Shown: positions 1 to 64,000 of the stretch, one piece after another | How positions within the stretch are numbered: position 1 is the first letter of the stretch | How the letters are laid out: each line of letters starts with the position of its first letter | Origin: Glaucostegus cemiculus | Lineage: Eukaryota | Direction: 5' to 3' | NCBI GenBank assembly: GCA_976551045.1 | Contig: CDPCPM010000247.1 | Coordinates: 186,001-250,000 of the forward strand | Length of the DNA stretch: 64,000 nt | Notes under the pieces: generated by a model | Databases searched by the model: none | Seen by the model: only the letters and a program-made list of their open reading frames with translations | What the model was told of the DNA's origin: nothing | Program-made: the position numbers and the translations under genes

Positions 1-70
1 ATGTTTGTAGGATGGCACAGCTTGATGGGCCAAAGGACCTGTTCTGTGCTGTATTGTTCTATGTTCTATC
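1..70 (+). mobile_element. CR1 LINE 3' end
   Basis: gggccaaaggacctgttctgtgctgtattgttctatgttcta, the same tail as the other CR1 copies in the window. Confidence 0.7.
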
Positions 71-228
71 TTCTCAGAGATTCAAACTACACTGTATCAT
101 TATTTGTGTGCTATAAAATTAAACATTGTTTTTGCAATTGATTTTTGTAGAATGGCTTCAGATCAAAAGTGGTTGCCCTATTAATCTATTACTACCACAG
201 TGAGTAACAACTAATTTAAGTAGGATAC

Positions 229-3200
229 CTACTCCTTTGCTTCATGCAAAATCCACAATTGTGAGCTATGGAAGAAAGCCCATGATTAGATTTGACATTC
301 TCTGAAGGTATGAAAATAAAATTTCTAGAAATGTATTTCCAGATGAGTATATCTACCTCATACAAAGAAACCTTTTGAACATTTTCACTTCTCAGCTGCA
401 GGTCTGCACATCATAACTCTGCATATCAGAAGTATGAGTACCTGGCAAGAGATGGAGAAGTCAACAGTTTGAGAGTTCTGACTCCCAGCTGGTGGGTGTC
501 CTGTAGCTGCAGATTATCCAATGATGCCCTCCTGAGGTCTCATCAACATAATGTTGTTTTGTGAGAGTTTCACAGCCATTGTCTTTTTTAAATAATACCA
601 GGTTTCGATAGGCAGGAGGTGGATTGTTTCAGCAGATGGATTCAGGCTTTGACCAACAGCAGAGGCTGCTGGGCATGTGCTGTGTGAGGAATGTAAATCT
701 GACTTGAAATCCACTGAATTAACATGCTCCACCATGTTCGAGGAAGCTGTGTGGGAGCACTGAATACAGAAGAGGCGGCTGAGTGGAGCAAAGGGGTGGG
801 CTAAGTTTTGAAGGGAGGGGTTGGTAGATAGTGGGAGAAGTGATGCTGGCTCTCCCACCCCGATTTGTACTGCAAGAATGTTGATCTAGCATAAAATCAA
901 GCCCATGACAACTTTTCTCACTCCACCCACCACCCCACCCATGGATCAACCACGTCATTTTGAGAGAGTTACAGTTTTCCACTATCCTTTGGATAAAAAG
1001 TGCTTTCTGGTATTGATTCTGAGAATGTACCCCCTTATTCTGGAGTTTTTCACCAGAGGAAAAAGCATTTTCCACACCAAAATCTCAACACCTAAATCAG
1101 ATAACCTCTGGTCCCTTCATATTTACACTTAAACCAGATTAGCCTAGGTAGCAAAAATTCAGAGGCCTAGTCACTGAATTTGTGTTTAAATCTCATTGTG
1201 GCTGTATGAGAACTTACATTCAGTTTTAACACAATTTTGTCACACAAAGCTGATATCAGTAACCATGATTCTGCTGGATTATTGTAAAGACCCAGCATGC
1301 TTACTCATGTCCTTAAGGGAGGGAAACCCACCATCCTTAGCCAATATGAAGCAGGTGTGACTCCAATCCCACCAAAATGCTAACACTTTAAAGTGCCCAA
1401 ACAAGCTGTATCAATTCAGTACAAGTAATACTGTTCTGGAAAAAATGTCCAGAACTGAACATGTTTGGTGCTCTAAATTAAAAATCAACACAGTATTGGG
1501 CTGTTTAATTTACTGTCATAGTTCTGTGCCATTGTCTAATGATTTTTGATAACGTGGTCACTTCACTATGCTATTTAGGGTTATGAATTGACTTTGTTCT
1601 TGATGCATATTATCAAGTGTGCCAGAGTTGTGTAGACAATCACAGGCTAATTGCAGTTGGCAGCTCAGCATGACTCAGACTTCCATGCATGTAGGAGATG
1701 AGGGGAGGTCAAGTGCTGATGCATCTTATCTACCCCATGGCTAGATCCAGCATTGAACCCAGTCACACAGCAGGAATGTGCTGAGAAGGCCAGACGCAGT
1801 TTTACATCAGAGCTCTGAAAAAGTGGTTTATTTATTTCATTTTATTGTAATGTCTTTAATTTGTTGCTATCAATTTGGTGTTTTCAATTACATGTATGCT
1901 TTTTATTTTACTTTTTTTTTAAGAAAATGATTTATATCTATTTAAACCATAATTAAATACCTCAACTAGTGGTTAGTTGTCAAAAGCTGTCATGTTGTTC
2001 CATGGTGTTCTGGAGACAGGGATCAGACACATGATCCCTATTCACAGTTCAGAGGCTGCAACACTTCTTGCGTACAGAGGTTAGCTTGGCTGCCCCTCCG
2101 TATCCAGACCAGATGAGTGTGGACGGGCATAGTGGCTATGGGTTAAGGCAAAATCCAAGACAATTCAGCTCATGATTTCCCACTGGTTTTAGGGTGCCAC
2201 ATTGACAGTCCAGCCCAGCACAATAGAGTAATTTCATTTCTCACCTCATGATCTGCCATACTTGTTTAATGCTATGGCCTGTGGCTCTACTTGCTCTCTT
2301 TCAAAAATAGTATCAAATTTGAAGGAGAGGGCACTTTAAGGCTACAGATAGGTGTGTGAACCACAGGCCTTGTTCCTGTAACCTACATCACTAGTGCTAC
2401 ATTACCAGTAACACAGGTCTCAATAACCTTTAGTTGCTGGTTCCCCTTAGGACACAGCAGGTGACATAATAATATGGACCAGGTGATGGTCTATTGATAT
2501 ATCAAGCAGGTTACGGATCTGTACAGATCATTATATTCCCAATGGTTTTGGCACATTAAGATGGCTTTAAACCACTAACAGAATTTCACAGGTGTAAGAA
2601 GCAGTCAACTGCACCCATTCATGTCCCACTTGAGAGCATCAGCTGAAAGAACAAGAAAAACTTTAACCATGTAGATCACTTACTTTTCTGCCTACTTCAC
2701 ATAATGCAGTTTTTACTGTTCCTATTCTGAACCATTTGTAATGCTGTTCCCACGAAGAGGATGAGGAAGGTGACAGGCCTACCAAAAAACACTACAATGA
2801 GAAATGACAAAAATATTGAATTTGGATTATTAAAGGCAAATAGAAACAGGCATAGGCTGTATGCACATACTGGATATAGATCCCGTTGAGATCACTGAAG
2901 GTAGCAAACCTCAACTTTTATCCTTTCATCGTGAAAATTGAGAAAATACTACAAGCAGCAACAATGATATCGTGATATAGTTCCCTGTTGGCTTTAAGCA
3001 GCTGTGTAAAACGAGTGATTCCAGGATTTTCCATCTTTTCCATGTTGTGTCACACTGTTCAGTGCAGGTAATGGGTCTGTTTGCTACATCCTTGGGCAGT
3101 GGTATTGATGTACTTGCAGTATGTATCATTACAAATATGCAAGGGTCCAGAAACCAAATAGGCTACAGCAAGCATTGTAATTAAATTTAACTCATGCATT

Positions 3201-4762
3201 CAGCATTCTATTACGGTCAATGTTGCTTTTCAGGTCACATCTTTATTCACACTGCAGCCAACTAGACTGAAAAGTAAAGTTTACATGATCTGGCAATGCT
3301 GTGATTCAGTGGCACAATACAACACTAAGCATAAACACCAGCAGAGGGCACACTACAACTATGAAACCTCAGCCCTACAATTCTGGAAATGGATCTAACT
3401 GGTATGTTCTTAATATTTGTCTTTCTGACAACTTATCTCTGAAATGAAAGCTTTGGTTTACAAAACCCTGTCAGTATGAAATCAATTTTTACAGAGCTTC
3501 CATGTCATTAGTGCTTGTATTGCTGGTAAAGCACCAGTTCTCCACTGGCCATTCCTCTTTTACTGGTTTAACATGCGTGAGAAGTAGAAAGAGAAGACAT
3601 GTTGCTTGAGCACCCGAGGTCAGGAATTGAACTGCTCTCACTGGTTCCTTAGCAGTGTAATTTGAAACAAGATCATAATGCACAGACTACTCTGCAGTCA
3701 AACAGCAATTGGGTATCTATGGTTGATGCTCCAAAACCACTTAAAGCTGTGCTTCACCTCCTGCAGGGCTTTGTTGTGGCAATAAGGCTGATGATGCCTT
3801 TCATTTCAGGGTCCTGGTGACCTCTGTAATACCAGCCAAGTAAGTGTGTGGACCTTCATTCAACAGGTGACAGATTCTATCTTCATTAGGACTTTTGACT
3901 TTGTGAAATAAACATGTACATTGCATAACAGACAGGACCATCAAACTTGAGGCTCAGGGAAGCTGTTGAGACCTGTGTGTAGCTGAAAGTTCTACTTGAA
4001 GAACCTACCACTGACCAACAGGAGGGATTACCACTCACTGAGCTAATTGTTAACAACGCTCAATTCATAAATTTATCAAAGAAGCATTCCTAACCAGGAT
4101 TGGAGAACACTGAAGATTATTTTCTAGAAACTTGAAAAAAAGAATTATATTTGGAAGTTGATTAGGTCAATTTTAAATGTTGCAGCTTGTGTGTCTTCCA
4201 ATGTCACATGTCAACCCAATTTCTGGCCTCTGTTCCCAGGTACTTACATTGTCACGTGGTTCATCTGTGGGCCAATCTTTCGATATGCCATCGGCAAGGT
4301 CTCTGGTTCACCTTTGACTTTGCCAAGCAATGGATGAACTGACACTTTTGTACAGGCCACAAATATAAATTAATATGAAGCAGTAGCTAAAGAGTCTAAA
4401 TACTAGCATTTGTCACTAAACATGCCATTTCAGCAAATCTTTGGTTTTGTGTCAGTTTCACTGTACTAATGCAGTAATTCTCACCATCATAATATCTTTC
4501 TAGTATAATATGAATCCATAGAATTAAATTTGATTGTCATTTCGCAATGGAACTCCAGTCCTCCTGCACTTGCCCTCTCTGCACCTGGATCTGTGAATAA
4601 TTATAGAAATTGATGATCCATGTAACTCGGATGTTATTAAGTTTGACATTTGTTCTTTGCCAGTTGCAATGTCATGCACCAACAAAGAGGAAATCAGCCT
4701 CACCATGTTGACAGCAAGGCCCAAACCAGCACCGAGACCATCACACCTTTTGTTTGAACCAT
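229..4762 (-). pseudogene. Decayed zona pellucida ZP1/ZP4 (ZPB)-like gene: signal peptide, degenerate trefoil, ZP-N and ZP-C remnants
   Basis: Minus-strand, mostly GT-AG bounded segments in ZP1/ZP4 order: 4704-4762 MVQTKGVMVSVLVWALLSTW (signal-like); 4485-4590 ..GLEFHCEMTIKF; ~3490-3600 VKEEWPVENWCF (trefoil EEC..NCCF with Cys read as TGG); ~3285-3438 EISCQKD / IVPLNHS; 2910-3162 VSGPLHICND..ENPGI/LVLHSC../HDIIVAAC; 2684-2778 ..HYKWFRIGTVK; 372-441 VLILLICRVMMCRPAAEK*KCSK. Multiple stops and frameshifts. Family call is from remembered ZP motifs, not a search. Confidence 0.6.
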
Positions 4763-7700
4763 ATCTCCTCAAAGGTTTGTCAGGTCAGGGCCTGCTTTTA
4801 GAAGGAATGCTAGCTGTCAGTTAGCTAAACAGGCATTTCTTTGTTGTACTTTTTAATCTCTGAGTTAAGGGGATATTTACCTGTAAAGAGTATATTAACA
4901 GTCCTTTCATGGCAAGTATGGATATTCCATCTGTTTTCAATATGGGATCTGCATCTAGCTGTTTGTAGTCTGTTAGCATTTTCATAGTAATTACTGGTGT
5001 CCATGAAATAACCAAATAAAGAGTTTGTGTTATATACAGTAATTTACTTCACAAGCTCACTTCCCAGCAAAGATCATACCTACAAAATGCAGTCACTGTT
5101 ATTGTGTAGGGAAGTGTGACAGCTACTTTGAATGCAGTAAATTCTCTAAATAGCAATATGATAAAGTTTCAGATATTTTGCTTTGCTGCTTTGGATAAAG
5201 GATAAATATTGGCCAGCACACAAGAAGAAACCCCATATTCAATAACTGCATTGGAATCTCTGACTGTACAGCACCATTTCAGTCTTCTATTGTCAGTCTA
5301 GATTATTTGCTCATGTCATTGGAATAGAGCTAGATCATGACCTGATTCAGAAGCAAGAACACCAGCATTAAACCAAAGCTCTTGATGAACAATTAACAGC
5401 TGCTCCAATAGATCTCAACTGTCAGTCTGCAAGGAAAGCTATACTAGTAGGAGCAAACTGAACACTTTTTGAAAAAATAATTTGAATTGTCACTGGGGTA
5501 GGTTTTCAATTTGTTGCTCATGCATACATCCAGCATTGCAGATCAGCTGCTAAAACAGAGTTAATGGATACGAAGATTGAGAAATCTGTAATTGGCAGCC
5601 AATCCATAATGCCAGTATAATGCCTAGGTGGCAAGTTCAAAATCATCTTGTATTTTCCAGAAAATTATTTTCATAATCTATAGGAATCTTGATACAGAAA
5701 TTTTTACCATTTCTATGAAGGTTATCAATGACTGTTATTGCAAAAATCATTTTACTCTATGGTTATTTAGCAAAGCACAGCAAAAATATGAGCATAGGAA
5801 AACAAATCCTAACAATTATCTAATTTGATAAATATTCCTTTGATAGTCCCCATTCAATGCAGTGAGTGTGATTGACAGGATGACATATTTCATCAATAAT
5901 GCTGAAAAGAAGCCAAAAGGAATTGCAGAGAAAAAAGATTTATTTCTTATATGGTACCCTGAATAGTGTGACCCAGGTTAAAAACAGGTATTAAACAGTC
6001 TTCGGGTGTCTGAATTTCTGGCTGATAACTAGGTTATGGATATTAATATTTGAGCAGTTATTTAAAACCATTGATTCATAAACAGTGTTTTCCTAATATT
6101 TTTTCCTAATAATTTGTAGTGTAGCACAAGTTAGTAGTCACTGCTACATTTCACTGTTAACAAACTTAAAGATTTTCTGTTTTTGAGAGGAAATTTTCTG
6201 AAAAAATAAGACCAGCTGAGATCTAACATGTAATAAAAAGGAAAATGGTGTGATATGCAGATGGTGAGAGAGCAGTGAAGGCCTTCCTTTACAGCCCAGG
6301 GAAGAACACTACAAATTCTAATATGCCATATTTTAGATTACTATTTTGATGAGTCATTGAAGCATAAAATCACAAGGCACAGCGAGATAACATTCAGCTC
6401 ACTATGCTTGTGGCATCTCTTTGCTGGATCTGTCCAATTAGCCCCACTTCCCAGCTCTTTCTCTATATCTTTCAAAGCATTTCCTTTTCAAATAAATATC
6501 CGATTCCTTTTTGAATAGTGGTGAGTGGGATAGATTCTGTTGAAGCAGTGCTTTAAAGATCATAACAGCTCAATGCTTAAAAGAAATTCTTATTTCATCT
6601 TGAAGTGAAGACATCCAATTAGCATTAGTCATAATAATAAGTAGAAACTGAAGCACTTTATCCTAATTTTACAGGGCAGTGAATATCAGTGGGAGAGTTG
6701 AATGCAAAATACTGCAAAACACATGCCTAATGAGGAGAGCCGAAGGTTGTTACTCTGTTAAAAGTCAGAAAGAAAAAGAGTGAAATGGCATGGTAGGAAC
6801 AGTGGTGAGTACAAATTCAGATTTTAATATGTATGGTATACGAGATTAAGACAGATTTTCTAACTGCATCTCAAAGAAAGGGTTGGAACAGAATCAATTT
6901 TCAATTGTAGAAAACAGAATAAAAAGCTTATGCAATTTCTGTTTTAGGTTCCATGCTAGCAATTGCAAACCATGTCCAAGGACCATCTGTTGATTAGCTC
7001 TGAAAACATGCATCACAATTATAAAGTACACTGATACCTCCCAGTGTTTAAGGTGATATCTCCCAGTGTTTAGGATCCAGTACTGTACCTGAGAAAATCA
7101 ATCTTTAGACTTTTAGCTACAGGAATTCTGCTTCAGACTCTTCTCTGCCACTGATCTAATGTCAGAAGTGTGTAGGACTTTCAGTTCATTGCAAGGCCCC
7201 TTTAAAAGGCAATGTTGTGTATAAAGTGTTTTTTGACACCGACCTAATCTATAACATTCCTCAGTTTGATCCATGCATCTGAACCAGGTTGTAAATTTCA
7301 CTGTCCAACTTTTCTTTATAGTTGGCTAGTTAATGTTAGAATATTTGCAAAAAAAATTCCCTTCAATAGGTTTGCTATTAAGTCTGAAAAAAAAGTGTAA
7401 GCTGGCTATCTTATATATGCCAAATTGCTGAAGCATGCATGTGATGTAGGCTAATTTTGTATGTGTGAAGAAATATCAAAATGTGAGAACTGGTGCTGTG
7501 CAGTTACAACAACCAGAATGTAGAACAGCATTTCAAGCTATGAAGCAATCAGGTAGAAAGTGGCAAAGAATGCTAGCTCCCAGGTTAGAAGTTCCATGAG
7601 TGAGGAATGTACATCAATGTCCACCTGTCCTCCAGCTTCTGAGGCACTTAGTCTGTCCACTTGCTACAGTGATCTCACCAAATGAAGTTGACCTAGTCTG

Positions 7701-7859
7701 GCAGTTTATTCTTCAGGACTAGGCCAATTTAGCAAATGTTATAATTACGGAGACACCATTGCTGGTGGACATCAGCCTCCAAGCTAAAGGTCATTGAGTG
7801 CTTTCCTCAGTTCTTTGTGTAAGCCTGTGCAATAACATGCTACATGCACATAGCAACCG

Positions 7860-8290
7860 GAAACAAGAACACAAGAAAATAGGAACAGGAATATGCCACT
7901 TGGCACCTCAAACCTGCCCGTCATTCAATATGATCATGGCTGATCTGTTCCAGGCCTCAACTCCCCTTCCTTCCCAGTTCCACATAGCCCTCATTTCACC
8001 AATCTTTCAAAATGCATCTACCTCCTATTTAAATAGCCACAGTGCTCTAACTGCATAAGAGTTCCAAAGATGAACCACCATGTGTGAAAAGAAATTTCTT
8101 CACACATCAGGCTTAAATAACTTCTCGCCCTTTTATAGGTATGCCCTTTTGTTCCAGTCTCTCTCACTAGTGGGAACATCTCAGCATCTACCTAATCATA
8201 CCAATTAGGATCTATGTTTTAACTAGATCACCCCTCATTTTTCTAAACTTCACCCTTTTAGCCATTTGTGAGAAGACAACCCTCTCATCC
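7860..8290 (-). mobile_element. Old CR1-family LINE 3' fragment
   Basis: Degenerate similarity to the younger CR1 3' ends in the window (ataggaacagga..gccact..aagaaatttctt..cccctcatttttctaaac). Confidence 0.55.
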
Positions 8291-9993
8291 TGTTTGACTT
8301 GGACACCATAAAGCACTAGTAGTTCCAGACCAAATTCCCATTTACCCAGCAGATGCCTTCATGACCCATTAGAGAGTAAAAAAATCTGGAAGTAGCTGCA
8401 AGCAAACACATACTCCAGTTCAGATAGCATAGCTAATTGGTGGATGTTCCCGTTCTCCTGACTGACTTTGTAGATTAAAGGTAGCTGAACGTTTTCTGTA
8501 AAATCTTCTGAAAAAAGACATTAAAAGCACTAAGGTCTGCTCTGTGGTGTTTGTGATCACTCTCACTTCAAAAATTCTATCGTTAATAATGTTTTACAGT
8601 TTCTTTGTCAGGATACAGTAGAAGGCAACACAAAGAAAGGAGCAAAATGTTTCAGATCTTGAAGAAACAAGCTTGGAATCACTGTTCAACAATATTTACA
8701 GAAATAACATATGTCATGTGATCAGAGAAATTGGACTCCAGCCTCACCATACTCCATATAGAGTGCTGCAATAGCTTTATGGGATGCCTTGGAAAGAGCA
8801 AAGTAGATCACTAGTAAAGGACATTATTATATGTACTGTAACATATTGTGCCTCTCTCAATCTCTCTCATCTTTTGTACATCCTCAATGTCTTGTGTCTT
8901 TAACTATTGACTTTTTTTTATTAGCTATGACCACTGCTAAAGCTTCCTTCTTCACATGAAATATTAGTGCCTCTTACTATCCACTATTCTGATTTGGGCT
9001 GCTTCATTGTTACAGAATTATATAACCTTTACCCCTGTTTTAATTCTTGCTAACAAAAGGTCTCCAAACCAAATGTAGCAGTCACTGTTTTCCAGTTTCC
9101 ATTTTTCACCAGCACTAACCACTGAAGGTCAAACCAACTCGACGCATTTGTTTTAAAATCAACAATTGATTTCACTCTTCTAACCTTAACTCTTTATCAT
9201 TTTTTGAGCTTTAATTTGGTCTGTAGTGTCTTTTGGCTCATATATTTCTTATTGGCAGTTGCTTTGAACTTGATTTCCTGTATTTTCATGTGAAAATAAG
9301 GCAGCAACTGACAGTCACAGAAAATAAAATCAAAAATGCACTGACATTATGGTTAATTATTAACTTCCTTTGTTTCATGGTGTGCTTTTCTGTGGCTTCT
9401 GCATTAAATAAAAACAGTTTGCTCTGCGATTTTATTCACTGTGTTTCAGGCTATTAAATAGTTAACGGGCTACTGATGACTAAAGTGGCGAGTGACCCTA
9501 TAGAGAAAGTTGATTTAAAAGCATTGTTGGGCTATTCTGCCCCTTTGTTTAAGGTCTAGTTCCAAGTCTTATGTTAGCAGAAATGGAGTTTTCTCCTTGA
9601 TCCCACGGAACATGTGCTGATTAATGATCTGACTAAAAGGTTTGGGATACATAGTAAGTATTGCAATACCTATGGTGCCCTCCAGTTGTACTGTGAAAAC
9701 TCCACCAGCTCCACCTCTTCTTTCCCTCAGTTCCAATAAGAAGCAAATACTGGCTGGTAGTTGTTTTGACATCAGTGTCAATCTACCAATCATATCAAAT
9801 TTCTGTGTGTTCAAATGTGGTGCAGACCTGATGTATATATAATTACCAATGTAAACTATCACTCTGTGGACTGGTGAAAAGATATTGGAACAGGATTGGA
9901 ATTTCTCTTTTCACATAAATTACTTTTAAATATATTAATGTAGAATTTTGTTTTTCCTTTCAGGCTGCAGGAAAAGAACTTCATGGTACAAAC

Positions 9994-10048
9994 ATGATAT
10001 TGAGGATCATTCTTCTGATCAGCGCAAGTCTCTTAATTGATGCTGCAG
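9994..10048 (+). CDS. Coding exon 1 (signal peptide) of secreted Pro-rich C-type lectin-domain protein
   Basis: Acceptor tttttcctttcag|9964. ATG at 9994 gives MILRIILLISASLLIDAA+G, then donor gtaatt at 10049. Phase 1 joins in frame to the 18781 exon (G+CT = Ala). Confidence 0.85.
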
Positions 10049-11309
10049 GTAATTATAATTAGTTTGTTAACTTTGATGAAAATGTGATGTGTGTAAATAG
10101 AAGTGAATTCCAGTATAAAATGATAAGGGACTGTTTTGATTCTTTGAATTGTTACTGTACTCCCTCTGTAGCAAACTTATCCTTTTTTAGGTAAAGAGAC
10201 AAAACAATACATAATACCCAGGTACAGTCTTATTGAAACCCTTTATAACTTCTGTGAGGCATCTTTACTCCTGTACTGAAATCCTCTCAAAATAAACATC
10301 AAGGTACCATTTGTCTTCCTATTTGCTTATTGCATCTGCATGTAGGCTTTCAGTGACTTGGGTAAAAGAATACCTAGGTCCCTTTGAACATCAACATTAC
10401 CCAATCTCTCAGCATTTAAAAAAGTATTCAGTTTCTCTGCTTTGTTTTTTCTACCTTATATTGCATCAGCTTGTCGATATCACTTTGGAGTTTCTTTACA
10501 TTCTCCTCCCTACTCACAATCCCACCTAGCTTTAAATTGTCAGCGAACTTGGAAATATGACATTTGGCGCCTTCACACAATTATCAATATAGATGATGAA
10601 CAAATGGGCCAGGCCCCATTCTTTGTGGTAACCAACTAGTCTCACACACAGCAAACCTGAGAAACATCTGTCGATATCCACTCTTTGCTTTCTGTCTGAT
10701 GACTAATTTTCCCTCCATGTCTGTATACTACCTCCAACAGTCTGCTCTGATGTTGACCATTCCCTTGTGTGGGACCTTATTAAAAAAATCAAATATGCCA
10801 TATCCACCAGTCTCCCCTTATTTATCCCAGCTATTCTCACAGCTATTTAGCTTTGAGAGATGTTTGGGGTCAATATTACAGGTGTATTGTTATCGCCTAG
10901 CTTTCTTGAATACCACTAATGAAAATATGTTGATGGAAATTACCATTTAGGTTGTAGGTTAGCAAATATGTGAAATGGTGCATTTGTTATGGAAATATAA
11001 TGAGATATGACCTCTTGTATTTTGGAGCAGTTTAGAGTTGTGCAGTAAGATTAATATTAGTCAATGGTACTTGGTCCTCAATTAGAATAGCAAGTTGTTT
11101 TTAAAGCCACAACTTTTCAGAATTTTCTTTATTTACCATCTATTGGGAGCTGACAGAATGATGAAATACTGATAAGAATGCTACACGGTTGATACACTAC
11201 ATATAGCACCACACACTTGGTCCACTGCAGAGTGCTACATTGTTGGAGATACTATCCTTCAGATAATATGATAGAGTGAGGTTCACTTTAAGTGTCTAGC
11301 TGGATGTGA

Positions 11310-11920
11310 AATAAGAGCATGGGAGCTTAAGAAATAGAAACAGGAGTAAGCTTGAGCCTGCTCCAACATTCAACAAGACTGTGGCTGAAACTGTGTCAGA
11401 TCCACTTTACTGTTCCATCCCCAAATCAAAAAAACTATTGATCTTAGCCTTAAATATACCTGCTGACTGATCAGTTAGAATCTTCTGGACAGGAAAATTT
11501 TGTTTGTAGAAATTTCTCCTAATCTCAGCCTCGAATATCAAACCAGTAACCCTGAGACTGTCCCCTTAGGTCTAGACTCTCCAGATGGAGGAAGCAGGCT
11601 CTGGCCATCTACCCTTTCAATCCCCCTCTTAGAATCTTAAACATCTCAATCAAGTCAACTCTCATTCTTCTGATGTCTTGTGAGTAAAGGCTGATCTTAT
11701 TCAGTTACACTTCTTAAGACAACCCCCATTGTTCCAGAAACAGACTCAATGAATACAATAAGGCACTGGCTTCAAGTATATACCGTCTTCATTAAAACCA
11801 AACCTGCATGCACGACTCCAAGTCTATTTTCATTGAAGTCCTGGACAATTTAAATAGGACTTCCTTTCTTTTGTATTCCATCCCTCTAATAGTTAAGGCT
11901 AACATGTCAATTGCTTTGAA
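11310..11920 (-). mobile_element. Old CR1-family LINE 3' fragment
   Basis: Same degenerate 3' architecture as 7860-8290. Confidence 0.5.
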
Positions 11921-12294
11921 ACCAGAAAATGCTACAAACACTCAGTAGGTCCGCTGCATCTGTGGAAGTAGAAACAGAGTGTTTTCAACATTTTCTGGTT
12001 TTATTTCAGATTTCCAGTACTTGTATTTTCTTTGCTTTTCATATCAATTGCTTTTTAAGTACTTGCTCTATCTGTGTCTTCACTTTCTGCAACTCATGAA
12101 CTCATACACTGAAATCTCTGTATACACCAACATTTTTCATCCATCTCACCACAGAGGAAAAAACTCACATTTTCCTACTAACACCTAGCCCATTGTCTCT
12201 AGCCTTTTGCAGGATCTTTCTTTACTCCTTATGACTCATGAACTTTCCAAGTAGCTTTGTAACATATTGTACTCAACTAATCATTACTATGAAT

Positions 12295-13250
12295 TAGAAC
12301 ATAGAACAGTACAGCACAGGGTCAGACCCTTTGGCCCACAATGCCTGTGCGAACCATGATGCCAATTTAAACTAATCACATCTGCCTGCACATGGCCTAT
12401 ATCCCTGAATCCCCTGCCTTTTCTTGTCCGTCTAAATGTCTCTTAATTGTTGCTATTGTATCTGCTTCCACCACCTCCCCTGGAAGCACATTTCAGGCAC
12501 CCACCACTCTCAGAGTAAAAAAATGGCTTCACAAATCTCCTTTAAAGTTTCCCTCTCCCACCTTAAAGCTATGCCCTCTTGTATTTGATACTTTCACCCT
12601 GGGAAAAAGATCCTGATTATCTACCCTATCTATGCTTCTCATAATGGTATATACTTCTATCACCACCCCTTAACCTTTGACACTCCAGAGGAAACAATCC
12701 AAGTTTTTCCAAACTCTCCTTATACTAATAGTCTAATTGAGGCAACATCCTGGTGAATGTTTTTGGCACCCTCTCCAAAGCCTCCACATCCTTCCTGTAA
12801 TGCAACAACCAGAACTGCACAGAATAATCCAAATGTGGTCTAACCAAAGTTTTATACAGCTGCAACATAACTTCCCAACTTTTACATTCAGTCCCCTGAC
12901 CAATAAAGACAAGTATAACGTATGCCTTCTTTACCATCCAATCCACGTGTTGCCACTTACTGGGAGCTAGGGACTTGCACCCTGAGATCCCTCTGTACAT
13001 CGATACTCCAAAGGGTTCTGCCATTTACTGTGTACTTTCCTCTTACACTTGACCTCACAAAGTGCAACACCTCACACATGTCAGAATTGAACTTCATCTG
13101 CCATTTCTCCTCCCATATTTCTAACCGGCCTATATCCTGCTGAGTCATTTAACAACCTCCCTAACTATCCAAAACTCTACCAATTTTCACATCCTCTGCA
13201 CACTCACCAATCAGCACAACCACATTCCTGTCCAAGTCAGTTATATAAAT
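12295..13250 (-). mobile_element. CR1 LINE 3' fragment (end of RT plus tail)
   Basis: Minus-strand peptides EKWQMKFNSDMCEVLHF and QLYKTLVRPHLDYSVQFW..KDVEALERV; (ttctatg)n-like tail. Confidence 0.92.
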
Positions 13251-13498
13251 GATTTGGACAAAAATGTAAGTGGACTGATCAGTAGCTTGCAGAAGACAAA
13301 AAGCTGATGACTATCAGTACCCCATTGATAACAATCTTCTACTAGTAACATTCTTGTTATTCCCATCCTGTTTCCCACCCAGTTCTCCATTCGTACTAAT
13401 AGGTTGCCCACAAACTCGGAGACTTTATTTTAATGGAATAATATTTGATGCAAAACCTTTGTATTCAGTGTTTGAAAATCAAAACTTACTGCAATGAC

Positions 13499-14038
13499 AG
13501 AACATAGAACAGTACAGCACAGAACAGCCCTTCAGCCCACAATGTTGTGCCAACATTGCTGATCCCTATGTACAGAATGCCCATATTTCTATTTTCTTGT
13601 CATTCATGTGCCCATCCAAGCCCCTCTTAAAAGCCCCCAATGAATTTTCCTCCACCACCCTATCAGGCAACGCATTCCAGGCATCCACCACTGAGTAAAA
13701 AATGTACTCCTTACGTCTGTTCTTAACCTACCTCCTCTCACCTTAAATGCATGCCTTCTGGTATTGGATCGCTCAATAATGAGAAAAGATATTGCTTGTC
13801 CACCCTATCTATGCCCCTCATAATTTTATACACTTCCAACAGATCACTCCTTGGCCTCCACGCTCCACAGAAAATAGCCCAAATTTGTCCAGCCTCTCCA
13901 GATAGCACATGCCCTCTAATCTAGGCAGCATCCTAGTAAACCTCCTTTGCACCCTCTCTAAAGCCTCGACATCCTTCCTATAGTGAGGTGACCAGAATTG
14001 CATGCAATACTCCAAATGCAGCCAAACCAGAGTTCTAG
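13499..14038 (-). mobile_element. CR1 LINE 3' fragment
   Basis: HLEYCMQFWSPHYRKDVEALERVQRRFTRMLP; same 3' tail. Confidence 0.92.
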
Positions 14039-14299
14039 ACAGGTTCCCTTCTTCAAAAACTCTATCACATATATAAGACACAACATTTTCTTTCATAAAA
14101 CCATGCTGACTCTGCCTAGCTCATATGGACAATGCCAACAATGGATCAGGCTAACTGGTCCATAAGTCACTACTTTTTCCTCCCTCATTAGATAGCAGTG
14201 TTACATTTGCAAAGATTCAAACAGCTGTCGAGCTTACAAAATGTAAGGAATTTTGTAACATCATGACTAATATGTCTATTATCTCTTCATTCATCACAT

Positions 14300-15850
14300 G
14301 CAGGCTAGTCTAATGAGAAAAGGTAGGGCAGGTTAGACTTGTATCCACTGAAGCTTAGAAAAGTAAGAGGATTGGATTGGAACATATATAATTCTGAAAG
14401 GTTGTGACAGGTGTATGTGGAGAAGATGTTTGCTCTTGTAGGTGAACCTAGAACTTGGGGTTACTGTTTAAAAATAAGAGATCACCCATTTAAGACTGAT
14501 ACAAGGCAAATTTTTAAAATATCTTTGAGTGTTGTGAGTCTTTTGAACTTCCTCAAATGGTGAGTAAAAAACGTTTGAGTATTTTTAAGGCAGAGATAGA
14601 TTTTACTTTAATAAGCAAGGGGACAGTAATGAGGCATTCAGGTTACAGTCAGATTAGCCCGGTTCTTATTGAATAGTGGAGCGGGTTTGAGGGGCAATAG
14701 TCTACTCCTGCTTCTAATCTGTAAGTGCATGTCCACGGTGTTGTTTTAATTGCTATTCATTTCTTTCATACTTCCTCTTTAGTAATATTAACTTTCTCAC
14801 ATTCATTGCACCCTTGATTCCATTCCTGCTATATTTAGTTTGTCTTCTGCAGAATTATACCATCTCTTTATTCCCCATCAAAAGAAATTGATAAAACAAA
14901 GTATAACGTGGGATTACCCTAAGAAGAAAAAACAGATTGTAAAAGTTTCAATAGATGTATAAACATGAACAGATTACCAGAAATTAATCTATGTCCTTTG
15001 TTGACTGAGACAAGAGAAATTATATTGGGGAATAAAGAAATGGGAAAAGGAGAAATATTGTGTGTTTGCCTTCATGGAGAAAATACAGAAATAAAAACTA
15101 GTAATGGTGAACAGCAGGTTGAGGGTGAATGAAGAGCAGAAAGAAATTAGCATTAATAAAATACATTATTGGAAAAGCTTATGAGACTGTAAGCCAATAA
15201 ATCCCCAGGACCTGATGCCCCACTTCCCAAGACTTTGAAAGAAGTGGGAATAAAAACAGTGGATTTTTCAAAAATTCTATTGATTCTGAATTAAAGAAAT
15301 GTAATCCTACTGTTTAAGAAAGGAGAGAAAGAGAGAACAGGCCATTCAGCCTGGCATCAGTAGAAGGAAAAATGCAGGAATCAATTAGTAAGTGATACTT
15401 AGAAAATAATGATAAATTTAAGGAAAGTCAACCTGGATTTATGAAAGAGAAACTATGCTTGCAAATCTATTAAGGGTTTTTGAGGTTGTAACAAATGGAA
15501 TAAATAAGGAAGAACCAATGCATATGGTGGCTTTGGACATTCAGAAATCCATTGATAAGCTGCTATTGTTAAACAAAGTTACAGTGCATGGGATTAGGGG
15601 TAATATACTGGTGAGGACTGGGAATTTATTTTTTATAAAATATACTATAAACAGAGGGTAGGAAAAAATGGAACATTTTCAGATGATGATGCTGTGACTA
15701 GAGGGTTGCCATGCGGATTTTTGCTGGGGCCCTAACTGTTCATAATCTATATCAATGGTTTGTATGGGGGGGGGGGGGGGTGGCAAGTGTCATGAATCCA
15801 AGTTTGTCCATGATATAAATCTAGATGGCATTGTGGGCTGTGAGGAGAGT
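14300..15850 (+). mobile_element. Old degraded CR1 fragments (3' end and RT core)
   Basis: aaatccccaggacctgatg (KSPGPD), LANLLRVFEVVT..LDIQKSIDKL..VHGIRGNIL, and ggggccctaactgttcataatctatatcaatg (GP.LF.IYIN). Confidence 0.7.
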
Positions 15851-17036
15851 GCAAAGGGAAAGTATTCCACTAGTTGGAATCATACCTTGCACAAAGGTTG
15901 TTGAAAGTGAGTCAGTTATTCCAGCCCTACAATATCACTGCAGGAGAAACCTGAGGAATTATGCTAGGCCCAGCCACCTTCAGCTGCTTCATTAATAACC
16001 ATACATCCGTCATAACATCAGAAATGAGAATCTGTAACAATGCCTCCACAATATTCAGTTTAATTCACCTCAGCAAATGAAGCAGCCTATGCCAGCATGC
16101 AGAAAGGCACATCTGATTTCCCCTCTTTTTTTTGTACTAAGTTAGGATGTAGGAGATAAGAGTCTCATATCATATACATGTGCAGCCAGCACCTCTTTTG
16201 TGAATTCTTCAATTGACCCACATAAAAAATAGCATAATTCTGAAGAAAGAAATGCCAGGAGGAGGACTAACAGGTTTTCTGATCCTGATAAGAGAATCTG
16301 ATTCAACTGCTGGGCACAAGAGAGACCTTGTCCAGTTCAGGAGCCAAGGGCATGGCTACAATGGCAGTAAAGTTATTCCCTTATCACCTTCTACATCTGG
16401 ACTACCTATAGCCTCATTATTCTCAATAATCTCCCTGCTTCCTACAAAACAGTGAACCACTACACATCCTTTTCTTTTTACTAACATACTCAATACTTTT
16501 TAACAACAGTTTTTCACATCTTTTATGTGAATATTACCATAGCATCTTCACTCAATTTTCCACAAGTCTGTCACTAATACACTTCTTGCAGGCAAAGTTG
16601 CCATCGAACTCTATGCAGAGAAAGTGTCTAATATTCTCTGTACACTGTCCCTTTGAACAAACCATACTGGCTATCATGAGGATAAAGAAGGCCATGGTGA
16701 CTGTTAGTGCTGAAGGAGATGCTATACAGGATTTCTTCCTTTTACCTTTCTTATTTCTAGTTCAAGTTCCACATTTTGTATGACAAATGTCAGATGCTTT
16801 CAAACTGTCCAGCAACTATTCTATCTTCTCACAAAAGCTAAACCCTATCCTTGCTTCATTTATGGGTCCTGAAGCTGTTGAGCTACCTCTGCCAGAAGAA
16901 GTGGCCACCTCTCCTGGTTAGGTAGTATCATCTGAACTTATCCTCACAAGCTCCAACTCAAAGACTGCAAGGTCTGTGTACTTTAAAGGCAGCTCAAATT
17001 GATCTTAGTAACTACTGTTTCATCAGTGATGAAAAG

Positions 17037-17580
17037 GAATCATAGAACAATACAGCACAATACAGGCCCTTCAGCCCACCGTGTTGTGCCACCCTTCAAA
17101 CCCCATCTAAGACTATCTAACCCCTTCCTCCCACGTATCCCTCTATCTTAAATCTCTCCATATGCTTATCTAACAATCTCTTGAACTTGTCCAATGTATC
17201 AGCCTCCACCACCATCACAGGCAGCACATTCCATGTACCAACCACTCTCTGGGTGAAAAACCTCCCTCTGACATCTCCCTTGAACTTCCCACCCAATACC
17301 TTAAAGCCATGTCCTCTTGTTTTGAGCATCGGCGCCCTAGGAAAGAGGTGCTGGCTATTCACTCTATCTATTCCTCTCAATATCTTGTATACCTCTATCA
17401 TGTCTCCCCTTATCCTCCTCCTCTCCAAGAGAACAGCCCTAGCTTCTTTAGTCTTTCAACATAATCTGTACTCTCTAGTCCAGGCAGCATCCTGGTAAAT
17501 CTCCTCTGCATCTTCTCCAACGCCTCCACATCTTTCCTATAATGAGGCGACCAGAACTGGATACAGTACCTTAAGTGTGG
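17037..17580 (-). mobile_element. Relatively young CR1 LINE 3' fragment
   Basis: ERRRIRGDMIEVYKILRGIDRV..TRGHGFKV..RFFTQRVVGTWN is intact. Confidence 0.93.
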
Positions 17581-18046
17581 ATGAGCGTAGACTCACTTGG
17601 CATTCAAAGAGTGAAATCTCCTGTAACGGCGAAATGCCATTTTCATGCGTCCCACAGTGAACTAGGGTATTTCAGAGAGCAAATTGGCAGTTGTTGCATT
17701 TAACTGTTCAGTGCAGTGTTCAACAGATACTGTTCAATTTATGTCCAAATATCAGTGAACATCTTCCACTTTGTTATTCTTCCAAAATGCCATTTAGAGT
17801 GACACTTGGAAGATATGTATTCAGCATTTTTCACTTGAGTATTTAGGAGAATAATCTTTTTGTAAAATTAATCAATCTATCTTGATTTTATTTTGGGCCA
17901 TTTTAATAAATTTCATATATTCTCTGAAAACTAATAATACCTCTACTTGTACACGTAGCATCACTAACTTCAGGATTTCATTTGAAATGCTCTTTGCATT
18001 AACATTAAAATATTAAGCTTTATAGTTTATCATATTCTCTGACCAG

Positions 18047-18362
18047 GTTTGACCAGGGCAGCAGAGTCTAAAACTAGAGGACATAGGTTTAAGGTGGGAG
18101 GAGAAATATTTAAAAGGGGCCTGAGGGGCAACTGTTTCACACAGAGGATGGTGGGTATACAGAACAACCTACTAAAGGAAGCTGTACAGGTGGGTATAAC
18201 TACAACATTTAAAAGACATTTGGACAGGTACAAGGATAGAAAAGGTTTACAGGGATATGGCCCAAACAAAGGCAAAAGGGGCTTGCTCAGGTAGACAACT
18301 TGGTCGGTGTGGACGAGTTGGGCTGAAGGGCCTGTTTCCATGCTGTATAACTCTATGACCTT
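18047..18362 (+). mobile_element. CR1 LINE 3' fragment
   Basis: SKTRGHRFKVGGEIFKRGLRGNCFTQRMV; tail gggcctgtttccatgctgtataactctatg. Confidence 0.9.
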
Positions 18363-18780
18363 ACATTGGTATATTAAATTCAAAAGTTTAAAAAATGCAC
18401 TATAATTTTAATTCATTTAATTGATTAACTTCAATTTAATTAAACTTTAACTGTCAATGAAAGTGTAAATGCCTAAGCATTTATCATCTGAGGTAGCTGA
18501 ATAGTACTGTACTTTTCAGAAGTCATATGAACCTTGCTTCAGGCTTTGATATTAATTACTCTATTATGCTAATAAAAAATATTGATTCATGGGTAATTAA
18601 AAAGTTGAATTCACCTTTTATAATTTTCCATGCAGCTAACATTCAGAGTCCGCTTGTAATAGATAATTTGGGTTCTCTTTAGATTGGACACCAGGCATAT
18701 GTTTTAAACTGGCACGGATAGTATCGGTGGGAATTTCAGTTTGTAATTATTTCAGCTTTCTTTTTTTTATTTAATCACAG

Positions 18781-21700
18781 CTTTCGATATTCGAAAATTG
18801 TCAGGCATGTTGAAGAAGCGTCAAATATTACAGCGAGTGTATCCAGTAAATGAGAAACTTGTGAATCCTTATTACAATAACGAACAAGTTCAGCATCCAT
18901 ATCATGAATTAGTATCAAATCCTTATCCCGAAGTAGTACTTTATCATGATTATGCCAATGTCAAACAAAGTTACACTCAACATTTTCCTGCAAAATCAGC
19001 TTATGCTTTTCATGAGAATGAAAAATTAAAAGAATCCAATCTGGAAGGAGCACATTACATGATGGAATCACTTCCTGATCATGAAACTGGTCCCATAATG
19101 GATGGTGAAATGGGCCCTGACAGAAATCATGATGTAGGACAAGGCAATCGTGCTAAGTTACCACCTAATCCTTCTTTAAAAGTAATATATTCTTCTCATT
19201 CTGATGCAGTACCTCAGCCTAATGCTGAAGAGGATACATTACTATATCATGAAATGGCACCTTCACTTTATCCTGAATTGAAGTTACCTTCTTCGCCTAC
19301 AGAGATAGCTCTGAGTTCTCCTGAAAAGGAAGCAGCACATAATCCTAAACTGGTACAACCACTTTCACCTGAGCAAGCATCACCGCCTTTGAAAGAATCA
19401 CCTCAGGCTTTCCCTAAAGTGGCACCAGCACCTAAACCGCCCCCTCGGTCGTCACCCAAGCTGGCCCCTCCGTCATCTGAATCACCCCCTCTGTCATCAC
19501 CCGAACCGGCCCCTCCATCGTCTGAATCACCCCCTCTGTCGTCACCCGAACTGGCCCCTCCGTCGTCTGAATCACCCCCTCTGTCGTCACCCGCACCGCC
19601 CCCTCCGTCGTCTGAATCGCCACCTCCGTCGTCACCCGAACCAGCCCCTCCGTCGTCACCCGAACCGCCGCCACCGTTGTCTGAATCGCCACCTCTGTCA
19701 TCACCCGAACCGGCCCCTCTGTCGTCACCCGCACCACCACCTCCATCGTCTGAATCACCCTCTCTGCCGTCACCCGAACCAGCCCCTCCGTCGTCTGAAT
19801 CGCCACCTCCGTCGTCACCCGAACCGGCCCCTCCGTCGTCTGAATCACCCCCTCCGTCGTCACCCGCACCGCCACCTCCGTCGTCTGAATCACCCCCTCC
19901 GTCATCACCCGAACTGGCCCCTCCGTCGTCACCCGAACCGGCCCCTCCGTCGTCTGAATCACCCCCTCCGTTGTCACCCGCACTGCCACCTCCGTTGTCG
20001 CCTGCACCGCCACCTCCGTCGTCACCCGCACTGCCACCTCCGTTGTCGCCTGCACCGCCACCTCCGTCGTCTGAATCACCCCCTCTGTCGTCATCCGAAC
20101 CGGCCCCACCGTCGTCTGAATCACCCCCTCCGTCGTCACCCGAACCGGCCCCTCTGTCGTCTGAATCACCCCCTCCGTCGTCACCCGAACCGGCCCCTCC
20201 GTCGTCACCCGAACCGGCCCCTCCGTCGTCACCCGAACCGGCCCCTCCGTCGTCTGAATCACCCCCTCTGTCGTCACCCGCACCGGCCCCTCCGTCGTCA
20301 CCATCTGAAGTGCCTCCTCTATCATCACGCGAAGTGCTTCCTCAGTCATCCATAGTGCCCCCATCATCAGCCGAACTGCCATCTACGTCACCACCCGAAC
20401 TGCCCCCTCAGTCACCTCCTGAAGCACCCCCCCTGTCATTAGCTGAACTGCCCCCTCCATCATTACCTGAAATGCCCCAATCACAACTCCCATCACCCCC
20501 TCCGTCACCAACTGAAGTGCCCCCTCCATCACTACCCAAAATGCCCCCTCCGTCATCAACTGAACAACCCCCTCCTTCACCACCCGAAGTGCCCCATCCG
20601 TCGTCAGCCGAACCGGCCCTTCCGTCGTCAGCCAAAGGGCCCTCTCCATCACGACCCGCATCGCCCCCCTCACCACCTGAAGCAGCTCCTCCGTCATCAC
20701 CCACACCATCTCCTCTTTCACCACTCGAAGTGCTCCCTCCATCACTGCCTGAACTGCCCCCTCTGTCGTCACGCGAAGTGCCCTCTCCGTCATCACCTGA
20801 AACATCCCCTCCATCTTCACCTGAAGCGCCCCCTCCACTTGAACTGCCATCTCCACCGTCATCTGAAATTCCATCTCCATCTGGAGTGCCACCACCCTCT
20901 TCACCTAGAATACCACTGCCATCCTCACCCAATGCGCCACTTCGACCTGCACCTGAAGTAGCAATGTTGCCATTATCTAATGTGACATCTCCTTCGGCAG
21001 AATCAGCCTCTCCACCTTTATTCACTGTACCACCTCCGCCCATGGCGGCACCTCCGCCTCCACCCCCACTCGTGGCGGCACCTCCACCTCCACCCGCACC
21101 TCCGCCTCCATTCACTGTGACACCTCCACTGGAGTTGCCATCCCCACCTTCACCCAATGTACCACCTCTGTCAGCACCTGAAGTGACATCTCATGACATT
21201 AAATCTCTGGCAGCGGCACCTCCACCCGCAGCGGCACCTCCACCTCCACCTCCACCCGCGGCGGCACCTCCACCTCCACCTCCACCCGCGGCGGCACCTC
21301 CACTGGAGTTGACATCCCCACCTTCACCCAATGTATCACCTTTGTCAGCACCTGAAGTGACATCTCATGACATTAAATCTCTGGCAGCGGCACCTCCACC
21401 TCCACCCGTGGCGGCACCTCCGCCTCCACTCACTGTGACGCCTACACTGGAGTTGCCATCCCCACCTTCACCCAATGTACCATCTTTGTCAGCACCTGAA
21501 GTGACATCTCATGACATTAAATCTCTGGCAGCAGCACCTCCACCCGCGGCAGCACCTCCGCCTCCACCTCCACCCGCGGCGGCACCTCCGCCTCCACCTC
21601 CACCCGCGGCGGCACCTCCGCCTCCACCTCCACCCGCGGCGGCGGCACCTCCATCTGTGGCAGCACCTCCTCCACCTTCATTCACTGTGACACCTACACT

Positions 21701-23795
21701 GGAGTTGCCATCCCCACCTTCACCCAATGTACCACCTCTGTCAGCACCTGAAGTGACATCTCATGACATTAAATCTCTGGCAGCAGCACCTCCACCCGCG
21801 GCAGCACCTCCGCCTCCACCCGCGGCGGCACCTCCACCCGCGGCGGCACCTCCGCCTCCACCTGTGGCGGCGGCACCTCCATCTGTGGCAGCACCTCCTC
21901 CACCTTCATTCACTGTGACACCTACACTGGAGTTGCCATCCCCACCTTCACCCAATGTACCACCTCTGTCAGCACCTGAAGTGACATCTCATGACATTAA
22001 ATCTCTGGCTGATCCCAAAATAATACCAGAATTAGTGCATCCCCAACTAGAACCAGTCCCTTTGGTAGGAACTCCACCCTCATCTCAAATGGCATCTCTG
22101 ACAGTAACCGAGGTAGCATCTCCTCCCTCATTTGAATTACCTCTCCTTTATTCTAAAATGAATCCTCTTCATTCTCCTGAAGCAGCAATTCTGCCTTCTC
22201 CTACAGTGGTGCCTCCACCACCATCCGCAGTGGCACCTCTGTCTTCTTCTGAAGTGCCTCCTTCACCAGGGCCTGATGTGACACCTCCATCATCAGTTGG
22301 AGGAGCATGTCCATTATCACCTGAGGTGCCATCTCCACATTCACCTGATGGGGAACCTTCAACGACACCTAAAGTGTCATCACCACAATTACCCGAGGTG
22401 GCACCTCCATCGCCACCAGATGCAGCATCTCCCCCTTCCTCTGAAGGGGCACCTCTGGCATCACCTCCATCTTCACTCAATGCTTCTCTTCCACTATCAC
22501 CTAAAGTAGCACCTTTGCCATCAATCAATCTGGTATCTCCGCCCAAAGGGACATCTCCACCTTCACCCTTTGTGGCACCTTTGCCTTCACCTGAAAAAGT
22601 GCTTCCACCTTCACTTAAAGTGGTATCTTCAGCCTTGCCTGAAGGAGTGGCTCTGAGTTCTCATGAAGTGATGCCTCCATCTCTTTCTGAACTGATTTCC
22701 ATACGTTATCCTGAAGTGATGCCGCTACCTTATCCAGAAGTGATGTCCGCATCTCACCCCAAAGAAAAGTCTTCATCTGACCTTGAAGTGGAAACACAGC
22801 CAGTTCCTGAAGTAATGTCTCCAACTTTTCCTTCAAAAGGGCCTTCTGCTGAAACAGCATTTTTAACTAATCCTGAAGCAGTACCTCGGTCTTATTCTAA
22901 AATACGGTCACCACCTTATCCTGAAGTGGTATCTCAATTTTCTCCAGAAGCAGAATCCCCATCTTCTGCTAACATGGCACATTTGGAAAATCTTGAAATG
23001 GAATCTCCTTCTTACCAGGAAGTGATGTCTCCACCTAATCCAGAAGTAGCATCTCACCCTCAGTTTGAAATTATGTATCCAAGCAATTCTGCAATGATCT
23101 ATCAGCTAAATCCTGAAATACCCCCTCCACTGAATCCCGAGGCGACAACTCTGTCCGATCCTGATGGGGTAGCACAGCTTTATTCTGAAGTGGTACCTAT
23201 ATCTTATCCTAAAAGAATATCACCGCCCCTTCATTTTAACATGGAACGTAAACCATATTCCAGAAAGGAACGTCCAGGTTATCCTAGGATGGATCCTCCA
23301 ATGTATCCTAAAATGGAACCTCCACTGTATCCTAGAATAGAACCCTTCCCATATACTGGAATGGACTCACCACCTAATCCTGGATTGGAACATCCACTTT
23401 ATCCAGGAATGGAACCTCCACCTTATCCTGTTATGGTACCTCCACTGCATACCAAAATGGAACCTCCAGCTAACTCTAAAGGTAAACTTCCATCTTATCC
23501 CAAAGTTGGATCACATCCTGAAACTAAACATCCACTCAACCCTGAAGAGTTATCTCCAACTCACCCTGAAGTGGCAGCTCCATTATACCATGAAAAAGCA
23601 TATCCACATTTTTCTGCTATGAAACAAAAACTAGATGACTCTTATCCTAATCTCAGCATAAAGGTTGAATCTCATTCAGACACACCAGCCCAGCAATACA
23701 AACAATCCTGTCTACCTGGATGGACTCATTACAACTATCTATCATCTTGTTATCAGTTCTTCCCTAAGATGAAGGTAACCTGGTTAGAAGCTGAG
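18781..23795 (+). CDS. Giant 5,015-nt coding exon 2: Pro/Ser/Ala/Glu-rich repeat region plus start of the C-type lectin domain
   Basis: Polypyrimidine acceptor ttttttttatttaatcacag|18781. Uninterrupted frame (the 1687-aa ORF of the track) ending SCLPGWTHYNYLSSCYQFFPKMKVTWLEAE, a typical long-form CTLD start. Donor GAG|gtaagg at 23796. Confidence 0.93.
19440..20300 (+). repeat. Coding minisatellite, 21/24-nt units (SSESPPP / SSPEPAPP)
   Basis: Near-identical tandem units such as cctccgtcgtctgaatcaccc and cctccgtcgtcacccgaaccggcc. Confidence 0.95.
21110..22010 (+). repeat. Five copies of a ~90-100-nt coding block (LELPSPPSPNVPPLSAPEVTSHDIKSLA) separated by variable Ala/Pro microsatellites
   Basis: gaagtgacatctcatgacattaaatctctgg occurs five times (~21180, 21355, 21500, 21750, 21980). 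Confidence 0.95.
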
Positions 23796-25090
23796 GTAAG
23801 GCAAAATAATCCTGATATTTTCCTTTTGTTTAATGTGATGATTTTGGGGATGTTGTGTTGATATTGCTCTCATTACAAAGGAAGTATGCCTTTTATACCA
23901 ACTTCAATATTTATGATGAGGGTACTTGCACTTATAAGTAGAGTGTTCTGGAGTTTTGACCCATTGATAATGAAACAATGACAACAGTCATCAAATAAGA
24001 ATGATATGTGATACTGATGGGAATTTGAAAATGACCATCCTCCACTGTGTCAGTTCCTCTTGCCCTTGTAGGATATTAAAAGTCAGGGGTTTGGAGGTCA
24101 TCCTCTACCTCATCCTAGGATGAACCCTCTGCTCTATCTTACACTGGAACCTCCACCAAATCCTAGAATGGAATGTCTGCCATAAAATAGAATGGACTCT
24201 CCACCTTATGCTTGAATGGACTGCTGACCCAACCCTATAACAGAAACACTGCCTTTTTAAAGAATGGATTCTCTATCTTACTGACAATAGTTACGTTTCA
24301 GCAATATTGGAAGGAACAGATTTACAGGCTGAACATGATCACACAGATGCTTTGTCCAGAACGGTGTTGAGTTTTCTCAGTTGCTTCCATTCGGAAAAGT
24401 GAAAGATATTTCATCACACATCTGGCTTGCGGCATACTGATATTAGAAAATCCTTGGGAAGCATTAGGATGTGAGCCACTCAGTGATGAATTCCCTGACG
24501 TCTGACTTGCGCTGGTAGTTGCAGACTCTACAAGGTGGTCTGTTTGAGTTTCTGGTTTATGTTAATGTTGGGATATTTGACAATTATAATGGATATAAAT
24601 TGTCCCAAATTTCATTGACTCACGCAGCAAAAACAATAATGACAACACTTGGTGGAATGATAGGTATCAACATGCCATTGACATATTGGTAAGTTCTCAT
24701 ATTAGAGATTAATTTTAATCTTTATTTTGGTTTACAATTTCTCCAACAAAATTAGCATCACTATGAACAGAGAAGAATTAGAATGGTGAAAGGTACACTC
24801 AAGGTCCTGGTTTGTTTCCAGCTTGATTCATTTCAGTTAATTAATGCCATAAAAAAAGGTACTGAACTATTGGAACCACAGTATTATTGTAATTTCCCCT
24901 GCCATCTCTCCCCTTTCTCAAAGTCATAAAACATAATCATTTCAAAAGCCTTGCCTACTCTGTGCCATTTGTTGTGTATAAGCAACCTATTCAACCATGG
25001 GGGCTTCACTGTTCAACCCAATAGTACACAATAACCATACAAGTCGAGTTGCATCTGAATGTAGGAAAACAAAGTGCTACATGGATTTGT

Positions 25091-25842
25091 TCCAATCATT
25101 AATCCTCTGATTTAAGATCACAGGTATTGCAGGTTACATTTTATCTAAAATCTATCTGAACTATTCCTTATCAGATGGTGTTCAGCAGATTACTTGATGT
25201 AGCCGAGGCCACCTGAGGCTGTCTGAAAGGTGTTAAAATTTGGAGGTGTCATCACCTTAACATCTCCCAACATGTTAGGGCCCATGAACCCCAAGTTCAT
25301 GATATAACTTCTGTACATATTTCCTCTTCATCCACCACCCACAATTTCCTTGAAGATGCTACAAAGAAAATAGTGAGAAAAAACTTTAGAAAATTTTTGT
25401 CACAAGACAAAGATTCCACTCTGACCCCTGAAAGTGATCATAGTATTTAGTCTACAATACCTAACATCCATCTATCATGCTCAGAAACTACAGAACTGCT
25501 TTCTGACTCTTTTCAAAGAAAGGAGCAACAGACTGGCCCAGAAATCTAGGCAAAAAAAATCCTTCTAATCCTGGTCAAAGACAAGACAATGCTTCCACAA
25601 GACATGCTGTGGAGATCTCATAGAAGCTGGGCAAAGACTTGGGGTTCATGGGCCCTAACATGTTGGGAGATGTTAAGGTGATGACACCTCCAAATTTTAA
25701 CACCTTTCAGACAGCCTCAGGTGGCCTCAGCTACATCAAGTAATCTGCTGGACACTATCCGATAAGGAATAGTTCAGATAGACTTCAGATCAAGTGTAAT
25801 CTGCAATACTCGCGGTCTTAAATCAAAGGATTAATGATTGGA
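25091..25842. repeat. Long inverted repeat: arms 25091-25296 and 25637-25842, 340-bp spacer; possible non-autonomous DNA element
   Basis: Manual alignment: 206-bp arms, no indels, 14 mismatches. Flanked by ggatttgt (25083-25090) and ggatatgt (25843-25850). Confidence 0.9.
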
Positions 25843-28743
25843 GGATATGTTCTTCAGTAATTGAAGATCAAACACTACAGATGCTAGCTACCTGAAATTT
25901 AAAAAAACACAGAAAATACTGGAAACAGTAGGTCAGGCAACATCCATGGAAAGAGAAATAGTGTTAACATTTCAGGTCAAAGATATTTCATTTCCTAATC
26001 TAGCTAATATTACTAACCCAAAATCAGTAACAGAGAAACAGTATCATGACCTCTTTTGAACTGTGTTCTAATACTGCAAAAATTTGGATTTTAAGGTTCC
26101 TTTCAGATACTTGAATGCTGAATTCTTATGAAATACTGAATTATTGCTATATATTTTTTTAATCAGAAGCATTCAGAAGGAGTTTGCCCATCTGGGTGAA
26201 GATGAAGAAAACAGGGTAGACCCTTCATCATCTGATCATGCCCAGTAGTTTCTCCCATGCAGCCCTCATCAGAACCAGCACAGCAGTAATTTCAATCAGC
26301 TTCAGGCTACCTTGAAAACATGAGGAGGAAGATGAGGTCATTCAGGAGAACTTGTTGACAGCAGCTCATGATTATCAACAATTGATTTCAATAAATTGGA
26401 CTCACAGTACACAGTTAGATTTGTTTTTCATGGTTTGCTCATCAAATCACTCAATACTGAGCTCTACTCCTCCAGTTAAGAAATCTCTGATCCCTTTGGG
26501 AAGCTGTTCATTCTTCATAGTAGGGGAAGACATCAGAAACTTCCAACAGAAAATCTCCAAACATATTCTCCAGAAATACTCTCAGAACTACTTCCTCTTC
26601 CTCCTTGATTACTGCATTCATAGCCAAGGCCATATGATCCCACTATTTTATTCCAGTATGATGCCAGAAGATGAGTGTGACTGGGTCCTTAGAACTGAGG
26701 TGGCAGTTGTTTAACTGAGGCCAATGTCCCAGGAAGGGCTGCTTTCAGCATGTGTTTGCAAAATGGCCTAAAGCTACTCCAGTGCTGGCATCAATGAGGT
26801 TTCCAAGGAGGAAACTAATGGACAACAAGATTTTTGGTTATCATGCCTGTTAGCCACTGATGTTAACCACCGGTTCTCTGGGCTCACAGACATTGAGGAA
26901 ACAGACTGAAAGGTCTTAGAAGCCCTGGAAGGTATAAGCATTTAATACAAAGGTTTGAGGAAAACATCAGTTCCAGTGGCTGACTGAAAATTAACTCCAC
27001 ACCTGCATGAATTTGCTGCTGCTGCATAATTTCCATTTGATGATCACTAAGCTGCTTTTCCCTGCATTTCTCTCCCCATTAGTGTTGTGCAATGTTATAT
27101 TCAAAGAGATAATAGCATGCTCTTCAATCAATTACCACTGTGAATGACCATATCAATTAATATCAATTGATGAATAATATCAATAAAACATACCAATTAA
27201 TAAAGATAATCAGGATAATATATTAGAAGGCTGGGAGGTCTCAGCATTGCTACTGACAACAGTTGTAAGTTCTGAAACTATAGTCCTGAATTTCCTTGTG
27301 CTTACTACTTTCTATGCTGATGCGATTTGCTGTAAACCTCAAAGTAACAGTGCTTATTAGACTGGATGATATCATGGTGAAAGTCTGTCTGTAATTTCAG
27401 TGATTTATCCAATTCAGATCTCGGAGATTAAAAGGGGATGTAGGACCAGAAAGAGTAACTGTATGGTGCTTGACATTTATAGACTGAATCATCTTGAAGG
27501 ACTGAGAAACTTGCATTCCTCAACTATGAATGGGAGGTAATGAAAGGCAAAAAAAATATCAAAATGAAAAAGATGTAAAAATGTACGAAAGATAAAACCA
27601 TAGCATTGTCTCAAGATAAACATTGACATTATAATAATGAAACCCAGATTCAAAGTGATGGGAAATAAACTCTAAAATTAGGAAATTTAAAAGTGGCTAA
27701 ATGTGGAATTATATTGCATTGGTACTAGAGATATCAAAAACTCTGGTTTCATTTAAGCACTAACACATTGTTATGAATCACAGTTTTCTTTAGATGGACA
27801 GGAAAGCCTTACTCATCTGCATTTTCCTTAAGATTCTGTCCAGTACCAGTGCCAAAGAATCTGGTGCTTGAGAGCTTTTCAGAAAGATGGACATTGAGCA
27901 AGTGTAAAATATTAAAAATGTAACAGCAAGAAATTAGATGCTTCCCCCCCCCCCCCCAGTGTTACATTTTCCAAAATTGCTGTTACCTGGAGTGAATCAG
28001 ATTAGCAATTGCTTCCAATGAAATTGCACCAATCTCAAAATTAGATCAGGCACTTCAGGTAACGTCAGCATGACTGATATTTTCCCAAGGTCTGTGCGCA
28101 AATTAATGAGAAAATAATGCTGTGCTGGACTCAGTGATCACTCAGGTAAAACAAAATGTGGGGCTAGATGCAACAGGCAACCCTGGGAGGATGGACAGAA
28201 ATGCACATGGTGAAAACCCTCTTCACTGCAACCTCCCTCTCCTCCTTGGAAGTCTGTGTGCAACTAGTGTCTGGCTATTCTTGAGATTCAAGGACTGATG
28301 ATTTCCCCCTTCCCCCAAGTGTTGTCCACAAGCCAGTGGAAACAATGTTACAGCAACGCTTCTCCCATTGGGATCCATGTAAGTTGCAAATCATGGCTCT
28401 TTCTGAAGAGGAAACCACATTAACACATATTTGTTCTTAACCAATTTGATGATCTCTTTGGGGGATCCAGTTTAGAGCTAGCAACCAGAAAAGGTGCAGT
28501 CCAACTTCAAGACAACAATATTTCAGTATTTCCCTTTACTTTTTATGGTTAATTTGTGAGTTATTACAATTACATCATAATTGTAATTTGTTACAATCTA
28601 TGACTTTTTTTTTTGAATGGGCAGCATTTTTGGAATCCCTGGAATCTTCTTCAATGAAAAACTGATTACAGAACAAGGCACAGAACTGAGCTTGATAACT
28701 GGGGGAGAAAAGCAAAACTGAAAATGTTTTCTTTTCCATGTAG

Positions 28744-28884
28744 CTACAGTGCCGGCAATATGTGCCAAATGGCCACCTTGCCTCCATCCACTGGAATGAA
28801 CATAATCAATTCATTCAAAGTCTGATTAAGGCACAGGACCCATCACAACCCACCACTTGGATTGGTCTTAGTGACTGCTATGAG
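28744..28884 (+). CDS. Coding exon 3, C-type lectin domain
   Basis: ttttctttttccatgtag|LQCRQYVPNGHLASIHWNEHNQFIQSLIKAQDPSQPTTWIGLSDCYE|gtaaag. 141 nt, phase 0-0, with HLASI and WIGL motifs. Confidence 0.95.
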
Positions 28885-29066
28885 GTAAAGTTCCCTCGCT
28901 TCTTATAGCCCTAATATTACTGTGTTATCACGTAGCCTCCTAAAATATTCATAGTGAATCCTATGCTTTTATTAAAGGTTATCATCCATTTGAAAATAAA
29001 CAGTTCACATTGCGTGCTTTTCACAAAAATAAGGACATGCAAATAATGATATACTTTTTCACATAG

Positions 29067-29178
29067 GAGGGTATTTTTCTGTGGAGTGATGGATCTATGC
29101 TAGATTTTACAAAATGGAACAATGACCAACCTGACAACGTAAAAGAAAATGAGAACTGTGTGAGCTTTAACTCTGGAG
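29067..29178 (+). CDS. Coding exon 4, C-type lectin domain with QPD motif
   Basis: ctttttcacatag|EGIFLWSDGSMLDFTKWNNDQPDNVKENENCVSFNSG+G|gtaggt. 112 nt, with WSDG, QPD and ENCV motifs. Confidence 0.95.
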
Positions 29179-30886
29179 GTAGGTTACCATTTTAGACTGC
29201 ATTTCAAAGGCAGCTTCACCCAAACTAATTCCAGCTATACTAGAGAACCTGACCGATAAACTAAAGCAATAAAGGCAACTTTCCAAGTAGGGCAATGGAG
29301 TGAGGAAGACTCAGAAGCAGCTGTGTTGTATGGGTTGACAGTTTGTCCATTGGGAACCGAGGTAGTATCTTGTCCAAAATAGATAGAGGAATATTCATAA
29401 AGAAAATTACTAAAGACCTCCTCAGTAATTTTGATACAAGTGTGCCATGTTATAGATTCCTCATTCAGAATACACCTGTCAGCTTACTATAGGCATAGCT
29501 TGGGACTGGTACTACTTTGTAGTGAATTTTCATCAGTCCCAGAAATAGCACAATAACATCAAAATCTGATCCTTTGACACAAACAGTGGGATCAGTTGAG
29601 GAACATAAAATTTGAGTAAACAAAAGATGGCCATATGGTTTATACCAGTTCAACCTGTATTGGAACATAAATAACTGACTCAGACTTGTATACTGCAGTT
29701 ACAAGATGTGGAGAGTGCATTTTCCTTCTGTTAAGGTAGCCAAGGTGACAAACTGAAACATACTGCTGACCTCTAGATCACAAGCATATGTCTGACCATA
29801 CCTAAAAGTAGATGTTCGGGATTGGGGTGTGCACTGCACAGAGTCATCTACATGAACACAGGGGTTTTTGGAAGTTTGAGCAGGCTGCTTCTTGTAGGCA
29901 AAAATCATATAGCTGCTGGAAAATGGAAATTAAACCAGAAAATCCTGGAAATGATCAGCTGATCAGGATCAGGCAACATTTGTAGTGACAGAAAAAGAAG
30001 AATATGTTCCAAAAGAACATATTTCTTTGGAGAATCTGACAACAAAGCTCCTCTTACTGTGGTTCTCAGGCACAAGCAACCTGAATGGTACAATGGAAAT
30101 CAAATCCTGGGAGGATGTATTGTGTATTGAGAGTGTGAGGGAGATCAGGAGATGGGATTCTGCATCATGGGGGATCTGCAACAAGGGCATTACAAGATAA
30201 GATAGACACGATATCTTTACAAGGCCCAGATTCTGGGTGGCACTGTTTATAGTTGTTACATAGCCAGTGCTGATTGGCTGGAGGTGGGAAAGGGAGGTAG
30301 TGCTGTCTTCTCTGAATCAGGGGTGTTGTCCTATCACACAGGGGTTTGGGAGGGGGCAGAGTGGCAGTACAGACTCTGATTGTCAGATGGAGCCTGGATC
30401 AGAGACTACTTTCCTAAGCTTCATCTTCTATCACCTTTCAATCAGCAACAATTAAACCTACTTCCAACTAAATAAGTGTTTTCTTGGAATAGTCACTTTG
30501 CGTCTACAACTATAGTCATACTTTCTGTAAAATATACTCCAGCCTGTTTCAAAGTATTCAGAAGATTCTATTCTTGGCCACATTTGTTGTCAGACCAGTA
30601 ATCTTCCCTTCCCTTTCCACAGACAGGGCTCATTTATTGCACTGCTAAAATGACCTATAAATCATGGACGTTTTCTTCCTGTGATGAAGGGAAGTTTTTG
30701 TTTATGTTGAAGGGCTCTTTTGGGAAATAGGAATCTTTGATCTGAATGTAAGGTATAAACTAATGCTCACACACACTATGAAATAGAGGAAAAACATATT
30801 AAATCATTTCACACATCAGTATGATTAAATGGTCAATAACAATCTGAAAGATTATTGTAGCTCAGCATAGTTCTTTTTTATTCCAG

Positions 30887-30960
30887 ATACTGAAGGCAGA
30901 TGGAATGATACAGACTGTACAGAAGATCTACCTTTCATCTGCACCTACAAGCTCGCCTAA
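30887..30960 (+). CDS. Terminal coding exon 5, C-type lectin domain with WND motif
   Basis: ttcttttttattccag|(D)TEGRWNDTDCTEDLPFICTYKLA-TAA. Phase matches exon 4. No transmembrane segment. Confidence 0.95.
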
Positions 30961-31074
30961 AGTCAACAAAATATAATGATACTCGGCAGGCCTTTAAAAA
31001 TGGGTTAATTATTTTGAATTACCTTGGAGTGATAGTGTTTGAGGTGATTGTAATGATTTAAGCCAGCAGTAAAT

Positions 31075-31080
31075 AATAAA
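31075..31080 (+). promoter_or_regulatory. Candidate polyadenylation signal of the lectin gene
   Basis: AATAAA about 115 nt after the stop codon; further AATAAA copies near 31400-31430. Confidence 0.4.
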
Positions 31081-32370
31081 ACCAAATGCAAAACAACTGA
31101 TTTGGTATTTTCTGTTGAATTCAAAATAGTCAGGATTCTTAAAATCACACAACATAATAGCACTGAAAAAGGGCTATTCAGTTTGTTGTGTTTCTGCTGC
31201 TTGATTGAAAGAGATATCAATTTTAATATTTCTATCTCGAGTTGTCCAGAACATGGCAATTAACCTTTGTCTACCTTTTTAGTGTATTAAGAATAATCTT
31301 GCCCTCTGGATTCCTGGTTTGAGTGCGCAGAAGCTGTTCTGTGCAGTTTATCCCTGTGTTATCACTCAAGAGGGTGCCTGCAGCAATATTATCCTCAATA
31401 ATAAACCCACAGAATATCATACTAATAAAATCAGACTCTAGCTATATGCAAGATACATAAAGTGGCCTGATAATGTGTTTATCAGGTTGTCTCTGAAGGT
31501 TTAGAAAATTGTTGGTTAAGTTCTTTTTCATTTACACAGATTCATAAAACTCTCTTCATTTATTATCAGCCAAGGCATTGGTACTAATGTGTTGCGAAAT
31601 GGATTAAAACTGGAAAAAGGAGCAGACAAGATGCCAATATTTACAACATCTCCAGGGCCTTTTATGTGAAAGGAGACCTTTACTTCACTCAAACATTTTA
31701 ATCAACCCCTTACCACGAGCCTCCGTCCTCGAGCTCCAGACTCTCCAGCCTGAGAAAGCCTACCAGCATTCAGCCTATCAATCCCTTTCAGAATCCACTA
31801 CATCTCAATGAGTTTACTTCATATTCTGTTAATCATTGAATACAGAACAATCTTCCTTAGTGTCTATTCATGGGACAGCTCCTTCATCCCAAGGATCAAT
31901 CCAGTGAATCTAAATTACACTGACTCCAAATGCACTGTCAGTTTAATGAAGCTAAAAGATTCTTCATCTGGAGTGAAGACAGATGCTGATGATGAACTCC
32001 ACAGCTCATCACAGCTGAATAAGCAGCCACCATTTTCCTGGTATCTGGGGGTTTACAGACTTTCCCAGTCTCTGTAACTTGTGTACATGGTTAGTTAAAA
32101 TAAGTCTATCGATCACACTTTGAAGACTTGCTGCATCCTTTCATTAAGGCATAACAATGATATTGCCATTTTCCCTAGAATCACTTCACAGAAAATAACC
32201 TCTGTAAACTGGCTATGATAATCTGATGCAAAGCTCTAAAGTTATACTAATTATACTATATTTTTTAAACTCTCTTATATCCAAAGCATCCATATGTAAC
32301 ACCTTTGCACTATTGCTCATTTAGTGTTTGTTCTTCCAAAATAACATTCCTTTTCTGCCTTGGCTTTTCT

Positions 32371-32662
32371 TTAAGATAAGATAGGATCTTTATTAGTCAC
32401 ACGTACATCAAAACACACAGTGAAATGCATTTTTTGCGTCGTGTTCTGGGGGGGGGGGGGGGCAGCCTGCAAAAGTGTTGCCATGCTTCTAGCGCCAACA
32501 TAGCATGCCCACAACTTCCTAACCTGTACGTCTTTGGAATGTGGGAGGAAACCGGAGCACCCAGAGGAAAGCCACACAGACACGGGGAGAATGTACAAAC
32601 TCCTTAGAGAGCAGCAGGAATTGAACCCAGGTCGCTGGCACTGTAAAGCGTTACACTAACCT
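32371..32662 (-). mobile_element. tRNA-derived V-SINE (HE1-like)
   Basis: Reverse complement contains a B-box-like gggttcaattcc and the V-domain ttctccccgtgtctgtgtgg..ggtgctccggtttcctcccacattccaaaga. Same family as 42850-43142. Confidence 0.85.
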
Positions 32663-35600
32663 CTAGTAGTTCCTTTAATGAGTTGTATTGATTGAGCATT
32701 TTTCTACAACTTTTTGATGTCTAGTCACTTGATTTCTTCCCCACAAATTCTGCATCTTAAAATTATATACTCTTTCTCTTTGGAATGCACAAGCACATTT
32801 TGCATACCTACAGTCACATAATTTTGAAGATAAAAATGCAAAAAAAAACTTCAACAGAAAGGAACATTTCTGATTTGAAAGTACTCATGGATTTTCCTTG
32901 ACTCAGTTTGAAATGCAATCTCACCCTTTTCTAAGAGGAGTCTACAGTTCAAATACACCATCATTCATCAATCTTAATCTACTTGGCATCACCCCGCTAC
33001 CAGAAGTGAGTTAAAACAAAAATTATTGTGTGTTCATCATTCTACCAGCAACACGATGACCTACCTTCCATCACTCGTTCTCATTATTAAGGAAGGTCAG
33101 GTAGTGTGATTCATCAAAGTCCACCAGAGCAGACAGGCATATCCACATCATTTTATTAACCAAAAAGAGATAACTTTTCCATTTAGAATTTAATTAGAGA
33201 TTAACCAAACACATATAAACTGAAAATTGAAGGTTTTTCAACCATCAATGCCCACAAAAGAATTCAGTGCCGAAGGAGAGAGCTGCTTGCCTTTTCATGA
33301 CCTCCAACTATTTCAGAAGTTGAAAGTACACTGGGTTGAATTGAGCTGGATTCAGCTTGCTGCCTGAACATACCTGGGTCAGATATGGAGGGTCAATGAG
33401 CTGTTCATCTGCAGCCTGGAGCTGGGCGGAAAAGCGTTTTCCATACATTTTTTTTCCCGATATTTCTCTGTAACATAACAGGTCATTTTGGCCCATCAAG
33501 TTCATGCCAGCTCAGCGAGCAATCCTATTCCTGCACTAATATGCCCTGCAACCTGTTCTCCCCACATTCCCATCAAATCTCCCCAGGATCTACCACTCAA
33601 TAAGTACTGTGGCCAACCAACAATGGCTAATGAACCTGCCAAACTTCAGTCCTAGTGGGAGGAAACCAGAGCACCCAAAGGAAAAACCACATAGTGCAGA
33701 ACAGGCAACTCCACGCAGACAGTAGTGGAAGTCAGATAATGAATAGTGAGACATCAGTGGTAAATAGGCCATAGAGGAGCGTACTGCTGAGACCCCACCC
33801 TTGGAATGTCCTGATTGCCTTTAACAGGAGCACTCAGGGAACAAAGCACCCTGTCGAAGCTGTCAAGTCATTGCAACAGATTGTTAATGTTTCTTCTATT
33901 CAGAGAAATTTAAAAGCTATTAACATTGCTTTGATTAATAATAAAATCACTAAAGAAATTAAAAGCAGCAAGGAAACAAATCTATTTCAATACATATTAA
34001 AACACTAAGGAATAACTACAAACTTTAAAATTTAAAAAAAATGATATTAGTTACCATTTTCTTTCTATTCAATGGATCAGGAATCCCTATCTAAATAAGT
34101 GGAGTCACTGCTCCTATGCCAGGCCTGGTCCACAAGGGATGGGAGAGAGAGATTTCCAGTATATTCCTGGTATGATCAGAGTCCACTGCTTTTTGTCCTA
34201 GACACACAGCAGATCTGTGATAATCAGGGACTTGTTTACCTGGGAGCACAAAATACTCTCAACTCTCTAGAAACATCCATTGTAGCCAGCTTGATTCAGT
34301 CTATTAGTTTAGTTAATCAGACATCAGAGACTGTATTGCGTAGAGCGACTTTTAGTGTTGCTATGCTAGGTTGATATGTGAATGAGACGGTGCAAGAATA
34401 AAATGTAAGCAAGAATAAAAGGGCTTTGGATGGCCTCACATTTATAAAGAATAGAAAGAGGGTGGCTGGACAAGAGTGTGCTAAATAGTCAGGTGTAGAA
34501 GGAATAAAGGCATGTATGAGGTTTCTGCTGCAGATGAGGTAGGGATGGGGTTAATAGATGTCTTGAAGATAGCTTATCTCAGAGTCAATTATGATAACAT
34601 GGTAATTGGGTATAAATGAAGGCATGGATAAGTGCTCCACAGCTTATGTCCAGCTGGTTTAGCTTCAGACTGTTGTCATGGAGAGGGATCTTCAAGAACA
34701 TTCACAGGAATGAACACTGTGGTATAGCTTCAAGCTGATAATTTAAAAACTAACACAGAATGTCTCCTTCACACTCAGCCATCCAACGTGACAGAAAGAA
34801 GAAAGGCATTAATTACTTGTTCACTGTGCAAAACCCTTGGGGTCAGTGAAAGCACCAGACAGCACAATAGCAGTTTCAGACATGCTGCGCAGCCAGTAAC
34901 AAAAAGTGTCATCAAAAGTTCAAACTTAACTTAATTCTCCAAAGCAACATCACAACTGTGGTGTCATGTTAATTGAAGTCAAAATAAATCCACATCTTTA
35001 ATACAAAATGTGTAAAGTACACAGACTTTCCCTCAAATCTTATTAATTTCTGGCAGCAGGATCTTAATTTGAAAGGAACATAAATGTAATAATAGGTTCA
35101 CAATCTCACAATTCCAGGGCTGTGAAATGGGGGGTGGGGGTGGTGGTTAAAGCTGCTGATATGCTTTAAGTTTCTTGCACAAAATGCATCTTTAGCCGCC
35201 TTACACTGGCTATCACATGGGGAATGATAAAGTTATGTATGAAGCTTGAGTGGGCCAGGAGTGTGTTGATAAGGCATGATGTCAACCCCTGTGTAACATG
35301 ATTTGACACTAGCAATACTGAATGTTAATGCTATGTACGCCAAATCATATGGAGAACCGAGTGTTTAGCAGCAAAAAGAACTCCCTTTCCTCTGTAACTT
35401 AAAGGGATCAGAGATTATTTACAGATTAGTTTGGTGATTGGTCTGAGAGTAGGCTGCAGAGAATTGTCAGTGTTTGCTTTTTGACTAATACCAGTGTTTG
35501 GAATGTCTTCGGGGAGTGTAACGTAGCTAAAGCTAGCGCTAACTCTTAATCTAACTTCATTGCTGCCAGACATAAGGGGTTGGCAACTACAGGTCTGCAG

Positions 35601-35749
35601 CATGAAATGAAAAATGATGACAAGGCTACCTGTTAAAAGGGGAAGGGGAGAAGAGCCCTCAGCAGTAGATGCCATGAGATTTCAGGAAAGAATTCCCCTC
35701 CATACACAAGTAGAAGTGTGTCTGCAGCCCCCTCCTCCCAAAGGATGCG

Positions 35750-37450
35750 ATCATAGTGTCATTCAGCACAGAAGCAAGTCCTTCAGGCCACCACACCCTT
35801 ACAGACCATCAGACTATCATACAGACTATCTATACTAATCCCTCTTGCCTGCATTAATCCCATATTGCTCCATGCCCTGCCCATTCAGCTATCTGTCCAG
35901 ATACCTCTTAAATGTAACTGTTTCTGCCTCCACCACCTCCTCTGACAGCTCATTCCAGATAACGACTACTCTTTCTATAAAACATTTACCCATCAGATCC
36001 CCTTTAAATCTCCTCACTCTCACCTTAAAACTATGCCCTCTAGTTTGAGGCACTTCTACCATGAGAAGCAGACTCTGGCTAACAACCCTACCAAGTTGCT
36101 CATTATTTTATATATTTCTATTATATCACCTCTTAGCCTCCTTTGCTCTAAGGAAAACAGACCCAGCCTATCTAATCTCTCCTTATAACTCAAACACTCC
36201 AAAACAAGCAACATCCTTGTAAATCTTTTCTGCACCCTCCATCGCTTAATCATGTCCGTCCACGTAGATGAGCTTCTACGCGACTGCTTTGAGTAGGTAG
36301 ACTGGTCCATGTTCAAAGACTCGGCAGCCAGCCTGGACGAGTACATCACCTCTGCCACGAACTTTATCAGCAAGTGTGTCGAGGACTGTGTACCAAAGAG
36401 GATAATCTGGATGTTCCCAACCAGAAACCAAGGATGAACTGGGAGATCTATGCCCTACTGTAGTCCGGGACTGCAACATTCAAATTAGTTGACCCTGATC
36501 TTTACAAGAATTGAGGTACAACCTCCGTAAGGCTATCAGGAACGCCAAGAGACAATGCCAGTCCAAAATAGAGTCCCACACCAATGTAATTCACCTACCA
36601 CCGAAACAGGTCTACAGCGGATGCCATCACCCTGGCCCTGAATCATCTCTGGAGCATCTGAACAGTACAGACACCTACATTAGACTATTGTTTATTGACT
36701 ACAGATCCACCTTCAATATAATAATTTCAAGCAAATTCATCTCCAAACTCCTAGACCTGGGACTCAGCACCTCCAAGTGCCACCTAACCAACATTTTGTA
36801 CAATTGTAACGTGACGTCTCTTGTAATCAATGCCTTGGCCAATGAAGGCAGCGTGCAATATGCCTTCTTCATCACCCTGTTTAACTGTGTATCCACTTTC
36901 AGGGAGCTATGTAATTGCACCCCTAGGTCCCTGCCATTCACTGTGTATGTCCTGGTTTAACTTCCCAAAATGCATCAGTTCACATTTGTCCGAGCTAAAT
37001 TCCATCTGCCATTCCTTTGCCCGCTTTTTCAGTTAATCAATATCCTGTTGTGACCTTATACCACCCATTTTGGCATCATCTCAAACTTACTAATCATGCC
37101 ACTTACATTCTGAACCAAATTTTTAATATACATGACAAACAACAGAAGACACAGCATCAATCACAACGGCACAGGTCTCAAATCTGAAAAACAACCTCCA
37201 CTGCCACTGTCTGCCCCCTATCACCAAGCCAATTTTGTATCCTGGATCTCATGTGTTTTAACCTTCTGGACCACCTTACCATGCAGGACCCCGTGAAAGG
37301 CCTTGCTAAAGTCCAGTGCATGTAGATAATGTCTACTACCCTGCCTTGTCAATCCTTTTGGTCACTTCTTGGAAAAACTCTTGTCAAATTCATGGCACAT
37401 GATCTCCCATGCACAAAGCCATGCTGACTATCTGTAGTCAGTCCTTGTCT
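35750..37450 (-). mobile_element. CR1 LINE 3' portion interrupted by a Rex1/Babar-like insert
   Basis: RVQKRFTRML..LFSLEQRRLRGDIIEIYKIM (to ~36243). The CR1 resumes at ~36772 with LQLYKMLVRWHLE and RDLGVQLHSSLKV. Confidence 0.85.
36250..36772 (+). mobile_element. Rex1/Babar-like LINE internal fragment
   Basis: LLRDCFE*VDWSMFKDSAASLDEY..FISKCVEDCVP and LEHLNSTDTYIRLLFIDYRSTFNII, which are Rex1-type RT motifs. Confidence 0.75.
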
Positions 37451-37814
37451 CTCAAAACGAATTGAGTAATGCCACATGGTTCAGACACAAATGCAGTTGC
37501 AAAGCATATCCAGAATTCTGAAGCTAGTGACAGTGAAGATAAACATTATGAATTTCTTCACCTCTGGCTCTTTCCAGACTAACACTGGGGAGTTCAACAC
37601 GTCTTACAAGTTGTAACCAGGGATGTTCAAGATCCATAAGGTATCGCATTGGCCAATATCAAGTCTCCAGGGTTTCATTCTGTGACAATCTGCTTTACGC
37701 TATATCGCAAACATTGCTGCCAGTCAAAAATGTAGCTGCTTGGCCCTTGCATTATTACCTACTGATCACCAAGTTCCTGACATCATTCTGAAACCTTCTA
37801 CTTGGACTCTTCCA

Positions 37815-38110
37815 GAGATGCAGTCAGCACTGTTGTTACACAGCATCAGTGACCCAGGTTTAAAACCGATCTCAAGTGCTGTCTGGAGTTTACTCTCTCT
37901 CTCTCCTGTGACTGTATGGGTTTCCCTGGGGTGCTCCACTTTCTTCCTGCATCCCACAGATGTGCTGGCAGGTTAACTGGCTACTGTAAATTACCCCTCA
38001 GCGTTGGTAAATGTCAAAAAAAATTCAAGGGGAGTTGTGTGAGAGAATATGTTGCAACACTTCCAGTAAATATAAAGAGCTGGAATGGTTTGATGGGATT
38101 ATTCTGAGCA
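37815..38110 (+). mobile_element. Older V-SINE copy
   Basis: Degenerate V-domain gtctggagttt..ctcctgtgactgtatgggtttccctggggtgctccactttcttcc. Confidence 0.7.
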
Positions 38111-40379
38111 CCAGCACGGACCTTCAATGACATAATAATAAATAATATACAAGTTACCCTGTCAATGTAACTTGTATGTTATTTATTTTGTCAATTTTTG
38201 GGATGCAGGAGAAAACAGGAACACCACAGTCACAGAGAGAATGCTACAACTCCACAGTTAGAATGGCGGTCAGGCTGCTGAGTTGTGCAGTAGCAACACT
38301 ACTATGTCATTCTCTGCTGTGCCCCTCACAACCTGGTAGAGCGGTGGGAATGGTATAAAGAATGCCATCACCCCGAGAGAGGACAATAGCTTTGTGTTTC
38401 ATGAAGCATCTGCCACTTCACTAAGTAATCCTGGTAATCGACTGAAAAACACCATGAAAGCATTTCTGAATGTTTGTATCTAGGGCCATGATGGGAGAAG
38501 TCTGAGCTTGCATGACAGGTCTAAGTTTCCACTGCAGCTTTGATGTTGGCTGGCTTCTGCTTGCTGTAATTAAGGCTGAGACACTGTTCATGGTGGTCAG
38601 GTCCTCAAGTGTTGAAATGGAAAGGATGGGCTCCAGGCTCTGCATCCATGTTTGAACTGGACCCTAATGCTTCTGCACACTATAGCAGTCTTCCTGGCAA
38701 TGCACCACATTTTTCTCAACCCATAGGTTGAGAAAAAAGTACTGTACATCATGATCAAGGAAATGCATTAAATATCTCACCTCAGCCAGAAGGATATTTT
38801 GAAGCTCACAGAGTCAGCAGGGATCCTATCATGAAGCTGAGGGAAGTGATTAAAGGGTTGGTGAGTGACGGAGAGGTAAAGGCCATACCTGCTTAAGGTT
38901 CCTATCTAGCACAGTGGAGAGGAATTCCTGTCTTGGGAATTGGATAAACTCAGAGTTTGTCACAGTAATCATGACAAAACATTCAGCATTCACATTATTA
39001 ATGAGTGGAGCTCCCTGGAGCTGGCATGCTGTCCTGCAGGCAGCAGATTTGAGAGCATTTCATGAGAGGGAAGTGGGCAGTGGTGGTCTCTGAGGCGGGG
39101 AAGCTATGATTTTCTTTTTAGGATCCCAAGGGACAATCCTTTTCTTCTGCTCTGAAACTTTTAAACACTATCAGAAGGCACCTTCCGTCTTCAATCTAGA
39201 CCTGTTCCTGCTCAGTGAGGTATCTCAGTAGGCTCCTTGCTCTGCCTATAATTAAAATTATTCCCCTTGGCATAAAGAAGCACTGCCCAAAAGGTAGCAT
39301 GAATATACTTCTTTAAAAAAGTAACCATGAGCTGATACCAGGGTAATTAATTGTTTAAAAGGCAAACTGTGACTGGAAGCATGTTAGAATTTTCAGCACT
39401 TTGAGCATCTTGGTCAGATGTATACAGACTGAGAAGCTAGTAAGCCATGCTAGTTAGAAAATCATGGATACTGGGAACTGGCAAAATGATTTTGATGTTA
39501 GAGAATGCCAATGTGACTAAATTTTATTTATGTACAATAAAGGTATTGACAACTATTTTACCCGCCAGTTGTAGTATCACAATTCTAGCACGAGGTGGCA
39601 AAAATACACTTTCTAAAGGGGATAATGATCATAGTTCCAGCATTGTGCCACAATATCTTGGCCATCGTGAAAGCAAGTAATTATACCATGGTTATTACTA
39701 CAACAGAATGCTTATTTTTCTTTCAGCAGGAACTTCCATGTAAGTCAAGCTCAACAAGTTTATGCACCAACAAGCAGAGATCCGTGAGTTCAAATTTGCA
39801 CAAATAGACAAATCACAGATTATTAAGGTCATAATAAAAGCAAGGAACCACCAGTGGTTATTTGTAGACGGATGCTAAATGATCTTTTGTTCATCTGTGA
39901 AGAACTGATCTCCTGTGCCTCTGCACCATTTTTACAGTATGGTGAACTGCAAGGAGCCTTGAACTGAGCATAAGTGCAACAATGGAATAGTTGGACCAAA
40001 TGCCCTGTGTAATATTCTATGTAAATTAATGTAATTAATTAAACGTTTAAATCCTTCCCTTTGCTGTTTCACATCCCTATTTTATAATTTTGTTGGTCTT
40101 TGTATTTTCTCCACTTTTAATTTAAACCCCTTGTGATAGATTTATCTGATCTATTCCTGTCTTTTCCTCAACCACATTTCTGTGATTGCAATATCATAAT
40201 TCTAAGCACTGATCCATGCCATAAGCTCTTCTGACTTACCTGTGATTCTCCTTGTATGGAAGTACAGTGAATGCAGTTGAGCCTGCCAGCCCTGCCTATC
40301 CTGCATCTGTCTGCTCTGCCTAATGGACTTACTTGATTTATCCTCTACCATTTTCTCCCCATCTGCTGCAGTATTGCTA

Positions 40380-41180
40380 TGTTTCCTAACTCTCTAAATT
40401 AGTTTAAACACTCCTGAGTTGGGCAAGCAAACCTCCCTGCAAGGATATTGGTTCTCCCTCCAGCTTAGGTACGACCTCTCTCTTTTGTACAGGTTTCACC
40501 TACCCCAGAAGTGATCCCAATGATCCTAGTAACTAAAGCCATCCAGCTGTCCTACACTCCAATTTCTACCCTCACTAGTACTTGGCACTGGGACTAATCT
40601 TGAGATTACATCCTGACAGTCCTGATTTTTAACTTTCTGCCTAACTTCCTAAACTTACCTTGCAGGACCTCATCCCTCTTTCTACCTACGTCATTGGTAC
40701 CAACATATACTCCAACCTCTGGCAGTTTTCTCTCCACCTTCAGATTGTTCAGTACCTGATCAGAGACATTCCTGGTCCTGGCACCAGAGAGGGCAACACA
40801 CCATTCTGGAGCCTCGTTCCATGCCACAGAAGGGGCAGTCTGTTCCCCTCACTAATGGATCCCCCACCATAACTGCTCATCTAGACTTTTCCCTCTCCTG
40901 CTCTGATCAGAGCAAATCATGGTGCCACATACTGTTGTAGCTGCTTTACTCTGAGAGGCCATTTTCCCCCACCAACAGTATCCAAAATGATACACCTGTT
41001 TGAGAGGGGATGACCAATGGGACTCCTGCACCATCTGCCTACAGTTACTGCCCATTCTGGTGCTCACCCATCATCTTCCTTTCTGTACCTGCAGCATGAC
41101 CAACCACAGCTCCAATTGCTCTATGTGGTTTGACAGGAGCTGCAGCTAGACACACTTCCAGCTGGTATAGTCACCAGGGA
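40380..41180 (-). mobile_element. Degraded CR1 ORF1 (SGNH/esterase-like) region
   Basis: SGARTRNVSDQVLNNLK..PEVGVYVGTNDVGRKRDEVLQGKFRKLGRKLK, matching the CR1 ORF1 HVGTND motif. Confidence 0.75.
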
Positions 41181-41369
41181 CATTGAGAATCTTCTGGTTT
41201 TATCACTTGTTCATGTTATCCCATCTAGTCCTGCTTTAATTGCCCAGCCTCAACCTTTTAGCTGGAGATACTGTCTGAGTCTTGCTGCTACGAGTAAGAC
41301 TCTGCCAGAAAATTGTGATTATCACATTCTCACTCATACATGCAACATCTACATGGCATTGGGCCTGTC

Positions 41370-41850
41370 ACTGCCACAGTAATTTGCCTCCATTAACTTG
41401 CCATTTGCAACACTGACTAAAACCTTCAGGGACCTGCAGGCCACTCTGATGGTGGGCCTAACTGCAATGTCTGAATATTTGCAGAAGTGGGGGCTGTGAC
41501 CAAACTGAGAAAATCTAGGGTCAACACACTGCACGCCAGGAAATGGTTGGCTGGAGAGAAAAATCACCACAACCCAACATCAGCACACCTTGGAATGACC
41601 CATGACATGTCACCGAGACCTTTTGCAACCAGGTTGAAGGGAGGACAAAAGCACAGATTAACAAAACCTTCAAACACACAGCCCTAGCTGGGGTGCTGAC
41701 ACTGACGTACTATGGTCCTCTGCCCTCAAACTTACCAACTTTACTGTTGAGGGTCATAGTCAGCTGCCATTCTGAACTCATTGACATGCAGCTGAGCCTG
41801 GCTGCACATTCAGTCATTAGAAGATAAAAGTAGATCCCAAACTCTATGCT
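41370..41850 (+). mobile_element. Highly degraded non-CR1 LINE RT fragment (I/Ingi/Vingi-like)
   Basis: GLTAMSEYLQKWGL*PN..HLGMTHD resembles the RT C-terminal W.L..N..K and YLGVTLD motifs. Confidence 0.4.
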
Positions 41851-42849
41851 TCCAGAGCTGTTGAATGTTGGCCCTCCTTGTAATTGTTGAGATTCTGCAA
41901 CACACATCATGGTTGTGCAAACCACAATAGCCCACACCTACCAATCCATCAGAACATCCCTGACACCTCCTTCTGGATCCTTTGTGATCCAGTTGTCCTT
42001 GCCTCTTCAATTTCAGAAGTGATGAAAATGGGGGGGGAATGGGGTGGGGTGGTTTGAGCAGAGTTATAAAATATTCATTGGGAACTTTACCTAATTTTCT
42101 GGCTCTACAGGTCATCACTTTTTTGCCTCTCATAGGTGCTTCTCTTTTCCCTTGCTCTTCATGTAATTATAAAACATCTTTGATTTTCCTTGTCAGTACT
42201 TTTTTCATACCTTCCTTTTGCTTTCCTAATTTCTCTTTCAATTTCACTCCTACATTTTCTACTCATATCTAGACATTCTCCTGCATTAAGTTCTTAGTGG
42301 CTGACATGCCTTTTTTTGCCTTTTCTTATTGTCTATGCACCTTGACATCCATGGTGCTCCAGATTTGCCATTCCCATTCAGTTTCCTCATGGAAACATGT
42401 TTTTCCCTTGAATTTCTTCTTTAAATTCTTCCCATTGCTTCAAAGAGTCATTTTCAGTTCACTTTTGCTATATTTCTTTTCAGTCTAGTAAAAGACTGGC
42501 CTTATCCCAATTACTTTCATGTGTCTATCAGTAAGATCAACTAACCTGTCTTATTCACTGCACTCCCTACATTTAGTTATATACATTTAAGCAAACGTAG
42601 GCTGTTCTATTTTCCAAATACATATTTGTTTTCTCTATTTTTCAAACTTTCTCATTCATTTCCAGTTCTGCTTTTCTCCTCTGAACTTTTGCAGAGCTTT
42701 CATCCTGCTGCCCAGAAAGTATAAAACCATCCTAAATCAATAACATAGATGCCAGTAATGATGAGCTGTAATGCATCACCCATCTGATCTGTACATATCC
42801 ATCTTTCCTAGGGTAGGTCCCAATGTCTCAGGAATCCAAAGCCCTCCCT

Positions 42850-43142
42850 CTGGTAGTGTAGCAGTTAGTGTAACACCTTACAGCACCAGTGACCTGGGTT
42901 CAATTCCCGCCACTGTCTGTAAGGAGTTTGTATGTTCTCCCCGTGTCTGTGTGGGTTTCCTCCAGGTACTCTGGTTTCCTCCCACATTCCAAAGACGTAC
43001 AGGTTAGGAAGTTGTGGGCATGCTATGTTGGCACTGGAAGTGTGGCGACACTTGCAGACTGCCCCCAGAACACTCTATGCAAAAGATGCAATTCACTGTG
43101 TGTTTCAATGTACATGTAACTAATAAAGATATCTGATCTGAT
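42850..43142 (+). mobile_element. tRNA-derived V-SINE (HE1-like)
   Basis: A-box-like tggtagtgtagcagttag, B-box-like gggttcaattcccg, V-domain, and 3' tail ending aataaagatatctgatctgatc. Confidence 0.88.
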
Positions 43143-44148
43143 CCACTCTTTCTGAAGCTACACATTTATCTGCACCATACCCCTATTTCTGTACTCACTA
43201 GTGGTGGCAATGGAACTAATTTGGAGATGACCATTTTAAAGATCCTGCTGTTCAATCTCTTTCCTAATTCCTTAAAATCCGCCTGTGGTTCATAATCCCT
43301 TTTTACTTATGCTCTTAGTACTGAAGTGAACTGTAATGTCTGACTGTTCACCCTCTCCCTCTGGAATGTTCCAGAGTCACTCAATGATATCTTTGACCCT
43401 TGCAATAGGGAAGGAACATATCATCTTCAAATCATAACTATACCTACAGAAACCCTGCATGCTATGATAACTACAAAATCATTTATAAATACAGCTCTCT
43501 ACACTCCCTGTACAGCTGAGTCACCCATGGTGCTGCCTTCTTGGCTCTGGCTGCACTCCCAGGGCAATCTCTCCCCCATCAGTATTCAGCACCAAAAACT
43601 GGTTAGAAAACAACATGCACTTGTGTTCCTGTATCTGGTAGCCACCCATTTCTTTTCTGGGTGCACTCTTTTGAACGATATCTTGCGGATACGATAGGTT
43701 CTTTCAAGAGACTGTTGGATAGGTACATGGAGCAAAATAAGAGGGCTATGGGTAAGCCTAGAACTTTCTAGTGTAGGGACATGTTCAGCACAGCTTTGTG
43801 GGCCAAAGGGCCTGAATTGCGCTGTAGGTGTTCTACGTTCTATGTCCTATGAACTAAAGGGTGGACATCTCCCATACATATGCTGTCCATGAAACGTTCA
43901 GCCTAGCAGATGGAGCACAGCAGCGTCAGTGTTGCTCAAACTACAAAACCCAGAGCTTATCCTCCGCTGAGATCATGGCTCACACCTGACGTACAAAAAA
44001 ATCTATTTAAACAAGTGCATTATTCAGTTTAAATAAGAACGCTTCAGTTTTTCAAGCTGCTTTACTAATACAACACATTGGACTGAATCCTACTCAATTA
44101 AAGCACTGCCAGGACTCCCCGCACCGCTCTCCCCAGGCCCACACTCAC

Positions 44149-44205
44149 CTGGAGTGGGGTGGTCGAGGCCTCAGCTGGAGAGGCCGCCCCGATAGCCGTC
44201 GCCAT
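44149..44205 (-). CDS. Putative first coding exon of an unidentified gene (MATAIGAASPAEASTTPLQ)
   Basis: cccATGGCG start inside the CpG island, 19 open codons, consensus donor CAG|gtgagt. Confidence 0.4.
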
Positions 44206-44386
44206 GGGAGGGGCTCGCCGCCTGTCAACGTCGGTGAGGGTTTGCAAGGGTTTTATGAGATAACTTTAACCTCCAGAAAACGAAGCAAAATCAGTAAAAC
44301 AAAACTTTTTTTTCCCAGGTCTCCGAGTCGGGAATCCCGACCCCGCCACCGGTTGGGCGTGGACTCCAGCCATGGAGTCGGTAACA

Positions 44387-44728
44387 CACCGGTCACCCAC
44401 GTGTCACTCACCGGTCACCCACCTGCCAATCACCGGCCACCCGCCTGTCACTCACCGGTCACCCACGTGTCATTCACCAGTCACCCACCTGCCAATCACC
44501 GGCCACCCGCCTGTCACTCACCGGTCACCCACGTGTCACTCACCGGTCACCCACCTGCCAATCACCGGTCACCCACGTGTCACTCACCGGTCACCCACCT
44601 GCCAATCACCGGTCACCCACGTGTCACTCACCGGTCACCCACCTTCCAATCACCGGTCACCCACGTGACACAAGACGGTTTCCCCCCCACCTGTCAATCA
44701 CCTGTCCCCCACCTGTCAATCACCTGTC
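44387..44728. repeat. 22-bp minisatellite (two 11-bp halves), 13 units plus degenerate tail
   Basis: Units A caccggtcacccacgtgtcact, B caccggtcacccacctgccaat, C caccggccacccgcctgtcact, in the order ABCABCABABABA. Confidence 0.95.
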
Positions 44729-45840
44729 CGGCACAATCCCGGGCGCGGTAAACGCTGGCGTTTCCCCGCCGATCCTCCGGTGGTGAGCTGGATTTGGGCT
44801 GTTGTACGAAGTACTCCGTTTCGGGAACTGTGGTAGGAAACGATGCTGGAGAGTCATGCAGCGCGACACCGGCCCTTCGGCCCACAGAGTCCGCCTCTTT
44901 ACACCAATCCTACTTTAATCGCATTGTATCTTCCCTGCATTACAAGCAGGCGTGAGAGAAGGAAGGAAAGCCTTCCAGCTGGACACAGCGGAATTCAACC
45001 AAAACCAATGTAGTAGTAAATTATTTTCTTTACGTTAGATTTTAGGAACAGCCCTAAAGCATGGTCCTATACACAACATTGAAGAATCAGTGAGGCAATT
45101 AAAAGGGAGTTGATGGTCCTTAATGGTGCTAGGAAGTATGGATAAAGAATGGACATTGATGTTAAAAGGATAGATAAACCCTGGCTAACAGATTATATTC
45201 AATCCATTAAATTATCTCTTCCTGCTCTTAAATTTGTGGCTATCAAATAATTAAAAGGAATAAAGGCTGTTATTGGACTTAAGACTAGGACATAACTGGT
45301 GATAAGGAGCAGGCAATAGATGCTGGCTCAGCCAATGATGCCCATGACCTATAAATGAATACATAAAGAATATACATGCCACATTTGAATTTGTTAAATT
45401 CTTCTCCTTGTATGCCATTGCATCCGTTAGAGTATGATGTTAGAACACACTGAGAGCTCGCTGAAAGGCCTGTGCAATGGAGCAGCAACAGCAATGTCCA
45501 TCATTTGATGGAGATGGTGAAAGGGTGGATAGTGTAGAGCAAGAGAAGACTAGAATATTCCCTGCAGCTCCTCCTAGTGAACAAGAAAACCTAAAAATGT
45601 TAACAATTTTGATTAAACTTCTCACAACCTCCTTTGGTGTGGAATCAGGTTGTTTGCAAAAGTGCAGTCTTTAGTCAGGCATGCCAAATTCTGTTAGGCC
45701 TTCTACTGCTGCTGACTGATGTTGGGAGCTGACAGGACAGTGAACATCCATGAAACATCAACTCTATGCTACTAGTGCTTAAATGGTATGGGAAGCTGAC
45801 ATTGCCAGTTTAGAAGTGTGAGATACATTTGGCACATAAG

Positions 45841-46749
45841 GGAAATGTTCCCTGTGTCACCAGCTGCAAAACAAGCCCAAAGCATGATCGATCCACCCCC
45901 ATGCTTAACAGTTGGAGAGGTGTTCTTTTTATGAAATTCGTCACCCTTTTTTATGCGAACTTTCCTGCATCCTCACCACAAAATTCAGCGCCAGAAGTTT
46001 GCAAAGGGATATCTAAACAAGCCTGATGCATTTTGGAAACAAGTCATGTGGACTGATGAAGTTAAAATAGAACTTTTTGGCTGCAATGAGCAAAGGTATG
46101 TTGCAGCCAGTGGCATGGGGAACCTTTCACTGGTAGAGGGAGGAATGAAATCAATTAAATACCAACAAATTCTGGAAGCAAACATCACACCATCTGTAAA
46201 AAAGCTGAAGATGAAAAGAGGATGGCTTCTACAACAGGATAACAATCCCAAACACACCTCAAAATCCACAATGGACTACCTCAAGAGGCACAAGCTGAAG
46301 GTTTTCCATGGCCCTCACAGTCCCTCAGCCTAAACGTCATAGAAAATCTGTGGACAGACCTCAAAAAAGCAGTGCATTCAAGATGGCCCAAGAATCTCAC
46401 AGAACTAGAAGCCTTTGGCAAGGAAGAATGGGCGAAAATCCCCCAAACAAGAATTGAAAGACTCTTAGCTGGCTACAGAAAGCATTTACAAGCTATGATA
46501 CTTGCCAAAACAGGTGTTACTAAGTACTGACCATGCAGGGTGCCCAAACTTTTGCTTCGGGCCCTTTTCCTTTTTCATTATTTTGAAACTGTAAAAGATG
46601 GAAATAAAAAAGTAATCTTGCTTAAAATATTAAAGAAATATGTCATCTTTAACTTTATGCCTTCTGGAAATCAGGCCATCTTTTACTCGCTTAGCTATTC
46701 ACAGTAGCAGAAATTTTGACCGGGGTGCCCAAACTTTTGCATGCCACTG
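45841..46749 (+). mobile_element. Tc1/mariner (IR/DR type) transposon relic, 5'-truncated and rearranged
   Basis: FWKQVMWTDEVKIELFG..LQQDNNPKHTSK..IENLW..TKY*. Direct repeats gggtgcccaaacttttgc at 46538 and 46723. Terminus ..atgccactg followed by TA at 46750. Confidence 0.92.
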
Positions 46750-49700
46750 TAAATCTAAACTTAAACTCTAGCAATCCATGTACTGGGGAAGAATGGGGGG
46801 GCGTGGCAGGTGTGTGGAAGTTGTGTCCTAGTGAAGGTACTGAGATGTGACAGAGGCCTCAGTCGCTGACTCTGCCAGATAATGCAAAATTCAGCGGAAA
46901 GATCTTCAGATAGAGAGTCTTTGGTAGATTGGGCATGCATCAGAAGTGCCCTAAATCCAAACGACAAGAGGCAATGGGATCAGGCTAAATGGTGACTTGC
47001 TACACTGTAATAAACTGTGAAGAATATTGACAAGAGAATATTAGAAGGAAATGTTTCTAGTGAATGAGAGTTGGCAACCAGAGGATATAAGTTTAAGAAA
47101 ACTGGCAAAACAACCAGAGAGAAGAGGAAGTATATTTTTTATGTATTGAGCTACATTGCCTGAAAGAGTGGTGAAATCAGGTTCATGAGTAACTTTCCCA
47201 AGGGAATTGGATAAACACTGAAAGGTAAAGTTTTCAAAGCTACCAGGAAAGATAGAACAGATAAGTTGTATGAGCTCTTCTCGTATGATCTTATAAAGTT
47301 TGCTGGGCCCAGTCACTGAAAAGTAATCCTTGGTGCTCTGTTCGGGTTTGATTAGGAAAAGCACCGGCAGCCCTGTGCTGGATCTTCAGGGATCCTGTGG
47401 ACCCCAGTTTCACTCAAGTCAGTGAGGTGTGCCTGCTGTATGTGTACCAACTTTAGGTTGGATAACAGATGAGGGTTGGAAGACAGGTTCTCCCTGTGTA
47501 ACAAGTAACCTCCTGAGCCTTGTCCAGATCTCCCCATGTTGATGGTCTGACAGGGCAGGCAGAGGAAGCAGTTTAGAAAATCATTCAGGAAATATCGTAG
47601 AGCTGGGACCTGTCATATCCACTGCCCAGCCAGATCCATGGCCATTCTCTGAGGCTTCCATGTTTGGTGAACTCCACTAACGATGGGTACAAATTCTTAG
47701 ACCCTGTTGAACACTGTAAAACTGGAACTATTCCAGCTGGGCTTCTCTCTCTATTTCTATACATTAATCATGATGAACACATGTGCTTTTATTTTACTCG
47801 GTTCTGTCCAAGTATACTGAGTGATAACATTCACTGTATATAATCAAACAACAGATATTTAGTTGTCTCTATTAAGTATATATTTTATTGAAACATAAAT
47901 ATTTCATAAAGCAAATGTCTAACAAGTTGGATAAAAGCAATAAAGGGAAAACTTTCACAACAAATAGGAGGTACACAATAGGGCAGCAGTGGTTTGATCA
48001 TTTAACAATATTTCAAATAATTTCAAATCTCTGGACCCCATGGTTACTGTGATGTGTCTGAGCAGGGAAGAACTGTGTGCCTGGGAGATATTCTTCAAAC
48101 ATCAATGCCAAGTTATTCATGCCACAGGCATTTTGTGTAACTGCAAACTTTATGATTAAAATCCCAAAGTGATTAGAAAAACTACTCACTTTGCATTGAC
48201 TACATATTTGTGCATGTGTCAAGTAATGGAGCAATGCTTGTTAGCTCTGATGCAGTGCCTTATTTAAGTAATATGTGCTGTCTCTTGGAAAGTTCCTATC
48301 AATCTTATCAATGAGCAACACAAAGTATTTTGTATCTCCTAAGACCTTTGGCTTAATTTAGGCTTACAGTCATGAGCAGTAAAAAATTGAACCATAACTA
48401 ACATTTTTGTGGTATTGGCCATATGAGTGTCTGATAGGCTACAAATGTATAGAGTTACTAAGATGGAGCGATTGATTGATAACAGTAGAACAATCTTTGA
48501 CTGGCTGGTCTTTGTCAGTAGAGACCTTCATCAGGGCAAAGGAGGAGTTGGTTTTCTCTCTGTTTTTTTTATGGAAGCCCCTGGGCTAATACTGTTAAAG
48601 CAATCTTTGCTGTTTGATGAGTAATACAGCATTTTAAAATTTTATAGATAACCTTTAAGTTTATCCTGTAGTAAGCCAGTTTTTTTTTTGGATCCTTAGA
48701 GTTTTTACAGAGAAGACAATTTCATCTTATCAGTGTAGATGGTTTAAAATTCCAGGACCCAGAGGTGAAAGAAGAGTTTTTTGTAGCTGTGTCCTGCTAT
48801 ATTGTCCATTCTCCACATTAAAACTATTCATTTGTTTGTGCTGGAGGCAGTTTTGGGAATAAGTACCTTAACATCTGTGGGGCTCCTTTCTGCTCTTCAT
48901 CCCTGGGCTTCTAATTCTTATGACAGGTGGGAAGCCAAGAAGTTGCAGATTCAGCTTTTACCTTTGTTCCACAAACCATGCAATTTAGAGATTGCTATGG
49001 CCTCCAGAAGAATAAAAATCTTTACAATGAACAGCATTTATTTCTAAAATGTATTTTTAATCAGACCAGCTTTTTAAGCAGAAATAAATGACTAAGACAC
49101 AAGTGCTGCCTAAATTAGGAAGCACAATGCAAGAACTGACAGTATTTTTACACCTCCAACCCTACTCAATTATTAAGACAGTTGCAACAAGACAAGACCA
49201 GCTACCAAGTAAGGTCAGTTCTAATTTCAGAAAAGTGACTTCAATTTTATTTACACACAACACAGCTGATTTATACCTTTGTGCCAAATTTCCACCTGGA
49301 TTGAATGAATAAATTTGCCTTCACTGATGGGACTAGGATTTTATTCCTGCCAACAGTAATTTTATATATTTAAATAAACATTACAAATGTTACCCAGCAC
49401 AAAACAGTCAAGGTACTGGAGGCACCCTCTGGAAGGGAAGAGGGCGACGGTGAGGGGTGATGCATTCCCTCCAAATGTTTGATATAGATGATGTACCTCT
49501 TCCCCAGCACTGAATGCTGGATGCCCTTTACAAATACATTACACATCTCTTTTTGGGTCTGGACTTGTTACATGTTGTAACATCTGCTCAGGTATAAACT
49601 CAACTTATGTTTTCAGCTGTTGTTGAATGCTGTAGTCTTTTGTGACTAATGTTGAGAGAAACCCTTGGTAACCAAATGGGTGTTGGCTGGATTTCACTTC

Positions 49701-50339
49701 CAGTGTTCTTCATTGATGCTGTACCCCAGCACTTCCATCTGCTGCAAAACAGAACATATCTCACACACATTTATTTTCTTTTTTTTAAATGCACATTTTC
49801 TTTAAAAATATAAAGATACTGCAAACATTACAGAAACCAAGTGATGTTTCTGTGCTATTTTTTCTTCAAGGAAGGCGAAACCAACTTTGAAAATATTTAC
49901 TAATTTCTAAAGCAGTAAATTCTCTATCATGAATACAATCATCCTATTTTACATCTTCACTTTACACAATTCCGTAAACAATGCACTCAAAAACGTTCCA
50001 TTAAAAGTGCTTTCAGGTGCAAGATTATGCTTCATAAATTAAGAAGACATTTGAAAATATTATGGAAAAAGTATAATTATACTTATTTCAGTGGCTTATT
50101 TATTTAATATGAACACATTCTACCTCAGAAGTTTTATCGATTGCTGGAATTAACTCAATTCCCCCGAGTCTCATCACAGACCCCGCTGCACAGGCAGTGT
50201 GTTCATAATCCCTGAGGCTGCAAAGTGATGAAGACAACTTAAAACGGAAGGTACTTTAGTTCTTCCTGCTTCCGTTTTTTTGAGTGCCTTAATGCATTCA
50301 ACTTAACCTTGCCTAACTCTTCCTGCAAATAAATACTGA

Positions 50340-51066
50340 GATGACCAAAGTAATTATTTTCTGTTTCTAACCTACCTTCTGTTCCCTGGTCAATGGCACT
50401 TTTTCCGTCTGGACAACTGGCTGAAACTAATCATTCCGCTGATACTTTGGTATCATACTTGTCTCTATGGTGACCTTTGGACTATATATCTATGCCATTT
50501 CTAAGACCATCTGTTTCCAACTCCATTAAATCACTGAACATTGCCTTCATTCATCTGAAACCCTCCCTTAGTGCACTTCTAGCTGGCCTTCTTTATTCTA
50601 CTCTCCAAAATGTTAGGCTATCCAAAGTTCTGCTGCTCATCTTCTGTACACCAAGTCCAAATCACCCATCACCCATCATCGACCTGATTTATTTAGGTAC
50701 CTCATTCAACATTCACTGTTAAACTGCTCACTCATGTTTTCAAATCCCTCTATCTCTCTCACCCCTCCTTATATCTGTAATCTCCTTCTCGTAACCTTCT
50801 GGGCTCTCAAATTAAATTGCTCCACAGTTTGGTGCTCTGCCTTCAGCTGCCATGGCTGTAAGTCTAAGATTTCCCTTACTTTACCTCAAAACCTCGATTT
50901 ATTCCTTTAAGTTACTCTTAAAACCAATATCTTTGACCAAGCTTTTCATCATCTTCCTTGACAGCTTCTGATGTGGCTCAGAGTCAATTTTTATTAGATA
51001 ATGTTGCTACGAAGCTCGTCAGGATGCTTTGTTTTGTTAAACATGGTATATAAATGGAAGTTGTTG
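50340..51066 (+). mobile_element. Old L2-like LINE 3' fragment
   Basis: Pyrimidine-rich degenerate sequence with gccttcagctgc..ctcttaaaacc..ctttgaccaagctttt and terminal tataaatggaagttgttg. Confidence 0.5.
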
Positions 51067-53211
51067 ATATTTTTATTGTTGGTCAGAACCTTGCTGGGAC
51101 AGGTTTTTTATTGTGGTGAAAAGGTGCTCAATGGTTCTGCATCTATTTGGAAGTCTAGATTTAAAATGGTAAAGCCCAACAAAATACAAATAATTCACCA
51201 AAATAAATCTAAATGGGCATTGGGTAGGGGCTGGAATTTTAACTTATGGAAAGGACTGTGTTGCATACTCTACATTAAGAAAGCAATTTTCAGCATTCAG
51301 GCACTAAAGAATCTCCATAATGGCCAAGATGGGGTTGAAGCTTTGGCTTGGAAGGAGACACCACACCACCCTGGTAGATGAGCTGAAGCCTGCACTGGGA
51401 ACTGCCACCTGGAGTCCAGTTAAACAGCTGGCTGCCACCTAAAATTCCCTCCTACTGCTCTTTAAAGAAATTGCAATACATTTTGGTGGCTAACACTTTC
51501 TGGTTGGTTTACTAATTATGCCACATCAGTGGTAGCAGCCCTGTTGAAACCATAACATTCTGCAGAATATCTCATCATACTTAAACCCTTTGGCTGCATT
51601 ATCAATCAGATATTTGCCATGCCAGCACCTTATGAGTGGAAACAATTAATGTATGGAAGGGATTGTCTTCAAATCCAAAGTACAATGAAAAATTTAACTA
51701 TTGTACCACAAAATTCAAGCATTGCCTTTTAAACTTGTAACAAGAAATCCTGTGAATGTACAATGTGAAATGTTGTAAATAATACAATAATATGCCACAG
51801 CAAAAATTTAAAATATCTTTTCTTTCTGTTATAATAAATATTACATACATTAATAAATAATAGCTTTAATGTAAGTCAGATTCCCTAAAGGTGATGGACA
51901 AGCACACAATCTATCCTATCACACAATGAACAATGAACTGAAATATATCACAAAATATTGATTATATATTGAAATTCTTTAGGTGCCACTTATTGAGAGA
52001 ATTGTGATTTAATGAAAAGTGTGCATTATTGGACCGATTATCAGACTTATGTAAAAACTAACAAGATGACAATTCACTTAACAGAGACCACAGATGATTT
52101 TTACCCTAGTGTTATTTTTTAACAATCCTACAGAATGATTTGTTAAGTCAAATCTAAGCAGAGCTAGTTTAACAAACATCCTCTAGAGGAAAACTGGGAG
52201 CAATAACAAATACTGTAAGTACATCCCTAAGGAACATTATGCCCCTCTGATTGACTGTTACTTTTCTCAATGTACCTTGATATCTCAATGAAAACTATAT
52301 ACATTATAAAATTTCTGGTCTCCTCTGCAGAATATCTGTTCTCACTTTCTTCTTTCTTCCACTGCTCTTTGAAACAAAGCCATTTACCATCAGGTGTTGC
52401 TCTTCTGTTGTGTTAAATATATTGCTGTCATGATGTGAAGTATTCTAATTCTAATCAAAATTATATTTATGACAAAAGAAAATATAAAATTTCTGAAGAC
52501 CTATTCTAAACTAAAGTGATCTATAAATTCAGATACATTTAAAAACATTTGTGCATGAAAACTCAATATAAAAACCTACTCTGCTTTCTTTAATCTACCA
52601 AAAGCTTATTAACAGCAATGATAGTAATGGTCAATGCACTCCATGAATCTGAATTATCTACAATAAAGTCGAAATGCTTCTATCAAACTGCCTTAAAATT
52701 TGGTGAGTTTTATAATTTAGAAATTAAGTTATTAAAGCTGTGCCCTTGATGTCCAAAGATACACAATTTTCATCAATCAAATATTCACCAAATCACTAGA
52801 AAATTAGTTGTCAGTAATTGTAAAGTCATTTTGTGTATTTCTGTCTTCAAGCCAGAATAAGTCTATTGTTGATTTGTCAGGTATGTCAGCTCTCTGCTGA
52901 GGGTTGACTGATGAATTCTAGGAGCTAATCCCCAAAAATTTTCTAGCAGCATATGTCATGGATAGACTGGTAACAAAACAAGTTTAAGATAACCAAGGTC
53001 AGTAATTTATCATTACCAAACAGAAGATTGAAGATTTGAAGAAACGTGAAATGATATTGAAAAGTAACAAACCCAAAGTATTGGATACTCATGAAAGGGC
53101 AGGTAATTGTCCAGATCTGAATGACTCAGATTTCAGCAAGTCACTTGGTGACTAGAGGGAGAGAAGTGAGAGAACACTTCATAGACTATTCAACTGTATC
53201 TTCCGATGGAT

Positions 53212-53303
53212 AAGAGATAAGATATCTTTGTAAGTCACATGTACATTGAAACACATAGTGAAGTGCATGTTTTGCGTAGGGTGTTCTGGGGGCAGCCTGC
53301 AAG
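53212..53303 (-). mobile_element. 3' fragment of the same SINE family within the presumed IQSEC3 3' UTR
   Basis: gtcacatgtacattgaaacacatagtgaa..gtgttctgggggcagcctgcaagt matches the 32371 copy. Confidence 0.75.
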
Positions 53304-53608
53304 TAAACTGGCTATTGACATTATCCATGGAATCAGGCATAAGTAATAACTACCCTGCATTCTTGATTGACACTGAATTTAGGGCAAAGAGGATTAGAAG
53401 CTAGGGGAGAGATAACTTTGGTCAGAGAACACTGGAAAAATAAAAAAATAATTGTAAAATATTACCATGCCTACTGGAGATTTACCAAAGAAAGACAAAA
53501 TTGCCATTTAAATGATAGGAAAGGATAGATGAAAGGTGAATTTAGTTAGAAATGGACCTGTGAATCAAAAACATGCTTAATCTGGCTTTAAAACTGTGCA
53601 ATGTAAGG

Positions 53609-54043
53609 TTACACTAAGCTGCGTGATCCACTGGAATATCTACGTCTGTGTACAAAAGGATTGGGAGGACAATACTGGTGAGGGTGGTTGTAGGGTGGAG
53701 GTGGAGGTGGCAGGGGGGGCTGGTGACCGGCTTTCACAGGTGTTCCTTGAAGCCTGTCTTCAATTAATTTTTGAGGCGTTGAGCAGGTGGAGTTGGCGTC
53801 TGTTCCCATTTGATGAGTGGGGGTCTCACTCTGAGGGCTGTCCAGCTTGTCAGGTTTCACAGGGAGCACGATGACATTCACAATCTGTTGGCACTGGAGT
53901 AACGTTTCAGGGAGATGATCCACAGCTCCTGATGCTGTTGAGTTTTCTTGCTTGATGTTAAGGAGGGTACTTTGCTGGACTGCACATTCCTGGTTCCCCA
54001 CTGAATTGTGCTGGTAGGCTTGAAGCCTGTTTTGAATTGACAC
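53609..54043 (-). CDS. IQSEC3: IQ motif and Sec7 domain ArfGEF 3 (synArfGEF/BRAG3), last coding exon
   Basis: tatttctaacctag|[56 protein letters not shown]. Matches the IQSEC3 C-terminus as I recall it, including the class I PDZ-binding SLV. Confidence 0.9.
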
Positions 54044-57000
54044 CTAGGTTAGAAATAGTCAACATATTGTTACTTCGAATGTTAATCAATTCACGCATTA
54101 CATTTGTGCTTAGCTAGTGCACTGGAGAGAAAGGCAAGTAATTATTTCAAGGGATTTTCATTACAATGTACTTAGCAATTGTTTCAGAAGTGATTCCTGA
54201 CCTCATAAATCTGAAACAGTGCTCTTCTGTCACCGAAATGAGACTTCCTATTGTCTACAGTACAAGAAAGAGGTCCTGTCACCAAGAGTGACCAGAGTAT
54301 TGTCTGGAAGTTCAACAGATGTTTTTTTACAGTGTAATGTAGTTGAAAATCTATTTTTCTATGAGTGAGGTCTGATGCAAACATTTCAGGTCCACATCGT
54401 ATCGCTCAGACAATTCAACCAGGCAATTCCTGTTGTGAGTCACCTGAGATTTTCTTGAAGGGCCATTGAGAGCCCATCTGCACGTTAGATTCAGCAGCCA
54501 GCTCAGCCATTCTGAACCTGGGCCTTATGACGATGCCACTAGCGGTCTGCTGCCCTGAAGCAGGCTGATAACCATGAAACTACCAAACTGGCATGCACTA
54601 ATATCCTTTAGGAAAGGAAATCTACCTTTCTTACCCTGATGTGGCTGTTATGTACCTCCGGATGTATGAGCCTTCACTACCTTCTCACTTCAGAGGTAAT
54701 TAGTGTGGTCTAATAACCCATGAATAAATAATGAATAATAAACATGATTGCACACTATAGGGCAGATTGTGGGCCAAACCAGCCTGCGGCCAGACCCATC
54801 TATGGAGGCAGCAGGTACTTCTTTGGGTGTGTCCAGGGAGGTGGGCATCGACAGCACTATTGTGATGAATATTCCTGCTTCCTTTGGACTATCAAAATAG
54901 TTTATCACTGATGTATTTGAACTTCTTCAACCCAGAAACCTGGACAGATCAAGAATTTTGTTTATATGTAGGAACCCTGATTTTTATATTAAAAGGTCAA
55001 TAAACAATATCCTCACAAAGGGTTGGTTCCTATTTAGGATGGTCTTGACTGGAATGGGGTAGAAAGTGGTAACCTAAAAACTACAGGGTCAGCAGCTCTG
55101 TCCCAGCCCAGCGTGGCACTGAAAATCTCCATCCTCTCTCATACCTTGGTTTGTGTACAGAATCAGTGCACAGAGGAGATTATCCTGGAAATGACCCATC
55201 CAAAGCCTGTGTGCCACTTTTTCTAACATCATGAAAATTTTCTGAAGCTAGTTGCAAAGATACAATTCCCTCCAGTTTCTCTCTGCTGCACAATTTAACA
55301 TAGGACATTCCCTGCATAATCCAGGGAATAAAAGGGTAGAGAAGAAGCAGCCATGTTGAAGCTGCAAATGCTGAGTGCAAATCAGCATCAGAGAGGCTGT
55401 GCTCTGTATTTACAGCTGTCTACACTGGGCTCAATGAAAGGCGGCCAGCTTCAGCTTTGGTTCGTTTTCATTTCCTGATGAACACCAGGATTTAAACAGT
55501 TATTTAAACAGATATAAACAGTTATTCATAACTGCTCAACATAATCAGTATCAATATCATTAGTTATCGTCACAGGTCACTTTGAATCACAGACATATGA
55601 AGTCCCATTTGTATTTTTGTCCAGATGGCAGAACTAGTCACAATTTTGTCCTGCTTTAAAACTGATTCAAAAATTTCTGTCAGAGTAATGGCAAGGCTAA
55701 TAGAGCGCAGTGCAAGTGTAATGGCACCTTCAGTCAAGGGCAGACACACAATTAGACCCAGAAGTCGACAATTTTCTGTTGGAGATTCATCACTTCAATG
55801 CTCATTCAAATGCAGCGAGCAGCATGAACTTGCTGCACTTACAAAGCAGATGTGAAGTCAACTTGGCACAGAAAGTTAAATCATATAATTTCAATGGAAG
55901 TATATTCTTAATGACATAGTAAATGTTAATTACTGCTTGTCATTGCTATTGACACTGAAAATGAACTATTACAAGTCTGCAATATTTTTAATTATTATTA
56001 GGGATTATAAATGATACAGACTACTTTCTGACTTTTTTTCTTTCCCTCCTTTTCCATACTTTCTATTTCCTTTCTATGCCTGGTATGACATTGAATTAAC
56101 AGATTAACTTGTTTCAAACTCTATTGTGTTCATTTAACAACCCTTCAAATGGATTGGTTAAGGAGAAACACAGATGCTTGTCCCATCATACAGAACCATA
56201 CAGGACAGCCATTTCCATTCTCACTGCCAGTAAAAAAAAAGAGCAAGGACTCATGGAAAAATGGAAGTGAAATGGTCACAGGCAAAACTAAGTTTAATGG
56301 TCTGCCATTGTGATTTTCGCTCACTGTTACGTGCAATGTAGATTGTGATGCCACAGTCAGAATTGGTTCATTACTTTTATTTAACAACATTTTAAAAAAA
56401 ACCTGTAGAATGTGTGGGTGAGACTGGTATGGTAGGTTCTCCCAATCTCCCACCATATCTTCAGGAGAAAACCCTGAACATGGTGTAATTAACCAGTTAT
56501 ATCCTTGTAGACTTCCACATATTTCCTCTTATGTTTGAACAAACATTGGGAAACCCCTCCTGACTGTAACTCTCTCTGCTGCTCCAATTTCACAGCTGGA
56601 TGGTCATTTATTGTTTTACAATCACATAGCATAACTCAAAAAGTATTGAAACTTGAGATATTTCTCTCACATTAAGGTTCCATTGAGGAATGGGTTAAAG
56701 GATAAGTGTTCTGTGTGGTAAATCTGCCATGATCAGCACTCATTTTAAGTACGTTTTCATAACTGAGGGTGCGGGATCACAAAATTAGCCTTATCATCAC
56801 ATTACAGATAATGCAATGCATCTGTCTTCTTTGCTGCAGCAAAACAATGTTATCACCATTTACAATAATCCTCTATGTAATGAATAAACTATTGGTGAGG
56901 CTCACTTGGTTTTGTGGAAAACCATTGGTGTAAAAAAAGGAAATCTAAGGAAAGATATTAAGTTTGGCAGTGACTGTGACATAGAGATGCAATGCTAATA

Positions 57001-59199
57001 TTGGTAAATTGAAAAAGAATATCAGGAGATTCTAACAATGAGCAGTGATCAATGCACTCAGTACATCACAATATACTATGAAAACAGTATCATAGAAATA
57101 TTGCCAACTCTATCTCTCCTCGTGTGCAGAGAAAGGACAAACATCTCAAAAAGGGAGGGAGATTTAGTGGTGATATAGGGGGAGAACACTTTCCAAACTA
57201 AATCTGTGGACACGGTGGTCAAAGAACAAAGTAGTCTAAACAGGCTTCGTGCATAGGTTCCTTGTAGTGAAGCAGAACATTTAACAGTTGTAGAAATACA
57301 TTAGAAATTTAAAAGAAACATGCATACTATTACTATAAATATGAAATCTCACAATCCAAGCACATTCAGTTCATGCCAGGTACATGGCTGGATGGGTCTG
57401 GTCAGTCAAGGTGAGCAAATCCTTCTGTCCTTCCTGTCCAAAGTCTTCTCCCCCATTCTGATCTCCTGTCACCTCCTGGATCTCCTTCCTTCCATCCCCA
57501 CACCATCCTATTCTCCCCATACCCTGCAACACCATCATTCTCTCCCTTCAATCTATTCCCCTCTCCTTCAGATCCCATCCTGATCCCATGGCAATCCCAG
57601 CATTCTCTCCCTCACATACCTTTCCCTCTGCCATCCTCTAATTCCTGCTTTCCTCCAATTCCAATAAGTAATCTCCTGACAATGGTTTGTCCTGATCTCC
57701 TAACTTCTCCATACTTTAGGCAGTCTGGTGCTTGATTAAAGCAGTTGTTGCAAGGCCTCAGCTAAGTGCATGGAGGATTGTATTATGGAATGTGAGGCAG
57801 GACAGTCTTCGGGTCCCCAGGCTTGGTTGCAAACTCAGAGGAATATATCGTTTTTACTAATAGACAACATCAGTATATTTGTACAGGGATAGGTTCTGTG
57901 AACCCAGATCTTCCCGGGATTCTGATTGCTGGGGTTCCTTTGACAAAAATAGACATGCTGTTGCCCTACTGCAGGTAGCCTACTGATAGTTCCTGGCGAA
58001 ATAAATCTTTCATGGCCTGATTATTTGCACTCATCTTGTCCCTCTATAATGTTGATCTGGTGCACATGATGTTATTCTGAGCATTTGTTTCTGGGAGTTT
58101 GCAAAACACTTTCAAGCAGGTTGTTTTTGGAACTGCTGGGAGTGGCTGGTCTGTAAATATAACACTGGGCAAATCCTCATCACAGTAGGTGCTGTAATAA
58201 CCTTGCAGCTTATATTGCTGTAATCCTTTTCTCTGTTGGACACCAATGTTATCACTTACTAACTCATTTTATACTTTTCCTTTTTGAATAATTTACAACA
58301 TGGATAAATACGATCCAAGTTTTTCTCAGTACATCTTTTACCATTTGGAGTAAATAATTAAGTCCGATGAACCTTGTGTAATTCATCAAATTACTATTAA
58401 CTAACAGAGACCAGTCATTACTTAATCATTGACTATAACCAAGATTGAATCTAATTTTGGACTTGGGGAGTATATGGGGATACCACAGGAAATTGTAGAT
58501 GAGATGGGAGTTAAACCATGACCTTAAACAATGATGGAGCCTACTGGAAGGGCTTTTTCATTCCTCTGCTCCTAGTTCTTACATTCACTTGTTTTAACGG
58601 TGTAGAGATCTACAAGTTTTACTATTGTCTTATCTAAAATGAACTGGATCAATGCTGCTTAAAGAAGGACATTTTGATTCATTCAAAAGCAAGGAAAGAT
58701 GGGAAGTCATTCTTCTGAATGTTATGACAAGCTCATGTGCAGCTGCTCATGGACATACATGTGACCTACATTTTCCCCAAACACATTCTATGAAGATTAT
58801 TAGATATTACTCGAAGAAATGCTACATAACGACTCAGCATAAAATTCAGCAGGACATTGCAGCTTTGAATAAATATCTTTTTTGTTTTATTTTATTTTTT
58901 TAATTTCTCCCATCTCTCTGCTCATCAGACTATTCTTAAAATGTTGTAAGTATATACAAAATGCACTGCTTCCAAAACCTAAACATTTTACAAAGTAATC
59001 CTGCACAATTTTCCTTTATTCAGGATAAAAAGGGTAAATACACTAATAGAAAAGTGACAAGTATTGGGGAGGAGAGAAAGGAGAGCAGAGAAATAAAAAC
59101 GTTGTTAGGTGAGGTAGATAAGTGTTGGGGTATTGGAAAAGAGACAAGGAAAAGGAAAGAGACTCTGTGATTCTAGAGTTTGGCAGAGGTAAATGATTC

Positions 59200-59945
59200 T
59201 ATATCTGAGAAGCAGAGGACAAAGTGAGAGCACCGGAGGGAGCACCCAGCAAAGTCGAGAGTGATAGTAACAACTGTTGTACTTGCACAATGCCCATAAC
59301 GTAACATCTCAGACACTTCATTGGAGTGATAGCAACCTAAATGAGACAAGAGTTTGGTCAAAAATATGGGTCTAAAATAACATCTTAAAGAACAGAAAGA
59401 AGTTAGAGCGGTGGAGACATTTCAGGAAGGAACTTCAACACTGTCTTTGCGTCTGAAAGCCCAGCGCTGACAATGGAGCAATTCAACTCAGGGGTGTACA
59501 AGAGGTCAGCGTTGGAGGAGCACAGATATATCAGAGGGTTGTAGGGCTGGAGGAAATTTACAGACTGAACGAGAGAAAAGATTTCAAATTAGAGTATTTT
59601 AGAATCAAAGTATTCCTTAATGAGGCAGCAGTGTCAGCCAGTTAGCACGCTGATGATGCATGAATGGAAATTACTGTGAATTAGTTCACAACCAGCAGTG
59701 CTTCTGGTGTTTTGGTAACTGAGGATGGAAGGTGGAAGGCCTGGCTGGAGTGTGTTTAAATAATCTGTCCGAGTAATAAAGGTTTGGATGAGCTGATACT
59801 TGAGCACAGTTTGGGAATGTAAAATGGGTGGGGAATTTGTGAACCTGCTTTTAATGTGCAGATGTGGAAGGACAATGAAGTTGCAGGCAACCTGGTTTAG
59901 TTTTGGACTGTTTCCATGGAGAATGGAATCAGAAGCTGGCAAAGA
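59200..59945 (-). mobile_element. Old L2-like LINE fragment
   Basis: LIQTFITRTDYLNTLQPGLPPSIL..QNT resembles the L2 LIHAFITSRLDY.N.LL.GLP motif. Confidence 0.6.
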
Positions 59946-60593
59946 ATTGGGGACTGAAAACAATGACTTCAATTTTCTTAATTAAAATGACTAAGAAACA
60001 GAGCATTGGGATAGTTACAAACAACTGTCTAAAATTAATAAGGAGAAAGTGGACGAAGCAAGATGGAGAAACATTAGAACAAAGCAAAATAAGCAAGCAG
60101 AAAATTATTAATAATGAAAGAAGCTTTATGGATGTGTGACCAAGTGAAGGAAAAGATGCAATCAGATTGTGAAAGCAGAAAAAGCCTTGTGGCAAAACGA
60201 TACAACCTGAAAGATGACAGCAAGATAACCTGATGGTGGGACAATGTTGAGCTACAGGTACAGAAATAACATGAATATAAAGTGCCTGATTGTAAGTGCA
60301 TATTAAGAAGCTGACACGCTGTAAAGATAGAGGCATGAGTTGTAATGGAGAGAAAACATTGGTCAGAATAGTGAATATTTTTGAAGGAAATAGGAATAGC
60401 AATGGGAGACAGAGAAAGATTTCAAAATAGGTGTAAAATGTAAGAGTATGTTGCAGAAGAAAGAAAGGCGACAGATACTTGAAAATTATTGATGAGATAA
60501 GAAAGAAAATCATACCCTAACAGCAAAGGCAAGAAGAATAAAATAAGATGTTGAGTAGTATTGAGACAAGGAGAGAAAGAAATGAAAAGAGAG

Positions 60594-60760
60594 NNNNNNN
60601 NNNNNNNNNNNNNNNNNNNNNNNNNNNNNNNNNNNNNNNNNNNNNNNNNNNNNNNNNNNNNNNNNNNNNNNNNNNNNNNNNNNNNNNNNNNNNNNNNNNN
60701 NNNNNNNNNNNNNNNNNNNNNNNNNNNNNNNNNNNNNNNNNNNNNNNNNNNNNNNNNNNN
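60594..60760. other. Assembly gap (167 N)
   Basis: Run of n. Confidence 1.
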
Positions 60761-60941
60761 CCCACTGTTCTGGCTGGCTGATTAGTCCAAACGTTGTTCA
60801 ACCTTTTAATGCATAACTTATTTCACATTGCTAATTCTATTTCTAATTTCATTTTAATCACTTATTTAAAAATATGGGCTTTTTCCTTCCTTAATTTGAA
60901 ATAATAATATGGGAAGAGAAATCAATTTGAGAAGGAATTAG

Positions 60942-61545
60942 TCATAGAATCATGGAAACAGATAGCACAGATACAGGCCATTCAACCCATCATGTCCACA
61001 GCAGTCAAAAATTGTGTTTAGGCTATTCTTGTACCTCATGTCTTTGACCACAGCCCTGAAAACTGCAGTTCACTAAGTTCTCCAACTTGTTAAATGTACT
61101 GAGAATTTCTGCCTCCAGACAGCCAGTTCTAGGATCCTACAACCCCTCAGATGATTTTTTCCCCTCATTTCCACTAATCCCTCTATGAATTAATTTAAAT
61201 CTATGTCTTCTAATTATTGACCTCTTTGCCTTGGGAACCAGGTCTTTTCTATTCACCCTGAATAGCCCTTTCATAATCTTACCCATTTCAATTAACTCTC
61301 CCCACAGCTCCCTTCATTCCAAAAAAAAAGCAACCCCAGCCTCATAAGTCAAATTTTCCAACCCCGCAATATGTTTCTAAACTTCCTCTACACATTCTAC
61401 AATGCTGACATATCCTTCCTGTAATATGGTGACCTGCACTGCACACAGAAACTGTGATCCAACTAGTATTTTATATAGTTCCATCATGACCTCCATACTG
61501 TTATTTTCAATGCCATGGTCATAAAGGCAAGTATCCCCAATGTCA
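60942..61545 (-). mobile_element. Old CR1 LINE 3' fragment
   Basis: catagaatcatggaaacagatagcacagatacaggccattcaaccc..atccttcctgtaatatggtgacc, homologous to the other CR1 copies. Confidence 0.75.
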
Positions 61546-63125
61546 CGTAATCAATTGCCAATCTGTTCTCCTACATTTAGCAATATTGCAGGATATTATT
61601 GAAGAGATGGTAAGCATTGTGAAGACAGAAACATGGTCAAAATGAAAACTCAGGGAAGAAAGTAGAATGGGCATAGAAACAGAGGTGAAGTGAAGAAAAA
61701 CAAGAGAGAGAGTCTGCACATTCTTAAGGAGATCAACAGGCTCAATGAGAAACTGGTAACTAAAGAGAGAAGGAAGTTTAGCAGCCCTGGGGGAAGCAAC
61801 CAAACTGATGGGGAATGATGAAAACAGAAGGGAGTCAGAACACCCTGAGAGAAGAAAAGCAGACTCTCACACTGTTGCAATGAGAGAAGCAAACTGAAGA
61901 GAAAATGAAGAACAAATCACAGATGTTAACAAGAATTAAATCAACATGAGAGTTATTCACAGGGTAATGGAGAAAAGAAAAATAGACAGAGGATACAAGC
62001 CACATCAAAAGGAGCAGGGAGGACAGAAGAGAAAGAAAGTTCATTATACATCAGAAGGAAAATAAAAACAAGCTATAAGATAGCAATTGTTGCAGATGAA
62101 AGGACACGGAGATGCACAGGAGATGAATACCTGAGAAAATTGGTAAAACACTGGATGGGAGATAACATATGATAGTGTAGAGCCAGGAAAATGCTGTCTC
62201 ACAGATATACAAACTAAAGGAGATGAGGATTTGCTATGCTAAGAGACTCTGTAACTATGAAGTAACTTATGTAGGGACATTGTGTAGGGAGAAAATGGGA
62301 TTAGTGTAGGAGTAGTCTAAATGGATGCGTGGTGTTGGCATGGGCTGAGTGGAGAGAATGTATTGTTTCCATACTGTATGACTCCATGTTTCTAAACTGG
62401 GAAAGATGAAATGCAGAAGAAAACAATCATTCTGGAAGGGTTGGAATATTAGAAAGGTAAAAATCATTAGAACAAAGAAGAAAGCCACAGAACAGATAAG
62501 ATTATAGAGAAGAGAAAACAATTAGGAATAAAACAGTTCAGGAAATTATGTTGGAGAGAATATAAACAAAGGGGAGAAACAGTGGCTTGCAAGGAAGTAG
62601 CAGAGTGCTCGAAAGGGAGACATTCTTAGACAATGGAAAACAAAATATTGGAAAGCAAAAAACAGAGACTGGAGACAGAAGGAGGAATTTCAGCAATTTC
62701 TGGAGGTGACAGAAAGAAGATGGAACAGGTAGTCATTTAGTAGAGAAACAATTTGAAAGTGATATAGAGTACTATAGAGGATCTGAGTTGGAAAGCAATG
62801 GGAGGGACAACAGACTCTTAGAGAATGAGGTCAGTTTTGTTTTCATTAGATCACCTCTCCCAATTGATTTTAAGCAAATACTGCTCAGTAATATTAGTAG
62901 AAATATGTAAACAAACAATTGATGTTAATACTGATGCAGATTCTTTGTTTGCCTTGACACGCCTTGCTTTAATGATCTAAGGACTTAAACGTGTACAGAG
63001 AATTAAATCCAGTCATGTGTCCTAGAAGGAGCTAAAGGGCCATGCCAGATCTGTGTATTTTATATTAAATTGTAGGCAACTACAAAGCAAAAACACAGAC
63101 CTATTCCAAAGCAGGAGTGTCTTAC

Positions 63126-63172
63126 CTCCACAGCGTTGTTAGTGGTCTTGTTTTCTCCAGACTCTTTTTTGC
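63126..63172 (-). CDS. IQSEC3: IQSEC3 penultimate coding exon
   Basis: ttctttgttttaaag|GC KKESGENKTTNNAVE|gtaaga. 47 nt; the phase-0 end joins VSIQNR, and mammalian IQSEC3 also has ..VE|VSI at this junction as I recall. Confidence 0.75.
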
Positions 63173-64000
63173 CTTTAAAACAAAGAATACATTTTTTGAC
63201 ATCAGTTGAGATGTAGCTGTCCGTAGTGCTGAATTCTAGCTGAGCTGTAGTATTCCAGTCTTTGTTAATCTTCACCAATAGATATTAAAGGGATTGTGTT
63301 TCATTGAGCCGTGCCTCAATTTTTTTTAATGCTTTGGATGGAAAAGCATTTATATTTGCTTGTGGCACTCATTCCCTGCCATGTTCTAGTATTTTGTGGT
63401 CCATTTTCAATGACATCATGAATGACCATATTGTTTACTGCACAGTATTTCTATTCATAATGTTACTTGGCAGCTATTCCTTACATCATTGCCAAAGAGG
63501 CCATACAGAAGCTGTTTTCTCCCAACTGATTTTTGGACAACAATTTGAACCAATAAGGGCAATGTATATACATCATCCATTTTAATATTTAAGATCTATG
63601 AGTAATTTAGTCAAATAACCTTTATTACACTAGTCCTTTTTCAAATTGTTCTTTTTTAAAAATTGGAACTCAGCCACCAATATTAAAATCTAAAAGTTAT
63701 ACAGTTTTATCACAAATACATTATGGACACATTTTATTCTCCTGCTGCATTTTTTTCAAGTTAAGCTATGGCTTCTTTTTGTTTAAGCTTTATTGAAGAA
63801 AATAAAGCTCCAATGAATACAAGACTGACAAAGCCATGTGTATCTATGTCTGGTCAGTTTGGAGAACTAAGATTATCCCCATTGCTCACCATATGCATGA
63901 GTGACTATATACAAAAATACAGGGTCAATGACCCTAATGCCCATGATAAAAGGCAGAGTATTGTGACAAACCAGAGCCAAAGAAAGATCTTGTGGGTACA

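Follow-up and report, generated by a model that had tools for sequence, protein, structure and literature searches.

What kind of gene places a single C-type lectin-like domain (CTLD) behind a 1,642-residue proline-rich chain, from what ancestor could it have arisen, and what might its product do in a cartilaginous fish? The locus that raises these questions lies in a 64,000-nt stretch of Glaucostegus cemiculus DNA, referred to here as the window; all coordinates are positions within it.

Five coding exons on the + strand join in one frame of 5,397 nt, giving 1,798 residues and one terminal stop, as the first-pass annotation had proposed. Each of the four introns has GT-AG borders and a pyrimidine tract, and all five exons were matched in the expected frames by tblastn with the stingray protein P0001. 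Coding exon 1 (9994..10048, 55 nt) encodes the signal peptide, residues 1-19, of which 15 are identical in P0001, and ends at a phase-1 intron. The same exon probably includes a stretch of 5' UTR (9964..9993) following a pyrimidine-tract acceptor at 9963, which implies a non-coding exon further upstream; models P0001 and P0011 align from 9967 and 9946, respectively. Coding exon 2 (18781..23795, 5,015 nt), which aligns end to end with P0001, contains the entire neck and the first 29 CTLD residues, in agreement with the earlier description of some 1,640 Pro-rich residues in one 5-kb exon. Coding exon 3 (28744..28884, 141 nt) encodes C1 (Cys1693), helix 2, WIGL, and an extra Cys1735; it matches Pfam Lectin_C with E=1.9e-5, is 94% identical to P0001, and is followed by a phase-0 intron after WIGL. 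The sequence, weak Pfam matches, and stingray tblastn define coding exon 4 (29067..29178, 112 nt), with QPD, C2 (Cys1768), and a phase-1 intron between C2 and C3, and coding exon 5 (30887..30960, 74 nt), with WND, C3, C4, and the stop. A candidate polyadenylation signal, AATAAA (31075..31080), lies 115 nt 3' of the stop. The coding frame of the large exon has no stops, whereas the remaining frames have 59 and 120, and its longest open frame, 1,671 codons, far exceeds the median of 228 and the maximum of 540 in 500 local base shuffles made in 150-nt blocks. The gene is real, with this five-exon structure as its predicted layout.

The predicted 187-kDa protein consists of the signal peptide, the acidic Pro-rich neck, and one C-terminal CTLD, with about 31% Pro, 16% Ser, and 1.6% Gly. 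In a Kyte-Doolittle scan, hydrophobic 19-residue windows are confined to the first ~25 residues; the best one beyond residue 20 reaches 1.08, so there is no transmembrane helix, which bears out the earlier view of a secreted protein. Immediately after the signal peptide there is a candidate 13-residue propeptide (18783..18821) that ends in LKKR, a possible convertase site, and is followed by Gln. LKKRQ is kept in all three sequences covering this site, and cleavage there is probable.

The C-terminal domain belongs to the long form of the C-type lectin-like domain superfamily by profile, cysteines, WIGL, and fold. It starts within exon 2 (23709..23795, with Cys1662 and Cys1675; a phase-0 intron follows just upstream of C1) and has six canonical cysteines (1662, 1675, 1693, 1768, 1785, and 1793) and WIGL at 1729; Lectin_C scores exon 3 above the Pfam cut-off and exons 4 and 5 weakly, below it. 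The fold was assessed on the 79%-identical sawshark domain, whose model (pLDDT 85.7) matches lithostathine (Z 21.6, rmsd 1.9, 130 aligned), the aggrecan CTLD (Z 21.0, rmsd 1.4, 126 aligned), and rattlesnake galactose lectin (Z 20.8, rmsd 2.0, 134 aligned); the top matches are tied within 1 Z. The first-pass annotation rightly saw a complete CTLD with QPD and WND, which lie at residues 1758 and 1780. Together with the Glu before C2 they supply Ca2+ site 2, and all Ca2+-ligand positions, in MBP-A numbering, are filled. The Gal/GalNAc-type motif recognized earlier is thus present in the window protein, but the family as a whole has not kept the two together: QPD occurs in four of five sequences and WND in one of the four that have a last exon (WSD in two, WNE in one), the combinations being QLN/WNE in stingray and QPD/WSD in sawshark and P0011. 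Sugar binding may therefore be dispensable. WIGL is found in 4/5 sequences (WIGF in the other), and all five have the additional Cys, which seems to lack a partner.

The CTLD introns lie just upstream of C1, after WIGL, and between C2 and C3, the same three positions as in REG (group VII), type II antifreeze, and eosinophil-MBP (group XII) genes (PMC514892). This match indicates that the window gene is that of a small soluble lectin whose linker has expanded enormously.

The neck has a block structure. The N-terminal Tyr/His-rich block (18822..19415, residues 33-230, 13 Tyr) matched no Pfam family; over residues 20-230, 61% of the aligned positions agree with P0001. It is followed by a Tyr-free acidic Ser/Pro/Glu core (19416..21005) of 7-, 8-, and 15-residue repeats (24- and 45-bp units), which contains 36 of the 47 S-x-E motifs, and by an Ala/poly-Pro block (21123..22010) in which a unit containing EVTSHDIK occurs five times. 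The five-copy block is absent from P0001, which has one diverged copy, and is a recent expansion; EVTSHDIK, recommended earlier as a search peptide, will therefore not find relatives. Degenerate octapeptides revealed by the lag-8 signal (22011..23222, residues ~1096-1499; 56% identity to P0001 over residues 1101-1500) lead into Tyr-bearing octamers of about x-P-P-Y-P-R/K/E-M-E, with a Tyr spacing of 8 (23223..23708), which are best preserved in sawshark P0009. The neck as a whole is a degenerate octapeptide repeat, with lag-8 periodicity in 4/4 necks (autocorrelation z of 16.6 in the window, 9.6 in stingray, 19.2 in sawshark, and 4.6 in catshark; 0/200 shuffles reached the observed value in each), although the conserved period may merely reflect an old 24-bp amplification. 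Both full-length proteins have Tyr-rich ends around a Tyr-free stretch, of 960 residues in the window and 489 in stingray. The only neck Cys is not conserved, which argues against N-terminal disulfide polymerization of the kind seen in gel-forming mucins. The "rod" of the first-pass annotation was deduced rather than observed; the sole fold prediction that includes the repeats is unstructured and of low confidence.

The gene is not confined to a narrow lineage, as had been supposed. P0001, from Hypanus sabinus (RefSeq "mucin-2-like"), has the same full layout; its CTLD is identical at 113/137 positions and its neck is 52-61% identical by region, with a length difference of about 420 aa, a pattern suggestive of a spacer constrained on composition more than on sequence. 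The other three relatives are fragmentary: P0009 (sawshark, Pristiophorus japonicus; UniRef "brevican core protein-like"), P0010 (catshark, Scyliorhinus torazame scyTo_0019611), and P0011. P0001, P0009, and P0010 are 74-82% identical to the window protein in the CTLD, share with it the flanking octamer repeats and, where testable, the exon junctions, and are probably its orthologs. The stingray layout together with the shark fragments indicates that the gene spans elasmobranchs; of the four relatives a single one is full length, so the long neck is established only in the two batoid-like sequences (window and stingray), and the named shark records, P0009 and P0010, begin within the repeat. The names of P0001, P0009, and P0010 are automatic and wrong, Pfam finding no mucin-2 or brevican domains in them, and all four records found are mislabeled or broken. 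The literature search found no paper on these three records.

Comparison with known systems narrows the ancestry. Group XII genes (PRG2/PRG3, Fugu EMBPL) encode a signal peptide, an acidic neck, and a single soluble CTLD (PMC514892), and the window gene shares this plan (neck pI 4.69) and the introns. It differs in its neck, which has 1,642 residues built of Pro-rich octamers where Fugu EMBPL has 30, in an acidic CTLD with Ca2+/sugar ligands present, and in a WIGL without the EMBP Gly at position 4. Group VII (REG/lithostathine) has the same introns (PMC514892) but consists of CTLD-only proteins without a neck. Group VII and its allies (REG/lithostathine, ovocleidin-17/struthiocalcin, RSL, BJcuL, and type II antifreeze proteins) have long-form CTLDs and stand among the tied top fold matches; they are CTLD-only, of about 130-150 aa, with an identity of only 27-34%, and the snake lectins RSL and BJcuL are galactose-specific. 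Among short soluble vertebrate CTLD proteins are CLEC19A and CLEC11A, the latter with a short, acidic, Pro/Ser/Thr-rich neck. The CLEC19A CTLD may resemble that of this family; neither protein appeared among the search matches, and a CLEC19A literature search yielded nothing on sharks.

Extensins are defined by Ser-Pro4 repeats and Tyr cross-link motifs. The earlier "extensin-like" label does not fit an octapeptide repeat with SPPPP 0, SPPP 8, Y-x-Y 1, and VYK 0; the likeness to plant extensins and repetitive proline-rich wall proteins is one of Pro/Ser content and Tyr-bearing Pro repeats, the neck is acidic rather than basic, and there is no homology. Vertebrate prolyl-4-hydroxylase requires X-Pro-Gly. 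In mucin PTS regions, Ser and Thr make up at least 40% of each 100 aa; in none of 1,699 windows of the window protein do they (maximum 33), so its spacer is not one typical of mucins, whereas 47 of 1,275 windows of 100 aa do in P0001. Collectins and collagens were rejected because G..G..G occurs 0 times, which upholds the reported lack of collagen Gly-X-Y. In sea-urchin SM50 the CTLD precedes the repeats, and the protein has about 434-445 aa, compared with 1,798 here. SM50 is likewise secreted, with a CTLD plus Pro-rich repeats (PMC8144736), but it also has a Gly-rich region, unlike the Gly-poor window protein.

We regard as the best account, with a probability of roughly 0.55, a gene present throughout the elasmobranchs that descends from a small soluble lectin with a single CTLD and whose product is a secreted cross-linker or spacer that forms networks in an extracellular gel or coat. 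The ancestor would be of the REG/snake galactose lectin/type II antifreeze/eosinophil-MBP gene type, and the stretch linking its signal peptide to the lectin domain, short at first, would have grown, within one exon, to 1,200-1,640 residues of Pro-rich octapeptide repeat. The gene model, its conservation, the repeat period, the motif content, and the intron positions are established; the mechanism that follows is proposed. The protein would be secreted and probably trimmed at LKKR. Its Tyr-free Ser/Pro/Glu core would be unfolded or polyproline-II-rich, probably O-glycosylated, and act as a hydrated spacer of up to about 500 nm if fully extended, while the Tyr-rich blocks at both ends could serve as self-associating or cross-linkable stickers. 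The CTLD may bind Ca2+ and, in the window species, Gal/GalNAc-ended glycans of neighboring glycoproteins, and the extra Cys might pair two heads into a two-handed linker. As to the site, our guess, purely a matter of judgment, puts secretions of the reproductive tract (egg jelly, sperm matrix) ahead of surface mucus, with ampullary gel third.

Other readings of the same features deserve weighing. The product could be a mineral-matrix protein of enameloid, dentine, tesserae, or otoconia, its acidic, Pro-rich chain phosphorylated by FAM20C and comparable to P/Q-rich SCPPs, and its CTLD binding crystals as in ovocleidin-17, lithostathine, or SM50. S-x-E is indeed enriched in the window protein (47 vs 22.9 expected, z 6.0) and in stingray (18 vs 11.5, p 0.024), the pI is acidic (neck 4.7, CTLD 4.5), the tied fold matches include lithostathine and struthiocalcin, and CTLs function in eggshell and spicule mineralization (PMC8144736, PMC9363672). 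Yet a single amplified repeat block accounts for 29 of the 47 sites, which therefore do not count independently, the control motif S-x-x-E shows much the same enrichment (z 5.3), only four sites are common to window and stingray, and the two shark fragments show no enrichment. Moreover, the OC-17/XCA genes are among the LMF2-CHKB flanking genes, none of which was recognized in the window, and the selected lists in eight supplementary files of a catshark cartilage-mineralization transcriptome name no such gene (PMC13188829); we consider this reading unlikely. We think equally little of a PRG2/REG3-type defense lectin whose CTLD agglutinates or kills microbes, the acidic neck being a pro-part or tether for latency or mucus anchoring. 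Acidic neck and intron positions are what define group XII (PMC514892), REG3/REG4 are among the sequence and fold matches, and the sugar-site changes between species could reflect diversifying selection. Against this, the CTLD is acidic (pI 4.5-5.4 in 4/4 measured), which leaves no cationic toxin for the neck to neutralize; eosinophil MBP is strongly basic. The WIGL also lacks the Gly at position 4 typical of EMBP/AFP, 67-82% CTLD identity across sharks and rays is, in our judgment, slow for a pathogen-facing lectin, and a neck of >1,200 aa far exceeds the needs of a pro-part.

In lecticans (aggrecan, brevican, versican, neurocan), a very large exon encodes a long stretch rich in Ser, Pro, and Glu that precedes the C-terminal CTLD, and the domain here could likewise be a protein-binding module, like that with which lecticans bind tenascin, in a matrix spacer of nervous or connective tissue. 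Among single-domain PDB sequences, the family profile matches the aggrecan CTLD (37-39% identical) best, with 83 bits vs 81.4 for BJcuL, and, at 39%, this domain has the highest identity among the top fold matches; the sawshark record is labeled as brevican, and sugar-site loss in stingray fits protein binding. But Pfam finds Lectin_C alone in P0001, P0009, and P0010, with no Ig, Link, EGF, or CCP, there are only three Ser-Gly sites, and the CTLD introns follow groups VII/XII, those of lecticans sitting elsewhere, which makes this explanation quite improbable. It is also very doubtful that the giant exon is mostly unused, the real product being a short lectin made via an internal donor and the long form a prediction. 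In database model P0011, ~45 codons from the start of the large exon do run directly into exon 3, but this join costs the CTLD its first two Cys as well as two strands and part of helix 1, and P0011 also carries an unrelated N-terminal prefix. Within the exon neither a GTRAG donor nor a strong acceptor was found, the frame is open and protein-conserved across its whole length in stingray, and repeats adjoin the CTLD in shark records.

With a common domain as its head and a known gene skeleton, the secreted lectin-headed spacer that we favor is not a new class of system. The gene is apparently undescribed so far, the literature and protein searches having found no description of it; the earlier statement that no named vertebrate gene has this layout stands in that sense, except that the eosinophil MBP group XII genes come close. 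The novelty lies in scale and design: on this account, a 24-bp unit amplified within one exon has converted the gene of a small soluble lectin into that of a tethered lectin of 187 kDa. Since it shares its introns with groups VII and XII and fish AFP-like lectins, and comes from an early-branching jawed lineage, the gene bears on the relations among them.

More tentatively, the product may be a structural protein in some material peculiar to elasmobranchs, be it egg jelly, a capsule layer, the matrix of sperm bundles, or ampullary gel. It would be a block copolymer in which Tyr-rich octapeptide stickers flank a hydrated Pro/Ser spacer several hundred nanometers long, with a disulfide-paired lectin head, a design outside mucins, lecticans, collagens, and SCPPs. 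If so, a vertebrate matrix-protein design has been hidden in genomes behind wrong automatic names. For several elasmobranch secretions little is known of the proteins they contain, and this gene is a concrete candidate. As context only, one description of catshark egg jelly calls it a mucin hydrogel and leaves its antimicrobial substances unidentified (PMC11496042), and a 31-tissue expression table exists for catshark (PMC11979771).

The five-exon structure proposed in the first-pass annotation is borne out. Coding exons at 9994-10048, 18781-23795, 28744-28884, 29067-29178 and 30887-30960, all on the forward strand, join at GT-AG introns of phases 1, 0, 0 and 1 into one frame of 1,798 residues with a single terminal stop; the mass and pI computed for the joined product are 187 kDa and 4.7. 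The giant second exon (5,015 nt) is open in a single frame, the stops per frame being 0, 59 and 120, and its 1,671 open codons compare with at most 540 across 500 local shuffles. Hydrophobic stretches are confined to the first ~25 residues. The exon-2 product, which includes the whole neck, contains 31% Pro, 16% Ser, 9% Ala, 8% Leu, 8% Glu and 1.6% Gly. Matches to Pfam Lectin_C run in order through exons 3-5, with only that of exon 3 above the cut-off. What emerges is a conserved, intact gene of the secretory, small soluble-lectin type, the linker of which has been enlarged by repeat amplification. The observation made in the first-pass annotation is confirmed, and its interpretation, an extensin-like rod with a galactose-type C-type lectin domain (CTLD), is supported only in part.

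A stingray protein shares the whole layout. A word-based search, for which residues 1450-1671 of the exon-2 product served as query and 139 candidates were scored, returned one match, P0001 from Hypanus sabinus (1,406 aa; database label 'mucin-2-like'). The alignment spans both proteins end to end, with 15 of 19 residues identical in the signal peptide, 61% identity in the N-terminal block of the neck, 52% in its core and 56-58% in the later neck, and 113 of 137 identical in the CTLD. Used as a query, the CTLD of P0001 picked out two of 46 candidates, both shorter proteins: P0009 of a sawshark (labeled 'brevican core protein-like') and P0010 (scyTo_0019611) of the cloudy catshark. Both start within Pro/Tyr repeats and continue into a CTLD, which is 79% (P0009) and 74% (P0010) identical to that of the window protein. 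Since matches occur in stingray, sawshark and catshark, the gene is common to batoids and both shark superorders; judged by the identities, the window itself probably belongs to a ray. An exhaustive HMMER search, made with the N-terminal 230 residues of exon 2 only, gave two proteins at E<=0.001, P0001 and P0011; in the latter the signal peptide and 45 matching residues are followed by a CTLD without its first part, and it is most likely a mis-spliced database model. P0001 is the one full-length relative. It should be noted that no bony-vertebrate or chimaera orthologue was seen among the 139, 53 and 46 candidates scored by the word-based searches, which are too narrow for absence from these groups to be claimed.

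The remaining 7 of the 8 matches in the 53-candidate search were multi-CTLD receptors of 28-37% identity and were set aside. In the ESM Atlas, P0009 fell only into generic CTLD/REG4 clusters, and P0011 had no feature match. Prefixes precede the signal peptide in P0001 (residues 1-32) and P0011 (residues 1-48). The last part of each aligns to the predicted 5' UTR at 9946-9993, so both database models probably begin too early.

The neck is an old octapeptide repeat. Identity of non-Pro residues at lag 8 exceeded all 200 local shuffles in each of the four necks (z scores 16.6, 9.6, 19.2 and 4.6), as it did at lags 16 and 24, but not at lags 3, 6 and 9. Tandem Repeats Finder (TRF) reports 24-bp units at three places. 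The octamer consensus fit started from a guessed unit and serves as illustration; the autocorrelation alone is unbiased. The unit is clearest beside the CTLD, where Tyr recurs every 8 residues (1511, 1519, 1527, 1535 and 1543) and where sawshark P0009 carries near-perfect P-P-Y-P-R-M-E copies. Both full-length proteins are laid out in three blocks, Tyr-rich, Tyr-free and Tyr-rich: the first 200 residues hold 13 Tyr, and the Tyr-free stretch measures 960 residues in the window protein versus 489 in P0001. The Ala/poly-Pro block, in which EVTSHDIK occurs five times, is a recent expansion. The comparison with extensins does not hold, as the SPPPP count is 0; Gly-X-Y is likewise absent from the window protein, and its neck has 3 Ser-Gly and at most 33 Ser+Thr per 100 residues. 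LKKRQ at residues 29-33, kept in all three sequences that reach it, may be a processing site.

CpG observed/expected is 0.88 in the repeat core (19400-22100) and 0.22-0.41 in the rest of the same exon, a retention that would fit recent amplification or a low level of germ-line methylation. The fold of the entire P0009 record, computed on a shallow alignment (pLDDT 41.7), is neutral as to a PPII rod.

The CTLD is of the long form. Besides the six canonical Cys it has an additional one, Cys1735, which lies three residues past WIGL, is kept in all five sequences and has no evident partner. Because every ligand of Ca2+ sites 1 and 2, at the positions we take these to occupy, is filled, including QPD and WND, it is fair to predict Gal/GalNAc binding for G. 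cemiculus. The galactose-type signature stands for this protein but not as a family constant: QPD is kept in four of five sequences (P0001 has QLN), and the four that include the last exon read WND once, WSD twice and WNE once. The domain model of sawshark P0009 reached pLDDT 85.7, a value above 80 being obtained in just 2 of 5 models. Its fold matches, namely lithostathine, Endo180, aggrecan, rattlesnake galactose lectin, CEL-I and type II antifreeze proteins, are tied within 1 Z, so the fold picks no CTLD group. The introns are more informative. One lies upstream of C1, one past WIGL and one between C2 and C3. These are the positions given by Zelensky and Gready (PMC514892) for groups VII (REG/lithostathine), XII (eosinophil MBP) and AFP-like genes, to which the choice is narrowed. 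The same text marks group XII by an acidic neck, which the window protein shares; however, its WIGL lacks Gly at position 4 and its CTLD is acidic, and for this reason it is not filed there. Nor is it filed in group VII, which, unlike this protein, is neck-less.

Protein A matches to exon 3 were dismissed as chance likeness of one short helix. When exon 3 is aligned to sea raven type II antifreeze protein, Cys1735 (28876-28878) comes last and falls on chain residue 69, a Cys presumably paired in an extra disulfide of that protein; the partner position of that disulfide is Asn in the window protein.

In our opinion, the protein may well build networks within an extracellular gel or coat, a reading to which we give a probability of about 55%. 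The neck would serve as an extended acidic spacer, probably O-glycosylated and at most about 505 nm long at 0.31 nm per residue; its Tyr-rich ends would be sticky, and the head, predicted to bind Ca2+, may dimerise via the spare Cys and may bind glycans. A mineral-matrix phosphoprotein is unlikely: S-x-E is indeed enriched in the window protein, but a single repeat block accounts for the enrichment, a control motif matches it, and the sites are barely common to stingray P0001. The corresponding enrichment of FAM20C sites was judged weak, and none of the OC-17/XCA flanking genes, LMF2 to CHKB, was recognised in the window. We hold a defence lectin with a pro-part to be equally doubtful. A lectican-like binder of proteins is improbable, and slightly more so is a gene in which the giant exon is not used.

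The lectin head and the gene skeleton are ordinary and already known; what is unusual is the scale and the block design. The gene is conserved, and no description of it was found in the literature searched, which was covered at abstract level with most subscription journals outside coverage. It is not mentioned in the available parts of PMC514892, PMC8144736, PMC13188829, PMC11979771, PMC11496042, PMC11053709, PMC9363672 and PMC9999432, and no such gene is named in 8 supplementary files of PMC13188829, which hold selected lists. PMC11979771 has a catshark expression table over 31 tissues.

No CTLD gene besides this one turned up in the window by motif scan, tblastn or Pfam on open frames (121 of at least 72 aa outside the giant exon), and Rfam had no match there. 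On the reverse strand, 53612-54043 holds the last exon of a gene, with no Pfam match and an 11-residue ending that we take to be the IQSEC3 C-terminus. A further candidate exon lies near 63085-63160, and downstream of the IQSEC3-like last exon a pyrimidine tract, AG and ~15 codons before a stop mark a possible short terminal exon at 49690-49742 (reverse strand). A CpG island at 44100-44950 (observed/expected 0.81) encloses a 22/44-bp tandem array (44387-44728); a possible first coding exon near 44149-44205 on the reverse strand ends in a GTGAG donor and would point towards the lectin gene. An assembly gap of 167 N (60594-60760) is distant from that gene. In the intron past the giant exon, a 206-nt inverted repeat (25091-25842), the copies of which are 93% complementary and separated by 340 nt, resembles a non-autonomous DNA transposon, and 45900-46750 contains a decayed Tc1/mariner-like transposase remnant with a weak DDE_3 match below the cut-off.
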